A stretch of DNA of 64,000 nt from a virus: positions 128,001-192,000 of the IMG/VR virus record IMGVR_UViG_3300045988_179268; one strand, 5' to 3'. This document shows positions 1 through 64,000 of the stretch, one piece after another. The notes below the pieces were generated by a model. The model was not told where the DNA came from. It saw nothing but the letters and a program-made list of their open reading frames with translations, and made no database searches. Numbering within the stretch: the first letter of the stretch is position 1; each line of letters opens with the position of its first letter. The position numbers and the translations under genes were made by a program.

Positions 1-45
1 CTACACGAAGAAGCCATTCATCGGCAAAAAGAAAGGTGCGCCTAA
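1..45 (+). CDS. 3' end of an upstream ORF (partial)
   Basis: Frame 1 is open from the window edge to TAA at 43-45, 3 nt before the next ATG (coupled layout). Confidence 0.3.
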   Translation, partial: LHEEAIHRQKERCA

Positions 46-48
46 GAA

Positions 49-1284
49 ATGAGTCCCGAAGTCTACCGCCACGGTCAGCCAATGACAATTGGCATTAATG
101 AACGCGCCGCCATTCCCGTCTTTTTCGACCTTCACTCAGCAAATAGGAATGACGAACCGCCCGTCACGCTATTTACAGGGAAACCAGGTAGCGGTAAAAC
201 TTTTAGTATTCTCTGGACGTTATCTCTCGCCGCCCTCCAAGGTGCCGCCGTGGTAGGTATCGACTGGAAAGGCGACCTCCTGAAAATCCTCAATATCGAG
301 GAAGTCTTAGGTGTCCCCACTAACGTCAAAACTATTGACGCAACCAAGGAAGAGAACATTGGTATTCTCGACCCCTTCGTCATCTTCGATAACCATGACA
401 ACGAAAAAGAAGCCGCCGCTGACATTCAAACAGCTGTAAACGCACTCATTCACGCACTTATGCCGGGCGCACTTGCGGATGGGGAAATTAAGCCTTGGGT
501 TGCGGCAACAATCAGCGACGTTATCAAAGCATACCCCAAAGAAAAAAGCATGAACGTGTTCTTTAACATGCTTCTAGACGTAGCTAGTGCCAATGGCAAC
601 CAGAAACTCAAAGGTTTTGCACTCAGCCTCCAAAACACCCTTAACGAAGGTGCCGGAGTTATCCTGTGCGCCGAACCTGACCGAAAACCAGCACGCTACT
701 TTGACTTCACACCTGGCGCTACCGTCATCGACCTATCCCGCCTACACGAGCTACCGAAGACAGTAGAAGACCTCAACGACCCTAGCAAAGCAGTCGGACA
801 AGCAATCCTAACAATGGTCACACTACTCGTCCGCCAAAGTATGCTAAGAATGCCTAAGAACATTAAAAAAGTTCTCGCAATTGACGAAGCATGGGCAATT
901 CTCGGCAACGAATCCGGCATGTCCCTAGTTAAATCAACCTCAAAACTAGGACGCTCCATGAACCTAGCAGTCATACTAGGTAGCCAGAGCTACAAAGACG
1001 TTTTCAACAACACAACAGGTCTTGACACCTCCCTAGCAAGCACACATTTCGCCTTCGCCAACTCACGCCAAGACGCAGAAATAGGTGCCCTCGCAATGGG
1101 GCTACAAGGAGACGACGCAGAACAGGTCATTAGTGCTATAACTCAATTACAGCAGGGACACTGCATCATGCAGGACATCCGCAAACGTCGAGGACACGTA
1201 CACATGATTGTGTGGCTAGAAGAACTAGTCAAAGCGTTCAGCACTAACCCATTCGACGAAACCCACCAACAGCAAGAAATTTAG
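49..1284 (+). CDS. P-loop ATPase, VirB4/TraC-like (AAA_10/DUF87-type) conjugation ATPase domain protein
   Basis: 411-aa ORF with Walker A GKPGSGKT, Walker B-like VLAIDEAWAIL and a later GSQS motif as in T4SS VirB4/TraC-type ATPases. GAAAGG RBS upstream. Only ATPase-domain sized, because the upstream ORF stops at 43-45. Confidence 0.7.
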   Translation: MSPEVYRHGQPMTIGINERAAIPVFFDLHSANRNDEPPVTLFTGKPGSGKTFSILWTLSLAALQGAAVVGIDWKGDLLKILNIEEVLGVPTNVKTIDATKEENIGILDPFVIFDNHDNEKEAAADIQTAVNALIHALMPGALADGEIKPWVAATISDVIKAYPKEKSMNVFFNMLLDVASANGNQKLKGFALSLQNTLNEGAGVILCAEPDRKPARYFDFTPGATVIDLSRLHELPKTVEDLNDPSKAVGQAILTMVTLLVRQSMLRMPKNIKKVLAIDEAWAILGNESGMSLVKSTSKLGRSMNLAVILGSQSYKDVFNNTTGLDTSLASTHFAFANSRQDAEIGALAMGLQGDDAEQVISAITQLQQGHCIMQDIRKRRGHVHMIVWLEELVKAFSTNPFDETHQQQEI

Positions 1285-1306
1285 CAACTAACCAAGGAGA
1301 ACACCT

Positions 1307-3061
1307 ATGGCACAGGACTCAACGTTAAGCCGTAAAAAGCGCTACCTGCCGCCAAACATTGTCTATGTTTCAGGCACAGAACAGTTTAATAAGTTGCAGA
1401 ACCCTAATAAGCCCCTTAAATCCGAGGCTATAGAAGGTGTTTATGATGCGGCTTTCTACCGCGAGTTCCTGAAATACCTCATGCCGCCCATCACCCCCGG
1501 CGAGGGTCCACGCATCCCAACTAAAGACTCCACAAGCATCTACGGCGTAACCGAAGATGAAGTGAACGAACTGTTATTCCCTGAAATTATTGGCATCTGC
1601 CCAACCATCGAATACCTATGGAATGACATCACCTCAGACCTGCCGTCCATCCCTAACACAATGGACGCTATCGTAGTACACTCAGACTACTATGCGGAAC
1701 TGCGCCGCAATAGCTTGAGGAACCCTCAGCAGGTACCTAACGTACTGCGAATCATGACTACCATCATGGAGACTACGCCCATCTTCGTCCTTGAAGATGC
1801 AAAAGATGCGCTGGAACACAGCCAATATCAGGCTATCCAAGTGGAGATGCAGAACCTACTGTTCACTAAGCAACTGCCGTACACCACTTACAACATTGAA
1901 ATCACCCGCATGGTGCCCAATAACCCCGAAGCGCCTTGGGATACCCTGCCGGAAAACTTCATTGCCTTACAGTTTTACGAAAAAATTCAGCTATTTCTTG
2001 CAAACCCGCCTGAATTTGGCGACCCGGTATTATCGTTCAGAGGCACACTAGAGTCGCGTGTAGACCCTGAGCTTGCCGCAATTCAAGAGGACATCGACCC
2101 TGACGCTACGCATATCAACGGTTCACCGTACCTTGGGCGCGTCATCACAGTAACATCTAAAAAAGGTGGTACTGGTAAGACAACAACCTCGCTAGGTATC
2201 GCACACGCACTCACCACATGGGGTAAAGAAGCTGTGGCGTACAACTATGCAGAGCACGCACTGAAAGTTATTGTGGTAGACCTTGACCTGCAAGACGGTC
2301 AGGTTGGTCTTAACACTAGCGACCAAAGCAAAACTGTTATCGGTATTTTCAACGATTTTCGTGAGTCTACCATCACTAGTGGGCATCGTGTGCTAGGTGA
2401 AGATAAGAAAAAAGACTGGGGCATTATTGAAAAGTACATTATCCGTAACGACCGAGTAGGTTACGACACGCTTCTTGCACCAGAAGACCCGCGTGACTTG
2501 AACGACCTAGACCCTCACTTCTATCGAGCTATAATCAGCACCTTACGTGAGCACTACGACGTAATCATTATTGACACGTCTGTTCAATTAACAGACCCAT
2601 ACATGGTGTTCTGCGCATACCCACTTACCTACAAACTGTATTATGTTGCTGAGCCTTACCCCGGTCCTTTGGACACTATGAAACGACAGTTTAACTATGG
2701 GTTAGGGTCTACACGCAACGGCGGTGGCGGCATGAACCCTCAGCGTATCAGCATCTTTGTAAACAAGATGGAACCTGACCATATCGTTAAGAAAGGCTCC
2801 GCTTTTGCGTTCTGGGACGTTGCAGACTACTCCGTCGGCGGAATCCCAGTGCTTACGGGTGTACCTTATTTACATGAAGCCGCACTAGACGCGGTGAATG
2901 TCAGCTTACCAGGCGGATTCAACTACCTACTGAATAACAAAGGCTACTCCGAAGGCATGTCCCTGTTAGCATACGACATTGTACGCGGCACAGGATATAA
3001 CCTGTTCAGCCCTGAACAGACAAACGATTTGGAAGACTATTTCGCCATGTCAAACCTATAA
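1307..3061 (+). CDS. ParA/MinD-superfamily ATPase (CpaE/TadZ-like) with long N-terminal extension
   Basis: 584-aa ORF with deviant Walker A VTSKKGGTGKTTTS, Walker A' VVDLDLQ and Walker B-like VIIIDTS. AAGGAG RBS 7 nt upstream. Confidence 0.7.
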   Translation: MAQDSTLSRKKRYLPPNIVYVSGTEQFNKLQNPNKPLKSEAIEGVYDAAFYREFLKYLMPPITPGEGPRIPTKDSTSIYGVTEDEVNELLFPEIIGICPTIEYLWNDITSDLPSIPNTMDAIVVHSDYYAELRRNSLRNPQQVPNVLRIMTTIMETTPIFVLEDAKDALEHSQYQAIQVEMQNLLFTKQLPYTTYNIEITRMVPNNPEAPWDTLPENFIALQFYEKIQLFLANPPEFGDPVLSFRGTLESRVDPELAAIQEDIDPDATHINGSPYLGRVITVTSKKGGTGKTTTSLGIAHALTTWGKEAVAYNYAEHALKVIVVDLDLQDGQVGLNTSDQSKTVIGIFNDFRESTITSGHRVLGEDKKKDWGIIEKYIIRNDRVGYDTLLAPEDPRDLNDLDPHFYRAIISTLREHYDVIIIDTSVQLTDPYMVFCAYPLTYKLYYVAEPYPGPLDTMKRQFNYGLGSTRNGGGGMNPQRISIFVNKMEPDHIVKKGSAFAFWDVADYSVGGIPVLTGVPYLHEAALDAVNVSLPGGFNYLLNNKGYSEGMSLLAYDIVRGTGYNLFSPEQTNDLEDYFAMSNL

Positions 3062-3507
3062 TTTGCGGGCAAGGGAACAGTCTTCTCCAACCCGTCATAA
3101 AGAAGTGGGACGGTAGGTTCAGTATCTACAGTATCAACTTTATCTGACACGGGTTTAATAACGGATTTAGAAGGTTTAGATTTAACGCTCTTCACCTTAC
3201 CAGACGGTTTCTTAGCCCCGCCAGGAGGTACGTTCACTTCTTCGGCGGGGCTAAACCATAATCCAATCACAACCATCAAGAAAGAAACCGTAAAAATAGC
3301 TACACTAAGCCCACCAAAAGAATCCCATAAGCCAATCATCCCAGCAAAACCAGCTAAACGACCGACCACACCTATGATTAAAGCCGCACCAAAGCCTACA
3401 AAAAGACCCAACCTAGCAACATAACCAGCCCAACCCTCACCATTTTTACGCACAAAAAATAGGGCACCCGAACGCACCCACCATAGCCCTAAAAACTTCT
3501 TCAACAT
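3037..3507 (-). CDS. membrane protein with Lys/Ser/Pro-rich tail
   Basis: 156-aa ORF with 3-4 hydrophobic helices followed by a KKPSGKVKSVKSKPSK tail. Convergent with the previous gene, 25-nt overlap. Confidence 0.45.
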   Translation of the reverse strand: MLKKFLGLWWVRSGALFFVRKNGEGWAGYVARLGLFVGFGAALIIGVVGRLAGFAGMIGLWDSFGGLSVAIFTVSFLMVVIGLWFSPAEEVNVPPGGAKKPSGKVKSVKSKPSKSVIKPVSDKVDTVDTEPTVPLLYDGLEKTVPLPANYRFDMAK

Positions 3508-3625
3508 AACCTCAAAACACCTGCAAAATCAAGGGAAAACATACATAAAAGGCATAGCGCAAAACGCGCACAGCTATACAGTACTTAGACCTAAAATAAC
3601 CGCCCCTATTCGAAGGAAATCTGAT

Positions 3626-5191
3626 ATGCCTGCCGGACTGTCACTATCAGCGCTCAAACAGAACAACCACAACCCTGCCAGCCGTGAAAAAGACGAAGAA
3701 AACCGACTAAAAAACCTCAGCGCAAGCATCACCCAATACGCAGAAGACCAGCTTCCACCACCGGCACCTGAGCCTGACGTAGCGGAAGCTGAGCCGCCCG
3801 TGCCTGCCATTGACCAAGAAGCGTTAATGGCAGAAATTCTGCGTCAAGTACGAGAAGAACACAATAAAGCATCTGTCCCGCAAACGGCAGTCGTCACCAG
3901 TGACGACCTTGCCGCCGCATCAAAAGAAAAATACGGCTCCGTGGAACCAGCAGGGGAGTACAGCGCCCTCCGTAAATCCACACCCACCAGCCTCATAGAA
4001 CCCGACAACTTCCCGCTCAGTAGCATCATCACAGACGCATACGACATGGGAGCAAGCGACGTTTACATCCAACCCGAAACACCTATTCGATTCAAGGTGG
4101 GTGGCGGCTTAGCGCCCTACTACCAGCAACCTACACCTACCCGCAACGATGTTTCACGTCTACTTGAAAAAGTTACTCAGACTACCTCTTCTACAACGTT
4201 CCGCGCTGAAAAAGAACTAGACATTTCCTACACCATCCCTAAAGGAAAATACGCTGGCAGAAGGTGCCGTCTTAACGTAACATACGTTTCACCGGGTCTG
4301 TCGAACATCAATATGGTGTTCCGACTACTCGCTACCGACATTCAAGACCCATCCTACTACAACGTACCCAAAGCTTTCATTGATGCACTTCATCAAAAAG
4401 CAGGGCTTATCGTAGTCGCAGGCGTTACAGGTAGCGGTAAAACAACCACCATCGCATCAGGTCTATACTACGCGCAATGCAACGTCACAACACCACACCC
4501 CGTCACCGGCGAACCAATGGGCGTAACTATCGTCACCATCGAACAGCCAATCGAGTACCTATTCGACAACAACAACCCCAACTCAAACGGTAGCCTATTC
4601 ATCCAGCGAGAAGTGAACACCGACACACGCTCATTCCTCAACGGCATCAAATCAGCGCTACGCCAAAACCCGAACATTATGCTTATCGGTGAGGTGCGTA
4701 ACGAGCTGGAAATCCAAGCCGCGTTACGCGCCGCTGAAACAGGTCACCTTACCCTAACCACCGTCCACGCACAGGACTGTGCAGGCATCATTGAACGCTT
4801 AGCGACCAATGATGACGGTACGCTACGCGCAAATTCATTAGCTTCCATCGCATCTAGCGGGCGCGTATTCATGACGCAGGCACTAGTCAAGCGCATGGAT
4901 GGCGGGCTAATTCCTGCACATGAAGTCTTAGAGATTAGGCAATCGGACAGAGTGCTTATTGAAGACATCAAAACAGGCAATATTTCCGACATTCGCCAAC
5001 GCCTACAAGATGAAGGCGAAGACATGTGCTCCACTCTTATGAATTTGTGCCGTGCTGAAACGGGTCCCTGTTACGTTAAGGATGCGCTAGAACACGCGCC
5101 TGACCCGCACAGGTTCCTCACCCTTATCCGCACAGCCGAGGCAAACGGCGAACAGTTCAACTACCACCCAGACGAACTAAAAAACATTTAG
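3626..5191 (+). CDS. PilT/VirB11/GspE-family (T2SSE) secretion ATPase with Pro/Glu-rich N-terminal extension
   Basis: Walker A GVTGSGKTTT, Asp-box TIEQPIEY, Walker B IMLIGEVRN, His-box TGHLTLTTVHA. GAAGGA RBS. Confidence 0.8.
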   Translation: MPAGLSLSALKQNNHNPASREKDEENRLKNLSASITQYAEDQLPPPAPEPDVAEAEPPVPAIDQEALMAEILRQVREEHNKASVPQTAVVTSDDLAAASKEKYGSVEPAGEYSALRKSTPTSLIEPDNFPLSSIITDAYDMGASDVYIQPETPIRFKVGGGLAPYYQQPTPTRNDVSRLLEKVTQTTSSTTFRAEKELDISYTIPKGKYAGRRCRLNVTYVSPGLSNINMVFRLLATDIQDPSYYNVPKAFIDALHQKAGLIVVAGVTGSGKTTTIASGLYYAQCNVTTPHPVTGEPMGVTIVTIEQPIEYLFDNNNPNSNGSLFIQREVNTDTRSFLNGIKSALRQNPNIMLIGEVRNELEIQAALRAAETGHLTLTTVHAQDCAGIIERLATNDDGTLRANSLASIASSGRVFMTQALVKRMDGGLIPAHEVLEIRQSDRVLIEDIKTGNISDIRQRLQDEGEDMCSTLMNLCRAETGPCYVKDALEHAPDPHRFLTLIRTAEANGEQFNYHPDELKNI

Positions 5192-5400
5192 TTAGCATTA
5201 AAAAGTGCTAAAATGTTCCGCAAAAAGTTTGGAAAATCAGACCTGGAAATACGTCCCACAAGCGGCGTAAACTCTAGGCGCTTGATATATAACTACACAG
5301 ATAAATAAAAACCTCTCCAGCACCCCATACGCGGGCACATAGGGCAAGGAAGTCGAGCGCCAAGCCCTATAAAATCAGAGAGACTAACGGAAACAAAATG

Positions 5401-5440
5401 GTAAGCCCCTAACCTTTTATTATGAAGGTTAGGGGCTTAC
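5401..5440. terminator. bidirectional rho-independent terminator
   Basis: Perfect 16-bp stem gtaagcccctaacctt / aaggttaggggcttac with an 8-nt loop, T-runs on both sides. Marks the left border of the skewed domain. Confidence 0.85.
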
Positions 5441-5458
5441 CATTTTTAGTCCCAAAAA

Positions 5459-7102
5459 CTAAAACTCAAAAGCTGAAACGCCATCAAAAACAGACCCATC
5501 AGGGCGACACAAACGAATAGCGCGGATACGGTCATCACAACCATTCGCCAACGCCCACTCATTCACCTTACGCATCATACGGTCACCAGTACACAACCAC
5601 AATACCTGACCAAACACGCTCCTATCATCCTTATACTGCCCCAAAATAGTCTCCAAACGACCAGGCTTCTTACCGAAGCCACGCTCAATCTCAACAGCAA
5701 CACTGCGAGGCTCCCCATCCTCGCCACGCGGAACCATGCACACAATATCCGGCACATGGTACTTCGTCTCAGACGCACCACTCATTACCGCCCACATCCA
5801 CTCATTACCGCCGTAACACTCAGGAGAAACCCCAACACCACCAGCCGCACGCCAACTACGCAACACCTCACCACGGCGCGCAATCAAAACATCGCGCACG
5901 TCAAACCCAGCACGACCCCTAAACATTCCATGAATAGCGCCATTAATCACACGGTCAGGAATCACACTGAAACCACGAGCAACCTGCCCACCAACAACAC
6001 GACCACCAGATACTAAACCACCCAACCCCAAAACATCAACCGCACCATTCACCAACATCGCCCCCACATAATGAATAAGAGTACGATGCTGAAACTCGCT
6101 ATTACCCAGCGTCTTACGCGACACAGTAGCCCCACCAACACCAAACTCATCCAAACCCACACGTGTACCAACCCATACCGTATGACGCAAACCAGGAATG
6201 TCCACCGCCTCCAAACAGCCACGCCCCTGCAACCCCTTCAAATACTTCAACGCCGTAACCCTAGTAGAAACCCCCAACAACAACATCACAGCACGCACAT
6301 CAACCCAGCCAAACAGCCCAACAAACCCCATAATCTCAACCTCACGGCGCGAACCCATCAAACGCGGCGCAACACCACCATCCCCCTTGGAAGCCCTACG
6401 CACACGCTTCAAGCGCTCAGCCACAACATCCGGCGACTCACCAACCAACGGCGGAGACACAACATCAACCTCCCCAACACGAGACAGCCAATAAGAAGCC
6501 TGCTCCAACGCCAAACCATTAGAAACCTCAGTAGAACTCATACGCGAACCTCTCCCATCGTAATCAAAACGAAAACATGACAACTCACCAACACCAGCAC
6601 CTAGCCCCAAACCTCCCGGCGGCGCAACCAACCCACCTAACTCAACACCAACAGCATCACCTAAAGCCTCAACCCCCACACCAGACGCAGGAACAACAAA
6701 CCCATCCTGAATCGCCTCAAAATCAACACCATTCACGCCACCAAAAGACCACCTAGCGCGCGGAGTAACACCAAAAGAAAACCCGCCATGCACAAAAACA
6801 CCACCAACCGTAGAAACAACAGACCCATCCCAAACATACCCAGCACACTCCGCCGCAAAAGACCTAAACGCAACAGGAACCTGCGAAAAATCACGCACAC
6901 CCCGCGCACGCTCCAACACAGACCCATCCTCAACCGCAACACCAGACCCCAACACAAAACCATTCACCAAATGCCCAACACTGAACCCCGCATCACCCAA
7001 CTCACGAATAGACCCAGACCCAGAAAAAACATCCGGCGCTAAACCCTCAACAACCTTACGACCAACATTAACAACAGCCGAAGAAACAGACCCATCAACC
7101 AT
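5459..7102 (-). CDS. Replic_Relax-like (replication-relaxation family) protein with Gly/Val-rich N-terminal half
   Basis: wHTH-like segment (VSTRVTALKYLKGLQGRGCLE), then FQHRTL, then a PD-(D/E)xK-like core YHVPDIVCMV..VAVEIERGFGKKPGRLETILGQY. The start was moved to ATG 7102 (MVDGS), which has a GGAGG RBS 7 nt upstream. The track start at 7204 abuts the divergent gene's promoter region. Confidence 0.6.
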   Translation of the reverse strand: MVDGSVSSAVVNVGRKVVEGLAPDVFSGSGSIRELGDAGFSVGHLVNGFVLGSGVAVEDGSVLERARGVRDFSQVPVAFRSFAAECAGYVWDGSVVSTVGGVFVHGGFSFGVTPRARWSFGGVNGVDFEAIQDGFVVPASGVGVEALGDAVGVELGGLVAPPGGLGLGAGVGELSCFRFDYDGRGSRMSSTEVSNGLALEQASYWLSRVGEVDVVSPPLVGESPDVVAERLKRVRRASKGDGGVAPRLMGSRREVEIMGFVGLFGWVDVRAVMLLLGVSTRVTALKYLKGLQGRGCLEAVDIPGLRHTVWVGTRVGLDEFGVGGATVSRKTLGNSEFQHRTLIHYVGAMLVNGAVDVLGLGGLVSGGRVVGGQVARGFSVIPDRVINGAIHGMFRGRAGFDVRDVLIARRGEVLRSWRAAGGVGVSPECYGGNEWMWAVMSGASETKYHVPDIVCMVPRGEDGEPRSVAVEIERGFGKKPGRLETILGQYKDDRSVFGQVLWLCTGDRMMRKVNEWALANGCDDRIRAIRLCRPDGSVFDGVSAFEF

Positions 7103-7165
7103 CAGGAAACCTCCAAAACTTATAAAGAAACTCGCAATCCACATAGCCGAAAACCCACGGCAATG

Positions 7166-7176
7166 TGTGATACAAT
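7166..7176 (+). promoter_or_regulatory. SigA-type promoter, extended -10
   Basis: TGTGATACAAT, 41 nt upstream of ATG 7217. Confidence 0.6.
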
Positions 7177-7216
7177 CATACCAACCAAACCCCCACCACA
7201 TCAAAGGAAAATCCCC

Positions 7217-7429
7217 ATGAAGAAGCTGTACAACATCGCAGGACTCACCTTAATCGCCACGCTTACCCTCACCGGATGCGGCAATAGTGAGAACACCCAA
7301 AAACCAGATACCACCAAGACATCCCAATCCGAAACAGACAGCCCACGCCGCGTAGTGAAACCCTGCGGGGCAGACACCACCGGCGACATTGAAATGGGTC
7401 AGGGACTCTGCGACCACGAAGAAAGGTAA
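7217..7429 (+). CDS. small lipoprotein
   Basis: MKKLYNIAGLTLIATLTLTGC has a signal peptide and lipobox LTGC. AAGGA RBS. The track ORF begins 54 nt further upstream, inside the promoter. Confidence 0.6.
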   Translation: MKKLYNIAGLTLIATLTLTGCGNSENTQKPDTTKTSQSETDSPRRVVKPCGADTTGDIEMGQGLCDHEER

Positions 7430-7441
7430 CGAACAAACACT

Positions 7442-7720
7442 ATGGAATCATTCATCTACGGAGTTGTTAAAGTAACTCTCGAATACCACACGTACCCCAA
7501 TAACCCGGAAAAGAACCATATTGAAACCCGTGCATGGTACCTAGACGATAATAACAACAAAATTAAAACTGTCAGCACTAGTGACAACCCCCAAATGGAA
7601 GTAGTTCACGCCCTCTCAGAACACAACAAGCCAGTATACCAGAACGGTTTAGTGGGTGAGATGCTAGTCATTAATACAAATGACTACTCAATCTTCGAAA
7701 CCAAATACATTACCCACTAA
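7442..7720 (+). CDS. hypothetical protein
   Basis: 92-aa ORF of ordinary (non-skewed) composition, followed by a strong terminator. No clear RBS. Confidence 0.5.
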   Translation: MESFIYGVVKVTLEYHTYPNNPEKNHIETRAWYLDDNNNKIKTVSTSDNPQMEVVHALSEHNKPVYQNGLVGEMLVINTNDYSIFETKYITH

Positions 7721-7723
7721 CAA

Positions 7724-7772
7724 AAAAGTATCCCTTAAACTCTCTACAGAGAAGAGTTTAAGGGATACTTTT
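7724..7772. terminator. rho-independent terminator
   Basis: 20-bp stem aaaagtatcccttaaactct / agagtttaagggatactttt. The A-run and T-run are part of the stem. Confidence 0.85.
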
Positions 7773-7787
7773 TGCCCTATATTTTAA

Positions 7788-8588
7788 CTAACGCCAAGAC
7801 TCCGCGTGGTTCAAATCGCCTTCACAATACGCATAAACAACATCAAACATCTCAGGATACTGCTTAATAAACTCCGCCGGACTCATGCCAGCATACGCCA
7901 AACTAGGACCACCAATCAAAAGCGCCGTCTGAGTCGAACTAAAAGCATCGGAAGACCCATACACCCCCAAAAGCTTCACAATATCCTCCCTCACAGAACC
8001 GCCCTCAAACTGGAAACCAGGGTACCCCATGACACCCACCCACGCCGGATGCTTCGAAAAATCGGACAAAGGGAACCTAAGCACACGATTACTCTTAACC
8101 ATCTCCTCCAACTCACCCGAAGTCACACCCAAATACTCACAGACAGCACGCTCCGTATAGACACCCTGCAAATCTTCACCAAACACCGACTCCACGGCAG
8201 TAAGACCCCTTGAACCCTTGGCGACGGCAGTGTCAATCCCCTCACAAATGTAAGAAGTAAGCTTCTCCCCGTCACCCTCAGCGACATCAAGATACCCCGC
8301 CTCGCACAAGTCATCAACAGCCTTGCAAAGCATCTCCTTAACCCCCTCAACAGTTAGCGGGAACTTGCCTCTACCACCATAAGCAGAATAATAAGGCTGA
8401 GAACCCTCACGTTCACGAAGCATAAACAGCCCAACAGCCGCACAACAATGAAACAGCAAAACACGTTGAAGAGACTCAGTAATCACAACATCACCAGAGC
8501 CAACCTTCACATCAACATACTCACAAACCTCCTGCTTCACACCAGCAAGAACCTCAGCCTGCGCACTAGAAATAACACGAGAAGACAT
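7788..8588 (-). CDS. HTH plus DUF2384-like (Xre/MbcA/ParS-antitoxin-like C-terminal domain) protein, paralog family 2
   Basis: 266 aa. HTH-like YTERAVCEYLGVTSGELEEMV, then YPGFQFEGGSV, then MSPAEFIK. G/T-ending codons. Confidence 0.6.
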   Translation of the reverse strand: MSSRVISSAQAEVLAGVKQEVCEYVDVKVGSGDVVITESLQRVLLFHCCAAVGLFMLREREGSQPYYSAYGGRGKFPLTVEGVKEMLCKAVDDLCEAGYLDVAEGDGEKLTSYICEGIDTAVAKGSRGLTAVESVFGEDLQGVYTERAVCEYLGVTSGELEEMVKSNRVLRFPLSDFSKHPAWVGVMGYPGFQFEGGSVREDIVKLLGVYGSSDAFSSTQTALLIGGPSLAYAGMSPAEFIKQYPEMFDVVYAYCEGDLNHAESWR

Positions 8589-8629
8589 TAAGCAACCCCC
8601 ACAATAGAAAGAAAAATAAGTGCAAAACT

Positions 8630-8638
8630 ATGATACCA
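8630..8638 (-). promoter_or_regulatory. SigA-type promoter, extended -10
   Basis: TGGTATCAT on the minus strand, about 42 nt upstream of ATG 8588. Confidence 0.45.
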
Positions 8639-8663
8639 AACAAGGCAACACAAACACTAAAAA

Positions 8664-8700
8664 CTGGGAGGGGTGAAACAAAAAACTTCACCCCTCCCAG
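8664..8700 (-). terminator. rho-independent terminator
   Basis: 14-bp perfect stem ctgggaggggtgaa / ttcacccctcccag. T-run on the minus strand, downstream of the stop of 8714..9910. Confidence 0.85.
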
Positions 8701-8713
8701 CACCTACAAACGG

Positions 8714-9910
8714 CTACCCGCAATACCGCACAACCGCAAGAACCGCATCCACATACTCATCACCAAGACGCGCATACTCAACAGGCGCAACCAACCCAAA
8801 CCACGGCGACGGACTCTCCAAAAACTCAACAATACGGTCATCACCCCAACCCCAATCACGCAACTCACCCACAAGACGCACAGACCCAGAGAAAAACACC
8901 CAATCAATCACTAACCCATCATCCCCATAAACAGGCATCAGATGCACACCCTCAACAATATAATCGCCATCCCCATACTTCCCCGCCAGCAACTCGCCAG
9001 ACTCACACATACCCGCCACTACATCCTCAGGAACCCCCAACCCCTTAGCTACCTTGTGGGGTGGCAAACCAGCCCAACGGACACCATTAGAACGCTCATC
9101 AATACTAGCGAAACGGTGAACCAAAACACCCCACGGGACACGCAAAACCTCAGCCAAAGCCCCCAAATCAGCCAAAGAACCGCCACCCACAGACGGAACA
9201 ACACCTGCCACCGTCAAAGCAACAACATTCCCCGGCACTGGAACATTACCCACACCAGCACGCCCCCACGCACGCCCAACAACCTCAGCGCGCCGCCCCA
9301 ACGCACATTCACGCGCATCATCCAACACAAGAGCAACCAGAGCCTCATCACCCGACATCAACAACTCAGCCGCCGACAAAAACCCATACTCAAACGACGG
9401 CGTGAACAAAAAATCATCAGTAATATGAGGCTTCACACCAACAGCCCTGAACATCTTCACACACTCAAAAAACTCAGGGTTAAACCTCAAAGCGCCCTCA
9501 CCAGACACACTCCAAACTCCCTTACCGGCACCACCCCAAAACTGGGCACGAGTAAACAGCAAAGCACCCTCCCAGATGCCACCATTAAGGTAACCCTCCT
9601 CATACAGGCGCATCACCTCAGTGCCCGGCAACCCCTTATCCTCCAGCTCAGCCAAAGACAACCCGTCACCCCACTCACAATAAATACCCCACCCGGCAGA
9701 ACCGCCTCCAAACGCTTCCTCCAAACGCTCATACATGAACTCAGTAGAGACACCAAGAACACTAGAAACTAGCTCAAAATGCTCATTCTCCCAATCATAA
9801 GTAGACTTGGGAAGCCCTAAAGAACGAACCCTCAACACATCCTCAGCAGAGAAAAACTTGAAGCCAGGGTACTCATCAAAAACATTGTGCAACATGGAAG
9901 TAGCCTCCAA
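8714..9910 (-). CDS. DUF2384-like domain protein, paralog family 2 (larger member)
   Basis: 398 aa. C-terminal LMPVYGDDGLV..FLESPSPWFGLVAPVEYARLGD. GGAGG RBS 8 nt upstream of the ATG. Third codon positions are almost all G/T. Confidence 0.6.
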   Translation of the reverse strand: MEATSMLHNVFDEYPGFKFFSAEDVLRVRSLGLPKSTYDWENEHFELVSSVLGVSTEFMYERLEEAFGGGSAGWGIYCEWGDGLSLAELEDKGLPGTEVMRLYEEGYLNGGIWEGALLFTRAQFWGGAGKGVWSVSGEGALRFNPEFFECVKMFRAVGVKPHITDDFLFTPSFEYGFLSAAELLMSGDEALVALVLDDARECALGRRAEVVGRAWGRAGVGNVPVPGNVVALTVAGVVPSVGGGSLADLGALAEVLRVPWGVLVHRFASIDERSNGVRWAGLPPHKVAKGLGVPEDVVAGMCESGELLAGKYGDGDYIVEGVHLMPVYGDDGLVIDWVFFSGSVRLVGELRDWGWGDDRIVEFLESPSPWFGLVAPVEYARLGDEYVDAVLAVVRYCG

Positions 9911-10054
9911 AAGAAAAACAAAAATACTTGCACTCCCTATAATACCCCCCCCCTCAAAAAATCAAGAAAACACGCCGGTAAACATCTCTAGATACAATAC
10001 ATCCCACGCATAGAAGAGAATTAGAACACCCCTAAAGAGCATCCATCGCAAATA

Positions 10055-10065
10055 TGTGGTACAAT
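10055..10065 (+). promoter_or_regulatory. SigA-type promoter, extended -10
   Basis: TGTGGTACAAT, followed by leader hairpin ggttgagg/cctcaacc at 10078-10097. Confidence 0.6.
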
Positions 10066-10178
10066 CTAAACATGAAAGGTTGAGGTGAGCCTCAACCCAC
10101 CACCCCACCCTAACCATACAGGGAACCCAAAAAAGGGGCGAACACCCAATCATTAAACACAGAAAGAGAGCATCAACA

Positions 10179-11000
10179 ATGCGAAACATCACCCCCTTCC
10201 TCTACTGGGAAACCCTCAACACCAACGACGGTATCCTCCTCATCCCCACCGACAACACCACCAACGACCGCATGGCAATCTACACCATCGACCAGGTAAC
10301 CAACACCGACCACGCCACCGCACGCCTGCGCCACGCAAGCTTCAACGCACCCAAGACCATCACCCTCACCCGCACCAACGGACAGCTCACCACCAACGAC
10401 CTACCAGACCTCAAAGCCGTAAACATCGGCACCCGAGGCGACGCTATCGAACCCACCTACTACGCCGTCGAAAACGACGACAACATCACCATCTGGTACA
10501 GCACCGAACACTACAACGACATCGCCATCGCACACACCCTCAAAGCCAACGGAGAAACCCGCGTAATCTTCCACGAACCCGACGAATACGATACCCCCGA
10601 AGGCGGGTACAACATCTGGACAGTCCTCCAAGCAACCGAAAACTACGAAGACACCGACACCCTCCCCGAAACCTTCAACATCCCAGAAGCCAACACCGCA
10701 CCTCTCACCCCCGAAACCGCACTAGCACTCCACGACACCCTCAACCACCCCGAATACCACACCCTCAACGACAAAGAAACCCTCGAAGAAGAACTAATCT
10801 CCCTCTGGCAAAACATCTCAGACTACTACGCAATCCCTGGCGAAATGCACTGGGTATCCGACACTGAAATCCTCTGGCGCGCCAAAGACTACCTCACCAC
10901 CGTACACGACATCGCAATCAAAGAAGGACGCGCCAACCTAGCCAACCAAACCCTCCACCACATCAACACCATCACCACCCACACCAACTACGAAGAATAA
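10179..11000 (+). CDS. acidic hypothetical protein (Thr/Asn/His/Asp/Glu-rich)
   Basis: 273-aa ORF with an ATG start and its own promoter. Third codon positions are almost exclusively C or A, the mirror image of its minus-strand neighbours. Confidence 0.6.
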   Translation: MRNITPFLYWETLNTNDGILLIPTDNTTNDRMAIYTIDQVTNTDHATARLRHASFNAPKTITLTRTNGQLTTNDLPDLKAVNIGTRGDAIEPTYYAVENDDNITIWYSTEHYNDIAIAHTLKANGETRVIFHEPDEYDTPEGGYNIWTVLQATENYEDTDTLPETFNIPEANTAPLTPETALALHDTLNHPEYHTLNDKETLEEELISLWQNISDYYAIPGEMHWVSDTEILWRAKDYLTTVHDIAIKEGRANLANQTLHHINTITTHTNYEE

Positions 11001-11021
11001 CCCCCAAAACACCAAAAGATA

Positions 11022-11057
11022 CCCCTGGCAACCCGCACAAACACGGGAAACCAGGGG
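11022..11057. terminator. terminator hairpin between convergent genes
   Basis: cccctgg/ccagggg outer stem plus cccg/cggg inner stem. The minus-strand side is followed by tatcttttggtgtttt. Confidence 0.6.
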
Positions 11058-11083
11058 CATCTTCCTATACCACCAACAACACA

Positions 11084-13360
11084 CTAACCACCCAAAACCG
11101 ACACAACCTCACCCACCGAAACACCCAACCCCAACACCGGCGAACCAACCGGCACATCAACCCAACCACCAGAAACACCCCAACCAGAACGACCAAACAA
11201 CCCAGCAGACCCACCACCACCAGAAACAACCCCCACCGGCGAACCAAACCCCTCACTACCAGCCACAAACCCCAAACCCAACCCACCATCCAAACCACCA
11301 CGCCCAGAAACAACCGAACCAACAACACCAGACAAAACACGCCCACCAACAGACCCCAAAACACCATCCAAACCACCACGCAACAACCCCCACAAAACAC
11401 CAGAACCCAAACCCGCAACCCTACCAAACACCGGACAAACCCCCGACAACCCCAAACCACCACCAACACCAGACACCACATCAACCAACCCCACCACAGA
11501 CGAAACACCCCTCAAACCACCAACCAAAGAACCCACCGGCGACCCACCAGGCAAAACACCACCACCAAACACACCCGACAAACCCCCAACACCCCACAAA
11601 CCAGACACACCATCAACCACACCACCACAAGAACCAGCAACCCCCACCGACAAAACACCACCACCAAACACCGACCCAAACCCCACAGGAACAAGCCCCG
11701 CCCCAAACACAAGAGAACGCCACAACCACCCATCAACATCAACCACAGCCCCAACACCCCCATCAACAAAACCACCATCAACATCAAAACCCTCAACAGC
11801 ACCAACAACACCAGACACACCCGGCACAAAACCACCAGCCCCAACACCCCAAACACCAACCCTACGCCCAAAACCAGCCCCAACACCACCACCACCCAAA
11901 ACACCCAAACCAGCAGACGACAAACCCCAAGAACAAGACAACCCGCCAACACCAGAAACACCCCCACCAACCGGCAACCCAAAAACCCCAACAACACCCG
12001 ACAAATCAACACCAAACCCCGAAACAGAACCCAAACCAGCCAACGCATCCAACCCAGACACCCCCGACACCAACCACGGCACAGCAACCCCAACACCACC
12101 AGAAACCCCACCAACATCCGCCGCACCAGCACCCACACCACCAAACCCAGCAGAGCCAACCCCACCAAAATCAACCCCACCGACAAAATCACCAACGGGC
12201 AAACCAATCGGCAAACCGCACACCCCAGACCCCATAAACAACCCCACTGGCGAACAACCCAACATGCCCAATAACCCATCAACCCCACCAGCCACAGAAC
12301 CACCAAACCCAGACGAAGAACCAAACCTCACGCCAGAACCACCCACAACACCAAACAAACCCGAACCTCTAGAAGCCCCCACAGACCTATTAAAACTAGT
12401 AGAAGGTAAAACAGTACCGCCAATAGACAAAACACCCTCAGAAGCCCCCTCAAGCCCCGTAGAAACCCCCTCTATAGTAACCCCATCAGTAGCAGGCTCA
12501 GAAAACTCCTCGCCACCACCCCAAAAACCCTCAACAAAACCGCCACCAACACCAACCCCCACAAAACCCCCAACACCATCCACAACACCAGACGAGCCCC
12601 ACCCCACCGACACACCAACCCCCACAGGCTCAACAAAACCGGCACCACGAAGCGAACCACCCCAAACACCAACCCGCCCATCAACCCCCAACAACCCAAC
12701 AACACCAGAATCAACGCCCCACAACTCAACACCAACCCCACCCGGAACAAACACCCCACACACACCACCAGACAACCCATCCCCCAACAACCCAGAACCC
12801 AAACCACCAACACCAACACCAGACTCCAAAACACCACGCCCAACAACCACAACAACCACACTCCAAAAAAGAAAAAACAAAAAAATAGTACACCACAAAC
12901 ATAGCCACAAAAACACCCCCACCCAGACAACCCCCAAAAAACAAAACCCCCAACACCCACCCAACAAACAAAAACCCCACAAAAACACCCCCACAACAAA
13001 AAAAACCAAACCAACCACCCCAAGCAAACCCCAAAAAACAACGCACCACAAACCCAAAACCACACAAAGAACTTGGGCAACACTAAAAATAAACACCAAA
13101 AACACGAATAACCAAGACACAAGACACAAGAGAAAAGGAAAAAGCAACAAGACATAACAGACACAGACACGCAAAGAGGAAAGCAATAACACTACAAAGA
13201 AAGAAGTACCCAGGATAAACAGATACACAAAATAAACACCAATACACGACAGACATAGAGGATAAGCGCAGACACATACACCATAAACAGAAAGAAGCAC
13301 AGGCACACAATACGCAAGCACAGAAAAACACGAAGGCAACAACAGATACAAGAGACACAC
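11084..13360 (-). CDS. low-complexity Gly/Val/Ser-rich ORF (coding strand and true start uncertain)
   Basis: 758-aa ORF ending 26 nt before a terminator that works best on the minus strand. The rare bases show 3-nt periodicity. All six frames are nearly stop-free here, and a Pro/Thr-rich + frame (open 11088-13157, first ATG at 12264) shares the same wobble position. Confidence 0.3.
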   Translation of the reverse strand: MCLLYLLLPSCFSVLAYCVPVLLSVYGVCVCAYPLCLSCIGVYFVYLFILGTSFFVVLLLSSLRVCVCYVLLLFPFLLCLVSWLFVFLVFIFSVAQVLCVVLGLWCVVFWGLLGVVGLVFFVVGVFLWGFCLLGGCWGFCFLGVVWVGVFLWLCLWCTIFLFFLFWSVVVVVVGRGVLESGVGVGGLGSGLLGDGLSGGVCGVFVPGGVGVELWGVDSGVVGLLGVDGRVGVWGGSLRGAGFVEPVGVGVSVGWGSSGVVDGVGGFVGVGVGGGFVEGFWGGGEEFSEPATDGVTIEGVSTGLEGASEGVLSIGGTVLPSTSFNRSVGASRGSGLFGVVGGSGVRFGSSSGFGGSVAGGVDGLLGMLGCSPVGLFMGSGVCGLPIGLPVGDFVGGVDFGGVGSAGFGGVGAGAADVGGVSGGVGVAVPWLVSGVSGLDALAGLGSVSGFGVDLSGVVGVFGLPVGGGVSGVGGLSCSWGLSSAGLGVLGGGGVGAGFGRRVGVWGVGAGGFVPGVSGVVGAVEGFDVDGGFVDGGVGAVVDVDGWLWRSLVFGAGLVPVGFGSVFGGGVLSVGVAGSCGGVVDGVSGLWGVGGLSGVFGGGVLPGGSPVGSLVGGLRGVSSVVGLVDVVSGVGGGLGLSGVCPVFGRVAGLGSGVLWGLLRGGLDGVLGSVGGRVLSGVVGSVVSGRGGLDGGLGLGFVAGSEGFGSPVGVVSGGGGSAGLFGRSGWGVSGGWVDVPVGSPVLGLGVSVGEVVSVLGG

Positions 13361-13709
13361 AAAAGAAGATAAGAGGCAACACAGTACGTATACACAAGAA
13401 AGGCAAAAGAAGCATAAAGAGAGGACATAAGAGCGGAAGGCACATATATGCTAGAAACACATAGGGATACACGCAGACTAAGTAATACACGACAGGTATA
13501 GAGAGGGTAGGTAGATAGGGTAAGCACGCATAGGATGGCACACGGTATATACGGAGGGGCTAGAAACGGTTAGTGGGTGTGAGTGGTGGTAGGTTGGGCA
13601 GGGTGGAAGGTGGTGTGGTGGTTGGGTGTGGTGTGGGTCATATTGCTCACGCGGTTGGTTGCTCTTTCCCTTTTTTCTTTCTCCTTTTCTTGTGTTTTTG
13701 GTAGCGTGC

Positions 13710-13772
13710 TGTGGCGCGGGGTATTTTTGGGTGTTTCGGTATGTGGGGGAATGTATCATTTGCCCTAGTCAG
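13710..13772 (+). repeat. 63-bp perfect direct repeat, copy 1
   Basis: tgtggcgcggggtatttttgggtgtttcggtatgtgggggaatgtatcatttgccctagtcag, identical to 13955-14017. Confidence 0.95.
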
Positions 13773-13811
13773 GACGTTTTTGCGTTTTGGGTGACAGGGC
13801 TGTAGTAGTGG

Positions 13812-13843
13812 CTTAAAATCAACCTGTAGAAGTTGATTTTAAG
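13812..13843. repeat. AT-rich hairpin 1 (cttaaaatcaac / gttgattttaag)
   Basis: 12-bp perfect stem, 8-nt loop. Shares the AAAATCAAC..GTTGATTTT core with hairpin 2. Confidence 0.9.
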
Positions 13844-13954
13844 GTGTTTTATATAGATTTTTGAGGTGAATTGGGTTGTCTGCGTCTTTGGCGCAGGGGT
13901 TTTGGTGGTAATTATGACGTTTTTTAGGTTTTTTGGGTGGGTTTTTGTGTGCAT

Positions 13955-14017
13955 TGTGGCGCGGGGTATTTTTGGGTGTTTCGGTATGTGGGGGAATGTA
14001 TCATTTGCCCTAGTCAG
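13955..14017 (+). repeat. 63-bp perfect direct repeat, copy 2
   Basis: Identical to 13710-13772, offset by 245 bp. Confidence 0.95.
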
Positions 14018-14058
14018 CGCGTTATGCACTTTGGTACAGATTCTCATTTTCAGGGGTT

Positions 14059-14086
14059 AAAAATCAACCTCCAGGGGTTGATTTTT
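14059..14086. repeat. AT-rich hairpin 2 (aaaaatcaacc / ggttgattttt)
   Basis: 11-bp perfect stem, 6-nt loop. Sits in the same position relative to DR copy 2 as hairpin 1 does to copy 1. Confidence 0.9.
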
Positions 14087-14220
14087 GGTAAGCGCATGGT
14101 GCGAGCGCGATTTTAAGCCTTGGTGCCGGGGTGTCGAAGGATGGTTTTTATTGCTTTGCGGGTGCCAGGTGTGGTAGGTTGCGCCATTGTGTATCACAAG
14201 CTTGCGTGTCGTCTATTTTC

Positions 14221-14231
14221 TGTGGTATAGT
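14221..14231 (+). promoter_or_regulatory. SigA-type promoter, extended -10
   Basis: TGTGGTATAGT with TTGCGT about 17 nt upstream. Leader hairpin at 14249-14269. Confidence 0.6.
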
Positions 14232-14307
14232 TATAGGGTAATCATATGGCGGGTAATCGTTACCTGCCGTTATTCTTCATCTTGTTCCTATGGAGGGATT
14301 GTTAGTT

Positions 14308-14661
14308 ATGGCTTTTAGTGTTGAGATTCAGGTTAGGGCTAAGAACACTTATGCCCGGTTGGTGTGTTCTTTGTCTGAGATTGGTGCGCTGTTCTCTACG
14401 GGCAGTTTTGTGAAGGCGGCGGTTTTGAATTTGGCGATGTTTGATGCGAGCGCTTCGTCTGCTAATCCTAGTGTGTGGGATGGGGTGGATGAGAAAGAGC
14501 GTCGCTTGCAGTGGTCGTACAATGAGTTGCGTAACCTTGCGTCTTCTTTTGCCCCCGATTGGGCTGAGGCTGTTGCTAAGGATGATGAGGCGCTGGCTTT
14601 GGAGATTTTGAACGCTGTGGATGATGTGGTTTCTTATGCGCGTGAGCGTGTATTTGGTTAG
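14308..14661 (+). CDS. hypothetical protein
   Basis: 117 aa counted from ATG 14308, which has GGAGGG 10 nt upstream. The track start is 14290. G/T-ending codons. Confidence 0.55.
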   Translation: MAFSVEIQVRAKNTYARLVCSLSEIGALFSTGSFVKAAVLNLAMFDASASSANPSVWDGVDEKERRLQWSYNELRNLASSFAPDWAEAVAKDDEALALEILNAVDDVVSYARERVFG

Positions 14662-14675
14662 CACTGTCTTGTGTT

Positions 14676-14714
14676 AGCGAAGGGGCGGGTTCCTGTTTGG
14701 GTTCCCGCCTCGCT
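14676..14714 (+). terminator. rho-independent terminator
   Basis: agcga..ggcggg / cccgcc..tcgct stem, followed by a T-rich tract. Confidence 0.6.
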
Positions 14715-14830
14715 TCTCTACTTTTGGTTTTCTGCTTGGGTGAGTGTGTGCTTGCTTGGGTGGCATGTTTTGTTTTTGTGGGTGGGTGTTCTGCCTGCTT
14801 CATTGAGTTTATTGAAAGGGAGTTTTGTTG

Positions 14831-15916
14831 ATGTCTGTTTTTCCTGGTGATGTTGTGTCTACTGTTGTGGGTGTTCTGCATGTGCAGACTATTGTTATGG
14901 AGCGTTCGCGTGAGGATGTGTCTTTCGCGGTGTCTGGTGTTGATGGTGGGGGTGTGGTTCACTCGAACATTCCTATTGGTGAGGGTGTGGTTCCGTTGGC
15001 TGTTGATGTGCCTGAGTCTGAGGCGTTGGTGTGGTTTGACCGTGAGCGTCGCTTGAAGCGTTTGGGGGATGCTGTGTTTAGTCCTGGTGATGGTGTTAGG
15101 GCTTTGGGTAAGCTGATGGAGGGGCAGGGTGTTGAATTGTCGTTGTCTGACTGTGAACCTGCTGAGGCTGTTGTTAGGTGGCTGGGTGAGGTTGAGGCTT
15201 CTCTGGTTGGGGCGAGGGCGTGGGTTACAGGGAAGCGTATGGAGTGCCTGCGTGCGTTTGAGGATTTTCATGCGGGCTGGTTGAAGTATCATAGTCGCCC
15301 TTGGGGTGAGCCGTCTTTGGGTGAGCGTTGTGATGTGCGACCTGGTATTGGGTTTAGGTCTGGTGGTGTGTATCGGTTCCGACGTGAGGGTGCGCCTATT
15401 GAGGATGGGTATGAGTATTTCAAGGTTGTTCGTACTGTCGGTCAGCCTGAGATTGTTATTTATGGTGCGTCTACTGAGGTAAGTGAGTGTCTGGGTTTTA
15501 TTCATGGTGTTAAGTATGGTCCTAACTATGATTATCTTCTCCTGCTGGCTGAGGTTGGCGGTAAGAAGATTTCGATGCTGGCGGATACTGTGAAGCTTCT
15601 GCCTATTGGTTCTTTTGAGGATATTGAGTCTTACCTTGAGTTGAGTGAGTATGAGGACGTTTCTCTTCCTGGCGCATTGCGCAACATTTTCCTTGACCTG
15701 TTTGCCGCTGGTGACGGTAAGCCTAAGTGCCTGCCCTCCCGTGAAGAGCTTAACGGTGGCTACTACGGTTGGGGTGATGACTACGGTAAGCGTTGTGGTG
15801 AGTTGATGGAGGCAAGTGCTGACATTCTGTTCGATATTGAGAAGAGTATCGGGTATGTCCGGTGGTTGCGTGAACAGCTGGTAGGCTTCTATCGTGAGCT
15901 AGGGTTCACTATCTAG
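14831..15916 (+). CDS. paralog family 1 protein (PGDVV beta-domain plus helical modules)
   Basis: 361 aa from ATG 14831 (AAGGGAG RBS). C-terminal GDGKPKCLPS..FDIEKSIGYVRWLREQL aligns with 28347..29120. The ARAWVTGKRMEC motif is shared with two paralogs. Confidence 0.7.
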   Translation: MSVFPGDVVSTVVGVLHVQTIVMERSREDVSFAVSGVDGGGVVHSNIPIGEGVVPLAVDVPESEALVWFDRERRLKRLGDAVFSPGDGVRALGKLMEGQGVELSLSDCEPAEAVVRWLGEVEASLVGARAWVTGKRMECLRAFEDFHAGWLKYHSRPWGEPSLGERCDVRPGIGFRSGGVYRFRREGAPIEDGYEYFKVVRTVGQPEIVIYGASTEVSECLGFIHGVKYGPNYDYLLLLAEVGGKKISMLADTVKLLPIGSFEDIESYLELSEYEDVSLPGALRNIFLDLFAAGDGKPKCLPSREELNGGYYGWGDDYGKRCGELMEASADILFDIEKSIGYVRWLREQLVGFYRELGFTI

Positions 15917-16161
15917 GGGGGTCGCCGCCTAGGGAGGGGTGGCGTATGGGAGCCGCTGAATCCTCCGGCTACTAGGTTTGGGTGACCGCTCTTGTAGTTG
16001 ATGGCGAGCGCTCTCTTGGGCGGCTATGTCTTAGTGGTGGTTGTTTGCTGGTTGCTTCGCTAAGTGTGGTGATGGGTGTGAGTGCTTGAAGGGTGCTCAT
16101 GCCCATCATTTGTTTCTGCTGGGGTGAGCCACACACTATAGCTTGCGCCCCCGTCTGAATC

Positions 16162-16172
16162 TGTGGTATAAT
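16162..16172 (+). promoter_or_regulatory. SigA-type promoter, extended -10
   Basis: AATCTGTGGTATAAT, 70 nt upstream of ATG 16242. Confidence 0.65.
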
Positions 16173-16241
16173 TAAATTGTTCAATCGGGGGTGTTTCCCG
16201 TAAAGCCAATGACCAATACGCATGTTTGAGGAGTCACACAA

Positions 16242-16640
16242 ATGTCCTGCGCTGTTAAGATGATGAAGCCCTACACTTACACCACCCTTCCCTTTACCGC
16301 TACCAGCACTGCCCACATGGGCGATGTTGAGTCATGGGTTTCTTCTAAGATGACTCTTGAGTTCGTATCCTGGGATTCAGGTGAGGAGGCTCACGTTACT
16401 TATGGGGTGCAGGCGACTAACCCGGCTAAAGAGCCTGGCGATGACGGCTGGTTGATTGGTCGTGTGACTATGAGTGTTGATGTTGAGGGTGAGGTTGCTC
16501 TGAGTGATGCTCTTATGCGTCGTATGGTGGAAGACTTTAAGGTTGTGATGCGTAATCGTGTAGCGCAGGGTCAGGCTCTTGTGGACTTTGAGGGTGGGGT
16601 TCCGGTCTTTAAGCAGACTGTGACGTTCGCTACCGTGTAG
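16242..16640 (+). CDS. hypothetical protein
   Basis: 132-aa ORF with GAGGAG RBS 8 nt upstream. Confidence 0.6.
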   Translation: MSCAVKMMKPYTYTTLPFTATSTAHMGDVESWVSSKMTLEFVSWDSGEEAHVTYGVQATNPAKEPGDDGWLIGRVTMSVDVEGEVALSDALMRRMVEDFKVVMRNRVAQGQALVDFEGGVPVFKQTVTFATV

Positions 16641-16775
16641 TAGGTGGCATGTGTTAGCTTTAAGCCGTGGGGTGGCTTCCTGTACAGGGGTTGCTTTGCG
16701 GCTTTATTTATGTTTCCTGTGACTTATATGTGGTTGTGGTGTTTCCACCTCGTAGGTTGCCTCAATGTTTCACTG

Positions 16776-16786
16776 TGTGAGATAAT
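16776..16786 (+). promoter_or_regulatory. SigA-type promoter, extended -10
   Basis: TGTGAGATAAT. Part of a ~55-bp module also present in diverged form at about 16064-16119. Confidence 0.5.
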
Positions 16787-16855
16787 GGGTATGAGTACTT
16801 AGGAGGGTGCTCATGTTAATTATTTATTTTCTTGTGAAAGGAAGGTGTGCCTGTT

Positions 16856-17032
16856 ATGGGTGTTGTGAAGGGTGGTCGCTCTTTGGTTCGTGAGTCTGGT
16901 GTGGTTCGTTGGGATGATGGTTCGCGCCTGTTTGGTGAACGGTTTGCGAGCGCCAACTATAAGGTCACTATCGGGCGCGTTAATGTTGGTACTGCTGAGG
17001 TTGGCATTGGGTCGTCTGAGGGGCGGAGGTAA
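16856..17032 (+). CDS. small hypothetical protein
   Basis: 58 aa from ATG 16856 (GAAAGGAAGG RBS). Its stop lies 3 nt before the next small ORF. Confidence 0.4.
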   Translation: MGVVKGGRSLVRESGVVRWDDGSRLFGERFASANYKVTIGRVNVGTAEVGIGSSEGRR

Positions 17033-17035
17033 GGC

Positions 17036-17209
17036 GTGCCTATTTGGGTTATTGCTTTAGAATCCTATGTCCTAATTATGGTTCTAGTTTTCAGTCTTGG
17101 CATTGCTCTTGATGTGAACATGAGGAGTCTTGTTGAGATGCTTGCAGTGATTCATATACCTGTTCTTATTGCCGCCGGTGTAGCTCACTTTGGGCTACAC
17201 ATAATCTAG
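17036..17209 (+). CDS. small membrane protein (57 aa, not in ORF track)
   Basis: GTG start with GGAGG 6 nt upstream. Two hydrophobic helices (PIWVIALESYVLIMVLVFSLGIAL..IPVLIAAGVAHFGL). Confidence 0.45.
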   Translation: MPIWVIALESYVLIMVLVFSLGIALDVNMRSLVEMLAVIHIPVLIAAGVAHFGLHII

Positions 17210-17247
17210 GTGACTTTCGATTGCCACTTATAACAGGAAGGTGAAGT

Positions 17248-17409
17248 ATGGGTCTGCTGATTATTGTCTTGGTTTTTGTTTTGATTGAGGCTTTACTTTC
17301 TCTTGTTGGGGTGTGTCTTGGTTGGGGTGCCTATGAGTACTTAATGATACATGTTGTACTGTATGGCGTTACGTTTGTTGTGGCAGGTTCCAGTATGACC
17401 TCTGTGTAG
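17248..17409 (+). CDS. small membrane protein (53 aa, not in ORF track)
   Basis: ATG with AGGAAGG RBS 6 nt upstream. MGLLIIVLVFVLIEALLSLVGVCLGWG.. has two helices. Confidence 0.5.
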   Translation: MGLLIIVLVFVLIEALLSLVGVCLGWGAYEYLMIHVVLYGVTFVVAGSSMTSV

Positions 17410-17503
17410 ATGACGGCTAGGTGTTGTACGTGGTGTGCGGCTAACTAATATAGTTCTTTGTGTCCCACTTCACACATATTTGGCTTGCATACAGTTTTAA
17501 ATC

Positions 17504-17514
17504 TGTGATAGACT
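17504..17514 (+). promoter_or_regulatory. SigA-type promoter, extended -10 with -35 TTGCAT
   Basis: AAATCTGTGATAGACT. TTGCAT at 17485-17490 with an 18-nt spacer. Confidence 0.75.
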
Positions 17515-17586
17515 ATAAATATAAGGCAAGCGGGAAAGAAACCCGAAAGCCACGAAGCATCAACCAACTACCGAAGGGTGGCAACC

Positions 17587-17901
17587 ATGTCCGTCGCAAC
17601 TTTCAACTTTGAGCTTTCCGCTGAGGAACTTGCAGAGCTTGCACCCCACGCAAACTACGAGTACTCCAACTGCTGTGAAGTCAAGGTAGACCACATCGAC
17701 ATTAACGACTACGATAACACCATCACCCTTACTCTAGGAAATGACCACGGTGCGCATGAGGTGGATGCTACCCCTGAGTCTGCTGAGGACTTCGAGGCAC
17801 TTACCTCTCGTTACGAGGGAGACGAGATTGCCGGGTACCGTCTCGACAAGGCTATCTACAGCCTCGACCCCGAAGATGGAGAGGTTGAAATCAACATCTA
17901 A
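17587..17901 (+). CDS. small very acidic protein (family 4, N-terminal TFNFEL motif)
   Basis: 104 aa from ATG 17587 (CTACCGAAGGG leader). About 30% Asp+Glu. Ends ..EVEINI. Confidence 0.7.
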   Translation: MSVATFNFELSAEELAELAPHANYEYSNCCEVKVDHIDINDYDNTITLTLGNDHGAHEVDATPESAEDFEALTSRYEGDEIAGYRLDKAIYSLDPEDGEVEINI

Positions 17902-17907
17902 ACATTG

Positions 17908-17946
17908 ACAAACCCCCTATGGAGTTAGTACCCATAGGGGGTTTGT
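17908..17946 (+). terminator. rho-independent terminator
   Basis: 15-bp perfect stem acaaaccccctatgg / ccatagggggtttgt. Confidence 0.85.
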
Positions 17947-18024
17947 GTTATATGCTTGTCTTAGCGGTGGAACGGCATTCTCTGTGGCATAGTTAGATAA
18001 TCTTCATAGTGAACCTTTGGCGCG

Positions 18025-18033
18025 TGTTACAAT
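18025..18033 (+). promoter_or_regulatory. SigA-type promoter, extended -10
   Basis: TGTTACAAT, 68 nt upstream of ATG 18101. Confidence 0.55.
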
Positions 18034-18100
18034 TGTTGTGTATGGGTTGGGTAGTCCGCCTAGCCGCATAATCCACATTTATTAGCTGGAGAGGGATACT

Positions 18101-18853
18101 ATGACTGAGAATAGCCACAAGGAAGCGCCCGCATGGGTGGAGGTCACTCCTGATACTGTTACTGCGCCCGCTGACTTGTTGCGTGTGGCTAACGTTGTGT
18201 TCGACCTGTTGAGGGCGTTTCGTGTTGATGAAGACCCGGACTTGAAGGAAGCTATTGAGAGGGCTTTAGATTGGGATACGAACGCGGCTAAGGGTAAGGT
18301 GCCCTATCATATTCTGGAGCCTCTAAAGGCTTTGCCTAGCCGTGAGGTCATTGATGCCCGCATTGACTATTATAGGCATGAGATGCAGGCGGGGCGTGTA
18401 GATAACATGTGCGGTATTCCTGCGTTCCTTAGTGGTTCTATGCTTACGGCTGATGAGGTGTCCCGCAATACTGGAATCCCGGAAGATGAGCTTCTACGTG
18501 AAGCGGATTCGTTTGCTTCACGGTTTGTTACAGACCTTGAGTATGAGGATGCTGATGGTAATGAGTCGCCGCGTTTCTACTCAGAACAATTTAAGCCGGA
18601 TGGGACGCTTGATGACCGTAAAGCTGACTATATTTCTGCGGCTGGGAATTACTTTAACGATGCGCCGGGGTTCTTCCATGACGTGTTTTCACCTCAGCTG
18701 ATTTTGGGTTATGTTAGCCCGGTGGCTTATGCCGCTTTGAGCGATGAGCATCTGGAGGCGTGCAAAGAGACGAACCGCCTGTACATGGAGTGCTGGGACA
18801 TCACCGCTGACGACGACATCGAAGACCTAATGTTCCCCTACGAAGAAGAGTAG
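18101..18853 (+). CDS. HTH plus DUF2384-like protein, paralog family 2
   Basis: 250 aa. GIPAFLSGSMLTADEVSRNTGIPEDELL (HTH-like), RFYSEQFKPDGTL, ILGYVSPVAYAALSDEHLE. Clear homolog of 32140..32961. Confidence 0.7.
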   Translation: MTENSHKEAPAWVEVTPDTVTAPADLLRVANVVFDLLRAFRVDEDPDLKEAIERALDWDTNAAKGKVPYHILEPLKALPSREVIDARIDYYRHEMQAGRVDNMCGIPAFLSGSMLTADEVSRNTGIPEDELLREADSFASRFVTDLEYEDADGNESPRFYSEQFKPDGTLDDRKADYISAAGNYFNDAPGFFHDVFSPQLILGYVSPVAYAALSDEHLEACKETNRLYMECWDITADDDIEDLMFPYEEE

Positions 18854-18899
18854 CTGTTTGCACCCTGCATCAACATTCCAATATAGAGTGACTTTAAGG

Positions 18900-18908
18900 T
18901 GTTATACT
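18900..18908 (+). promoter_or_regulatory. SigA-type promoter, extended -10
   Basis: TGTTATACT, 40 nt upstream of ATG 18948. Confidence 0.5.
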
Positions 18909-18947
18909 GGTTAGCACGTTTCTCGATATTGCTAGGAGTGGCACGTA

Positions 18948-19142
18948 ATGACTTTCCATATTGATAGTTCGGTACTGTCCGTGCTTTGTGCATGTTCCCT
19001 TGTGCTTTGCCTTTTTGGATTTTTTCGCGCAATGTCTAAGTTTATAGGCGCTACGGATGCGCGTGAAGCTCCCGTTTGGGTTCTTTGGATGGGTGTTTGC
19101 GCGGTTGGTGTTATCCTATCTGTGATGTCCATGATTCTCTAG
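18948..19142 (+). CDS. small membrane protein
   Basis: 64 aa, two hydrophobic helices, AGGAG RBS 9 nt upstream. Confidence 0.5.
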   Translation: MTFHIDSSVLSVLCACSLVLCLFGFFRAMSKFIGATDAREAPVWVLWMGVCAVGVILSVMSMIL

Positions 19143-19338
19143 CGCATGGGGTTATATCCGCCATCTTTGGGGGCTAATGTTGCCGTGTCTACTTTCACCA
19201 CTGTGGCGGCTATCTATGTGGTGATGTGGTAAAGAAAAGAGTAGAACGGCGTTAAGTTCACACGTTACACCACAGCTACATTCACCTCTTCAAGCCATTG
19301 CCGCCGTTTATCCGCTAATTTCTTTTTAGGAGTAATCT

Positions 19339-19629
19339 ATGTACATAAATATGGATGCCGTGGTTCATTCAGCAATTTTCTTAGCGTTTGCAGGAGTTGG
19401 TGCAATGATGGTGTACCAGGGGTTTGTGACTATCGGGCAAGCTAAGAATAAATTCCAAGCCTTTATAGGGTTCCTTACTGGTATTGTCGGTATCTTCACG
19501 GTGTGTTGGGGTTTGGCGAACGCATTTCCGCATAACCCGAACGCGGGTACACTTCCAGCTAGTACAGGTGACACTAGTTCAGTGAATACTAATAACAGCG
19601 GTGGCGGCGACATCATTAATGGGTTGTAG
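19339..19629 (+). CDS. small membrane protein with Ser/Asn/Gly tail
   Basis: 96 aa, two to three helices, AGGAG RBS. Confidence 0.6.
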   Translation: MYINMDAVVHSAIFLAFAGVGAMMVYQGFVTIGQAKNKFQAFIGFLTGIVGIFTVCWGLANAFPHNPNAGTLPASTGDTSSVNTNNSGGGDIINGL

Positions 19630-19635
19630 TGCGCC

Positions 19636-19857
19636 ATGTTGGAGGTAGCTGTTACGGGGGCTAATATTGCTTCCGTGTTCCATGTGGTATTTTTCTTGCT
19701 AATTGCGGGCATTGGTCTGTTGTTGGTGATGTTGGCTGTCGGGGTTACTTCATCTCCTCTTGATACTGCAATGGACGCTATTCTAGGTGTAGCTATTGGC
19801 GTTATTGGGATAAGCATGTTCTGCTTTGGGGTGCAGATGGTGTTTCCGCTTAATTAG
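19636..19857 (+). CDS. small membrane protein
   Basis: 73 aa, two helices. Starts 6 nt after the previous stop. Confidence 0.5.
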   Translation: MLEVAVTGANIASVFHVVFFLLIAGIGLLLVMLAVGVTSSPLDTAMDAILGVAIGVIGISMFCFGVQMVFPLN

Positions 19858-20022
19858 AGTTTGGGCACGATTCCCGCTAGTGGGGGGGGTGGTAGTTCGG
19901 TGAGTGTTGAGTTGATGGTGGTTGCTTCGCAATGGTTTGCAACTTATTTGTTGCTTGACAGCGCCACGGCATCCTGTATATTCTAGATACTAATCATTGT
20001 TTTCTATAGGAGTGTGCTTATC

Positions 20023-20445
20023 ATGTTTTTTAGTTCTGTCGCCACTGACTCTTTGTTGCTTTTTGCGATGTTTGGTAGCTTTTTCACGGTATTACCTGGA
20101 ATTGTTCTACAGCTGTTCGCGCTAATGGATGAAGATGAGGAGCCATTCGGTAAGCGACAGTATTTCAACTTGGCAAAAATGACGTTTATGACCGGGGTGC
20201 TGTTTGCTGGCATTGCGGTCTGTATTCATATCTTTGCCCCGGATAATGTGGTTCCTAATAGAAGCTCTGTGCCTGAGTTGTGGGCGATGTTGTGGGTCGC
20301 GCCGGTCATGTCCCTTGTATTATGCTTTGTCACTACTGGGCTAACTGCTTTGGTCGCGGTTCTGTGGCGTGTTCTTGATGCGCTGTTGAAGTACCCTGTC
20401 GGTTGGTGGTGCGCACTAATGGGGCGTACTGGCGACAGTGAATAG
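20023..20445 (+). CDS. membrane protein
   Basis: 140 aa from ATG 20023 (AGGAG RBS 10 nt upstream), four hydrophobic segments. Confidence 0.55.
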   Translation: MFFSSVATDSLLLFAMFGSFFTVLPGIVLQLFALMDEDEEPFGKRQYFNLAKMTFMTGVLFAGIAVCIHIFAPDNVVPNRSSVPELWAMLWVAPVMSLVLCFVTTGLTALVAVLWRVLDALLKYPVGWWCALMGRTGDSE

Positions 20446-20478
20446 TTGCATAACTCGCGATTGATGTCGCGGTAAATT

Positions 20479-20489
20479 TGTGGTACACT
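20479..20489 (+). promoter_or_regulatory. SigA-type promoter, extended -10
   Basis: TGTGGTACACT with TTGATG about 17 nt upstream. Confidence 0.7.
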
Positions 20490-20550
20490 ATTTTTAAATA
20501 CGAGGCGTTAAGTATCACGCCCAACACATCAACCCCTAAGGGAGTCCCCC

Positions 20551-20946
20551 ATGCGTTTCACGTCTAACTTCAAGTTCAAGGCTGTCACTCCTAGTCCCGA
20601 TAAGCTTGCCGACTTTTGGTGGCATGACGAGTTCGCCGTCGAGAATGTCGAGATTAAGCAGGCGAACGACCCGCAGGAACAAGGCAACTATGTCGTAAAG
20701 TTCACTATTGAAGAGCCTTTCTATCTCCCCTCTAATGATGAGGATGATGACTATGTGCCGGATAACTGGGAACCTTCCAAGATGACTTTTATGCAGTGCG
20801 AACCCGTTCCCTACGGTTTGGCTGTACGCATTAAGGATGAAATTATCCGAATGACGGCAAACGGATATATTGACGCGCCTGACGTTATTAATGGCATGGA
20901 TATGTACGACTTGGAGATTGCCTACGGCGGCATCTCTGGCATGTAG
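20551..20946 (+). CDS. small acidic protein (family 4, N-terminal TSNFKF motif)
   Basis: 131 aa, AAGGGAG RBS, acidic stretch NDEDDDYVPDNWE. Confidence 0.7.
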   Translation: MRFTSNFKFKAVTPSPDKLADFWWHDEFAVENVEIKQANDPQEQGNYVVKFTIEEPFYLPSNDEDDDYVPDNWEPSKMTFMQCEPVPYGLAVRIKDEIIRMTANGYIDAPDVINGMDMYDLEIAYGGISGM

Positions 20947-20995
20947 CATCCCGTGGGCACCCAATACCCAACCAACACCCCTAGAAGGAGGAATC

Positions 20996-22063
20996 ATGGA
21001 TATTTCTGCTGTAAATCGAGGCGACATCCTCATTGATGAACCATACGTCTACCGCGTCCTGACTGTAACGACTGATGGTAAGGCGCGACTACTGCGACCT
21101 AATGGCGACATTGGAACCGCAACCATTACCCCTGATGAGCCTTGGGAGCATGTGCCTAATGCCACGGCTGAGGATTGGCTGTTGTACTGCGCTAAGAGTC
21201 GCGCCGCCCAGCAAATCATCACGAACCTTAGCGGTACTGACCTTAAAGACCCTATTAGCGCATACAACGCCGAACATGGGGCGCTAGGCGTGGAAGTAGG
21301 TCTACAGCTGACCCAACAGCAGAAGCAGGCTATCTGCAAGCGCCTAGACGAATACGCTGAGGCGGTAAGTGAGGCGCGCGCCTGGGTTGCAAAGCAACGC
21401 ATCCGATACAGTGAAGCGACCGCAACGCTGTTTGAGAAGATGCCCGAAGATACCTACAGTATCGCGGAGCCTCGTTACTTCGAGTCACTAACCCACCCTC
21501 AGGTGGAATTGAGGGGTGCAACTCTCGCTGTCGGGCGCGTCTACCGATTCAACTGCAAGAAGAGCAGTAACTCTGCTGGGCGTTCGCGAGGCTATTTCCG
21601 TGTAGACAGCATCAAGGGGAAGAAGGCACATGTAACCCTAGATGACGGTACTACCGGCTACATGTGCATTTCAGACTGGAACGCATGGGAATACCCCCTA
21701 CAGCTAGTAACCAGCACCGAAACCTACGACTGCTCAAACAGGTTCTCGCCTGTAAATGTAGATGACCCCACGGAGGGTTTCGCATACGCCAAATATCTGG
21801 GAACGATGCGTCACCTCGGCGTGGAAGCCGCTAAAGCATACCAGAACCTATTTGAGAAGCCGGAACGTCCCGCAATGCTAACCGGACTGTTCCGTAAAGA
21901 TTTCTACTCGCCTCTCTACACGGGTTCACGCCGCAACCCCAACAACATTCAGGAAGCATACAAGGCGGCTAACCAGGAAATTGAGCAGGTCTATGACCGC
22001 CTCGCAGATACTGAACACGAACTGCGTGACACGCGGGAACTTGTGAGCTTCCTAACAGTGTGA
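20996..22063 (+). CDS. paralog family 1 protein
   Basis: 355 aa from ATG 20996 (AGGAGG RBS; the track start at 20870 overlaps the previous gene). N-terminal RGDILIDEPYVYRV, EARAWVAKQRIRY motif, second beta-module GRVYRFN..YFRVDSI..WEY. Confidence 0.7.
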   Translation: MDISAVNRGDILIDEPYVYRVLTVTTDGKARLLRPNGDIGTATITPDEPWEHVPNATAEDWLLYCAKSRAAQQIITNLSGTDLKDPISAYNAEHGALGVEVGLQLTQQQKQAICKRLDEYAEAVSEARAWVAKQRIRYSEATATLFEKMPEDTYSIAEPRYFESLTHPQVELRGATLAVGRVYRFNCKKSSNSAGRSRGYFRVDSIKGKKAHVTLDDGTTGYMCISDWNAWEYPLQLVTSTETYDCSNRFSPVNVDDPTEGFAYAKYLGTMRHLGVEAAKAYQNLFEKPERPAMLTGLFRKDFYSPLYTGSRRNPNNIQEAYKAANQEIEQVYDRLADTEHELRDTRELVSFLTV

Positions 22064-22133
22064 ACCGAAGCGAAAAAGTTGCTTTTAGTATCAACGCCTG
22101 ATATACTGTAAGCATCAGACGCACCATAGTGTG

Positions 22134-22178
22134 AAATACCCCCAAGCCTATAGGGACAGGTTTGGGGGTATTTTTTTT
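22134..22178 (+). terminator. rho-independent terminator
   Basis: 12-bp stem aaatacccccaa / ttgggggtattt followed by T8. Confidence 0.85.
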
Positions 22179-22652
22179 GTTTGCTTGCAGGTTTCCCAGA
22201 GGTTTGCGACAGTAAGCAACGATGCAACGTGTCGCATTTATCCTCATCTTATTTTCTTAGTTTGCCAATTGTCGCCGTCTCGCAACACTATTATTGCAGT
22301 CGGTTACTCTATAACTCCCTTATGTTGCTTGTAGGTACTGGCTTCTACGCGGTTTTCATGCCAGGTGTTTGCCCCAGGCATTGTTCAGGTGAATACCCCA
22401 GGCATCACGCCCTAGAATTGTGCAGGCGTAGTTCGCGGTTAGTTCATAGTTTATGTCAAGCAATATTCATCTCACCCCGCAAAGGCGACCTTTTGAGCTG
22501 TTCTAGATTGCGATATACGGGTTACATGCATTGCTGAAATGGTGCATGTGAAATATACTCCCGCTATCCCCATGCTGGTTGCCTAGCACTCATAATGGCA
22601 TGGCGTTACCAATTGCTGATAGTGGGAACAATAGAATAGGAGGAACCTACAT

Positions 22653-23831
22653 ATGGTTTCTATTAAATCGTTTGTTGCGCGTGCAAGCGCAGGTGTTCGC
22701 TCTGACATTCTTTCCCTGAGTAACGAGTGTAAGATGCTACTCCCGGATGGGGCTACTTTACGTAGTGCTAAGTACGAGATTTTGACTACCGATAAGCATA
22801 GTGTCGCTATTGGCGACACAAGGTATTATCGTATTCGTGCTTTGCGTAGGATTGAGCGTCCGTTTGGGTTGCCGCCGGTTGAGCCGGGTGACCTTGGCGG
22901 GTATGTTACTTTTGATACTGGAAACTCGCTTTCTAACGAAGGTGATTGCTGGGTCGCTGATGAAGCGTTTGTGTCAGGTTATGTTTCGGGTGATTCTCAG
23001 GTGACTGGTCACGCCCATGTTGGTTACCCATCTACAGTTAGCGGTAAGTCGCTCATTTCTGATTTTGCGCAGGTGATTGACGGTGCCCATGTGGATGAAT
23101 CGTTAGTTACTGGTTTTGCACAGGTGGTTGGTCGTAATTTTGAGGGGCTATACCTTGAAGAGCCTTCGCTTGAACTTCTTGGTGAACAGACGCAGGTGGT
23201 CAATCACTCGTGGGTTTCGGGTCGTGCCCGTGTTTCTGATGGTGCGTATGTGCATAGGTTTAGTTCTATTAAGGGTTCATCTGTTGTGTCTGGTCCCATC
23301 TTTTTGACGAATGGCTCAAGTGTTGCGGGTGTTGTGCTTACAAGCGAGTGTGACATGGTGCTTATTCGTGGTGAGTTTATTGATGAGCCTATGAACATGT
23401 GGGGTTGCCCGAAGGGTATTGTTGTCCACGAGGGTGATGGTAAGATTGAGACTTTGCAGGCGCTTGGTGACATTGACCGTGGAGCTGTCTTACCTTACTT
23501 TGGCGGGGACTATTTACGTTGTGCTAGGACTCCTAAAGAGATAGGTAAGATTTACGGCATTGAGGAACTTGAGTTTCACGATACTGGCAATGGGACATGG
23601 GCAAGCTCTTTTGACAAGAGTATCGAAGCGCCACGCAAGATACTCGTTTCTTCTGCGACTGGCATCGAGTATTTCGAGCCTGCATCCAAAGAGGAAAAGG
23701 CAGAGTATCGCGATAAGATGGTCGAGAAAGCTGAAAGTATGCGTGAGGTTCTTAAAGGGCAACGAGACATAAGGGATACTATTCAGTCTGATGAACGAGC
23801 GGCTTGGCACGCCGAACACCCGGAAGAGTAA
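22653..23831 (+). CDS. left-handed beta-helix (hexapeptide-like repeat, YdcK-like) protein
   Basis: 392 aa with AGGAGG RBS. Repeating a-V-x-G-x-a-x-V periodicity (FVSGYVSGDSQVTGHAHVGYPSTVSGKSLISDFAQVIDGAHVDESLVTGFAQVVG..). Confidence 0.65.
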   Translation: MVSIKSFVARASAGVRSDILSLSNECKMLLPDGATLRSAKYEILTTDKHSVAIGDTRYYRIRALRRIERPFGLPPVEPGDLGGYVTFDTGNSLSNEGDCWVADEAFVSGYVSGDSQVTGHAHVGYPSTVSGKSLISDFAQVIDGAHVDESLVTGFAQVVGRNFEGLYLEEPSLELLGEQTQVVNHSWVSGRARVSDGAYVHRFSSIKGSSVVSGPIFLTNGSSVAGVVLTSECDMVLIRGEFIDEPMNMWGCPKGIVVHEGDGKIETLQALGDIDRGAVLPYFGGDYLRCARTPKEIGKIYGIEELEFHDTGNGTWASSFDKSIEAPRKILVSSATGIEYFEPASKEEKAEYRDKMVEKAESMREVLKGQRDIRDTIQSDERAAWHAEHPEE

Positions 23832-23919
23832 GGAATACTAGCATATAAGAGAAGAATGCATCTATGGTAGTATGGATGTTCCACCTCGCCTATATTTGCT
23901 TTGCGCATGGTTTAGAATC

Positions 23920-23930
23920 TGTGATAGACT
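23920..23930 (+). promoter_or_regulatory. SigA-type promoter, extended -10
   Basis: GAATCTGTGATAGACT with TTGCGC 18 nt upstream. Confidence 0.75.
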
Positions 23931-24001
23931 ATAGGTGTAGCAAGGAAGATGATTTCCAATGAAAAGCTACAGCCACTTTCCTAGACTGAGAGGTTGTCGT
24001 T

Positions 24002-24325
24002 ATGCAGACCATTTACAACACTGACCGCCACTTCATTTCCTCTGTGGACATTGCACTTACTGAGGGTGCCATTACTAACGTGGATGAACTGATTGCCGGT
24101 ATTAAGGGCTTCAAGCGTGCCGCCGATGGCTCTGTTGTCTACGGTCCGTATATTGTTCAGAGTGACACGGTGCGCGTTGAGCTTGATGCAGGTATCGAGG
24201 CAACCCTTATTCTTAGCGAGAATGCTGTAGAGATTTCTGCTATTGACCTCGAAGATGGATTTGCTGTTGATATGGTAACGACTCCTGAGGCGAAGGAGTT
24301 GATGGAGTACTTCGAAACTATCTAG
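24002..24325 (+). CDS. small acidic protein
   Basis: 107 aa, ends ..YFETI, own promoter and terminator. Confidence 0.7.
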   Translation: MQTIYNTDRHFISSVDIALTEGAITNVDELIAGIKGFKRAADGSVVYGPYIVQSDTVRVELDAGIEATLILSENAVEISAIDLEDGFAVDMVTTPEAKELMEYFETI

Positions 24326-24335
24326 TGCTTAAATA

Positions 24336-24380
24336 CATAAACCCCCTTATTGCAGAGGGCTTGCAACGAGGGGGTTTATG
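24336..24380 (+). terminator. rho-independent terminator
   Basis: 12-bp stem cataaaccccct / agggggtttatg. Confidence 0.8.
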
Positions 24381-24530
24381 TGCGCCTACTACGGCGTATG
24401 CTCAGTGAATTACTATAAATGGACGTGTTACCCACTATGGATTTTCGCACTACACATGCGGCGTATCATTGGCAAAGCTTCATCGCCTGTAACCTATTGA
24501 AAAAAGGGGGTGTACAAGAAGCTGACATTA

Positions 24531-24539
24531 TGCTATGAT
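24531..24539 (+). promoter_or_regulatory. SigA-type promoter, extended -10
   Basis: TGCTATGAT with TGTACA 17 nt upstream. Drives the short unit ending at the 24577-24614 terminator. Confidence 0.5.
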
Positions 24540-24545
24540 TGTAAC

Positions 24546-24614
24546 AACGTTGAATCCTGGGGAGGATGGGACGTTGAAGAGCCTTAGGGTGGGTACCCTA
24601 AGGCTCTTCTTTTT
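24546..24614 (+). ncRNA. candidate small RNA (~70 nt): hairpin plus intrinsic terminator
   Basis: Hairpin caacgt/acgttg, then a 14-bp perfect stem aagagccttagggt / accctaaggctctt followed by a T-rich tract (cttttt, five consecutive T). No ORF with an RBS. Confidence 0.5.
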
Positions 24615-24659
24615 GCCCACTCAGGCATAGTAAGTCAATGTTCGCTACATGTTTATTTC

Positions 24660-24670
24660 TGTGGTACACT
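24660..24670 (+). promoter_or_regulatory. SigA-type promoter, extended -10
   Basis: TGTGGTACACT, 38 nt upstream of ATG 24708. Confidence 0.7.
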
Positions 24671-24707
24671 TGGTTTAATAAGTTTTCTACCGAAAGGGGT
24701 TCACATC

Positions 24708-25136
24708 ATGGCACAGGTTATCAACATCATCAACTTCATGGGCCGCCAGCTTCTTGAAGAGGTCGAGGAAGGTCGCTTCAAGCTTGGTGAAATGACTGAG
24801 CTTAACCGTCAGGCAACCCTCAATGCACTTACTGAGAACGAAATTGCTAAGGTTGAGGCGATTGAGGAAAATGAAGATGGCACCTTCCTGCTGGCTCTGG
24901 AAGGGCGAGAGATTAGCGCGTTGATGGGCAACTACTTTGCAGACTATGGACCCCTAGTTGCAACCATCAGGGAGCCTAGTAACTTCCTCTTTAAGGCTAA
25001 TGACTATCTTCTCTTCGCTACCGTAAAGGCTGACGGTGAGCTTGCCGATAAGTTCCGGGAGATGGTAGAAAGCGATTGGTCTTACTCAACCTACGTGGAT
25101 GAGTTCGACGACCGGGAGGGCACCCTTACCATCTAA
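24708..25136 (+). CDS. small acidic protein
   Basis: 142 aa, CTACCGAAAGG leader, ends ..GTLTI. Confidence 0.7.
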   Translation: MAQVINIINFMGRQLLEEVEEGRFKLGEMTELNRQATLNALTENEIAKVEAIEENEDGTFLLALEGREISALMGNYFADYGPLVATIREPSNFLFKANDYLLFATVKADGELADKFREMVESDWSYSTYVDEFDDREGTLTI

Positions 25137-25145
25137 CGACATGCT

Positions 25146-25178
25146 GAAAGCCCCTCAGTAATAAGCTGAGGGGCTTTC
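25146..25178 (+). terminator. rho-independent terminator
   Basis: 13-bp perfect stem gaaagcccctcag / ctgaggggctttc. Confidence 0.85.
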
Positions 25179-25230
25179 TCTATTCCTTAAAGGTGTGACA
25201 GATTCCGTTTCGGGTGTATGACGCTAAATC

Positions 25231-25241
25231 TGTGATAGAAT
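25231..25241 (+). promoter_or_regulatory. SigA-type promoter, extended -10
   Basis: AAATCTGTGATAGAAT. Confidence 0.7.
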
Positions 25242-25307
25242 ATATGTGTAGGGCAAGCAGATTGGAAACCTGATGTCCATTTAAACCCACTGAAAGGATT
25301 GTTAATC

Positions 25308-25700
25308 ATGGCAACCCCGTTCCTAACCTTTGCAAACGAACAGAATTTGACTATCGAGTTCATGTTCGACTCTTGGGAGAAACTTCGTTACGTTGCGGAA
25401 AATAAGCCGCCGGTCTTACTCAAAGGTTATATGCACACTGAATCGGAAGACCACGGCGGCGGATTCGTAAGCCATATCGCCACAATCGACCCCGACGTTG
25501 CATTTATTACCGGCGACAACAAAGTTAGCTACGGCACTGCCGTAAAGAAGAAGACTAATCATTTCATGATGCACCTTTTAGCCGGTGGCTCAGCCGCAAA
25601 GCTCTACATTAAGGATTACACCATTGAAGTGGACGAAGAAGAGGGCGGTATTACACTAAGGTTCACTGAGCTTTTCCAGGAAAACCCTTACGAGTGCTAG
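25308..25700 (+). CDS. small hypothetical protein
   Basis: 130 aa from ATG 25308 (GAAAGGA RBS). The track start at 25299 is a TTG. Confidence 0.65.
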   Translation: MATPFLTFANEQNLTIEFMFDSWEKLRYVAENKPPVLLKGYMHTESEDHGGGFVSHIATIDPDVAFITGDNKVSYGTAVKKKTNHFMMHLLAGGSAAKLYIKDYTIEVDEEEGGITLRFTELFQENPYEC

Positions 25701-25759
25701 ATTGATAGTAATATAGGTTCAGCTTGTGGGTTTTATGGCAATTAGCGGGATGTGTAGCA

Positions 25760-25939
25760 ATGCGGAAGAAGTACGTTATAGCTTCCCTGTCGGTATTCTT
25801 ACTCGCTGGCGCTTATTCTGGGCTATGGGTTGCAAGCGTTTCTGACGGATATGTTCGCCTGTGGTGGTTCGCTCTTTCGGTAGTAATGGGGAGTATTGGC
25901 GGTATATTTTCCGTGTGGTCAGATTCTCTACGCAGGTAG
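25760..25939 (+). CDS. small membrane protein
   Basis: 59 aa from ATG 25760 (MRKKYVIASLSVFLLAG..), two helices. Confidence 0.4.
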   Translation: MRKKYVIASLSVFLLAGAYSGLWVASVSDGYVRLWWFALSVVMGSIGGIFSVWSDSLRR

Positions 25940-26022
25940 TTGGCTTACTTGCGCAACGGTCACCATAAAAGGCATCTACTTTCGATGTAGTAGATGCCCT
26001 TGCCTGCATTTTGGAGTTAATT

Positions 26023-26223
26023 ATGATGTTCTTAAAAGCTGTCGTAGCTGTCATTCCATTCATCATTTCGGTGTTTATGGGGATAGGCGGTGCCCTCATC
26101 ATTGAGGAATGCCAGGACAAGGGCAAACCTGGTTCACCTTTGGGGCATATGCTTATAGCGGTGGGCATGATTGGCGTTGTAGTAACACCCGCGTTAGCTA
26201 TCCTATGGTTGCGACATTACTGA
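26023..26223 (+). CDS. small membrane protein
   Basis: 66 aa from ATG 26023 (GGAG 6 nt upstream), two helices. Confidence 0.5.
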   Translation: MMFLKAVVAVIPFIISVFMGIGGALIIEECQDKGKPGSPLGHMLIAVGMIGVVVTPALAILWLRHY

Positions 26224-26325
26224 GTGTGCGACTACGCAGGCGGCGCATCTGGCTACACACCCTGACCTAACTACCTTACAGTGATGCGGCACATACCGCT
26301 TTAATAATTCCCCCGTTATCGCTAG

Positions 26326-26334
26326 TGGTAGAAT
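26326..26334 (+). promoter_or_regulatory. SigA-type promoter, extended -10
   Basis: TGGTAGAAT, 67 nt upstream of ATG 26401. Confidence 0.55.
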
Positions 26335-26400
26335 GGTAGAGATACTATCTGTTCTTGTGGCGCGCAACGTCACACGCAAACTCTCTACAGGAAGGTTCTC

Positions 26401-27264
26401 ATGATTGCCCCATACACGTTCTTAATTCCGCTAGTTGTCGGCGGTATTGGTATCCTCGCCTCAGTCTGGCTATTTAAGACGTTTGTCAGTAATGATGCTG
26501 ACGGCGGCGATTCTCGCCACTGGTGGATGAATTGCACCCATGTAGGTGTCTGGGTCGTACTGCTACTGTCCCTGCTGATTGTTGGTGTGGTAACCAAGCC
26601 TGGAGAGGCGGCATTCGGGAACCTGCTGACTGGTTGGGGTGTTGGAGGGTTTATCGCCCTTGTCGTTAGCGTGCTTCTCCTGATGCTATTTGATGCTTTC
26701 GATGAGGATGACGGGTTGTGGGCTGGTCGTGTGCTTCGCACCTGGTCTACCGTAGGTCTGCTTCTCCTGACGCAAGGCTTGTGGAGTGCTAGTGCTTCAC
26801 CGTCCAGGTTTGGTTCAAACCCGGTGTCGCTAGAGTATGCGGTTGCCGCCGATGGCTCCAAAACATCTGTGGTGTCTGAAAAATATCAGCTAGTGAAAGG
26901 TGAATCTGAGACGTGGGTTTCTGTAGGTAAAGAAGACCGTGGTAGTAAAGAACCTGTTCAGGTATATTCATGGGTTGAGGCTCGTGAACTATCCTCCTCA
27001 GGCGAGGTGCTGGTTGCCTCTAAGGTAATCTATAAGTCGGATGAGGATGAGGTTGCCGTGATTGATGATGTCCCAGCAAACGGCAAAGCCTGGGTTGAGT
27101 ACAGAGACATGTTCTACCTCGCCCCCGCCGGTCTCCTAGATTCTTCCCGCCCAGACCCCCTACAGGGTAAGCTGTGCGTACAGGGTCGAGATAGCGGATG
27201 CGCGGTGAACGCGAAGCCCGCATACAAGAAGATTATGATTCACGTACCAATGGGCGGAAAGTAG
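26401..27264 (+). CDS. membrane protein, paralog family 3 (distal member)
   Basis: 287 aa with N-terminal TM helices. The C-terminal domain has LCVQGRDSGCAVNAKPAYKKIMIHVPMGG, matching ICTRYHSDRSNCSVNAKGAGSKATIHIPEGS of 49180..50097. Confidence 0.65.
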   Translation: MIAPYTFLIPLVVGGIGILASVWLFKTFVSNDADGGDSRHWWMNCTHVGVWVVLLLSLLIVGVVTKPGEAAFGNLLTGWGVGGFIALVVSVLLLMLFDAFDEDDGLWAGRVLRTWSTVGLLLLTQGLWSASASPSRFGSNPVSLEYAVAADGSKTSVVSEKYQLVKGESETWVSVGKEDRGSKEPVQVYSWVEARELSSSGEVLVASKVIYKSDEDEVAVIDDVPANGKAWVEYRDMFYLAPAGLLDSSRPDPLQGKLCVQGRDSGCAVNAKPAYKKIMIHVPMGGK

Positions 27265-27363
27265 GGCACTATGGCTAACTTCTTTGTAGGTCTGTTTCTA
27301 CTATTGGTTTTATTGTTCTTCTGATCGCGGACTTTTTGGCTCATTGTTGCCTGGTTCGCAGGA

Positions 27364-27561
27364 ATGTTCTTATGGGTAAGCGCCTTTGGTTATGCCCTAT
27401 CCTTAATGTTTAGTGATTCATCGGCAACCCCGTATGTGTGGGGCGCTATCCTGGGCATACCCCTGTGGTGTATCGGCAGTCTCTTCTACTCGACATTTGA
27501 GTTTTGCGGGGAAAGCCGTGATTCGCAGTGGGAACCACATTACCCACGTTATAGGCGTTGA
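27364..27561 (+). CDS. small membrane protein
   Basis: 65 aa, two helices. Confidence 0.4.
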   Translation: MFLWVSAFGYALSLMFSDSSATPYVWGAILGIPLWCIGSLFYSTFEFCGESRDSQWEPHYPRYRR

Positions 27562-27598
27562 GCTGTCGTATGGCTATTCGTTGCTTGGAAAGGTGTAA

Positions 27599-27913
27599 GT
27601 GTTGCCTGATTCACATTTTATACTTAGTGTATTGGCGTTCATCGTGATTGCTTGGGTCTGGAGCACGCTCTGGTTCTCACCCTTTAAAAAAGGTTGGCGC
27701 GGCTTCGTTGAGTGCGCTGGTTGGTCCGGGTTTGCGGCAATGTTCCTGAGCCTCTTTATGCTTTTTGCGGCGCAGATGATAAATCGCCCCATCCGTGATG
27801 GCGAGTTTCTGACTGTAGCTCTGATTGAACTAGTGGTGTTCGTCATATCCACCGTGTGCATATGTATCCCCGATTGGTTGCCTGCCGGTAATGATGTGAA
27901 CGATGCAGAATAG
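27599..27913 (+). CDS. small membrane protein
   Basis: 104 aa, GTG start with GAAAGG 5 nt upstream, three helices. Confidence 0.5.
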   Translation: MLPDSHFILSVLAFIVIAWVWSTLWFSPFKKGWRGFVECAGWSGFAAMFLSLFMLFAAQMINRPIRDGEFLTVALIELVVFVISTVCICIPDWLPAGNDVNDAE

Positions 27914-27975
27914 CGGTATGATAGAAAGCGTAGGGTAACTCTACCTCACTATCTCATTCCATTTAGGAGGCACAT

Positions 27976-28095
27976 ATGGCTTACAATGCTTCACGCGGTT
28001 TCTTGCGTTCTTTCGGAATTTCCACGGCAGGTTATTTTATGGGGTTCGCTTTGGCTGACCTAATTTTCACCTTTATCTCTAGAGGTGGCTTCTAG
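27976..28095 (+). CDS. tiny membrane protein (39 aa, not in ORF track)
   Basis: AGGAGG RBS 6 nt upstream of the ATG. One helix (GYFMGFALADLIFTFI). Followed by a terminator. Confidence 0.5.
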   Translation: MAYNASRGFLRSFGISTAGYFMGFALADLIFTFISRGGF

Positions 28096-28158
28096 AGGTA
28101 CGAAATAGCCCTGCTGACCAGTGAGTAATTACTGCTCGATACAAGCACGTATTGAATG

Positions 28159-28198
28159 AAGAGCCTTCTAAGTGTAGAAATGCAGTTAGAAGGCTCTT
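28159..28198 (+). terminator. rho-independent terminator
   Basis: 12-bp perfect stem aagagccttcta / tagaaggctctt. Confidence 0.8.
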
Positions 28199-28279
28199 TG
28201 TGTACCTGCCGCTACAGCTGTCCGCGCTTCAACACTGCGTTTCAGTAAGAGCATTAATCCCATAAGCAACCCTGAAATA

Positions 28280-28290
28280 TGTGGTAAACT
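28280..28290 (+). promoter_or_regulatory. SigA-type promoter, extended -10
   Basis: TGTGGTAAACT. Confidence 0.65.
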
Positions 28291-28346
28291 ATGAATAGTC
28301 AATAAGTCCTGTGTTCACAATGACCACCTATAGAAAGGTTGCAAAT

Positions 28347-29120
28347 ATGCCTGTTTCTCCCCGCGATATTATTTATATTCACTCTCCCTTTTACGTTCAC
28401 GCCGTAAAGTCGGAAAAGAATCTTGACGGTGAATTTCTCACCGTGTCCGGTGTAGAATATGATGGCGAATATTGGAGGGACTTTCCGGTTCAGGAAGGCA
28501 ATTATGTCACCCTGGCAGAAAATGCCTCTGAGTGTGATGTTTGCAAGTGGTTTGACTATGCGCACCGCCTCCACAGCATCACCCGCGCTATCTTCGTTCC
28601 CCGCGAAGATGAGGGGGCGGCTTACCGTAACTACTGCCAGAACAGCGATATACCTCGATACCATCTGTGTTTGTCGCTGACTGACCGTAACCCCGCCAAT
28701 ACCGTCTCTAAACTCTTGCTTGATGCTAAGGATGCTCTTGCTGAGGCGCGCGATTGGGTACTGAAAAAGCGCCGCGAGTGTCTAGATGTTTTTGCTGAGC
28801 GCTACGCTGATTATCAGAAAGAACCCTCTGATGAGCCTCTTAATGAGGTGTTAGGTAGTGTCTATGCTGAAATGTTCAGCTTCGGGGGAGGTAAGCCTCT
28901 ATGCCTCCCCTCCCCGGCTGAGGGATACGTTATCTATGGCAAGACCTATGACGAATGCGCCGCCCGGTTGATGGAGGTCACCTTCGAAATGATGTTCGAT
29001 ATTAGTAAGAGCATTAGCTATATCGAGTGGGTGCATAGTGAGCTTGATTCCCTCTATAATGAACTGGCGCGTAAGTTCGACCCTGCCTGCTGGGAAGTAG
29101 TAGAGAAGCTTTCCATCTAA
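28347..29120 (+). CDS. paralog family 1 protein (short member)
   Basis: 257 aa from ATG 28347 (GAAAGG RBS 8 nt upstream). SPRDIIYIHSPFYV, EARDWVLKKRREC, GGGKPLCLPS..FDISKSISYIEWVHSEL. Confidence 0.7.
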   Translation: MPVSPRDIIYIHSPFYVHAVKSEKNLDGEFLTVSGVEYDGEYWRDFPVQEGNYVTLAENASECDVCKWFDYAHRLHSITRAIFVPREDEGAAYRNYCQNSDIPRYHLCLSLTDRNPANTVSKLLLDAKDALAEARDWVLKKRRECLDVFAERYADYQKEPSDEPLNEVLGSVYAEMFSFGGGKPLCLPSPAEGYVIYGKTYDECAARLMEVTFEMMFDISKSISYIEWVHSELDSLYNELARKFDPACWEVVEKLSI

Positions 29121-29189
29121 TAATCGCGTTGCCTCTTAGCCATATGCTTTAGCTGAGGGGCAACGCAATGTTTAGATGACGGTGTTGAT

Positions 29190-29438
29190 ATGGATTTTTA
29201 TTTTGCTGAGTTAGGGAACGTACTCCTTGCTGTGCTGGTTGTGGTTGCACTCGCGATACACAGCATCCTCTTTCTGGTAGGATTTGCTACTATTATCGCT
29301 CTGTCTTGCCGTGTGGCAAATTTTATCCTTGTAGACCTTTCACCTGGTAAGCGTAAGCTGGCTTTGACGGCGCTTATTACCGTCGATATTGTTTTAGTTA
29401 TTGCCGCGATAGCGGCGACAGTATCCCTAATGCGTTGA
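29190..29438 (+). CDS. small membrane protein
   Basis: 82 aa, three helices. Confidence 0.45.
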   Translation: MDFYFAELGNVLLAVLVVVALAIHSILFLVGFATIIALSCRVANFILVDLSPGKRKLALTALITVDIVLVIAAIAATVSLMR

Positions 29439-29485
29439 GGCGTATCCCTGCTGTACGTCAAGCTTAATTTGTTAGGTAGTGTTTT

Positions 29486-29731
29486 ATGACTCCTTATGCT
29501 TCCTATGTCGCAATGGCTATTATGAACTCTTTGTCACTTGCGATTAATGGCTTTCTCATTGGTTTTGCAGGGTATATTTTAGTTGTGCGTTTTTCAAGTA
29601 GTGTGACTAAGGTGCTTGGATGCTTGCTTATGGTTGGCGGGTTCATTGTGACTCTTCTGGGTATCTTTTTGACGCTTTCGCCGCATGTACCGGAAAGTTC
29701 AACGTTTACAATTTCTGGTTATAGCAAGTAG
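29486..29731 (+). CDS. small membrane protein
   Basis: 81 aa, two to three helices. Confidence 0.5.
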   Translation: MTPYASYVAMAIMNSLSLAINGFLIGFAGYILVVRFSSSVTKVLGCLLMVGGFIVTLLGIFLTLSPHVPESSTFTISGYSK

Positions 29732-29757
29732 TTACAATTTGCGTACTGTCTAAAATA

Positions 29758-29768
29758 TGTGCTACACT
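29758..29768 (+). promoter_or_regulatory. SigA-type promoter, extended -10
   Basis: TGTGCTACACT followed by the conserved GTAAATGTAGCGAGG leader. Confidence 0.7.
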
Positions 29769-29842
29769 GTAAATGTAGCGAGGAAGAAGGCTTCTAGAAA
29801 AGCTACAGACCATCCACTGCTTACCGAAAGGCTATCTCCATC

Positions 29843-30232
29843 ATGTGTGAATCCATTCTCAACTTCCAGGGCGAAACCCAGACCTTCAAGGCATACATCG
29901 ACCCCATCGACAGCTTCACCGCCGACAGCCTTGCAGGAACCCTTAACGAGAAGGCACGCACCATCTCCATTGCTTGCGGTGAAGGTGACACGGAGGCAAC
30001 CCTCTACTTCTTTGATGAAGACCAGCGCGCAATCGAAGTTGAGGACGAAGACGGCAACATTTCGACCGTAACCGCAACCGTAGACTTGAGCCGCCTCGAA
30101 TACGACGACAAGCTCATCCTACAGCTCATGGGCGCGCGTGACTTGCTGGGCGAACAGGTGTCCATCTTCCAGGGCATTAACTTTATTGATGTGTCCATTG
30201 AGGAGGCTGTGTCTAACCAGCTTGGAATCTAG
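29843..30232 (+). CDS. small very acidic protein (family 4, N-terminal SILNFQG motif)
   Basis: 129 aa, TTACCGAAAGG leader, C-ending codons, ends ..NQLGI. Confidence 0.7.
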   Translation: MCESILNFQGETQTFKAYIDPIDSFTADSLAGTLNEKARTISIACGEGDTEATLYFFDEDQRAIEVEDEDGNISTVTATVDLSRLEYDDKLILQLMGARDLLGEQVSIFQGINFIDVSIEEAVSNQLGI

Positions 30233-30252
30233 CTAACACCCGGAGAGGTGGT

Positions 30253-30282
30253 CGCCCGCGTATCGCCAAGGACACGCGGGCG
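30253..30282 (+). terminator. terminator-like hairpin
   Basis: 9-bp GC-rich stem cgcccgcgt / acgcgggcg. No clear T-run. Confidence 0.5.
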
Positions 30283-30703
30283 GTTCCATACCCAATACAT
30301 CCCAGCAATATGCGGGGCAACTATCTGGTGCCACCATCATTAATTAGGACAAGTTGCTTTTCTATCGGCGTGAAGACATGATGCTCCCTATATTCTTCTT
30401 CCAGATGATAACCCCTTAGTGGATGAGGTCTATACCCCATCTCAGTAAGGGGTTATCTCTATACCGATGTCCCCCGCTAGTCGTTGGCGCGGCTATTGCC
30501 AGGCTGGGTCTGTCTCTAAGGGCGTCCTCACTGAATGATGCGCGCCCTTAAGATTCTCCCCTGAGAGATTGAAGATACTCTCAACAATGAAGCACTGATT
30601 GTCGAGAGTATCGGTGTCACCAAGAAACTTTCCCAGTCCCTTAAGCTGGTTGCCGAATAAGGCTTTCATTGCATCAAGAAGAGCCGCCCATCAGTAAGAG
30701 ATA

Positions 30704-30712
30704 TTGTACAAT
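30704..30712 (+). promoter_or_regulatory. promoter of structured RNA copy A
   Basis: TTGTACAAT within the palindrome ATATTGTACAATAT. Aligns with TGGTATAAT and TGATACAAT of copies B and C. Confidence 0.5.
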
Positions 30713-30719
30713 ATAAATA

Positions 30720-30912
30720 ACACCTCGCCTGTGAGAGATGGGAGAGGTGTTGAATCTAAACGGATAGGTGACTCTGGTTGCCTGTCAAGACCAGGATAGC
30801 TGGCTCAGGTCGGCTTGAGGGTCACCGTTAGGGAGAATCCCTGACCCACCCAGACATGGAAGAGTAGATATATTATCATGTCTTCTCTTGCGTGTTTTGA
30901 GGTGGCTCTACG
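30720..30912 (+). ncRNA. structured RNA family, copy A (~190 nt, unknown class)
   Basis: Shares CACCTCGCCTGTGAGAGAYGGGAGAGGT, AAAYAAACGGA, GTCAAGACCAGGA, GTYAGGGAGAATCCCTGACCCACCCAG and GAGGTGGCTCTA with copies B and C. Helices are kept despite sequence change. Confidence 0.7.
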
Positions 30913-31061
30913 AAAAAATTGTGTTGCACGTACCTGCTGGAACCACAAAGTAAAAGGTGCCCTGCTGATATTTATCCTCTAACCGTGGGCGCGTATCGTA
31001 GATAGTGTGGCTAAAGCCGCTCAGGTTTGCGAGGGCTGGCAGTTGTGCCACCTATTAAAGT

Positions 31062-31072
31062 TGTGATAGAAT
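31062..31072 (+). promoter_or_regulatory. SigA-type promoter, extended -10
   Basis: TGTGATAGAAT. The ATG of track ORF 31071 lies inside this -10. Confidence 0.6.
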
Positions 31073-31078
31073 GGATTT

Positions 31079-31182
31079 GTCCTCCTTAAGGGGTGGATGT
31101 CATTGTGGATGGGGCTCCCCGGCAATTCACTATGTGACCTGCGGATGTTTGGTCATATGGCGGCTTGCCGGGGTGTTTCTTT
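31079..31182 (+). ncRNA. candidate small RNA (~100 nt)
   Basis: Promoter, then a long hairpin with outer stem ccccggcaa / ttgccgggg (31117-31173) and inner stem atgtgacc / ggtcatat, then tgtttcttt. Confidence 0.45.
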
Positions 31183-31526
31183 ATGCTCGGCAATATCTTT
31201 ATTACATAACGGTTGCCTGCATTATAATTGCTATGGGTGACGGAATGGTTTCCTTGGTTGATGTGGGCGTGTCGCTTGCAAAATTACACGTTGCTGTGTT
31301 ATATTTAGAAATGACTGCCTCCTGTTGGCAATTCTTTCTTTCTGGGTGACCCCAAGTTTCATTATGCGGATTCTGCTTACTCGCGTAATGGGGCTTGGGG
31401 TTTCTTCTTTGTAGGCATCTCCCTTATAGACAATATGGCATTAGGTTCGAAACCCCTGCCTGGGCAAGCGGGCGACCCCCTTATTTGCGCCGCCTGCATC
31501 CCTAACTCGCAGATAGTTAAAAGATA

Positions 31527-31535
31527 TGGTATAAT
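31527..31535 (+). promoter_or_regulatory. promoter of structured RNA copy B
   Basis: TGGTATAAT. The upstream CGCAGATAGTTAAAAGATA is shared with copy C. Confidence 0.65.
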
Positions 31536-31542
31536 CCAAGTA

Positions 31543-31752
31543 TTACCTCGCCTGTGAGAGACGGGAGAGGTCGTTAAAATAAACGGACACTACTAAGCTC
31601 AGATGGGTTACGGTGGTGTCAAGACCAGGAGGGCTGACCCTTTGTTGGGTTGGCTTGAGGGTTACCGTCAGGGAGAATCCCTGACCCACCCAGCCGTTGG
31701 GAGAGTAGGCATACCATCATGCCTTTTCTCGCGTGTTTTGAGGTGGCTCTAC
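31543..31752 (+). ncRNA. structured RNA family, copy B (~210 nt; may extend to the 31781-31811 terminator)
   Basis: Same conserved blocks as A and C. Helix GACACTAC/GTGGTGTC replaces GATAGG/CCTGTC of copy A. Confidence 0.7.
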
Positions 31753-31780
31753 TTTGAGAGCATCTAGCCCCTAGTTACGT

Positions 31781-31811
31781 AAACCCCCTACAGGAAGCCC
31801 ATAGGGGGTTT
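31781..31811 (+). terminator. rho-independent terminator
   Basis: 10-bp stem aaacccccta / tagggggttt. Confidence 0.75.
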
Positions 31812-31994
31812 ATTGGTATTCACTATCACCTTATCGCGCTTCTTTTCAGCCTTGAAAGCCCCTCAGTCGCCACGTAAGCCAGGAAAACCAATGATTACTA
31901 AAATCCCCCATAGTACACAGTAAAAGGTGTTAGAATCGCTTTCAACGGCTTTCTAGGCGTGTCGCCACACCATTTGCGTAACCCGTAATCTTTA

Positions 31995-32003
31995 TGCTAA
32001 ACT
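31995..32003 (+). promoter_or_regulatory. SigA-type promoter, extended -10
   Basis: TGCTAAACT, 137 nt upstream of ATG 32140. The leader contains a 12-bp hairpin. Confidence 0.5.
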
Positions 32004-32139
32004 AGGCTTATCCTCCTTTGAGGGATTGGTTGATTACTGTTGGGATTCCCCTGGCGACCTGTTGCGTGGCGTTAAATCATATTTAGCACGATGGGTTGCC
32101 AGGGGTTTCCTGCACTCTAGACAGAAAGAATAATCCACT

Positions 32140-32961
32140 ATGGAAACTTTGCATACTTTGGCAGGCAGTATGCCACTGGCATACATTACGGCAACACTTG
32201 ATACAGTAACTCCACCCGAATCTCTTATCACTCTATTTGATGAGTACTTTCAGTATTTCGCGCGTAAGGGTCATGTTGAACCGTCGGACGCTGAGCAAGT
32301 ACGCCCCATTCTAGACCTCATCAACTATGATTACTCACTGCCGAGTGGTGATAATGGGTTGCCAGGCGCAAACAATAATGTATCTCTGCTGGATAGCATT
32401 GCTGGGTTGCCGCCTGTAGCAACTCTAGCCGCCCGATACAGGTTCATGCAGGAAGTTTACGGCAATAATCCACAGAAAGATGGAATCCCGGCGGCATTGA
32501 CGGGCGAAATGCTTACCAGCGAGGCAGTGGCAGAAGCTCTAGAAGTTACTGAACGACACTTAGCGGAACGCCTTGACGTAAATGAAGGCGGCGGTGTCCT
32601 TAGCGTAGACACTCCGGGCGGCGTTCGGTATCCAGCAAAGCAGTTTAATGCTGATGGCTCGGTGAATAGGCTTGTGGCGACGCTGATTCGATGGCTACCA
32701 CGCAGGCTTATCGAGGGGCAGGAATGGGTAAAGCTTTTCATCCCCCATGTCGCCCTTGGGTACGTATCCCCGGTGGAGTATGCGAAGATTAGTGATGACC
32801 ATAGGGAATCTCTTGCTTTTGCGTATTCGCGCTGTGAGGAATGGGTAGATGACGCGGCTCACATGGAAGCATACATGAGTGGCGATTTTGAAAATAGCCC
32901 CTATTGGGATGACTATGCCGATAGATTGGAGGAGTGGGTTGTTGAAGATGGTTTAGCGTGA
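32140..32961 (+). CDS. HTH plus DUF2384-like protein, paralog family 2
   Basis: 273 aa. GIPAALTGEMLTSEAVAEALEVTERHL, VRYPAKQFNADGSV, ALGYVSPVEYAKISDDHRE. Confidence 0.7.
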   Translation: METLHTLAGSMPLAYITATLDTVTPPESLITLFDEYFQYFARKGHVEPSDAEQVRPILDLINYDYSLPSGDNGLPGANNNVSLLDSIAGLPPVATLAARYRFMQEVYGNNPQKDGIPAALTGEMLTSEAVAEALEVTERHLAERLDVNEGGGVLSVDTPGGVRYPAKQFNADGSVNRLVATLIRWLPRRLIEGQEWVKLFIPHVALGYVSPVEYAKISDDHRESLAFAYSRCEEWVDDAAHMEAYMSGDFENSPYWDDYADRLEEWVVEDGLA

Positions 32962-33063
32962 GTATTGCGCGTGAAGCCCCTTGGGAAAAACTCTTCAAAA
33001 ATCGTCCCCACTAAGTTGCATACGGTTTCAAGGCATTCCTGCCCCGCAGACAGTTAAAAGATA

Positions 33064-33072
33064 TGATACAAT
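33064..33072 (+). promoter_or_regulatory. promoter of structured RNA copy C
   Basis: TGATACAAT with the shared upstream CGCAGACAGTTAAAAGATA. Confidence 0.65.
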
Positions 33073-33078
33073 CCAAGT

Positions 33079-33270
33079 ATCACCTCGCCTGTGAGAGACG
33101 GGAGAGGTACCTAAAATAAACGGACATTACCAACCCCAATAGCAATTGGGTGAAGATGGTGTCAAGACCAGGAAGGCTGGCGATAGCCAGCTGGAGGGTT
33201 ACCGTCAGGGCTAAGCCTTGACCCGCCTAACCGCGTAGAGGTATTTCCTTATGCGCGGGGGTGGCTCTAA
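33079..33270 (+). ncRNA. structured RNA family, copy C (~190 nt)
   Basis: Conserved blocks plus compensatory changes (GTCAGGGC-taa-GCCTTGAC; gctggc-gata-gccagc). No terminator before the CDS at 33353, so it may also act as its leader. Confidence 0.7.
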
Positions 33271-33352
33271 GAGATGGCACATTGCAAAATGAGCACCCTA
33301 ACCTCAGGTGTAAACAGGTATAACTCATCCAGTAATTAAGAGAGAGGCACCC

Positions 33353-33835
33353 ATGTCATCCGAGAAGCACCCCTACGTACAGCGCGAGAACTTCGACTCT
33401 GGAGAACTCTACAAGTTCTTTAAGGATAACCTTATCGGTCGCAAAATCACCAAGATTACCCATGAAAGCATCAAGCTTGATAACGGTTATGTTGTCAAGA
33501 TTCACCCTAACTATGGTTGCGACTGTGGCAAGGGCAACTCATTTATTGACTTCCCCTCTGCCAAGGGCGCCTTAGATGCCGCCATCATGAACATTGAGTA
33601 TGAGGAGACGGAGTATGACGAGAAGTTCGGTGAGCCTGGCTTCAAAATCTTCATCCTCATGAAAAACAACAAGATTTGCTTCGAAGGCAACGACGCATCC
33701 GATGGTGAGCCTTACTATGGCTCCGGCTTCTGGGTGGACGCGACCATGCCCGCAGACCGCGAACGCGAAGCCGAGGAAGCTAAGCGTAGGGAAGAGGCGC
33801 GCCGCGCCCGCAATGGCGGTATCCTCTGGTGGTAA
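33353..33835 (+). CDS. hypothetical protein with Arg/Glu-rich C-terminal tail
   Basis: 160-aa ORF with a purine-rich RBS. Contains CDCGKGN and a REREAEEAKRREEARRAR tail. Confidence 0.65.
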   Translation: MSSEKHPYVQRENFDSGELYKFFKDNLIGRKITKITHESIKLDNGYVVKIHPNYGCDCGKGNSFIDFPSAKGALDAAIMNIEYEETEYDEKFGEPGFKIFILMKNNKICFEGNDASDGEPYYGSGFWVDATMPADREREAEEAKRREEARRARNGGILWW

Positions 33836-34251
33836 GCAGTCTCATAGACGGTCATAACGAAAGAGGAATTACTAATACTTACTCCGCCAGAGCCACATGC
33901 AACGCATAAGTAATGCCTGTGTGTGGCTCAAGGATTACCTACTGCAAGGCACTCAAGCTATGCACCCTGGAACCCCAAACACTTGAGGTCAAAGCGGAAT
34001 GTCTGCCATAGGGAGGGGTGGCTTTCCGTTGGTTACCATTGGGCTTACACCCCTTGAGTGTTTGATGCTGACCGTTGGGTCGTGCAGGGCTGGCATCTCG
34101 TTACATAACACCCCGCGCTAGGTAAATTCATGCTGTGGTGTGCGGTTGTAGTATGAGCTGTATAAGGCTTCCGCATAAGAGTGTCTAGAAGTATCTGGAG
34201 CGCCCCTCTGGAGGCTTTTGGGCACCCTTGGGTAAAAACTGTATACGGGGA

Positions 34252-34297
34252 CACAGTTCACCCCCTCTCAGGGCTTTCTGGGAGGGGGTGAACTGTG
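34252..34297. terminator. bidirectional rho-independent terminator
   Basis: 16-bp perfect stem cacagttcaccccctc / gagggggtgaactgtg. Confidence 0.85.
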
Positions 34298-34317
34298 TGT
34301 TATGTGTGTTTGTCAGC

Positions 34318-35493
34318 TTACAGTCCGTATGCCCTGTTGGTGAGGCGTTCAGCTTCCAGGAGGAAGTCGCTCTTGCACTGTTCTAGTTCACGCTGGGTCT
34401 TCTGTGCGCTGTTTACGAAGTCCTGAATGTGGGCGATGTTGTCGGACAGGACATAGGTGGAGGGCGGGCGGCGGCGGGCGATGTTTGCGAAGTCGGTTAC
34501 GCGGGAGCAGTCAGCTTCCTCAATCATGCTCTGCATCTTGCGGTAGTGTTCTTCCATGATTTCCTGTACCTCGTCGGTGAGCTTGTCGAGCTTGACCATT
34601 TCGGCGGGGGTGGAAGCCGGGTAGGTTACGTATTCCCACTTGTTGCGGCGGCGCTTATCTTCGGTGGGTGCGTTCTTGATGGTGACCTTTATGCCGTCAG
34701 TTTTGCTGGAGCTAATGTATCCGGCTTCTTCTCCGTTGATGTCGGTAATGTATGCGCGGGTAGTAGATACGCGGGTGATGGTGTACGGCTCACCTTCACG
34801 CATGATGGAGGTTCCGACGCGGAAAGTGCGGGGCGTGCAGTAGGGCGCTTCGGTGGTGAGGGTCACCACTTCGGGGCTGTACACATACTTGATGTCAGCT
34901 TCCTGTACCAGTTCCATAATCTGAGAGTAGACCTTGCTAGACTCTTCGCGGATAGATTCAAGGAGAGTGGCTTCCTTAGCTGACTCCTTGTCGTACATGT
35001 CGCGTACACCTTCTAGTATTTCACGCATCATGTTGTAGCCTGCGGCAACGTTTGATACATAGCTATTGATGTCCTTGTCGATAGCGTAAGCTTTTGCGTA
35101 GAACTTTTCGATGAACTGGTCTACAGGGCGAGGAGTTAGGGTGTCGAGGCGGGTGGATAGGTGTCGTCCCAGCAGGCGCTCAGCCTGGATTCGTTCACTC
35201 ATGCGCTTTTCACTGGCTTCTGCATGTGACATCTGGAATACCTCACAAGTGGTTGCAGTGGCATTGCCAGACATGGGGGCGATGGTGGTCTGACCGTCTG
35301 CGGAAGTGGTGAGTAGGTTTGCTGTGCCGTTACTAGTGTCAGCAAGTACAGCGGTCAGGTTCTCAGTATCTACAGACTGAACAACATAGAGGCTGGTAGA
35401 CATACCCAGGTCACCAATATTGCGCCACTTCGTCTTAGGTACGGTCAGTACAATGTCGCCAATGTTCAGGGTTTCAAAGTTGAGGGACTGCAT
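34318..35493 (-). CDS. paralog family 1-like protein
   Basis: 391 aa with N-terminal LNIGDIVLTV beta-module, a helical region, a second module FRVGTSIMREGEPYTITRV and NKWEY. Assignment rests on architecture only. Own promoter and terminator. Confidence 0.65.
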   Translation of the reverse strand: MQSLNFETLNIGDIVLTVPKTKWRNIGDLGMSTSLYVVQSVDTENLTAVLADTSNGTANLLTTSADGQTTIAPMSGNATATTCEVFQMSHAEASEKRMSERIQAERLLGRHLSTRLDTLTPRPVDQFIEKFYAKAYAIDKDINSYVSNVAAGYNMMREILEGVRDMYDKESAKEATLLESIREESSKVYSQIMELVQEADIKYVYSPEVVTLTTEAPYCTPRTFRVGTSIMREGEPYTITRVSTTRAYITDINGEEAGYISSSKTDGIKVTIKNAPTEDKRRRNKWEYVTYPASTPAEMVKLDKLTDEVQEIMEEHYRKMQSMIEEADCSRVTDFANIARRRPPSTYVLSDNIAHIQDFVNSAQKTQRELEQCKSDFLLEAERLTNRAYGL

Positions 35494-35556
35494 GGGGTAA
35501 GTTCCTTTCAGGGGATGATTTGATGGTGTTTGCGGGGTTTACCCACCTATAAGATA

Positions 35557-35567
35557 AGTGTACCACA
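35557..35567 (-). promoter_or_regulatory. SigA-type promoter, extended -10 with -35 TTGCAT
   Basis: The minus strand reads TTGCAT-N18-TACACT with AAAATCTGTGGTACACT. Confidence 0.75.
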
Positions 35568-35640
35568 GATTTTATGAGCAATGCAACCACCTGTTTTAAA
35601 GGGTGGCAATATGGCTACCTCTTGTGCCGCCCGGCAAATA

Positions 35641-35651
35641 TGTGATACAAT
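35641..35651 (+). promoter_or_regulatory. SigA-type promoter, extended -10
   Basis: TGTGATACAAT. Divergent from the promoter at 35557. Confidence 0.7.
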
Positions 35652-35725
35652 GGATATGTAAGCGGTCGGGTAGATACCCCACCTTGTAAAAATAACAAAC
35701 ACTCAACCTTTGGAGGGTAATCATC

Positions 35726-36757
35726 ATGTCACGCACTCTCACTACTGAAAAGCGCGTATTTACTACCGAGGACGCGGAACGATTCAAGGCACAGCGCCGA
35801 AAGATGAATACCCGAGCAAATGAAGGTGACATCTCCTCTGTAGAGTTTTTCTGCAATGAAATGGACGCTCTTGCGGAAGCAGGCGTAGAACTATTCTTTA
35901 TCACCCGCCCCGACAGCAATAACCCCACCATTGTCACTGAATCCCTTGCCGCTATCCCTGGCATCAATGCGGATAACCCTGACAAGACCCGCCTCCCTGC
36001 CGGTTCAAGCGAGATTTTCACCGAGGGTTCAACCACCTTCATCATGGGTAACGCTGTGCTGGATATGCGACCTTTCCGCCCTCGCAAGGGTGTGGGTACC
36101 CGCCTGAGCAACCTCAACTTTTTCAAGGGTACCGGCAATACCTCCGTGGTCTTCTCAGGTTCGTTTAATAGTACCGTTATTAAGACGGACAGCCCTCTCA
36201 ATAACGGCATCTTTGACGATGTTATTATTGACGTTACTGCATCAAGCTTTGACGGTGTAACCGCGATGTTTGCCACCCTAATTAGCGGCACCTTTAAGAG
36301 TGCCGGTAAGTTCGCTCTTGCGCGCATCGGTCTGGTTGGCGACATTACTATGGACGTAGATGAAGAGATGGGCGGCGCTCCCTTTGTGGAAAATCGTAGC
36401 GGCTTCATCACCTCTGCTGGTGCGGACTGGGTGAGCACTGCGGAAAAGGCAACTGGCGAGGGCGGCATGGAAGGCTGGTCGCTAGATATGCAGGAAATTA
36501 TGCGCGCAAACGTCGAAGCTGGCGACCTTCCGCGTTTCAATAATTTCTGCGTCAGCCCCGCTACCGATGTTATTGACTGTGACTGTGCAACCTGGCTATT
36601 TTTCCGCGATACCAATAAGAAGAAGAAGCGCCGCGTATGGGTTTGGCGTAATTTTGAGCTGGGCAACCCGGTAGACCCCGAGGAACTTCGCGGCATCAAC
36701 ATTGGTGCTGTTAAGCGTGCCTGGCAGAAGAATGTCGCTAAGACCTGTGTCGAATAA
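35726..36757 (+). CDS. hypothetical protein
   Basis: 343-aa ORF with GGAGGG RBS, typical C-ending codon usage, promoter and terminator. Confidence 0.7.
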   Translation: MSRTLTTEKRVFTTEDAERFKAQRRKMNTRANEGDISSVEFFCNEMDALAEAGVELFFITRPDSNNPTIVTESLAAIPGINADNPDKTRLPAGSSEIFTEGSTTFIMGNAVLDMRPFRPRKGVGTRLSNLNFFKGTGNTSVVFSGSFNSTVIKTDSPLNNGIFDDVIIDVTASSFDGVTAMFATLISGTFKSAGKFALARIGLVGDITMDVDEEMGGAPFVENRSGFITSAGADWVSTAEKATGEGGMEGWSLDMQEIMRANVEAGDLPRFNNFCVSPATDVIDCDCATWLFFRDTNKKKKRRVWVWRNFELGNPVDPEELRGINIGAVKRAWQKNVAKTCVE

Positions 36758-36762
36758 TTAGT

Positions 36763-36802
36763 AGTAAGCCGGGTGTCCCGTAAGAGGGGTGCCCGGCTTA
36801 CT
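36763..36802 (+). terminator. rho-independent terminator
   Basis: 11-bp stem agtaagccggg / cccggcttact. Confidence 0.8.
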
Positions 36803-36849
36803 ATATTTAAGATGCAAATGAACGTCGAGACTTCCACTCATGAAGAATA

Positions 36850-36860
36850 TGTGGTACACT
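36850..36860 (+). promoter_or_regulatory. SigA-type promoter, extended -10
   Basis: TGTGGTACACT. Confidence 0.7.
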
Positions 36861-36904
36861 ATTATTACTAGTTGAAGAACCAGCCCTGAAAGGATGATTG
36901 ACGC

Positions 36905-37390
36905 ATGTACACGCGCAAATATTACACCCCCGGTAGCTATGAGTGGATGCCGCATGGCGATGAAGACGAAATCTGGGAACTTTCCCGCCTCATGCACCTA
37001 GAGTACTGGCATGTCTGCAACATGCTAGGCGAACTTGAAGCGGGGCTAATCGACCGTATGCAGGATGTTCGTTACCATATCCAGCGCAAGGACTGGGATA
37101 CTAAAGCAAGTCGCGAATACCTTGAAGCTATTGAAGGTGCCATTGGCAACCTCTCTCAGGGTACGCTCAACTTGTTCTTCATGGACGGCGCATACTACGG
37201 AACCGAACTTTACGGCGGTCGCGCATGGGTCGTGCCCAATGAGAAGATTCAAGCCACTGAATCGGCACTGAAAGAAGTGGACGATTACATTGTCACGGCT
37301 ATCGACACCTACAACGAGTACCACGAAGAAGCTAAGGAACTGCTTGCACGGGAAAAGGCTCCGCGCCGCCGCACCTGGGTTAAGCCCTAG
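36905..37390 (+). CDS. hypothetical protein
   Basis: 161-aa ORF with GAAAGGA RBS. Confidence 0.65.
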   Translation: MYTRKYYTPGSYEWMPHGDEDEIWELSRLMHLEYWHVCNMLGELEAGLIDRMQDVRYHIQRKDWDTKASREYLEAIEGAIGNLSQGTLNLFFMDGAYYGTELYGGRAWVVPNEKIQATESALKEVDDYIVTAIDTYNEYHEEAKELLAREKAPRRRTWVKP

Positions 37391-37427
37391 CAAGATTTTG
37401 TAGTCCAACCCACCAATAGGAATAATA

Positions 37428-37535
37428 ATGAGTAGTAATCGAAACGATAACCCTGACCGAAACATCACTATCGGGTTGTGCGCTATGGCGTTTTTCATTG
37501 TCCTTGGAGCAATCTCCACAATGCTACCGTTCTAG
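37428..37535 (+). CDS. tiny membrane protein (35 aa, not in ORF track)
   Basis: AGGAA RBS 5 nt upstream. MSSNRNDNPDRNITIGLCAMAFFIVLGAISTMLPF. Confidence 0.4.
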   Translation: MSSNRNDNPDRNITIGLCAMAFFIVLGAISTMLPF

Positions 37536-37560
37536 ACGTTCCCGCAATAGATTGAAGCCG

Positions 37561-37569
37561 TGCTAGAAT
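37561..37569 (+). promoter_or_regulatory. SigA-type promoter, extended -10
   Basis: TGCTAGAAT, 45 nt upstream of ATG 37614. Confidence 0.55.
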
Positions 37570-37613
37570 AGGCACACATATAGAGTTATTTTTAGATACG
37601 GAAGATAGACCAA

Positions 37614-38606
37614 ATGAGCGTAGATATTCGCGTAAGGCGCTTCGCGCAGAGCGACGCAGAACGCACCCTAATGCACACCACTGATGAACGAAACCGCGCA
37701 CCCCTCACGGACGCTCTAAACAAATACTACAAGAAGCTTAAAGCTGACGAAAAGAGCGTCACCAAGGAAGACCTCGAAGAATTGCTCCGTGTCGCCTTCT
37801 ATGTGAGTACGCGACAGTCCAATCGCAACCTAGACATCATCGACCAGTACAAGGCATTTAAAGGAAAGCACCTGTATAACATGCGTGAAACCCACCCCAA
37901 TACCGCAACCCTCAAGCATCTACATGCCCAAGCGCGACAGGAATTAGGCGAAGTCGCGGAGCCTCACGGTAACCTCCAGAACCTACTGGCAAGCTACCAG
38001 AGTGAGTATGACACGCTAACCCGTCAAATTGACAACTACGGTGGCGAACTGGATGACCCGGAAGTTATCGAAAAGGCGGCGCGTCATACCTTCCTCGAAG
38101 GCTCCATTGAGCACATTAAGAAGAGCCTCAGCGACATCAAGGGGCACATGCAGGCGCTTGATGCGAACATTACCCCCGCAACCGCAGAACAGGTAGCAGA
38201 AAACTTCCGACACGCTTACGCAGAGTGCAAACAGTACGCAGACTACACCAAGGTGCTCAAGGATAAGTTCGAACAACACCTCAACGACAAGCTGGAAGCC
38301 AGCTTGCCTAATGCGGCATTTATTGACAAGGCGGCAAAGCGTAAGCGTGAGGTGGATGTAACCAAGTCTCGCGTACACTCTGAGTTGAACACCAAGCGAA
38401 ATGAACTGCTATTCATCGCTAAGTACGGCGAACGACTGAACCGACTCTACGAAGCAATGACTAAAACCCTTATTGATGAAGGTCTGTGCATCACCCGCCT
38501 AGAAGAAGCTCACGTTAAGGCACTCCAGCTCAAGCTAAACGAATATCGCAAGGAATACGAAGACCTCAAGCGAGCAATCGGCGTAAACTGCGACGATAAG
38601 AAGTAG
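37614..38606 (+). CDS. coiled-coil-rich hypothetical protein
   Basis: 330 aa, Lys/Glu/Leu-rich heptad-like stretches, GGAAG RBS. Confidence 0.65.
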   Translation: MSVDIRVRRFAQSDAERTLMHTTDERNRAPLTDALNKYYKKLKADEKSVTKEDLEELLRVAFYVSTRQSNRNLDIIDQYKAFKGKHLYNMRETHPNTATLKHLHAQARQELGEVAEPHGNLQNLLASYQSEYDTLTRQIDNYGGELDDPEVIEKAARHTFLEGSIEHIKKSLSDIKGHMQALDANITPATAEQVAENFRHAYAECKQYADYTKVLKDKFEQHLNDKLEASLPNAAFIDKAAKRKREVDVTKSRVHSELNTKRNELLFIAKYGERLNRLYEAMTKTLIDEGLCITRLEEAHVKALQLKLNEYRKEYEDLKRAIGVNCDDKK

Positions 38607-38617
38607 CCCACCCCCAC

Positions 38618-38643
38618 CCCCTAGCTAAGAACCAAGCTAGGGG
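38618..38643 (+). terminator. terminator hairpin
   Basis: 9-bp stem cccctagct / agctagggg. Confidence 0.6.
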
Positions 38644-38875
38644 TGAAGTAGTGAGCTATTGAACACACCATAAGTTAGCAGAAACCACTGCCCACCCTGA
38701 AACTTGTCTATAATTAGAGAGTAAAGGCACCCTGTAGGCAACATGTGTCCACTCATAAAGAGGTGGGAAAAATGCGAAAAACAAGTAGGTAGCCAGCTTT
38801 AACTGTCACCAAGCCAAGATACCAAACTCTGTAAAGAAATCACCCCCGACCCCTTCTATGTAAGATTGACCCCCA

Positions 38876-39757
38876 ATGCTCGAAATAACACTTGATAGAA
38901 TTAACAACCCAAGCTACGGTACGCCAACCCTCAGCGGCAGGAAACTGCAACGATACATCACCCCTGAAATTGGGTGGTTACTAACCCGCATGGATAACCG
39001 GGCGGAAATACTCAAAATGACAGCAAATAGTGAGCACTTCCTCATCAAGGAAGTACTCACTATTCAGGGGCGTGTTATCGGAACTATTGCCCAAAAGGGA
39101 AATGCCGCCCGCGCCCTGCGCCGCCAAAAGAAGCGAGAATACTACGACGAACTTGCAAACCTTGCCGTCAATCTAGAAATTCTAGGCGACGTACCTCAAA
39201 GCAAGAACGTCATCAATGCTGACATAAAACCCCGCGAGAAAAGGATTGAACAAGTGCGTGAAGACCGTAAACTCAACAAGACATTAGCTGAAACCCGCAA
39301 AGCAAACGGCATCAACATTGCGCTACTTTGGCAAGCAGAAAATTCTCTCGCCGTCAGCCGTAATGACCTGCAAACGCTTACAGCATCAATTCGCCGCGAC
39401 CATGCGGAAGGTAAGCCCGTCAAGCCCGAAGCAATTAGAGCCGCGAACACTCTAGAAAACCGCACCATCAAAGCACAGGAAGATGTCGTGAAGCACCTAC
39501 AGGAACTCGTTCGAACTGGTAAGGATGCAGAGAGTAAGCTTATTGATAAGCTACAGAACGAACGCCTAGCCAAAGCAACTAAGGCAATGCTTAACAACGT
39601 GAAACAGGTTAAGTCAATTGCTGACATTGACGGGGCAGAAAGTTCCCTTAGCCTCGAAACACTTAAAGCATACAACCATGAGGTAGACCCCCATAGCCAG
39701 ATGCAGGAGATTGACGACGAAATCTATCTTAAGAAGCTACTCAACAAGAACTACTAA
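38876..39757 (+). CDS. coiled-coil-rich hypothetical protein
   Basis: 293-aa ORF. No clear RBS, so the start is uncertain. Confidence 0.55.
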   Translation: MLEITLDRINNPSYGTPTLSGRKLQRYITPEIGWLLTRMDNRAEILKMTANSEHFLIKEVLTIQGRVIGTIAQKGNAARALRRQKKREYYDELANLAVNLEILGDVPQSKNVINADIKPREKRIEQVREDRKLNKTLAETRKANGINIALLWQAENSLAVSRNDLQTLTASIRRDHAEGKPVKPEAIRAANTLENRTIKAQEDVVKHLQELVRTGKDAESKLIDKLQNERLAKATKAMLNNVKQVKSIADIDGAESSLSLETLKAYNHEVDPHSQMQEIDDEIYLKKLLNKNY

Positions 39758-39788
39758 AAACATACCAAGAAAGGAGGCGGTAAACCTC

Positions 39789-40337
39789 ATGAAACTAACC
39801 GACCATGAGCTTCTAGAAGCCGCCATTATCGAGAGAAATAAAGACCTTTATCTGAATCAGTACAGCACGCTGTTGGCAACCCCTAATGCCACCTCCAGGG
39901 AACCCATCTACTATGAATGGGGTGGCGAGGCAGATTCCGCTATCAAATCAGATGCTGAACTAGCATTATTGCCTGTCGCCTCACCTATTGGGTATATTAT
40001 TGCCTCCACTGCGGTATATGCGACCGGGCGACTGACTGGGTACTGCAATGGGCGGTCTGCAATAACTGACGAAGAGCGTCCCCATTTCGCATATGCTGAG
40101 GTGTTATACTTTATAGTTTTTACACTTTTACATATTGTCATTACGGGATTTGTAACAGTTCTTTTGATGGCTTTTATGAATGGCACTTTTAACTTTACTC
40201 TAGCGTTTCATTATTTTTGCGATGTTTCATTATTATTAAACGTTGTCGCGGGAGTTTGGCTACTTACACGCGAGGTAATTAGCCTTGTGAGGATGTTTAA
40301 GTATTTGAAATCGCACGACTCAGAGATGATTCACTAA
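39789..40337 (+). CDS. membrane protein
   Basis: 182 aa from ATG 39789 (AAGGAGG RBS). The track start at 39711 overlaps the previous gene. Confidence 0.6.
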   Translation: MKLTDHELLEAAIIERNKDLYLNQYSTLLATPNATSREPIYYEWGGEADSAIKSDAELALLPVASPIGYIIASTAVYATGRLTGYCNGRSAITDEERPHFAYAEVLYFIVFTLLHIVITGFVTVLLMAFMNGTFNFTLAFHYFCDVSLLLNVVAGVWLLTREVISLVRMFKYLKSHDSEMIH

Positions 40338-40356
40338 GGGAGGGGTAAGTAAAGCT

Positions 40357-40863
40357 ATGGATACGACCATTCAGGATGCCTCTATGCGCACATGCGACTT
40401 TTTTGGTGATAAAAGGCATTCTTCGCTTTCGCTTATTGGGTTGCTGTGCTTGGTTTTCTTTGCGCCGGTGGGCGTACTTACTATCGCTGGATTGGTTAAT
40501 TTGGCACGTATTTTAGGATGGAAGGGTGGACACAGGTCTACCTTGGTGGCATGTAAAGATAATAACGTCCTTTCTCGGGAATCTATGTTGCAGTGGGTAA
40601 CCTTTGTTGGCATTGGCACAGTTCTTAATGTTATGTTGGCGGCTATTGTGCCGCTCTTGTTTATCCCAAGCCCTAGCTATATTCCGGCTAGTGGATTACT
40701 GACAGTTGATGAGATTTTTGGCTTTAAAGTTGCTTTCTTTTGGGGTGTAAACGCCACTGGCGGCTTGTTGCTACTGATTTTCGAGTTGGTTAGCGCCCGT
40801 AAAGCGCAAGCTACCTTGCAAGCACAGTATGAAAAGGGCAGTATGTGGCGAGTTTCTAAGTAG
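40357..40863 (+). CDS. membrane protein
   Basis: 168 aa, four helices, GGGAGGGG RBS. Confidence 0.6.
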   Translation: MDTTIQDASMRTCDFFGDKRHSSLSLIGLLCLVFFAPVGVLTIAGLVNLARILGWKGGHRSTLVACKDNNVLSRESMLQWVTFVGIGTVLNVMLAAIVPLLFIPSPSYIPASGLLTVDEIFGFKVAFFWGVNATGGLLLLIFELVSARKAQATLQAQYEKGSMWRVSK

Positions 40864-40867
40864 AGAC

Positions 40868-40904
40868 GGGGTGGAGTGTTTTGGTATGTGAAGCACTTCA
40901 CCCC
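40868..40904 (+). terminator. terminator-like hairpin
   Basis: 11-bp stem ggggtggagtg / cacttcacccc (one G-U). Weak T-run. Confidence 0.5.
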
Positions 40905-40931
40905 CTACTGGGTTGCATAGCCTTCAAAATC

Positions 40932-40942
40932 TGTGGTAGACT
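40932..40942 (+). promoter_or_regulatory. SigA-type promoter, extended -10 with -35 TTGCAT
   Basis: TTGCAT-N18-TAGACT with AAAATCTGTGGTAGACT. Confidence 0.75.
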
Positions 40943-41000
40943 ATAGGTGTAACGAGGTGAACACCTCAAGATTCTAGTTTTCTACCGAAAGGTTCTCATC

Positions 41001-41414
41001 ATGGCTATCCGCGTTGGCTTCATTGACAAGAAGGCTTACGACTTCATTGGCAAGTCCACTGCAATCGACGCTAAGCATGTCATCCTGAGCGGCTACTTCC
41101 TGGAAATGCTCAACAAGGCAAAGAAGACCAATAAGGTAGCGCCTGAGCACTTCCTCTTTGAAGGCTACACCTGGCATGAAGCGCTCAAAGACCTCACCAA
41201 GACCCACAACCTCGAAGAAGCAAACCTCTTCGCAAAGGAAGTCAGCCGAACCCGAACCTACGCCCGCGTAGCAGTCTTCCTGGACGAAGAATGCACTCAG
41301 GAAGCCGAATTTGAGTTCCGAATCAAGCGGAAATACTCATTCAAGGGCATCAAGCGCGTGGCAACCATTACTGCACACCAGTCAGCCATTTCCTTTATCG
41401 TCCAGGACATCTAG
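41001..41414 (+). CDS. small hypothetical protein
   Basis: 137 aa, CTACCGAAAGG leader, ends ..IVQDI. Confidence 0.7.
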   Translation: MAIRVGFIDKKAYDFIGKSTAIDAKHVILSGYFLEMLNKAKKTNKVAPEHFLFEGYTWHEALKDLTKTHNLEEANLFAKEVSRTRTYARVAVFLDEECTQEAEFEFRIKRKYSFKGIKRVATITAHQSAISFIVQDI

Positions 41415-41503
41415 TTCTTATCATCAATATCCCCGGCAAGAATCCCCCTTGTCGGGGATACCCGCACCCCACCACTTAACCCACTACAGAAGGAAACAAT
41501 CTC

Positions 41504-42724
41504 ATGCTCGCTGTAACCCCCGGCGACGCAATCGTCACCCAGACCACCCAGCACGCCGAATCTCATAAGGTTTACAACTACGCCCCATACATCATTACTG
41601 GAATGTCCGGCGACATGGCAATCCTCAACAATGGCACCCATGCCCTGATGCCCGCCACTGGCAAGGATGGCGCATACACCATTCAGAAGCTCATCACCAG
41701 TTTCAAACAGCGCATTGAAATAACCGCACCTTATATGGCTGACGTTACCACCTGGCAGGTGGACATTATTAAAACCTTCACTGGTAACACTGCAAAAGCT
41801 GATGCACACAACTATTCAAAGCTACTCAATAAGGCACGCAATCTACTCAAAGGTGTAGCGGACGCATCAGACCTACAATGCGCACCTCACGCCATCACCA
41901 GCGACATGGTAGAAGATGTGGTGGGACTTGCGGGTAAGCATATCCAGCGGGGCGTTAATTCCACTCTGGAAGTCCTAACGTTTATCCGTGACGAAATGGA
42001 TAAGCTCGCCTCAGCTGATGCGAAAATGCGCGCCAAGTATAACGCCACTACCACCAGCGGCAAGCTACACATTCTCGCCAACAAGGATGGTGAGCTAACC
42101 AGCTATGGCTTCCTGGAGGGAGTCATCATTGAAATTGAGAGTCGTTACAACATCTCCACCTTGCAGGTAAGCGGCGGCGATAACACCACTATCCACCTAA
42201 CCAATGATATTGGCAAGGCGGCAGGAATCATCACCCTACAGCGAGAACACCTGGAACACGCCGGAGGCATGGCTATCCGCGACCTATACGGCGACTATGA
42301 GGAAGATGAGGTGTGCCACCAGTGCGACGACCCGGAATGGCAAGTTGATGTACCAATGTTCACCGCCACCGGCGGCAAGCCCGAACCTATTGAGGAATAC
42401 TCTATCAATGGCAATCTGAGCTTTGAACAAGAATCAGCTTACCGAGAGCTACAGGCATGGCAGGAATCAGCGCTACGCAACCTCTACGACATCGCCAATG
42501 AAGTTATCAACGAATACCTACAGTACGGCTTCTACGCCGCCCACGATACCGCAGAACACATCTACGACCTGATGGTAGACCGTAGCGACATTGCCCGCAT
42601 TCAGCGCCGTAGCACTGCACTAAAAGATGCTCTAGATAAGGCTGTTCTGGACACCGAATATGTCGGCAAAGAATACGTTGCAAAGGTCAAGAAGACCCTG
42701 GAAGACCTAACCACTGCCCACTAG
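41504..42724 (+). CDS. paralog family 1-like protein
   Basis: 406 aa with N-terminal TPGDAIVTQ beta-module, a helical region and a second beta-module. Assignment rests on architecture only. C-ending codons. Confidence 0.65.
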   Translation: MLAVTPGDAIVTQTTQHAESHKVYNYAPYIITGMSGDMAILNNGTHALMPATGKDGAYTIQKLITSFKQRIEITAPYMADVTTWQVDIIKTFTGNTAKADAHNYSKLLNKARNLLKGVADASDLQCAPHAITSDMVEDVVGLAGKHIQRGVNSTLEVLTFIRDEMDKLASADAKMRAKYNATTTSGKLHILANKDGELTSYGFLEGVIIEIESRYNISTLQVSGGDNTTIHLTNDIGKAAGIITLQREHLEHAGGMAIRDLYGDYEEDEVCHQCDDPEWQVDVPMFTATGGKPEPIEEYSINGNLSFEQESAYRELQAWQESALRNLYDIANEVINEYLQYGFYAAHDTAEHIYDLMVDRSDIARIQRRSTALKDALDKAVLDTEYVGKEYVAKVKKTLEDLTTAH

Positions 42725-42753
42725 ATTAAAAGGTACAGCAAGCAGGAGCCACC

Positions 42754-42804
42754 AATAAAGAAGCCCCTAACCTCAAAATTACTGAGGTTAGGGGCTTCTT
42801 TATT
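42754..42804. terminator. bidirectional rho-independent terminator
   Basis: 22-bp perfect stem aataaagaagcccctaacctca / tgaggttaggggcttctttatt. Confidence 0.9.
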
Positions 42805-42812
42805 CCGTTTAA

Positions 42813-43250
42813 CTAGTGGTTCGCAGTGAACAGTGCAAGGTGACGTTGAAACTCAACCCAGCCGACAGCCAGCCCTGAGATAGTTTCAATTGCCAAGGAT
42901 TCCAAGGCGCGCGCTTCCTTCATCACGCTACTTTCGGATTCAAAAGCGTTCAGAGACAACCCGCCAACAGCAAGAACAGCAAGGCGGAGGCGAATCTCAG
43001 ATTCCGCCACGTAAGCGTCATTAGCCAACTCAGATGATTTCTGTAGCAGAGTGAACATCTTCGCATTCATGGGCTTGGAGGCAATATCGCCGCCCTCGAT
43101 AGCATCAATACTCTGATACAGGTCACAGGACTGCTTATTGATAAACGCCTGCGACTGAGCGCGAATAAACGCAATGGTATTCAGGTGACTCTTTGCGCAC
43201 TCCAGAATGATGGGGAGGTCGTCGTGCTTATAGGGGGTAACCGTAGCCAT
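42813..43250 (-). CDS. hypothetical helical protein
   Basis: 145-aa ORF convergent on the shared terminator. Confidence 0.6.
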   Translation of the reverse strand: MATVTPYKHDDLPIILECAKSHLNTIAFIRAQSQAFINKQSCDLYQSIDAIEGGDIASKPMNAKMFTLLQKSSELANDAYVAESEIRLRLAVLAVGGLSLNAFESESSVMKEARALESLAIETISGLAVGWVEFQRHLALFTANH

Positions 43251-43436
43251 GTGGCGTATTCCTTTCGGTGTGGGTGTTCGGCTTCACTAGATACGCGCTG
43301 TATCAGGTTGCCGTTTGTCGGGTACGTAACCATACTCTCACCGAATCGGCGCTACCGCATCTCATTTGGTCATTCACGAGTAGTCAATAACGCGGAGCAA
43401 TAAAACTAGGTAATGATTTGAGGGCGCGCCGTAAAA

Positions 43437-43447
43437 TGTGGTACACT
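43437..43447 (+). promoter_or_regulatory. SigA-type promoter, extended -10
   Basis: TGTGGTACACT. It lies inside track ORF 43418, so the real start is downstream. Confidence 0.7.
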
Positions 43448-43498
43448 TTATGTAGTTGTAAATTTTACCCCAAGAGAAAGACAGGGAACGGAATCATC

Positions 43499-44062
43499 AT
43501 GTATAAAACTAAGCCCATCATGGATGCCCTAAATGCACTACCCGAAGATGACGAAAAGCTTCAAGAAGCATTTAAGTACCTGCGCACACAAGACGTTGAG
43601 ACGCAAGTATATGTGCTGGAGTCATTTACTCGCACGCCCAATAAAGCGGGAGGCTATAGCGACCGATACACTCATGTTTTCCATCACCTCGCACTGTATT
43701 GGATTGCGCCCGATGGCGAAGTACTGGATGCCGCGCTAGTGATGAATAAATACCTTGAAGGTGAGGAGGTTGATGCGCAACTACTGGACGCTTTTAATGC
43801 GGCACATGAAGCAGGTATCTTTGCTATCTCTGTTGAACATGAAATTCCTGAACAATATGAACATGAGCGGGAGTTTGCGAACGCCTACCTCGACAAGGCG
43901 ATTTCGTTCCTGTTGCGCCGCTGGACTGCTAAGCTTATGCGTTTCCCTCTGACCTACAGTGATGCCAAGTTCATCTATCAACACATGAGTGAAGGGGGCG
44001 GAGCTGTTATTAGTTATTGGCATACGTCGGAAGATGACTTCAAAAGCGTGCACGGTAGCTAG
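43499..44062 (+). CDS. hypothetical acidic protein
   Basis: 187 aa from ATG 43499 (MYKTKPIMDAL..), the first ATG after the promoter. Confidence 0.65.
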   Translation: MYKTKPIMDALNALPEDDEKLQEAFKYLRTQDVETQVYVLESFTRTPNKAGGYSDRYTHVFHHLALYWIAPDGEVLDAALVMNKYLEGEEVDAQLLDAFNAAHEAGIFAISVEHEIPEQYEHEREFANAYLDKAISFLLRRWTAKLMRFPLTYSDAKFIYQHMSEGGGAVISYWHTSEDDFKSVHGS

Positions 44063-44160
44063 ATGTCATCATGACACCAGCCCTACCCTTCTCGTCTAGC
44101 GAGCATCTAAAGAGGTGTATACAGTCACTCACCTGTTTCCCTGTAAATCTACCGCCGGTT

Positions 44161-44171
44161 TGTGGTATAGT
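44161..44171 (+). promoter_or_regulatory. SigA-type promoter, extended -10, bracketed by an 11-bp inverted repeat
   Basis: TGTGGTATAGT, with tttccctgtaa (44136-44146) and ttacagggaaa (44171-44181) flanking it. Confidence 0.6.
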
Positions 44172-44214
44172 TACAGGGAAATATTGTTTTAAATTGTTAT
44201 AGGTGCGATAAGTA

Positions 44215-44661
44215 ATGGCGCAGGCACTCAATGTTATACTTTTCTGGGTAGCTTACATTGTGGCATTTATTGTTCAATGTAAGTGGTACCGAAACCTTGA
44301 GCTGATTGATGAGATTAAGTCGTCAGATGGCAGGGAATACGCGGAATGGTATAGACGCGCATTACCTTGGCTTATTGGTAGCTGGGCATTAATTGCGACA
44401 GAAATGCTTTTCTTTGCACCTTCTCCATTAGGTGCATACGATGGTGTTATTACCGCCGGTGCCACCGCAATGTCCTTCATGTGGAATATCTACACATGGG
44501 GTTCTGATATGTCGGGCGACGCATCACAGTCACCTAGTGCTCATGCTTCACGTTTCTGTAGCAATCTCATGTTTGCAAGCGTTGGGGTCATGGTCATTTT
44601 TGGTGTTATATGTGCTTTGCGACTCTGTGGTTTATTAACATTTAACATCCCTACTATGTAA
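44215..44661 (+). CDS. membrane protein
   Basis: 148 aa, four helices. Confidence 0.6.
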   Translation: MAQALNVILFWVAYIVAFIVQCKWYRNLELIDEIKSSDGREYAEWYRRALPWLIGSWALIATEMLFFAPSPLGAYDGVITAGATAMSFMWNIYTWGSDMSGDASQSPSAHASRFCSNLMFASVGVMVIFGVICALRLCGLLTFNIPTM

Positions 44662-44698
44662 TTCAAATAAGAGGCGGCACACATAGCTTCCACAGCAA

Positions 44699-44741
44699 CC
44701 CCTTGTGCGTCACGAAAAGCGTTGCACAAGGGGCTGTTTTT
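44699..44741 (+). terminator. rho-independent terminator
   Basis: 10-bp stem ccccttgtgc / gcacaagggg followed by ctgttttt. Confidence 0.85.
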
Positions 44742-44751
44742 GTGCTACACT
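44741..44751 (+). promoter_or_regulatory. SigA-type promoter, extended -10
   Basis: TGTGCTACACT followed by the ATAAATGTAGTCGGG leader. Confidence 0.7.
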
Positions 44752-44825
44752 ATAAATGTAGTCGGGTGAGAACCTTGCATACCGCTACAGACAAAACACT
44801 CTACACTACCGAAAGGTTTGCCACA

Positions 44826-45404
44826 ATGTTTATTGCCAAGTCTTCCCGCCGTACCGCAGTAGCCACCGCACTGCTGGTTGCCGCATCCCTCACCGCTTGC
44901 GCCACCTCACGCACCGCCCCTGCAAACGCAGAAACCCCCACCCAGACGGTTACCGTGACCACAACCCCGACCGCAAGCCCGACCCCCACGGTAACCGCAA
45001 CCCCCAAGGTGGAACAGTACGTTGTTATCAGTGCATCCATGAGCAACCGCGCCTACACTGACGCAACCCTGCACCCCTACCGCTTTCAGCCCGGCGACAC
45101 CATGCAGGAATACGATAACGGTCGAGTCATTGAGCACTACCACGGGCTTGTAACCTCCGAAGGCGAAGCTCACACCCGCTACGACGTAACTGTCACCTAC
45201 ACTCTGCGTGGCGTTGATGGTGAAATTATCACCAAGACCGTACCGCGTGACAAGATTCGAGTCGTCACCGTAGATAAGGACTACACCCTCGCATTTGGTA
45301 CTAAGGAACAGGTAGCTAATGGTGAAGTTACCTTTGAGGTTCCCCTTAATGCTGTAAGCAACAAGGATGGCAACGCCGTAAACCTGCGAGAAGTAGCGGG
45401 ATAA
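44826..45404 (+). CDS. lipoprotein with Thr/Pro-rich linker
   Basis: 192 aa from ATG 44826 (CTACCGAAAGG leader). Signal peptide and lipobox SLTAC. TPTQTVTVTTTPTASPTPTVTATP linker. Confidence 0.7.
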   Translation: MFIAKSSRRTAVATALLVAASLTACATSRTAPANAETPTQTVTVTTTPTASPTPTVTATPKVEQYVVISASMSNRAYTDATLHPYRFQPGDTMQEYDNGRVIEHYHGLVTSEGEAHTRYDVTVTYTLRGVDGEIITKTVPRDKIRVVTVDKDYTLAFGTKEQVANGEVTFEVPLNAVSNKDGNAVNLREVAG

Positions 45405-45418
45405 GTAAACAAACTCCA

Positions 45419-45454
45419 ACCCCCTCTGATTGAGATAACTCAGCTAGAGGGGGT
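45419..45454 (+). terminator. rho-independent terminator
   Basis: 9-bp stem accccctct / agagggggt. Confidence 0.7.
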
Positions 45455-45673
45455 AAATCAGCAGTTTCAGATAATGTAGAAAAACAATGAAATTAACCTG
45501 GGAATAGCGAGTATCGTTTCGCGATTTTTGTTATTCCCAGTTACGGTTGAAGTTTATGCATGTGGATAGATGTTTGAAGCCTGCGACACAGAATAAAAGA
45601 AAATGGTTGTCACTTCTTGGTATTATTTTGCTATTATTTATAGATAATATTTTGTCGTAGGAAGGATTTTTAG

Positions 45674-46396
45674 GTGAGTGCACGTAACCCCTATCTGAAT
45701 GGTCGCATGAAGGACATTCAGGGCTTGAGTGGTGCTATCACTGAGCCACTAACCACTAGTAGTGTTATCTCCAAGACGGGCTTCTCGTTTGCGGTCTTAC
45801 TTCTTGGCGGCATTGTTGGCTGGCACACGCCCATGCTTGCTTTACCGGCGGCGCTTATTGCGTTTGTGCTTGGTCTTGTGCTTGCTTTCAAGAGTGGCGG
45901 CAACATTCCTGCCTGGGCTGTGCTGTTATACGCTGGCATTGAAGGTGTAGCTCTTGGTGCTGTGACTATGTGGGCGCAGACCCAGTATCCCGGCATCGCT
46001 GTGACGGCTGTGCTAGGAACGCTTATTGCGTTTATGACGGTGTTTGCGGCATACATGTTCGGTGCTAGGTCGAATCCGAAGCTAACGCGCATCGTCCTTA
46101 TTGGCATGGTCGCATACATTATCTATCTGTTTGCTTCTATTGTGATACAGGCGTTCACTGGTTTCAGTATCGGTAGTACCGTCGTTTTCGGTCTGCCTCT
46201 TGGCGCTATTCTTGGTGTGCTTGCCGTCGGCATGGGTGTCTACTGCCTCCTTATGGACTTTACTGAAATTGGTGAGGCTGTAGATGCTGGTGTGCCAGAT
46301 GCTTTTGGTTGGACTCTAGCGTTCGGGTTGATGCTGTCTATCATTTGGGTGTACCTAGAGATTCTGAGACTTCTAGAGTACGTCTATAAGAGGTAA
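45674..46396 (+). CDS. Bax inhibitor-1/YccA-like integral membrane protein
   Basis: 240 aa with a GTG start (GGAAGGA RBS). About 7 TM helices after an N-terminal NPYLNGR..KTGFSF segment typical of actinobacterial BI-1 family proteins. AT-rich upstream region unlike its neighbours. Confidence 0.55.
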   Translation: MSARNPYLNGRMKDIQGLSGAITEPLTTSSVISKTGFSFAVLLLGGIVGWHTPMLALPAALIAFVLGLVLAFKSGGNIPAWAVLLYAGIEGVALGAVTMWAQTQYPGIAVTAVLGTLIAFMTVFAAYMFGARSNPKLTRIVLIGMVAYIIYLFASIVIQAFTGFSIGSTVVFGLPLGAILGVLAVGMGVYCLLMDFTEIGEAVDAGVPDAFGWTLAFGLMLSIIWVYLEILRLLEYVYKR

Positions 46397-46435
46397 CGCA
46401 AGATAACCCTAACCCTATAGGTTCTCAGTAAGCAA

Positions 46436-46480
46436 AAAGCCGTCCCACCTACCTTTTAACACGGTAGGTGGGACGGCTTT
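46436..46480. terminator. bidirectional rho-independent terminator
   Basis: 18-bp perfect stem aaagccgtcccacctacc / ggtaggtgggacggcttt. Confidence 0.9.
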
Positions 46481-46502
46481 CATCATGCCTTACAGGTCTG
46501 TT

Positions 46503-46988
46503 TTATCCCGCGAAGCAGGCGATTACAGCACACAGCGCACCGAAGAACACAAGCATGAAGGATAACGTCAGCGCCGCTACAACAGCAGGTATCTGATGGA
46601 GCTTGCCGCCGCCAGGGAACTTAGGCATAGTACCATCAGGTTTCGGTACAGCACCTAACGAACAAACACCCATGACCTTAATCTCTTCTTCGTCATCAGA
46701 GACATTTACCGGCATATAGTACCCCAAGGCAACATATGAGAGTAGCATCCATAGCGCCATTGCCGCCACAGCAAATGAACCATTCAGTACCGCCGCTACA
46801 GCCGCAACCAGAAGCGCCGCCGCCCCAAGCTTATGAGCCACCGAATAGAGGTTATAATAATCATTACCCTCTGGCTGTTCACCCCTGCGAATCAGATAAT
46901 ACCTGGCAATAAAAGAAAACCCAATAACAATGAACACGCCTGCAAAAATTGAGGTGAGCATGGGCGTGGAAAACATGGGGGTAACCAT
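46503..46988 (-). CDS. membrane protein
   Basis: 161 aa, four helices, AAGGAG RBS. Candidate TATAAT -10 at 47028-47033 (minus strand). Confidence 0.6.
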   Translation of the reverse strand: MVTPMFSTPMLTSIFAGVFIVIGFSFIARYYLIRRGEQPEGNDYYNLYSVAHKLGAAALLVAAVAAVLNGSFAVAAMALWMLLSYVALGYYMPVNVSDDEEEIKVMGVCSLGAVPKPDGTMPKFPGGGKLHQIPAVVAALTLSFMLVFFGALCAVIACFAG

Positions 46989-47074
46989 TAAATCTCCTTG
47001 TATGGTTTAGGAATAACTAACGTAACCATTATATCCATGCAAGGCAATAAAATCTATGCGGTCACAGTCGTCTA

Positions 47075-47118
47075 CACATTATGCCAGGTAAACCATGTAG
47101 GCAACCTGGCATAATGTG
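47075..47118 (-). terminator. rho-independent terminator
   Basis: 15-bp perfect stem cacattatgccaggt / acctggcataatgtg, downstream of 47134..47517. Confidence 0.8.
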
Positions 47119-47133
47119 GTAATTGTTCTATGC

Positions 47134-47517
47134 TTAGAAAGCAAATTCACCTTCAAAGAAACGCTCACCGTTTACGCAATCAACGTAAAGCTCGATACCG
47201 TGAAGCCTGTTGTAGGCAAGGGAGCCTTCCACGTACTCTGCCTGCTCAGCGGTGATAGGCTCGGTTGCGGTGAAGGTTGCGGTTCGAAGGGTTGCACCCT
47301 CTACGGGGTTCTCCCACTCGTCAAGGTCGTGGGTCTGAGTTTCGATAATGGTTACGGTCATGCGCTTCATGCCGTTACCTGCATCCTCAGCCTTGTAGGA
47401 GTCAATGTAGAACTCATCGTTATCATCCCAGATGGTAGTTTCTTCGCCGCGTGCGTCAGCCTTAGTGTCGGTGACGGCAATGAGGTCGAACTTGAGGTTG
47501 AGGGTGGTGAACCCCAT
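47134..47517 (-). CDS. small very acidic protein (family 4, N-terminal TTLNLKF motif)
   Basis: 127 aa, own promoter and terminator. Confidence 0.7.
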   Translation of the reverse strand: MGFTTLNLKFDLIAVTDTKADARGEETTIWDDNDEFYIDSYKAEDAGNGMKRMTVTIIETQTHDLDEWENPVEGATLRTATFTATEPITAEQAEYVEGSLAYNRLHGIELYVDCVNGERFFEGEFAF

Positions 47518-47555
47518 GATTACACTTCCTATCTAGAAGAACTTTCTATACATAT

Positions 47556-47566
47556 AGTGTAGCACA
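47556..47566 (-). promoter_or_regulatory. SigA-type promoter, extended -10 with -35 TTGCAT
   Basis: The minus strand reads TTGCAT-N17-TACACT with AAAATCTGTGCTACACT. Confidence 0.75.
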
Positions 47567-47606
47567 GATTTTTCATATATGCAACACTGAGTTTTGAGGC
47601 AAAGAG

Positions 47607-47649
47607 AATGTGCCTGCAAGTCACCATTTCAGTAACTCACAGGCACATT
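47607..47649 (-). terminator. terminator hairpin
   Basis: 10-bp stem aatgtgcctg / caggcacatt, downstream of 47660..47983. Confidence 0.6.
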
Positions 47650-47659
47650 TGAAGCTCCC

Positions 47660-47983
47660 TTAGTCCCTATTTAGGCTGGCGCTAAAGCCGCCACCAATAA
47701 CAAGGGCAACATATGAAGCCAGGATTAGGTACTGGTCGGTATAACCCCACAAACCAAGCCACCAAGGGTAGTTGAAGAACAGAACAATAGTTCCAGCAAT
47801 GCAACCCACAGGGATAATGATGCTACTCAAAAAGTCAGACATCCAATCCCAATCCAAAGCATTGCCAATCAGATACAGAATGAATGAAGCTAAAAATGAA
47901 GCGCCAATCACAATAAGCCCCGGCAAAAACAATCCAAGGAACAGCCACTTAATAACCTCAATGGCATCAAAAACATTAATCAT
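47660..47983 (-). CDS. small membrane protein
   Basis: 107 aa from ATG 47983 (MINVFDAIEV.., AGGAAG RBS). The track start at 48034 lies inside the promoter. Confidence 0.6.
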   Translation of the reverse strand: MINVFDAIEVIKWLFLGLFLPGLIVIGASFLASFILYLIGNALDWDWMSDFLSSIIIPVGCIAGTIVLFFNYPWWLGLWGYTDQYLILASYVALVIGGGFSASLNRD

Positions 47984-48022
47984 CGCAAACTTCCTAAACA
48001 TTAAAGGGAAACTGACATCTAT

Positions 48023-48033
48023 AGTGTACCACA
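48023..48033 (-). promoter_or_regulatory. SigA-type promoter, extended -10
   Basis: The minus strand reads TGTGGTACACT. Confidence 0.7.
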
Positions 48034-48117
48034 AGATAGTTTAAGCAGGGTGCTTCGCCATAGGTTCTGTCTAACGCAGGCAATTAGAACCCACCTACCT
48101 CATCCCACGTAAAGTGG

Positions 48118-49167
48118 TTATGACTGATTCAGAATCCACTGATTATAAGAACCTCGCGGGATATGCATAACAGCTTCATCCCCCTTACTCCAGGCGTTAC
48201 GGTCAGAACAAAGCGCAGTCGAAAAGTCAGACGTGCTACGCCCAGTACAAACCTCACTGTCAGCATACCCATTCAACACATTAAACGTATGATAATGAAT
48301 AACATAAGGAGCTTCACCCTCACCCAGGTCATCCATGAAACGAACCTGCTTAGCCGTATCGCTCTGATGGTAGGAGTCATAGGTGCGCTTCACGTTATTC
48401 GAATCAACCTCCGCCCAAGAATAATTAACATCATCCAAACCTCGTTTAGACACCGTACCATCCAGCCGCATCTTAGCCGGTTCACCAACACCATATGTGC
48501 CATCTGCCTGCTTCGCAAGTTTCACGGTGTGGGTCTGCGCAACCCAGCCCGGCGGCGGGTTAGTGGTAGCCGCCGCAGATACGGGAATCAGTATCGCGGC
48601 AACTATGGCGGCGACGGCAATATTTGCGGGGATATGCCACAGCCACGTAGGTCCGTATTCAGAATCACTATCAAAAATGAAGAAGCCTGTCGCAAATAAG
48701 AATGCGAAGAAAGCAAGAATAGCCACACCCCATAGCCCCGCCACCATCAGCATCAGCAGTAGAAGAGCCACCAAAATGAAACCAGTCATAAAATACATGT
48801 TGTGAATAAACGACAGGTTCTCATACTTGCGGGTTTCAGCGGCGGACAGCTCATCCCCTATATACTTTGTAGGGTTAGCTTCATAGTCATCCCACATCTG
48901 CACGTTCTTATCCCAGATAGCTTGCTTATCTGGGTAATCCGCATCAAGGTACTCCTTATGGTACTTATGGCTACGTGTCCAAAGGCGACTCTCAGCCTTA
49001 TCCCTAGCCTCGCGAACGCGGTCAAGGGCGGCTTCAATTTCCTTAGCGTCACCACGATAACGCACCCAAAAATACAGCGACGAAACAAGCGCCACAGCAC
49101 TCAAAACCAAGAACACAATAATCGGGTACGTGTACACCCCATCAGCCACAGTCATCATCAAGACCAT
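48118..49167 (-). CDS. membrane protein, paralog family 3 (tandem member 3)
   Basis: 349 aa with AGGAGG RBS. TM helices plus a C-terminal domain with GEGEAPYVIHYHTFNV, two Cys and MHIPRGSYNQW. Confidence 0.7.
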   Translation of the reverse strand: MVLMMTVADGVYTYPIIVFLVLSAVALVSSLYFWVRYRGDAKEIEAALDRVREARDKAESRLWTRSHKYHKEYLDADYPDKQAIWDKNVQMWDDYEANPTKYIGDELSAAETRKYENLSFIHNMYFMTGFILVALLLLMLMVAGLWGVAILAFFAFLFATGFFIFDSDSEYGPTWLWHIPANIAVAAIVAAILIPVSAAATTNPPPGWVAQTHTVKLAKQADGTYGVGEPAKMRLDGTVSKRGLDDVNYSWAEVDSNNVKRTYDSYHQSDTAKQVRFMDDLGEGEAPYVIHYHTFNVLNGYADSEVCTGRSTSDFSTALCSDRNAWSKGDEAVMHIPRGSYNQWILNQS

Positions 49168-49179
49168 ACCGACTACCTC

Positions 49180-50097
49180 CTAAGAAGAAACTTTCACATA
49201 TTCGTTATAGGAACCCTCCGGGATATGGATAGTTGCTTTTGACCCAGCACCCTTGGCGTTCACAGAACAATTACTCCGGTCAGAATGATACCTAGTACAT
49301 ATTGGAGCGTTACCATCATATGATTTGGGTACCTCGAAACTAATATGATGCACCACATACGGTGCCTCACCAGGCTTCAAATCATAAACCACTTCAACAT
49401 CACCCACCCGAGTATTAACCGGGGTTTCATCCGTACTATCTAACAGGAGGTACGCCCCAAAATCAGACCTGGGCTTCCTGTACATAGTGCGAACCTCACC
49501 ATCACCAGTTCGCTCAACCCACTCATAAGCAGGGTCGCTCGCCTTCGCATATCTGCCGGAGGTCTCCACATTCACAGTACCAACTAGCGGATTCTTCACC
49601 TCACTCTCTAGCGGACTATACCCGTCACCGCGATAAAAGGTGACCACTTTAGTGCCGTCAGCACTATAGAAGAAGACCTTCGGCAAAGATGGCGCAAACA
49701 TCGTTAAGAAAACACCCAGCAGGACGGCGTTCACCGATAGAAAGATAGCCCAAGCACGTAGATTGGCGAACCCTTGAAGTTCATCACTATCATCCTTAGA
49801 TGGGGCACCATCCGCATAGATAACAGCCGCAAAGATGGCGGCAAAGGTGATACCGATAGCCGTAAGGGGAATGAGTAAGCTGTTCGACAAAATGACCGTA
49901 ACAATCATAGAAGCAAGCCCGCCAGCCAAGAAATACAGCATGGAGATAATACCGAAAAGGTCAGCTTTACCACTTGCCGCATCCACGTCCTCAATCCGCT
50001 TCACATGGAAAGACATAACCAATGCAACAACAGCACATACAGTCAGCCCAGCAATATACAATATGACGGGCCATGTAGTATCAAAATTAGGAATCAT
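49180..50097 (-). CDS. membrane protein, paralog family 3 (tandem member 2)
   Basis: 305 aa from ATG 50097 (AGAGG 6 nt upstream). KPGEAPYVVHHISFEV, CSVNAKGAGSKATIHIPEGSYNEY. Confidence 0.7.
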   Translation of the reverse strand: MIPNFDTTWPVILYIAGLTVCAVVALVMSFHVKRIEDVDAASGKADLFGIISMLYFLAGGLASMIVTVILSNSLLIPLTAIGITFAAIFAAVIYADGAPSKDDSDELQGFANLRAWAIFLSVNAVLLGVFLTMFAPSLPKVFFYSADGTKVVTFYRGDGYSPLESEVKNPLVGTVNVETSGRYAKASDPAYEWVERTGDGEVRTMYRKPRSDFGAYLLLDSTDETPVNTRVGDVEVVYDLKPGEAPYVVHHISFEVPKSYDGNAPICTRYHSDRSNCSVNAKGAGSKATIHIPEGSYNEYVKVSS

Positions 50098-50121
50098 TAA
50101 CATCCTCTACTTCACTAAACC

Positions 50122-51024
50122 TTAACTACCCACTGGGTTAGAAATGACATACTTATCACGTTCACCAGATGGAACATGAATGATGCTGACAGCACTAGCT
50201 TTACCTGCATCAAGCTCATCATGGCTACGGCTACAAAACAATGTATTCACGTTGTCCTGAACAGGGCAAAGAGTAGTACGGGCGGAAACGCCTAAATGCT
50301 CGCCCACATCAATTTTACGAACAACATACGGAGCTTCACCAGGACTCAAATCCTCAACAACCTCAACACGCCTCAACGCATCTACAGTATCGCCAGCATT
50401 AGGCATCACAATATTACCACCCTGAGTATTCTGCTCACCCCACTGATATTCAACCACCCCATCATCCTTACGGCTCTCAATAACCTTACCCACAAGAAGG
50501 TTGCGCTGAACAGAGTCATGGTAGCCGCCAGAAGCATCTTGATAATAGGTAGTTGCAGGAATCGGCTGGTTCATGAAATATGCATCCACGCCAACAGGGA
50601 CAGCAACAGAACCGAGGATGATAGCTGATAGTAAATAGTTACACTTGTCGGAACGCGACAAAAGCCCATCTTTACTTTTTGATAAGAAGAACTTAACTAC
50701 TGGGAGCAAAATAAGCACCGCAGGCATAGATAAGAGCCACATCAAAGACCCACTAAAGGCACCCAGAATATTAACCAAGAAAAGCACCGTAAAAGCCAAC
50801 GTAAACGCGACCTCAGAGTCGGCAAGCTCTCCCTTAAACTCACCCCACCAGCCAGCACCACCTTCAGCATTAGCATTGTCAGCGTTTTCAGGTGAACGTC
50901 CCTGCTGACGCTTGAGTAGGCAATATGGTGCCACCGTAGCAACTCCAGCCACCACCACAAGAAACGTAATGACAGCATAATAAATATTCATCAGTCCAAC
51001 AGGTAATAACGGATAATGGAACAT
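50122..51024 (-). CDS. membrane protein, paralog family 3 (tandem member 1)
   Basis: 300 aa. SPGEAPYVVRKIDVGE, IIHVPSGERDKY. Confidence 0.65.
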   Translation of the reverse strand: MFHYPLLPVGLMNIYYAVITFLVVVAGVATVAPYCLLKRQQGRSPENADNANAEGGAGWWGEFKGELADSEVAFTLAFTVLFLVNILGAFSGSLMWLLSMPAVLILLPVVKFFLSKSKDGLLSRSDKCNYLLSAIILGSVAVPVGVDAYFMNQPIPATTYYQDASGGYHDSVQRNLLVGKVIESRKDDGVVEYQWGEQNTQGGNIVMPNAGDTVDALRRVEVVEDLSPGEAPYVVRKIDVGEHLGVSARTTLCPVQDNVNTLFCSRSHDELDAGKASAVSIIHVPSGERDKYVISNPVGS

Positions 51025-51121
51025 GGTGGTACTTTCTTGAGATATATTACATCACCTATCAGGATACCATTATCGGCATCTCGCGCCCCTTCTAAATCTG
51101 TAGAGCCTATGAAATGTGGTG

Positions 51122-51130
51122 AGTGTAACA
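51122..51130 (-). promoter_or_regulatory. SigA-type promoter, extended -10 (operon 51024-48118)
   Basis: The minus strand reads TGTTACACT. Back-to-back with the + promoter at 51174. Confidence 0.5.
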
Positions 51131-51173
51131 GTATGACCAGCGCCCCCAGAACTCGCCCCATAAGCCGCAAATC

Positions 51174-51184
51174 TGTGCTACACT
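51174..51184 (+). promoter_or_regulatory. SigA-type promoter, extended -10
   Basis: AAATCTGTGCTACACT. It lies inside track ORF 51016. Confidence 0.7.
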
Positions 51185-51234
51185 TTAGCTATAAAGTACT
51201 TACAACATCCCACAAGAAAGGTGGGCATCATACC

Positions 51235-51507
51235 ATGTCCAATCGTGACGGCAAATACAACCACTGGCATTGGAAAGGTGGCAAGCGGTACACCTTAGAG
51301 GAAAACGAGAAACGCAAGGTGTATTACCCGTGGCGCAACGGCGAAGACCTTGCCAATATCGCTAAGGCATACAATACGACTGGCGCAGTTGATGAGGACT
51401 ATGAAGACCGCGCATCACGCCGCCACCGCCGCCCCCACCCAGAAGGGTGCGAATCCAAGTCATGCGACTCTTGCTGGGTTATCGTAATGGATAAACACCT
51501 CCTCTAA
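51235..51507 (+). CDS. small basic/His-Trp-rich hypothetical protein
   Basis: 90 aa from ATG 51235 (GAAAGGTGG RBS). MSNRDGKYNHWHWKGGKRY.., C-terminal CESKSCDSC. Confidence 0.6.
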   Translation: MSNRDGKYNHWHWKGGKRYTLEENEKRKVYYPWRNGEDLANIAKAYNTTGAVDEDYEDRASRRHRRPHPEGCESKSCDSCWVIVMDKHLL

Positions 51508-51536
51508 CATTGAGAGAGAGGGGCTGGATGCACCAA

Positions 51537-51577
51537 GGGCACTGAGTGAAAGTTACAGGTTCACCCAGTGCCCTTTT
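51537..51577 (+). terminator. rho-independent terminator
   Basis: gggcactg / cagtgccc plus inner gtgaa / ttcac, followed by tttt. Confidence 0.75.
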
Positions 51578-51702
51578 CTTGTGCCTACTTGTGAATGGCT
51601 TACGAGCATCGCCGCTACAGCCACTCACGGTATAATTAACCTTTAATCCAATTTGTGTAAAATTGTAGTTTCCTGTAGCCCATTGTTGATGCATACTCAC
51701 CT

Positions 51703-51713
51703 TGTGGTACAAT
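51703..51713 (+). promoter_or_regulatory. SigA-type promoter, extended -10 (drives tnpB)
   Basis: TGTGGTACAAT with TTGATG 16 nt upstream. The track start ATG 51712 is inside the -10. Confidence 0.65.
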
Positions 51714-51738
51714 GAGCATAAATGAAAGGAGGAACCTG

Positions 51739-53010
51739 ATGCAACTGACGGAGAGGCACCTTGTTAAGCCGAACCATGAGCTTTATGCGACCCTGGATGA
51801 CTTAACGTTCAAGGCTAAGAACCTTTACAATCATGGGCTATATCTGTACCGTCAGTCGTATTTTGAACACAAAAAGAGCCCTGATGCGCCGGTCTTAACC
51901 TGGGTGGATATTGATAAGAGCCTGCGTAAACAGGGGCACGATGATATTCGTGCTTTGCCGTCTAAAGTCGCTAATGCTGTGCTAAAAAACTTAGGCGAAA
52001 ACATCACGTCGTTTTGGAAATTAGTGCGCCTAAAAAATAGTGGTAAGCTGGCACAAAAGCCTAAGCTCCCTCATTATCTTCATAAGACTGATGGGCGTTA
52101 CGCTGTGTCTTTTAATTATCAGACTTTTGGCAATAAACGTGGCGCTAACGGGGAGCTATTCTTATGCCCAAAGGGTATTAATCTCCCCATTCCTACTAAG
52201 ATTGCTAATCCTAAGCAGGTTCGTATTGTTCCCAACCTCAATAATTTTATTATTGAGGTTATTTATGACGCGGAAGAAAGTGCGCCTAAAAGCACGTCTA
52301 AATATGCTGGTATTGATTTAGGAGTAGATAATTTTGCTACCATCACATTCTCCACCCAAAACCAACCCCTCATTATTAAGGGTCTTGAATTAAAGTCCAT
52401 CAATCAGGGCTATAACCGTCTTATCGCCAAGGCACAGTCTTTGCTTCCAGGTTCCCAGAAGACAAGTCAGTCCATCCACCGTCTTTGGTCACGTCGCTCG
52501 TGGATTCTTCGCACGAAAATCCATCAGATGACAGCGTTCCTAGCTACTCTTTTTGACGAGATGCAGATTGAAAAAGTCTTCATTGGGAAAAATACTGGCT
52601 GGAAGCAGAACCTGCCTTTCGGCAAGAAGGTTAAACAGCGATTCGCATTTCTACCTTATGAAACTTTTATTGAGCAATTGCAGTATAAATGCCAATTGCG
52701 AGGAATTACTGTCATTACCCAGGAAGAATCCTACACATCTAAGGCGAGCTTCCTAGATAATGATGATATTCCTGTTTACGGTGAGACAGAGAATCCAAAG
52801 TTTTCTGGACGCAGGATTAAGCGAGGACTTTACAAAACCAGTGATGGGCGACTAATCAATGCTGACGTTAATGGGTCATATAACATTATGCGAAAAGGAC
52901 TGATGAACAATAATCAGTCCTTACGTGTGGACAACCCATTAATTCATCCCCTTGTCGTCAAGGGAATTGGGCAGGAATCTAACGATAAGTTGGTTCAACT
53001 ATACATGTAA
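51739..53010 (+). CDS. tnpB: TnpB (IS200/IS605-family OrfB, RuvC-like RNA-guided nuclease family)
   Basis: 423 aa from ATG 51739 (AGGAGG RBS). RuvC motifs GIDLGVDNFATI, QEESYTSKASFLD and NADVNGSYNIMRKG, plus GKNTGWKQN. No CxxC zinc-finger pairs. No adjacent tnpA. Confidence 0.8.
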   Translation: MQLTERHLVKPNHELYATLDDLTFKAKNLYNHGLYLYRQSYFEHKKSPDAPVLTWVDIDKSLRKQGHDDIRALPSKVANAVLKNLGENITSFWKLVRLKNSGKLAQKPKLPHYLHKTDGRYAVSFNYQTFGNKRGANGELFLCPKGINLPIPTKIANPKQVRIVPNLNNFIIEVIYDAEESAPKSTSKYAGIDLGVDNFATITFSTQNQPLIIKGLELKSINQGYNRLIAKAQSLLPGSQKTSQSIHRLWSRRSWILRTKIHQMTAFLATLFDEMQIEKVFIGKNTGWKQNLPFGKKVKQRFAFLPYETFIEQLQYKCQLRGITVITQEESYTSKASFLDNDDIPVYGETENPKFSGRRIKRGLYKTSDGRLINADVNGSYNIMRKGLMNNNQSLRVDNPLIHPLVVKGIGQESNDKLVQLYM

Positions 53011-53073
53011 CCCTAAACATTTTTTTGTGAGGGGGTAGAGGTGCTGTAGGGTGCCTATAACAGGCTCTACCTG
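51739..53073 (+). mobile_element. IS200/IS605-like remnant (tnpB only; ends not defined)
   Basis: Solo tnpB followed by an imperfect hairpin ggtagag..ctctacc at 53046-53072. No Y1 transposase gene and no recognisable left-end hairpins. Confidence 0.35.
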
Positions 53074-53451
53074 TTATGAATTAAATGTAAACAGATTGTT
53101 GTTTTTGCAACGCTTCGATACACCATTTAAACCTATCTGTTCGGGTGTTGCGCCTAGTTGCTGGGCACCCGGCGTAGCTTGAATAGCTTCAACTATTTCA
53201 TCAACCTCAACGGTAGACACATTCAGCATGGGGTTATTCTTACCAATATCGTCAATAACCTCATGTACCGCTTCTGCGTTCATGTAGTCCACATTGAAAA
53301 AGGGTAAGGTGTTCCACATGTCTTTCCCTAGTGTGGGTTCACAGCTTACGGTGAGCGCTACAATGACGTCGCGCATGAACGCATCTAGCATGACGTTGCG
53401 CTGTACCTTCTCAGGGTTGCGGTTTCTGAACCACCCTAGCGGATTAAACAT
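53074..53451 (-). CDS. hypothetical protein
   Basis: 125-aa ORF convergent with tnpB. Confidence 0.55.
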   Translation of the reverse strand: MFNPLGWFRNRNPEKVQRNVMLDAFMRDVIVALTVSCEPTLGKDMWNTLPFFNVDYMNAEAVHEVIDDIGKNNPMLNVSTVEVDEIVEAIQATPGAQQLGATPEQIGLNGVSKRCKNNNLFTFNS

Positions 53452-53547
53452 CTAAAAAGTTCCTTCCAGCAGTAGTTAGGTGATGTTACGAAATATTCTA
53501 CAGCATCAATGCCGCTAAACAGCTATCTGTACATAAAACAGGCAATA

Positions 53548-53558
53548 TGTGGTACAAT
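53548..53558 (+). promoter_or_regulatory. SigA-type promoter, extended -10
   Basis: TGTGGTACAAT. Confidence 0.7.
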
Positions 53559-53598
53559 ACTTCCTGTAAGGAACTTTATTAACTAGGAGAAAATCATC

Positions 53599-54021
53599 AT
53601 GACCACGACTGACGTATTTACTCGTAAGTACACTTCGGAAGAGGCACGCGCCATCAAGGAAGTGGGCTATGGGCTTCACTCCACTACACCGGAAACCGCG
53701 AAGAAGTACCTCAACACAGGAGGTATCCTCGCCCTCCAGTGGAACCACAGCAACAGCATGTACTACTCAGAGCATGACGAAACCTACGTACCCGTCTGTG
53801 TACTAAAGCTTGTAGCCTTCAACATTGAAGACGACACAGTAACCCGTGAATATGACCTACGCGATGAGAGGGATACCCTCGAAATTGACACAGACGTACT
53901 GCTACTCAGCTCAGCTATTAACGCCGAAGACCCTGAACCGTACAAGTCACTAGAAGATGTCATGCTAAAGGTTGCTGGGCTGACCCGCAACGACCTCGTA
54001 GGCATCATCAACTATCTTTAA
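53599..54021 (+). CDS. small acidic protein
   Basis: 140 aa, AGGAG RBS. Confidence 0.65.
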   Translation: MTTTDVFTRKYTSEEARAIKEVGYGLHSTTPETAKKYLNTGGILALQWNHSNSMYYSEHDETYVPVCVLKLVAFNIEDDTVTREYDLRDERDTLEIDTDVLLLSSAINAEDPEPYKSLEDVMLKVAGLTRNDLVGIINYL

Positions 54022-54058
54022 CAATACCTCTATCCAACCCCGCCGAAAGGAACCACAG

Positions 54059-54724
54059 ATGAACAACGTTAGCGACTACCGCGAAAAGCACGCAGAAACC
54101 GCTGAGAAATGCCTCAACGCCATCCAGAAAGAAGTTACCGATGCAACCACGCTACATGCCACTAGCATCAATAAGGTAAATAACGCAGGTGAGGCACACC
54201 ACATCGCCCGCGACATGTTCCGCCATGCACAGCGCCTCCGCCGCCTGGCAGACACCCTCACCCTAATCTCTGTACACCAGATGAGCATGAATCACCTAGT
54301 GCTGGCTGGCGAGCCTCAGGAAAATATTGAGGCAATTGACCGTAAATATTACTGGGAACTACATGGCGACATTGAGCCGCCTCTGCTTAACTACGACGCT
54401 CCCGCATCCCGCATCCAGATTGAAATGCTTATCAAGCTGTCCGACTCTGACGCGGTAAAGATTTTCGACACGCCCCGCCACCTTGTAGATGTCACCTTCC
54501 GACAGGCGAGCACTGGTGCATTCTATGTTGATTTCAAGTGTGGTGCTGAGGACGTTATTACCGCATCATCGGCTTTGGGGATGGATTCTCTAACCCGTGA
54601 GATTGTTGCTAATGCGGCTTTGAACCATTTGCGCGGCTTGGCGTGGGCTGTAACCCCTGTCGATAACTCAGGCACCTACAAGCTTAACGCTACGATTGAG
54701 GTTGCCGTCGCACCCGCGCTGTAA
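54059..54724 (+). CDS. hypothetical protein
   Basis: 221 aa, GCCGAAAGGA RBS. Confidence 0.65.
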   Translation: MNNVSDYREKHAETAEKCLNAIQKEVTDATTLHATSINKVNNAGEAHHIARDMFRHAQRLRRLADTLTLISVHQMSMNHLVLAGEPQENIEAIDRKYYWELHGDIEPPLLNYDAPASRIQIEMLIKLSDSDAVKIFDTPRHLVDVTFRQASTGAFYVDFKCGAEDVITASSALGMDSLTREIVANAALNHLRGLAWAVTPVDNSGTYKLNATIEVAVAPAL

Positions 54725-54742
54725 GACTCCATAGAGTAATAA

Positions 54743-54779
54743 ACGCAAGGGGGCGAGGAAATACCTTGCTCCCTTGCGT
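54743..54779 (+). terminator. rho-independent terminator
   Basis: 9-bp stem acgcaaggg / cccttgcgt. Overlaps the 5' end of track ORF 54774. Confidence 0.7.
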
Positions 54780-54833
54780 ACTTGCAGGCAGACCAGCTTC
54801 AAAGACATCTACATATATGAGAAGAGATATTCT

Positions 54834-55493
54834 ATGTTCAACATTCCTCCGCTAATTGTTGTTGAGAACCCTTGGTGGTTTGTCCTTATTGCGCCAGCCT
54901 TTGCTGGAGTCCTTATCGGCATCATCTTGTGGATTATCAACACCTTAGACAGGCTGTCCGCCACCCAAGGATGGTTTGGGGTGGAGAAAATCACGGCAGA
55001 GGAATACAGTAAGCGTTGGAAAGCCAGTAGGGAAAATCTGGTAGCTGAGGTTGAATCTGGCAAGCCGCTTCACGAGATTGACGTAGCAGAAATTAGCCCT
55101 CAGACCCTAATCCTGAGGCGACTGCATATGGTTAGCTACATCCCCGTCCTATTGATTATTTGGAACGCCGCCCATAATGCACATGTTGGTGACTGGCAGA
55201 TTATTGGTATGACCCTAGCCGCTGTTGTATCACATGTGCTCATTGGTCTAGGCATCGCATACCTGACCCTCCAGATACTTAACATCCTAACCTACATCAT
55301 CATGACACCTGTTGTCTTCATCAAGGTTGCCATCAATTTTGATGAGTATTCTGAGAAGTACCATGAGGAGAAGAAACGTGCATCTGCTACAGAGGAAGCT
55401 AATGCCACTGATGTGAATAAAGATGATGAATTATACTCTAAGAAGCTGTCTAAGCGCCGACACCGAAACAATTCAGAGGAAAGGTTTGAGTAG
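54834..55493 (+). CDS. membrane protein with Lys/Glu-rich tail
   Basis: 219 aa from ATG 54834 (MFNIPPLIVV..), which follows the terminator. Confidence 0.6.
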   Translation: MFNIPPLIVVENPWWFVLIAPAFAGVLIGIILWIINTLDRLSATQGWFGVEKITAEEYSKRWKASRENLVAEVESGKPLHEIDVAEISPQTLILRRLHMVSYIPVLLIIWNAAHNAHVGDWQIIGMTLAAVVSHVLIGLGIAYLTLQILNILTYIIMTPVVFIKVAINFDEYSEKYHEEKKRASATEEANATDVNKDDELYSKKLSKRRHRNNSEERFE

Positions 55494-56038
55494 TGCATTC
55501 TCTCATTCATGATTACCCCGCACTATTCCCCATTTTAGGAGGAGTATTCTTCGCTGTTGGCTTTGGCGTAATGCTGGGGCTGATAGTGGTGCAAGATGAG
55601 TCCAACAATCTCTTACGAAACACTGCTCTGGAATATAAGAGCATCTTCTATTTCATTGGTTCAGTACTTGCGGTAGGAACAATTCTTCATGCAGGTATTA
55701 CCGCCCCAACTGGAGGCTTCACGGACTCGCTTACCAATGCGGGCGGCACAGCGGTAGGCATCGCTGTCTACTTCCTGCTGGCACCTATCATCATGGCGGT
55801 AGTTAGCGGCATAGTTCAGCTACTTGTTATCACACCTGTCTGCTGGCTGTATCGGGTCTGCAAAGAAGCCGTACAGGACGAAAAGAGGGTGAAGCCTCTT
55901 GCAGGTAAGCTTACAGAACCACGGAAGCCCCTAATGGAGACACGGGTCGGAAACATTGTGCGGGGTGTGTTGAAAGCCGTTTCTGCGTTTTGTAGTTTCA
56001 CTTACAAATGCATGACATTCAATATTAACCGCCGATAA
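55493..56038 (+). CDS. membrane protein
   Basis: 181 aa. The GTG start overlaps the previous stop by 1 nt (taGTG). Confidence 0.55.
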   Translation: MHSLIHDYPALFPILGGVFFAVGFGVMLGLIVVQDESNNLLRNTALEYKSIFYFIGSVLAVGTILHAGITAPTGGFTDSLTNAGGTAVGIAVYFLLAPIIMAVVSGIVQLLVITPVCWLYRVCKEAVQDEKRVKPLAGKLTEPRKPLMETRVGNIVRGVLKAVSAFCSFTYKCMTFNINRR

Positions 56039-56050
56039 TAGTTGAACCCA

Positions 56051-56059
56051 TGTTACAAT
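56051..56059 (+). promoter_or_regulatory. extended -10 promoter-like element directly upstream of a terminator hairpin
   Basis: TGTTACAAT, 1 nt before the hairpin at 56061-56100. Confidence 0.4.
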
Positions 56060-56060
56060 T

Positions 56061-56111
56061 GGGGTGAATGAAGAACTGACCAATGTCCTCCATTCACCCC
56101 AATTATTTTTT
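56061..56111 (+). terminator. rho-independent terminator / possible attenuator
   Basis: 10-bp perfect stem ggggtgaatg / cattcacccc, followed by aattattttttc. Confidence 0.8.
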
Positions 56112-56131
56112 CACTTTAAGGAGCAAAACCT

Positions 56132-56602
56132 ATGGGAAATATCCCCAATATTGGTGAAAGCTACACCAGCCGCGCAGACGCTTGCGCAAAATACATTGAA
56201 AAGAAGCTCAGGTCACACGGAAACACCCGCAACGACCTTAAAGAGTACCTTAGCAAAGATGGCTGGACTCACGACATCGAAGTAGCGAACAATGTGTACC
56301 GTCACCCGCAAGCGCACGCAGAGTTTGACGGCAACGAAACTCTTGCCGCCGCACACAAAGCTTTTGAAACCACCGACATTATCGGCAAACTTGACGAGTA
56401 CCTTGCCCGCAATAACGACACGCTAAGCGAGAATAGTTTGGCGATACTTGCAACCCATTTCGCGTACTCCATTGTTGGTGCTATTGACCGGGTAGACAAT
56501 AAGCGGTACGGGGCACTGTTTAACGGCGCACCTAATAATGACAACAATCAGCATATAAGGAAGCCAGGCAAAGGATTCTTCTCCCGCATTTTCGGGTTTT
56601 AA
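56132..56602 (+). CDS. hypothetical protein
   Basis: 156 aa, AAGGAG RBS. Confidence 0.65.
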   Translation: MGNIPNIGESYTSRADACAKYIEKKLRSHGNTRNDLKEYLSKDGWTHDIEVANNVYRHPQAHAEFDGNETLAAAHKAFETTDIIGKLDEYLARNNDTLSENSLAILATHFAYSIVGAIDRVDNKRYGALFNGAPNNDNNQHIRKPGKGFFSRIFGF

Positions 56603-56678
56603 TGGAGATGGTCGGCATGTATCTATCAGCATCATGTAGAGGTGGTGTTAAACTTGTAGAACATAAAGGAGAAATAAG

Positions 56679-57242
56679 ATGCTTAAATCTGAGAATTATG
56701 ATGAGCTACAGATAATTTTAGAGAACCACGGGCTAGACAATCTTTTCGTTCGTATCAAAGATGGTGTAGATGATTCACCGCCAACCTTAATCTTTAATGT
56801 GCCCTCATCCATTACTGTAAGCTATTTTGAGCGACTTTTGAAGCACTATCTACCTGACAACACTATTCAAGTTATTTCCGGGTTTAACGCCGTAGAATCG
56901 GTTCAAACGTTTACCCGGCGCGAGAAGCAGAAATGGCGTGATGTTCTGTGTGCCGTACTTCCTGACGGTGATAAATGCTTCTTCGGCATTCACAGCCAAA
57001 ACACATCCGGTAGACGCAACCTGAGTATATTCCGGGATGAATCTTGCAATCCGAAGATACCTACTGGTCTTCACTACAGCTCAAGCGGCTATGCCGTTGC
57101 GTTTCTTGAGAGCGATATAGGGCACGGAATCCTCAATGCCATATCTGCCGCCGAAGATATTATCGACGTACCTAACGCACCTCGTTCACTTGAACAAGTT
57201 TGGGATGCCGCTATCAATGATTGGCTCAACATCCAGCATTAA
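56679..57242 (+). CDS. hypothetical protein
   Basis: 187 aa, AAAGGAG RBS. Confidence 0.65.
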   Translation: MLKSENYDELQIILENHGLDNLFVRIKDGVDDSPPTLIFNVPSSITVSYFERLLKHYLPDNTIQVISGFNAVESVQTFTRREKQKWRDVLCAVLPDGDKCFFGIHSQNTSGRRNLSIFRDESCNPKIPTGLHYSSSGYAVAFLESDIGHGILNAISAAEDIIDVPNAPRSLEQVWDAAINDWLNIQH

Positions 57243-57297
57243 TTCCACCAACATTTCCCAATAAAGACCAGGCACATCCTTAAGGAGAGCTACTTAC

Positions 57298-58257
57298 ATG
57301 AAAAACTATGAAGAGTTTACGCCAACTTACATTTTTATCCCGAAAGAAGAGGGGGATGAGTCAGGGGTTTTCGGTATTGGTCTAAATCCCAGCCCCGTTG
57401 AACCTGAGGAAGATGGCGGTAACTCGAAAGACGAAGAATCTTTTACTGAACTCATTAAAAGCTGTTTGAAGAAGGTATCGTTTTGGAAGAAAGAAGAGAG
57501 TGACATAGCGGAGCCTCAGCATAACGAAGATACCGGGAAAATCACTGTTCTTAATAAGAGCGGTGATAACATTACGGCTATCTATGTGCACACTTCCAAT
57601 CCCCCGAAAAATTCAGATGTAATGAATGCGCCACTAACACCAATGGCGCTCCTCATGGGCACTGGAGCAAGCAAATACCACCCTACCCCACTGGTAGATT
57701 TAACACCGCCTATCTCGGATGAGGAACGGGCGGCTATCGAGGCTGAGAAGCAGGAGAAGGCGCGTCTACACGAAGACTCTGCCAAGCTATCTGGTATCCC
57801 TATCACGGAAGAAGAAGCCGAGGCGTATATTCAGAGGCGATGGAACCCAGACCTTGTAAGAAGCTTTGACCACGGAGGCGGCAAAGGCAAAGAGTACTAT
57901 GTCTCCGTATGGGTCCATTGCCACCCGAGTAAGCGTTTCGGCAAGAAAGGTTTCACGAGGGCACTTGAAGCACTCAACCCTGACCTGTTCCACGAAATCA
58001 TTATTGATGACGAAGATGGTTATTGGGGTTGGGATGATACCCGCATCTACTTTAAGGGCGCATCTGGTACACTCTTTGAAGTAACCTGCTATAAGGTTAG
58101 GCGCGGCGACTTCTACATAGACATGGGAGCCGGATTACACGGCGGTGAAACCCCTATTACGGCAGAAAACTTTGCAGAACTAGAAGCTGTGATTGAAGTA
58201 TTCAAATATTTCAATTCGTTGCCGCCAACCCTACTTAGCGATGATGATGACGAATAG
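57298..58257 (+). CDS. hypothetical acidic protein
   Basis: 319 aa, AAGGAG RBS, ends DDDDE. Confidence 0.65.
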   Translation: MKNYEEFTPTYIFIPKEEGDESGVFGIGLNPSPVEPEEDGGNSKDEESFTELIKSCLKKVSFWKKEESDIAEPQHNEDTGKITVLNKSGDNITAIYVHTSNPPKNSDVMNAPLTPMALLMGTGASKYHPTPLVDLTPPISDEERAAIEAEKQEKARLHEDSAKLSGIPITEEEAEAYIQRRWNPDLVRSFDHGGGKGKEYYVSVWVHCHPSKRFGKKGFTRALEALNPDLFHEIIIDDEDGYWGWDDTRIYFKGASGTLFEVTCYKVRRGDFYIDMGAGLHGGETPITAENFAELEAVIEVFKYFNSLPPTLLSDDDDE

Positions 58258-58310
58258 TTGTGCGACCGGCTACTCGACATACAGGTAGCAGGTCACTGGC
58301 AAAACTTTTT

Positions 58311-58356
58311 ATAATCCCCCTATATGTCCACTAGTTGTGACACATAGGGGGATTAT
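58311..58356 (+). terminator. rho-independent terminator
   Basis: 13-bp perfect stem ataatccccctat / atagggggattat. Confidence 0.8.
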
Positions 58357-58377
58357 GCGGTATGATTAACCTTGACA

Positions 58378-58386
58378 TGCTATGTC
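58378..58386 (+). promoter_or_regulatory. candidate extended -10 promoter
   Basis: TGCTATGTC, 42 nt upstream of ATG 58428. Confidence 0.35.
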
Positions 58387-58427
58387 ACATAACATTTCAC
58401 AGCCAACAAACCATAAGGAAATCACAC

Positions 58428-59720
58428 ATGAACCCTGCCCCCTCACCCCATAATGACCTCTCAGAGGTTCAGGAAGCCGCACAGAACGCACTAGACACAT
58501 GGAACGACCAATCAGCAACCATTGACAAGAACCCACACCCTAACAGGCTTCTAAAGGCTATTGCTACTGCTGGTGCTGGCGCATTGATTATCTCTGGCTG
58601 TAGCGTACCCGAGGCTAATACTCAGCCTACCCCTAGTGAGACACCTTTCAGTACCCAGGGTATTGAGTATGTTCGTGTGTGCCAGAAGGTTGAAGATGGC
58701 ACCCGCGCTGAGGATACTAGCTGTGAAGCTACCGAGTCAGCTTCGCCTTCCCCGTCGCCTTCTACGTCTGAGTCTGCAACCGCGAGTGCATCACCCAGTG
58801 AGTCTACTAGCGCAAGCCCCTCACCCTCACCTACTGGTAGCCCCACCAATAATGGTGGTGGTACGAATATCAACATCAATAATGGTGGCAATAGTGGCGG
58901 CGGTAGTGGTGATACCCATAGTGGTAACAGTGGGACTAATATGTTCATCTGGTATTACATCGGGTACATGATGGGTCAGAACGGCTCCGGTGGTACTACC
59001 TACATCAATAATGGCAATAATGGTAACGTGCCCGCTGTAGGTGCGCCCCTGCATGGTGGTAGCACTAGCACGCCCAGTAAGGGTACTGTCTATCAGGGTT
59101 TGCCTTCTAGTGGTGGTTCTTTTGCTGACTCGTACCGTGCCGCTAAAGCTAAGGCTGGCATGAAGGACGGTAAAGTTGCAACCATTGAGCGCTACAACTA
59201 TAAGTCGAACTCTAGTAATGGCAGTAAGTCGAATACTACTACCGGCAATAGTAGTAGCTCAAACTCTAGCAACGGCAATAGTGGTTCCACCGCTAACAAC
59301 AATAGTGGCGGCAACTCAGCGGCGGCGGCTGGTGCAGGTGCGGCGGCGGGAGCGGCGGCTGGTGCTGTAGCCGCCAACAAGAGTGGGTCTACCGGCAACA
59401 CTGGCAACAGCAACTCCAAGGACTCTAATACTTCCAAGAATGGCTCTAATGGCGATTCTAGCAACTCTAAGTCCAATGGTGGCAATACTTCCTCTAATAG
59501 TGGTAACACTAACGGAAATAACAGTAACTCCAGTAGCTCTAACAGTGGAAACAAGTCCAGCAACTCCGGCAATAGTAGCGGCGGCAACTCTAGCTCCAAG
59601 TCTGGGGGTAATAGCGGCGGTTCTTCCGGTGGGTCTAAGTCCGGTGGTTCATCGTCATCTGGCGGCTCCAAAGGTGGCTTTGGCGGCGGCTCCAAGTCTG
59701 GTGGTTCTTCCGGTGGGTAG
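58428..59720 (+). CDS. lipoprotein with long Ser/Asn/Gly-rich low-complexity region
   Basis: 430 aa from ATG 58428 (AAGGA RBS). Lipobox IISGC. SPSPSPST linker, then about 250 aa of S/N/G repeats (GNSSSSNSSNGNSG.., GGSKSGGSS). Confidence 0.65.
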   Translation: MNPAPSPHNDLSEVQEAAQNALDTWNDQSATIDKNPHPNRLLKAIATAGAGALIISGCSVPEANTQPTPSETPFSTQGIEYVRVCQKVEDGTRAEDTSCEATESASPSPSPSTSESATASASPSESTSASPSPSPTGSPTNNGGGTNININNGGNSGGGSGDTHSGNSGTNMFIWYYIGYMMGQNGSGGTTYINNGNNGNVPAVGAPLHGGSTSTPSKGTVYQGLPSSGGSFADSYRAAKAKAGMKDGKVATIERYNYKSNSSNGSKSNTTTGNSSSSNSSNGNSGSTANNNSGGNSAAAAGAGAAAGAAAGAVAANKSGSTGNTGNSNSKDSNTSKNGSNGDSSNSKSNGGNTSSNSGNTNGNNSNSSSSNSGNKSSNSGNSSGGNSSSKSGGNSGGSSGGSKSGGSSSSGGSKGGFGGGSKSGGSSGG

Positions 59721-60039
59721 TGGGCAGGAAGCGCTGATACTCACTGCATAGTAAATAAAATATCCCTACATCTTCTTCATGCGTCTTGATGGGCATTGAA
59801 GAGAATGGTGGGGGTATTTTATTATGGCTAAGGCGTGCTTAACCCCCTTTATTGATTGGCGCTAGTTAGTAACTATGCCTGAGTAAAAGTAGTACCAATG
59901 TGTGAAAAATCCCCTGTGATATATCCAAAATTGGTACTATTTTCTTCTAAAATTTAATAATTGCCACCCGGTACCGCCGTAAACGTATTGCAGGCGTGTC
60001 GCTCAATGCGCCTACTTCACTTGCGTATGGATTAAAACC

Positions 60040-60050
60040 TGTGGTAGACT
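60040..60050 (+). promoter_or_regulatory. SigA-type promoter, extended -10 with -35 TTGCGT
   Basis: TTGCGT-N18-TAGACT with AACCTGTGGTAGACT. Confidence 0.75.
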
Positions 60051-60120
60051 ATAGATATACCCGAGGGGTTGAGCAACTTCTCAGGCGCACTCCAACCGCA
60101 TAGTGAAAGGTAAAACCTTA

Positions 60121-60492
60121 ATGGCACGCTTCGACGCAATCCTCATTGGCCCCGACTGCAACGCACCGGAAAACGCCGACAAGCCCGCAAGCGAAATCTT
60201 CAACAAAGTCTACCTTGAAAAGTATGAAGCGGCAACTGGTCACAATAACTGGAAACCCCGCGTACTTGTAAACATCATCAGTGAGAACTCCACCAACCTC
60301 TACTGGGAGGGACAGATTCAGTTCGGTTGGGAAGACCAAGACCCCTACGAGGGTTTTAAGATGGCAGGTCACGTACCCGCCGACAGTGCAGAGGCGAAGT
60401 TCCTCAAGAAGAAGAACGACTACAGCATCACCCCATCCGGCATTAACGGTGACACCGTGAGCCGCGCAATGCACTTCACCATCAACATCTAG
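60121..60492 (+). CDS. small hypothetical protein
   Basis: 123 aa from ATG 60121 (GAAAGG RBS 10 nt upstream), ends ..HFTINI. Confidence 0.7.
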   Translation: MARFDAILIGPDCNAPENADKPASEIFNKVYLEKYEAATGHNNWKPRVLVNIISENSTNLYWEGQIQFGWEDQDPYEGFKMAGHVPADSAEAKFLKKKNDYSITPSGINGDTVSRAMHFTINI

Positions 60493-60496
60493 CAAA

Positions 60497-60538
60497 CAAA
60501 GCCCCTACCACCCAACACTCCGGGAGGCAGGGGCTTTG
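60497..60538 (+). terminator. rho-independent terminator
   Basis: 10-bp stem caaagcccct / aggggctttg. Confidence 0.8.
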
Positions 60539-60556
60539 CCATGCACCGAAATCATA

Positions 60557-60565
60557 TGCTACACT
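60557..60565 (+). promoter_or_regulatory. SigA-type promoter, extended -10
   Basis: TGCTACACT, about 178 nt upstream of the next start codon (long leader). Confidence 0.55.
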
Positions 60566-60742
60566 AGGGGTGTGTTACGCGGGTAATGCCGCACACTCTC
60601 CCCATGAGGGGTGGAGGGAGAATAAAGTCCCGTGACTATAAAAGGTTGCGGGGACTACGACGTGTGACTTGCGCCTACATAATGGTGCGGCATGTCACCC
60701 CTCACTGGCGGATTTGTCTGCTAGATATTTGAAAGGTTAATA

Positions 60743-62107
60743 TTGGTGGTTACGTCAAAGAAAAAGGGCAAGTCTGAGACTGGCTTGTCACTACCTGGAG
60801 ATGGTTCGCTGTACGACGCGCTAACTAAGCCGCTCATGAAGCCTGCACCTAGTAGGGGTATGTGGTTCCTTGCAGGGCTGGCATGTCTGCTTATTGGTTC
60901 TGGCATGGCGCTTATCTTGTTCACCACGTTTAAGCCGCATGGTGGCTTGGATTATACTCTCAGCCTGTTTCTCCTGGCTTACGCGATGTATACTTTCTTG
61001 CGCGGCATCACTAGTGTAGCAAAGGGATTCTTCAAGGGTGCTAATGAGCCAACACTGCATTACGGTAAGAGGTTCGATGAGGAGTACGAACTTATTCCTC
61101 AGCCTGACACACGTGAAGATGCGCCATATGCGGAACGCTACTTTAAGCGCGACGGCAACACCCTTTATGTACGCATCAAGGGTGACGCTGGCGGGTTTTA
61201 TGACCTCCCCATCTCTTGCTTCTTCGCCAAGGAGCCACTGGATAAGGCAGACAGTATTCGCACTGTCTACGATGGTCTAGATGGGTTCCCGCCGCACATT
61301 AGAATCACTTCTAGCAAGTGGTTTGCTGACAGGCGCTTCCTGCATTACGAGCTTCATGCCCCGAAGTCTGAGAAGCCCGACATTAAGAAACTCATCCACG
61401 AGGTTAATAGTGCCACCTACGGCGAACTTTACACTGAGGCGGCAAGCTCTTTCGATGAGAGTGCTGTAGCTAAGCTGATTGATGAGCCTGTGCGATACCC
61501 TGGCGTGGGTAATCTAGTGGAGGCAATCGACAACATCCTTGAGGATGATGACGACAATGAGGCTGTAGAGGCAACTGTTGAGGAAGCGTACAGTTTTGCG
61601 GCACGCAGTGTGGGTCTGTTCTTCTTGCATCTAGTCACATTTGTGCTTCTTGCGGTTGTAAACTGGCAGATGCACTTTGGTGGCGGCATACAGGCAGTGC
61701 CCCCGGCATTAGTGTCAGTGACACTGTTCCTTGTAGCGCTATCAGCGGTTTCTTCGGTTGCATCCGCAAGGAGCCTAGCTAAGGCTGAAAATAAGTTTGT
61801 TGAGGTTTGGGAGTACGACGACCTACAGTTCGATATGCTCCCCTTCACAAGCACTAATCATGCTGGCGCTAAGGCGGAGGATTACTTCGCTGAGCATAAC
61901 GGTGAGAAGTATGTGCTGTTGCGTGAAGTTGAATACGGAATTATCGGCACCTACAAGATTCCGGCTAACGCGAGGGTTCACTATTCGCTTGATGATGATG
62001 AAACCCCCGGCTGTAACATTGTCGGAAAGGAAGGTGTTCTCAAGGAATTTGTTATTCTGTTCCCGAAGAAGCTTTCCCCATCAGCTACCCCGGCAAGTGA
62101 AGAGTAA
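60743..62107 (+). CDS. membrane protein (two TM clusters separating two soluble modules)
   Basis: 454 aa with a TTG or GTG start (60743 or 60746) after a GAAAGG RBS. TM pairs near residues 40-95 and 300-345. Confidence 0.65.
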   Translation: MVVTSKKKGKSETGLSLPGDGSLYDALTKPLMKPAPSRGMWFLAGLACLLIGSGMALILFTTFKPHGGLDYTLSLFLLAYAMYTFLRGITSVAKGFFKGANEPTLHYGKRFDEEYELIPQPDTREDAPYAERYFKRDGNTLYVRIKGDAGGFYDLPISCFFAKEPLDKADSIRTVYDGLDGFPPHIRITSSKWFADRRFLHYELHAPKSEKPDIKKLIHEVNSATYGELYTEAASSFDESAVAKLIDEPVRYPGVGNLVEAIDNILEDDDDNEAVEATVEEAYSFAARSVGLFFLHLVTFVLLAVVNWQMHFGGGIQAVPPALVSVTLFLVALSAVSSVASARSLAKAENKFVEVWEYDDLQFDMLPFTSTNHAGAKAEDYFAEHNGEKYVLLREVEYGIIGTYKIPANARVHYSLDDDETPGCNIVGKEGVLKEFVILFPKKLSPSATPASEE

Positions 62108-62141
62108 ACACTAGCCCGCTATCACAGCGGCTAACCTTGCA

Positions 62142-62187
62142 GTAAATGCCTCACACCTAGATTAACGTCTAGGTGTGAGGCATTTAC
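62142..62187 (+). terminator. rho-independent terminator
   Basis: 19-bp perfect stem gtaaatgcctcacacctag / ctaggtgtgaggcatttac. Confidence 0.9.
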
Positions 62188-62208
62188 CATACCTGGCACA
62201 GGTTTGCG

Positions 62209-62217
62209 TGCTACAAT
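62209..62217 (+). promoter_or_regulatory. SigA-type promoter, extended -10
   Basis: TGCTACAAT, 45 nt upstream of ATG 62262. Confidence 0.6.
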
Positions 62218-62261
62218 GGAATAACTTTGACGAATCTAAATAAACACAATGGAGGGGCGAT

Positions 62262-63017
62262 ATGGCAATCCATATCCATAACAAAACCACATCAGACACC
62301 ACACCCAAGAAAAGAGGGCGTTCCTCACAGAAACAGGCAACAGCTGTTAGTTCGTGGCGCACACAAGAACTAACAGTCCATCCTCTCGCGTTGAACCACC
62401 CAAAACAGACACATACCCCATGTGAGAACGAAATTCAGGTCGATACCTGCAACCACCTCAAAGAAATGTCTCATAGTGAGTCGCCATTTATTGCAGAGTG
62501 GCTGGCAAACAACAGGATTGCCAAAGCCCTGCGGAAGAATAAGCGGTCACGGTCAAAAAAGTGGGAAACCATCAACCTTCTCTACGACCACTCCTTCAAC
62601 TTCATTGCAATGGACGAGATATATCACCACCCGAATGACAGGCTCCCACGCCTACAAGAGTACGCCGACCCCATGCATGAGCACCTTGAAGAAGCAGACG
62701 AATGGTTCACTAACCGAAGGGAGCTTGGCGATGATAACGGACTAATTGACGTAGAGTTTGATTCAGTAACCGAGTTATTGTCAGAGCTTACTCTAATGAT
62801 GGGGCGAAACCTCTACTTTTGGGATGCTGAATCTGTAGCACATGCTGAGAGTGAGCGACGTAAAGCAGAGGGGGTGAGCCTACTAGGAGGGATACACCTT
62901 CTTAAGAAAGGTGTCAGTGTTGATGACTTTATGATGGTATTACGCCCAGTTGCCGGAGTCATCATGCATTGGGTAGAGAGCGACGGGAACTGGGAGGCAG
63001 AATGCACTGATGTGTGA
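62262..63017 (+). CDS. hypothetical protein
   Basis: 251 aa, GGAGGGG RBS. Confidence 0.65.
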   Translation: MAIHIHNKTTSDTTPKKRGRSSQKQATAVSSWRTQELTVHPLALNHPKQTHTPCENEIQVDTCNHLKEMSHSESPFIAEWLANNRIAKALRKNKRSRSKKWETINLLYDHSFNFIAMDEIYHHPNDRLPRLQEYADPMHEHLEEADEWFTNRRELGDDNGLIDVEFDSVTELLSELTLMMGRNLYFWDAESVAHAESERRKAEGVSLLGGIHLLKKGVSVDDFMMVLRPVAGVIMHWVESDGNWEAECTDV

Positions 63018-63062
63018 CGCATCTTCACCCCCGCTTTCTAAATCATTTAGGAGAACAATAAA

Positions 63063-63626
63063 GTGACTACAATTCAGGCGACGTGGCGTAATGAACGCCC
63101 ATCAGTGTATCTCTACAACTACCAGGAAGCTGGTAGCGACAATGCTGTTGTGACCCGCAATGCGATTTACCCCAAACGCAAGCGACAGGAGCGCACTATA
63201 ACATCAGCAGACGTGGAGAAATATTACCACAGTGGCGATGAGGCATACTCGATTATTAAAAAACAGGTTATTCAAGGGCTGGCGAAGACCTATAGTGGTA
63301 GGCGCAACCTGAGAGATGTTATTGGTTTAGCAACAAGTGACCTTTTGGATAAGAACCCGTTATGCATTCCTTATGATAAGTTGGAAGAGTTCTTGGGTGA
63401 GCTAGACGCATTGCAGAAACCTTTGCGTCTAGATGGGTACCGCCACATTTTCTTAGGTATCCCCGACAGGGCGGTTTGGCATAAAGCTCTTTATGCAGAG
63501 GATACCTATAATCAGCGCCTCTCCAATATCTGCAAGAAGCTAAGTAATGGGCGCGTGTACTTTTGCACGATTGACGGCGGGCGCTTTGGGGAGCCGAATT
63601 TCAAAGCGACAACCCGAGATGTGTAA
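63063..63626 (+). CDS. hypothetical protein
   Basis: 187 aa, GTG start with AGGAG RBS. Confidence 0.6.
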   Translation: MTTIQATWRNERPSVYLYNYQEAGSDNAVVTRNAIYPKRKRQERTITSADVEKYYHSGDEAYSIIKKQVIQGLAKTYSGRRNLRDVIGLATSDLLDKNPLCIPYDKLEEFLGELDALQKPLRLDGYRHIFLGIPDRAVWHKALYAEDTYNQRLSNICKKLSNGRVYFCTIDGGRFGEPNFKATTRDV

Positions 63627-63639
63627 TTATACCTAAATC

Positions 63640-63650
63640 TGTGGTACACT
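63640..63650 (+). promoter_or_regulatory. SigA-type promoter, extended -10
   Basis: AAATCTGTGGTACACT. Confidence 0.7.
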
Positions 63651-63689
63651 TTAGATAAGTAATTGTCTTCCCCTAAGGAGTGCCCAACC

Positions 63690-63983
63690 ATGCAGAGCAA
63701 CAACCACAAGAACGACGAAATCATCAAGCGCCACATTGAGAACATCCTCAGTAAGAAGCATTCCTGGGAATATGGCGGCGAAGACTTCGGGAAGCCTGGC
63801 GATGTTATCATTGAATCTCTGACATACAACTCCAAAGGTGAGCCTGTGGTAGAAGCTATTCTCTCCTACGACAATAATCGCGGCTCCGCCTGGCAGACCG
63901 TCTGGGCGGTAACCATGCACAGCGCCACCGAATACACAGCAATTGAGGACGAATATTCCCGTGAAGAGTTCAGCTATCTATAA
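63690..63983 (+). CDS. small hypothetical protein
   Basis: 97 aa from ATG 63690 (AAGGAG RBS 9 nt upstream). The track start at 63663 is a TTG. Confidence 0.65.
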   Translation: MQSNNHKNDEIIKRHIENILSKKHSWEYGGEDFGKPGDVIIESLTYNSKGEPVVEAILSYDNNRGSAWQTVWAVTMHSATEYTAIEDEYSREEFSYL

Positions 63984-64000
63984 GTCCCTGGCTAATGTAA

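What the first reader, a model, noticed from the sequence alone, without database searches (positions are those of the whole stretch)
30700..33275. Three paralogous ~190-210 nt structured RNAs with their own promoters and compensatory base changes (unknown class)
Copies lie at 30720-30912, 31543-31752 and 33079-33270, each starting about 7-9 nt after an extended -10 (TTGTACAAT, TGGTATAAT, TGATACAAT). Copies B and C also share about 30 nt upstream of the -10. Conserved blocks are CACCUCGCCUGUGAGAGAYGGGAGAGGU, AAAYAAACGGA, GUCAAGACCAGGA, GAGGGUYACCGU, GUYAGGGAGAAUCCCUGACCCACCCAG and GAGGUGGCUCUA. Between these blocks the sequences differ but pairing is preserved in four places:
1. The helix after AAACG is GAUAGG/CCUGUC in A, GACACUAC/GUGGUGUC in B and GACAUUA/UGGUGUC in C.
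2. The hairpin after CCAGGA is agcug..cggcu in A, gcugaccc..ggguuggc in B and gcuggc-gaua-gccagc in C.
3. The conserved hairpin is GUUAGGGA/UCCCUGAC in A (U-G), GUCAGGGA/UCCCUGAC in B and GUCAGGGC-uaa-GCCUUGAC in C (A-U replaced by C-G, plus one G-U).
4. A variable 3' hairpin is aagag/cucuu in A, ggcau/augcc in B and ccgcgu/gcgcgg in C.
The 5' CACCUC can pair either locally with GAGGU(G) about 20 nt downstream or with the 3' terminal GAGGUG, which would allow a switch or a closing helix. None of the copies contains an ORF with an RBS. Copy B is followed by a terminator, and copy C runs without a terminator into CDS 33353. I could not match the RNA to tRNA, tmRNA, RNase P, SRP, 6S or the common riboswitch consensus sequences from memory. 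The sequences just 3' of the conserved GGCUCUA end differ completely between copies, which leaves open a guide-like or target-specific 3' segment.
Basis: partly seen in the sequence, partly recalled or inferred. Interest (0 to 1): 0.85.

Follow-up and report, generated by a model that had tools for sequence, protein, structure and literature searches.

The report
Stand-alone Cas12n guide RNA genes
The three structured RNAs are self-contained guide RNAs of a miniature CRISPR nuclease (Cas12n, type V-N), each with its own promoter, carried on a roughly 300-kb mobile element from the human mouth whose relatives use such guides against one another.

Summary
Three paralogous units of about 190-210 nt lie at 30721-30908, 31544-31749 and 33081-33267 (+). 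Each follows a conserved -10 region and keeps the same helices through compensatory changes.

The class is not unknown. A covariance model built from relatives of these copies matches, over its full length (E about 1e-13 to 1e-14), the 3' end of chromosomal Rothia cas12n genes. One of these is the RdCas12n locus whose sgRNA complex is solved (PDB 9J09). Shared features are five stems, a stem-1-loop/3'-end pseudoknot that covaries across three lineages, an anti-repeat:repeat stem 5, and a 3' guide.

In sister elements (160-371 kb oral metagenome contigs) the same scaffold flanks a Cas12n ortholog, heads mini CRISPR arrays and alternates with tRNA genes. Their guides match sister elements next to 5'-AAN, the published Cas12n PAM.

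The window copies are therefore natural single-guide RNAs: scaffold, repeat and one guide. The window holds no cas12n, and its TnpB at 51.7 kb is a distant, unrelated homolog. No targets were found for the three guides.

Verdict: a known kind of RNA in an unusual organisation (dispersed, promoter-driven, locally orphan). Interest is moderate to high.

The parts
30704..30712 (+). Promoter -10 region of unit A (TTGTACAAT; hexamer TACAAT 30707-30712), inside the conserved block AAGAGATATTGTACAAT
   Evidence: Read from the sequence. The block is conserved in all three copies. 43 of 252 family copies have TGnTAnnnT 5-14 nt before stem 1. No transcript data.
30721..30908 (+). Unit A scaffold (tracr-like part fused to one repeat). 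Stem 1 with loop GAGAG at 30733-30737. Stem 4 at 30828-30846. Anti-repeat CCACCC at 30847-30852 pairing with GAGGUGG at 30899-30905. Pseudoknot CUC at 30906-30908.
   Evidence: Model R1 136.5 bits over 30721-30856. MFE z -6.05. Alignments A2 and A3.
30909..30929 (+). Unit A guide: position -1 (T, 30909) plus 20 nt ACGAAAAAATTGTGTTGCAC
   Evidence: Family logic: the sequence right after GGCUC varies and matches AAN-flanked sites in sister elements for other guides. Homology with sister locus L130 resumes exactly at 30909. No target found.
31527..31535 (+). Promoter extended -10 of unit B (TGGTATAAT)
   Evidence: Sequence. Identical in sister loci L130 and L040.
31544..31749 (+). Unit B scaffold. 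Stem-1 loop GAGAG at 31556-31560. Pseudoknot CUC at 31747-31749.
   Evidence: R1 123.8 bits over 31544-31696. MFE z -5.11. 100% identical scaffold in L130 and L040.
31750..31770 (+). Unit B guide: -1 T plus ACTTTGAGAGCATCTAGCCC
   Evidence: Position after GGCUC. Sister loci carry 9 extra nt (GTCATTGAG) exactly at this junction. No target found.
31781..31815 (+). Terminator-like hairpin after unit B (AAACCCCCUA...UAGGGGGUUU plus U-rich tail), 31 nt after GGCUC
   Evidence: Terminator scan calls 31795-31811; the wider stem is read by eye from the sequence. The same layout (scaffold, about 21 nt, terminator) occurs in sister loci L003 and L031.
33064..33072 (+). Promoter extended -10 of unit C (TGATACAAT)
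   Evidence: Sequence. About 30 nt upstream are shared with unit B (repeat D12).
33081..33267 (+). Unit C scaffold. Stem-1 loop GAGAG at 33093-33097. Anti-repeat CCGCCUAACCGCG pairing with CGCGGGGGUGG. Pseudoknot CUC at 33265-33267.
   Evidence: R1 128.2 bits over 33081-33233. MFE z -4.50. The 3' end UAUGCGCGGGGGUGGCUC matches the family repeat consensus CCCGUACACGCGGGGAUGGCUC.
33268..33288 (+). Unit C guide: -1 T plus AAGAGATGGCACATTGCAAA. No terminator before CDS 33353-33835 (DUF7448).
   Evidence: Sequence. Homology to sister loci L081 and L066 resumes at 33268/33269. No target found.

Best explanation
Each unit is a gene for a natural single-guide RNA of a type V-N (Cas12n) CRISPR system. 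The proposed sequence of events is as follows.

1. Transcription starts a few nucleotides after an extended -10 promoter (inferred).
2. The roughly 190-nt transcript folds into the Cas12n scaffold. Stem 1 has a GAGAG loop that pairs with the CUC just before the guide (pseudoknot). Stems 2-4 follow. Stem 5 is the tracr anti-repeat (CCACCC...) paired in cis with one CRISPR repeat (...GGUGG) (shown by homology and covariation).
3. The 20 nt after GGCUC-N are the guide.
4. A Cas12n ortholog binds the RNA. It is not encoded in the window. It may be encoded elsewhere on the same roughly 300-kb element, on a co-resident sister element, or less likely by the Rothia-like host.
5. The complex cuts double-stranded DNA that carries 5'-AAN next to a match to the guide (inferred from RdCas12n biochemistry and from the protospacers of sister guides).

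The biological role is most likely conflict between related mobile elements (exclusion or incompatibility). Guides of sister elements hit sister elements' cas12n, scaffold and tRNA genes, and also 'empty' alleles of their own insertion sites.
For: Identity of the RNA:
- Model R1, built only from element-borne copies, matches full length (1-136) at L232 3210-3356 (56 bits, E 4e-14) and at L229-231 5555-5716 (52 bits, E 5e-13). These positions lie across the 3' end of chromosomal Rothia cas12n genes.
- The L232 protein P0098 aligns with PDB 9J09_A (RdCas12n) over all 540 residues, 1136 bits.
- The published sgRNA has a 194-nt scaffold, five stems, and a pseudoknot of nt -4..-2 with the stem-1 loop, with a 3' guide (PMC12216341). 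The tracrRNA is known to lie inside the cas12n mRNA (PMC11641405).
- The pseudoknot covaries across lineages: GAG:CUC in the elements, GAA:UUC in R. dentocariosa, GGC:GCC in R. mucilaginosa.
- Helix covariation is strong. The base of stem 5 pairs at 82-91% in 5 of 7 positions across 204 units.

Genomic association:
- A Cas12n ortholog aligning with RdCas12n at E 6e-145 over residues 104-501 sits directly before or after scaffold copies. This is seen in L007, in about 25 metagenome loci and in L238-243.

Array nature:
- The scaffold's 3' end recurs as a 22-25-nt repeat with a period of about 61 nt.

Guide function:
- Of 173 guides, 60 have non-array matches in only 2.3 Mb of sister-element DNA.
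- 83 of the 158 distinct sites carry AA at -3/-2, against a background of 6.5%. C is preferred at -1. This matches the published AAN/AAC PAM.
- Matches of internal spacers stop at the spacer end.

Window copies:
- They score as high as any family member.
- They keep their structure despite 20-30% divergence from one another.
- Unit B has the layout promoter, scaffold, about 30 nt, terminator.
Against: - No cas12n lies in the 64-kb window (tblastn), nor within 10 kb beyond its end in the same sample.
- cas12n is missing at the place where sister elements carry it. The effector for these three guides is therefore not shown.
- No AAN-flanked target for guides A, B or C was found in the held loci, IMG/VR, or the phage and plasmid collections. 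No seed match of 8 nt or more exists in the window.
- Sister alleles that carry the guide-matching sequence at sites A and C lack AAN.
- Unit B differs from its 100%-identical sister scaffolds by a 9-nt indel right at the guide start. This argues against strong constraint on that guide.
- Unit C has no terminator and may simply be the 5' part of the DUF7448 mRNA.
- There are no expression data.
Confidence: 0.8

Rival explanations
1. Orphan decoy RNAs (an RNA anti-CRISPR). The element lacks cas12n and expresses scaffold-guide RNAs that load the Cas12n of attacking sister elements, or of the host, with harmless guides. This blunts interference against itself.
For: - cas12n is absent from the window, from the syntenic site and from +10 kb.
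- Sister elements demonstrably aim guides at each other's cas12n and scaffold genes, so there is pressure for counter-measures.
- No targets were found for A-C.
- The 9-nt indel at the start of guide B suggests the guide sequence is unconstrained.
- Precedent from my own knowledge: phage-borne solitary repeat units acting as RNA anti-CRISPRs, summarised in PMC11656645.
Against: - Only about a fifth of the roughly 300-kb element is visible, so cas12n may lie elsewhere. In contig 174689, single units (L002, L003) lie 35-80 kb from cas12n.
- A decoy would not need a full-length guide followed by a terminator.
- Many stand-alone units in sister elements do have AAN-flanked targets.
Confidence: 0.12
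2. Omega-RNA-like homing units. The scaffold is the right end of a mobile or recombining cassette and the guide is simply the flanking DNA. The RNA directs Cas12n to cut 'empty' alleles (AAN followed by the same flank) in sister elements. Repair from the filled copy then spreads the cassette, as with TnpB.
For: - In all three window units, homology to sister elements breaks exactly at the scaffold 3' end.
- Among terminal guides, 22 of 56 AAN-flanked matches continue as homology for at least 100 nt downstream. These are empty alleles with AAN right before the junction. 44% of all extended-homology sites have AAN against 6.5% background.
- 13 of 38 guides with AAN sites are of this type.
- Cas12n is the Cas12 closest to TnpB, and in L007 it follows a serine recombinase ORF as in IS607.
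Against: - The available empty alleles for window sites A and C lack AAN: CAT or CCT at A, GTC at C.
- At site A the alternative allele is a different 956-nt block, not a clean empty site.
- No cassette left end or terminal repeats were defined.
- Internal spacers behave as ordinary acquired spacers.
Confidence: 0.15
3. Decaying remnants of former CRISPR-Cas12n loci with no present function. Alternatively, cis-acting 5' leaders of the downstream genes.
For: - No local cas12n and no targets found.
- Unit C runs into CDS 33353 without a terminator.
- Units A and B are followed by a second, weakly conserved promoter/leader element before ORFs.
Against: - All three score at the top of the family range and keep every helix through compensatory change.
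- The promoters are conserved.
- Unit B is identical across three independent metagenome assemblies.
- The same RNA occurs inside tRNA arrays and next to cas12n, where a leader role is impossible.
Confidence: 0.05
4. Guide RNAs of the window's own TnpB (51712-53010).
For: It is a TnpB-family nuclease in the same window (Pfam OrfB_IS605 plus Cas12f1-like_TNB; NCBIfam guided_TnpB).
Against: - It is only 24% identical to the scaffold-associated Cas12n over 190 residues.
- No scaffold-like sequence lies at or after its 3' end.
- In every informative locus the scaffold's neighbour is the Cas12n ortholog, not this protein.
Confidence: 0.02

Closest known systems
tracrRNA:crRNA (sgRNA) of type V-N CRISPR-Cas12n (formerly V-U4/C2c9), e.g. 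Rothia dentocariosa RdCas12n (PDB 9J09/9UDI; Nat Commun 2025, PMC12216341; Chen et al. Mol Cell 2023)
   Same: - Sequence and structure homology (R1 hit, E 4e-14, at the RdCas12n locus).
- Five stems, a stem-1-loop/3'-end pseudoknot, anti-repeat:repeat stem 5, and a 20-nt guide at the 3' end.
- 5'-AAN PAM inferred from protospacers.
- A Cas12n ortholog adjacent in sister loci.
   Different: - In the chromosomal Rothia loci the scaffold overlaps the 3' end of the cas12n ORF and heads one array of about 11 repeats.
- Here the scaffold is a free-standing gene with its own promoter, fused to a single repeat and a single guide. It is present in three diverged copies (dozens per sister element) and has no cas12n nearby.
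- Pseudoknot triplet is GAG:CUC instead of GAA:UUC.
- The carrier is a roughly 300-kb mobile element rather than a chromosome.
TnpB omega RNA / reRNA of IS200/IS605 and IS607 elements
   Same: - A long scaffold followed directly by a guide made of the adjacent DNA.
- Homology breakpoints lie exactly at the scaffold end.
- Many sister 'empty' alleles carry the PAM/TAM right at the junction.
- The nuclease is a close TnpB relative (NCBIfam IS607_TnpB 2.9e-67).
   Different: - Contains a repeat:anti-repeat stem and, in sister loci, true spacer-repeat arrays.
- Not embedded in the nuclease gene.
- No transposon ends were identified.
- The window's alternative alleles lack the PAM.
tracr-L, the natural single-guide RNA of Streptococcus pyogenes Cas9 (bioRxiv 10.1101/2020.05.21.102756; Cell 2021)
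   Same: A naturally encoded RNA that unites scaffold and guide in one transcript.
   Different: It belongs to type II. It is a single copy inside the cas operon. Its guide is short and partially matching, and it represses the cas promoter. No such self-target was found here.
CRISPR mini-arrays and solitary repeat units on viruses and plasmids (inter-element competition; RNA anti-CRISPRs), reviewed in PMC11656645
   Same: Minimal guide-encoding units carried by a mobile element. Sister guides target related elements.
   Different: Those units consist of repeats and spacers only and rely on host tracr/Cas. Here each unit carries the complete 150-nt tracr-like scaffold.
Engineered polycistronic tRNA-gRNA arrays (own knowledge: Xie et al. 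PNAS 2015; reviewed in PMC7062760)
   Same: In sister loci, scaffold-guide units alternate with tRNA genes. L007 has 12 units and 20 tRNAs in about 10 kb. RNase P/Z processing could therefore release the guides.
   Different: This arrangement is natural, not engineered. It is not present in the window (0 tRNAs), where promoters and a terminator delimit the units instead.

Membership tests
Type V-N (Cas12n) guide RNA scaffold (tracrRNA + repeat) | Sequence/structure homology to the tracrRNA region of an experimentally characterised Cas12n | tested here: met
   R1, built without any Rothia chromosomal sequence, hits L232 3210-3356 (56.2 bits, E 3.9e-14, model 1-136). The L232 protein aligns with 9J09_A over 1-540. 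The window copies score 124-136 bits with the same model.
Type V-N (Cas12n) guide RNA scaffold (tracrRNA + repeat) | Five-stem architecture with a pseudoknot between the stem-1 loop and the 3 nt preceding the guide | tested here: met
   Stems 1-4 are supported by covariation and the base of stem 5 by pairing. The pseudoknot triplets GAG:CUC, GAA:UUC and GGC:GCC covary in three lineages, matching the cryo-EM description. 3D structure was not tested.
Type V-N (Cas12n) guide RNA scaffold (tracrRNA + repeat) | The 3' part is a CRISPR repeat that recurs with spacers | tested here: met
   In sister loci the repeat CCCGUACACGYGGGGMUGGCUC recurs with a period of about 61 nt: 231 repeat matches, 66 unique internal spacers. 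In the window only one repeat is present per unit.
Type V-N (Cas12n) guide RNA scaffold (tracrRNA + repeat) | Guides match DNA flanked by 5'-AAN | tested here: met
   For the family, 83 of 158 protospacer sites have AA at -3/-2 against 6.5% background. For the three window guides the test is inconclusive because no target was found.
Type V-N (Cas12n) guide RNA scaffold (tracrRNA + repeat) | Encoded next to, or overlapping, a cas12n gene | tested here: not met
   Met in sister elements and in Rothia chromosomes. Not met in the window: no cas12n in 64 kb or in the next 10 kb. This bears on how the units are supplied with protein, not on what the RNA is.
Type V-N (Cas12n) guide RNA scaffold (tracrRNA + repeat) | Binds Cas12n and supports RNA-guided DNA cleavage | not testable with these tools
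   Needs biochemistry or a plasmid-interference assay.
TnpB omega RNA (IS200/IS605/IS607) | Scaffold overlaps the 3' end of tnpB and the transposon right end; the guide is the flanking DNA; the TAM equals the insertion-site motif | tested here: inconclusive
   The guide-as-flank pattern and AAN-bearing empty alleles are seen for 13 of 38 sister guides. No overlap with a tnpB exists here, no element ends were defined, and the alternative alleles of the window sites lack AAN.
Any Rfam family | Score at or above a family's gathering threshold | tested here: not met
   0 hits in the window at gathering thresholds. Only chance-level hits at E >= 0.76 in 30400-33500.

The most novel reading that the evidence does not exclude
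The window's element has lost cas12n, or never had it, and keeps three promoter-driven natural sgRNAs that exploit a Cas12n made by someone else (a co-resident sister element or the Rothia-like host). The RNAs would either re-arm that nuclease against the element's rivals or disarm it as decoys. More broadly, in this element family new guides may arise without Cas1-Cas2, by placing a scaffold-repeat cassette next to an AAN site (omega-RNA style). That would make the family a living intermediate between transposon guide RNAs and CRISPR arrays, including natural tRNA-gRNA arrays.
Probability: 0.25. Interest if true: 0.85.

Novelty: new variant of a known kind. Interest (0 to 1): 0.6.

Why it matters
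Cas12n is regarded as the Cas12 closest to its transposon ancestor TnpB, and it is being engineered as a miniature genome editor. These loci show its guide RNA in forms not described in the papers I could search:
- free-standing genes with promoter, scaffold, one repeat, one guide and a terminator (natural sgRNAs);
- dozens of diverged scaffold copies per element;
- in sister elements, units alternating with tRNA genes, a natural counterpart of engineered tRNA-gRNA arrays.

The protospacers indicate Cas12n-based warfare among roughly 300-kb elements of the human oral microbiome. Targets include each other's cas12n, guide-scaffold and tRNA genes.

The breakpoints at the scaffold end, together with AAN-bearing empty alleles, make the transition from omega RNA to CRISPR directly testable.

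Practically, the more than 200 natural scaffold variants (minimal forms of about 145 nt) are a ready-made resource for sgRNA engineering, and an Rfam family could be built from them.

Tried and rejected
- Rfam at gathering and permissive thresholds gave nothing.
- ARAGORN found no tRNA or tmRNA in the window.
- blastn of the 2.7-kb region against the plasmid and phage collections gave no match.
- Early ideas were considered from memory and dropped once the repeat arrays and the Cas12n ORF appeared in L004. These were: single-strand promoters of conjugative leading regions (Frpo-like), retron msr-msd, IS110 bridge RNA, GOLLD/ROOL-type phage RNAs, Y RNA and riboswitch leaders.
- The motif scan of GTDB representative genomes found nothing. 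The protein scan there returned only actinobacterial TnpBs at 38% identity or less, and no Rothia. Rothia loci had to be reached through the search for homologous proteins and the look-up of encoding contigs.
- The TnpB at 51.7 kb was rejected as partner.
- The third TnpB-like ORF just beyond the window (L235 13135-14688) is not a Cas12n ortholog and has no scaffold nearby.
- The listing of cluster members gave no sample accessions, so I could not tell whether the source sample holds an element-type cas12n.
- Target searches for guides A, B and C were all negative: held loci with up to 4 mismatches, exact AAN+18 nt in IMG/VR, blastn against phages and plasmids, and AAN plus a seed of 8 nt or more in the window and its extension.
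- The 5'/3' closing-helix or switch idea was rejected.
- PHROGs and Pfam scans of neighbouring ORFs gave almost no annotation, so whether the element is a plasmid or a phage is left open.

Full report

Yes. The three copies are direct-repeat families in the window and align over about 190-210 nt. Their conserved core motif occurs 3 times, against 0 in 100 shuffles. Each folds far better than its shuffles (z -6.1, -5.1, -4.5).

A covariance model (R1) built later from 40 relatives scores them 136.5, 128.2 and 123.8 bits. Nothing else in the 64 kb scores above 7.4 bits, with filters off. There are therefore exactly three copies.

All three share an upstream block ...AAGATATGNTAYAAT... that ends 8-9 nt before the first helix. 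Copy B is followed, 31 nt after the conserved end, by a terminator-like hairpin with a T-rich tail (calls 31795-31811; read by eye as 31781-31815). Copy C has no terminator before CDS 33353.

Rfam has no match.

**2. What turned up elsewhere**

The core motif found the same RNA in two IMG/VR contigs of 307 and 361 kb. A stem-1 motif then found at least 117 loci on metagenome contigs of mostly 160-371 kb. It found none in GTDB representative genomes. In the DNA I hold there are 258 copies, 221 of them unique, falling into 129 clusters below 90% identity.

Reading one locus (L004/L007) settled the identity in three steps:

- The scaffold begins about 20 nt after the stop codon of a 520-aa TnpB-like ORF.
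- The last 22-25 nt of the RNA (CCCGUACACGYGGGGMUGGCUC) recur downstream with a period of about 61 nt. These are short CRISPR arrays whose first repeat is fused to the scaffold.
- Twelve such units alternate with 20 tRNA genes within about 10 kb.

The ORF aligns with PDB 9J09, RdCas12n of Rothia dentocariosa (type V-N, formerly V-U4), at E 6e-145 (PMC12216341). Orthologs 82-98% identical to it lie next to scaffold copies in about 25 further metagenome loci. In L238-243 the scaffold sits on both sides of the gene.

**3. Test of membership**

I fetched chromosomal Rothia cas12n loci through the protein collection. P0098 aligns with the crystallised RdCas12n over all 540 residues. R1 contains no Rothia chromosomal sequence. 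It nevertheless matches full length across the 3' end of these genes: L232 3210-3356 at E 4e-14, and R. mucilaginosa L229-231 5555-5716 at E 5e-13. This is where the Cas12n tracrRNA is known to lie, inside the cas12n mRNA (PMC11641405). Arrays of about 10-11 repeats follow.

The published sgRNA has a 194-nt scaffold with five stems. It also has a pseudoknot in which nt -4 to -2 pair with the stem-1 loop. The same contact can be read in three lineages with three different triplets:

- elements: GAG:CUC
- R. dentocariosa: GAA:UUC
- R. mucilaginosa: GGC:GCC

On a structure-blind alignment of 40 relatives, the four helices modelled show the following:

- 96.2% of cells pair, against 31-45% in slid controls.
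- 17 of 33 pairs have changes on both sides (151 cells).
- No shuffle reaches the observed score.

Stem 1 is invariant, but it was also the fishing pattern, so it says nothing either way.

The base of stem 5 (anti-repeat CCAnCC with repeat GGnUGG) pairs at 82-91% in five of seven positions.

Only 10 of 203 units have GAGGTG there.

**4. Do such units act as guides?**

I extracted 66 internal spacers and 115 terminal guides, that is, sequences after the last or only repeat. I searched them against the 2.3 Mb of sister-element DNA I hold.

- 60 of 173 guides have matches outside arrays.
- 83 of the 158 distinct sites carry AA at -3/-2, against a dinucleotide background of 6.5%. C is preferred at -1. 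This is the published 5'-AAN (AAC) PAM.
- The nucleotide right after GGCUC behaves as scaffold position -1. It is often mismatched to the target (36 of 83 identical).
- Matches of internal spacers stop at the spacer end, with identity of 0.23 beyond it, as expected for acquired spacers.

Targets include the following:

- the cas12n ORF of sister elements;
- the scaffold gene itself, with the conserved CUAAA serving as PAM;
- tRNA genes in antisense orientation, where the complement of the T-loop (TTCGAAC or TTTGAAC) supplies AAC.

A further class is notable. For 22 of 56 AAN sites of terminal guides, the homology continues for at least 100 nt downstream. In these cases the guide is simply the DNA flanking the unit, and the sister element carries an 'empty' allele with AAN exactly at the junction. 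That is the logic of TnpB omega RNAs.

**5. The three window units**

They have the layout promoter, scaffold, one repeat, guide. Their guides are:

- A: ACGAAAAAATTGTGTTGCAC
- B: ACTTTGAGAGCATCTAGCCC
- C: AAGAGATGGCACATTGCAAA

Each guide follows GGCUC-U. In all three, homology with sister elements changes exactly at the scaffold's 3' end:

- At A, L130 carries an unrelated 956-nt block and becomes identical from 30909 onward.
- At B, L130 and L040 have the identical scaffold but 9 extra nt right after GGCUC.
- At C, L081 and L066 have 740-950 extra nt between a scaffold and the sequence that follows GGCUC in the window.

The alternative alleles at A and C lack AAN. I found no AAN-flanked target for any of the three guides. 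I also found no seed match in the window that would suggest self-regulation.

The window holds no cas12n. Its own TnpB (51712-53010) is a distant relative without this scaffold.

In the same sample (ERR589699, human oral metagenome PRJEB6997), the 10 kb beyond the window end contain another TnpB-like ORF, but it is not a Cas12n. Sister elements place cas12n about 3.5 kb downstream of the homolog of window ORF 58362-59720. The window has other genes at that position. The three units are therefore at least locally orphan. Only about a fifth of the element is visible, and in contig 174689 single units lie 35-80 kb from cas12n.

**6. Explanation and rivals**

It is shown that the RNAs are Cas12n-type scaffolds fused to a repeat and followed by a guide position. 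It is also shown that the family's guides have PAM-flanked matches in sister elements.

It is inferred that the window units are transcribed from their -10 boxes, are bound by an element-type Cas12n supplied in trans, and direct cleavage of AAN-flanked DNA in conflicts between related elements.

I hold that the RNA is a Cas12n guide scaffold with confidence above 0.9. I hold the full functional statement with confidence of about 0.6. The value of 0.8 reported for the best explanation is a compromise between the two.

The rivals are:

- decoy or anti-CRISPR RNAs of an element lacking cas12n;
- omega-RNA-like homing units;
- remnants or leaders;
- partnership with the local TnpB.

The first two are not excluded. 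They overlap with the main reading and carry most of the remaining novelty.

**7. Novelty**

The RNA class is known: the Cas12n tracrRNA/crRNA has a solved structure. It is absent from Rfam.

I found no description of the following in the searchable literature:

- dispersed, promoter-driven natural sgRNA genes;
- many diverged scaffolds per element;
- tRNA-interleaved scaffold-guide arrays;
- guides aimed at sister elements' cas12n, scaffold and tRNA genes;
- their residence on roughly 300-kb oral elements.

The nearest published concepts are 'omega-RNA arrays' (PMC10691335), the tracr-L natural sgRNA of Cas9, and viral mini-arrays. I therefore file the finding as a new variant of a known kind.

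Host assignment to Rothia rests only on the nearest chromosomal homologs of the protein (54-58% identity) and of the RNA. It is not proven.

Noticed in passing
window 31040-31200 and 31985-32140: A second, weakly conserved repeated element lies downstream of units A and B. It comprises an extended -10 (TGTGATAGAAT / TATGCTAAACT), then UCCUCCUU (anti-Shine-Dalgarno-like), then a long hairpin with compensatory changes (CCCCGGCAA..UUGCCGGGG against CCCCUGGCGACC..GGUUGCCAGGGG). It precedes ORFs 31071-31349 and 32140-32961. A shared ACA(A/C)AGTAAAAGGTG motif lies further upstream. It may be a structured 5' leader.
   Followed up: partly
window 17461-17517, 23877-23933, 40889-40945, 59997-60053 (also 25225-25273): Four to five copies of a promoter-like block ending AAATCTGTGATAGACTATA (extended -10 type) are spread over the window (repeat families D8 and D20). 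This suggests a shared regulon or promoter cassette.
   Followed up: no
window about 5400-13500: Extreme strand composition: GC skew down to -0.58 and AT skew up to +0.68, with many degenerate CCA/ACA-rich repeats. The minus-strand ORF 11084-13360 translates to a Gly/Val-rich low-complexity protein. The plus strand would give Pro/Thr-rich peptides. It is unclear which strand, if either, is coding.
   Followed up: partly
window 13710-13778 and 13955-14023: Two 69-nt direct repeats, 97% identical and 245 nt apart, sit at the point where the strand skew changes sign (family D15).
   Followed up: no
window 51712-53010: An IS605/IS1341-type TnpB (Pfam OrfB_IS605 plus Cas12f1-like_TNB), unrelated to the scaffold family. 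No tnpA is evident next to it. Its own omega RNA was not looked for.
   Followed up: partly
L235 13135-14688 (about 3.1 kb beyond the window end, same sample ERR589699): A third TnpB-like 517-aa ORF is present in this sample but absent from the otherwise collinear loci L234, L236 and L237. This is an insertion polymorphism. It is not a Cas12n ortholog and has no R1 scaffold nearby. A resolvase-type ORF lies about 5 kb further on.
   Followed up: partly
L007 7500-17700 (IMG/VR contig 3300045988_174689) and other sister loci: Natural arrays in which scaffold-guide units (some with 2-4 further repeats) alternate with tRNA genes. There are 12 units and 20 tRNAs in about 10 kb. 682 tRNA genes occur in 1.35 Mb of sister-element loci. 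In L007 a serine recombinase ORF (8361-9137) and a scaffold copy precede cas12n, as in IS607.
   Followed up: partly
sister loci, e.g. L036 9672, L057 1898, L061 5444, L034 2677: At least 8 guides match tRNA genes in antisense orientation, with the PAM supplied by the complement of the conserved T-loop (..TTCGAAC| or ..TTTGAAC|). Whether the targets are rival elements' tRNA arrays or host tRNA genes is open.
   Followed up: partly
L238-L243 (268-293 kb sister elements), around cas12n: cas12n is flanked by an RNA ligase gene (PF09414), a PspA-like gene and, further on, a TROVE/Ro60-like plus VWA protein. This is an RNA-repair-like neighbourhood beside tRNA arrays.
   Followed up: no
window 31749/31750 against L130 2434-2442 and L040: A 9-nt indel (GTCATTGAG) lies exactly between GGCUC and the guide of unit B, in otherwise 100% identical scaffolds. 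It shifts the guide register.
   Followed up: partly
L004 1640-1730 and 2290-2380; L005 about 720; window 30910-30930: A recurrent trailer motif ACGAAAAACATGTGGTACA(G) follows many arrays. It resembles the window's guide A (ACGAAAAAATTGTGTTGCAC; 4 mismatches, many loci). Guide A may derive from a conserved array trailer rather than from an acquired spacer.
   Followed up: partly
window 49-5191: VirB4-like AAA_10 ATPase, ParA-like ATPase and VirB11-like T2SSE ATPase lie at the window start. This suggests a conjugative or secretion module, so the element may be plasmid-like although IMG/VR files its relatives as viral.
   Followed up: no
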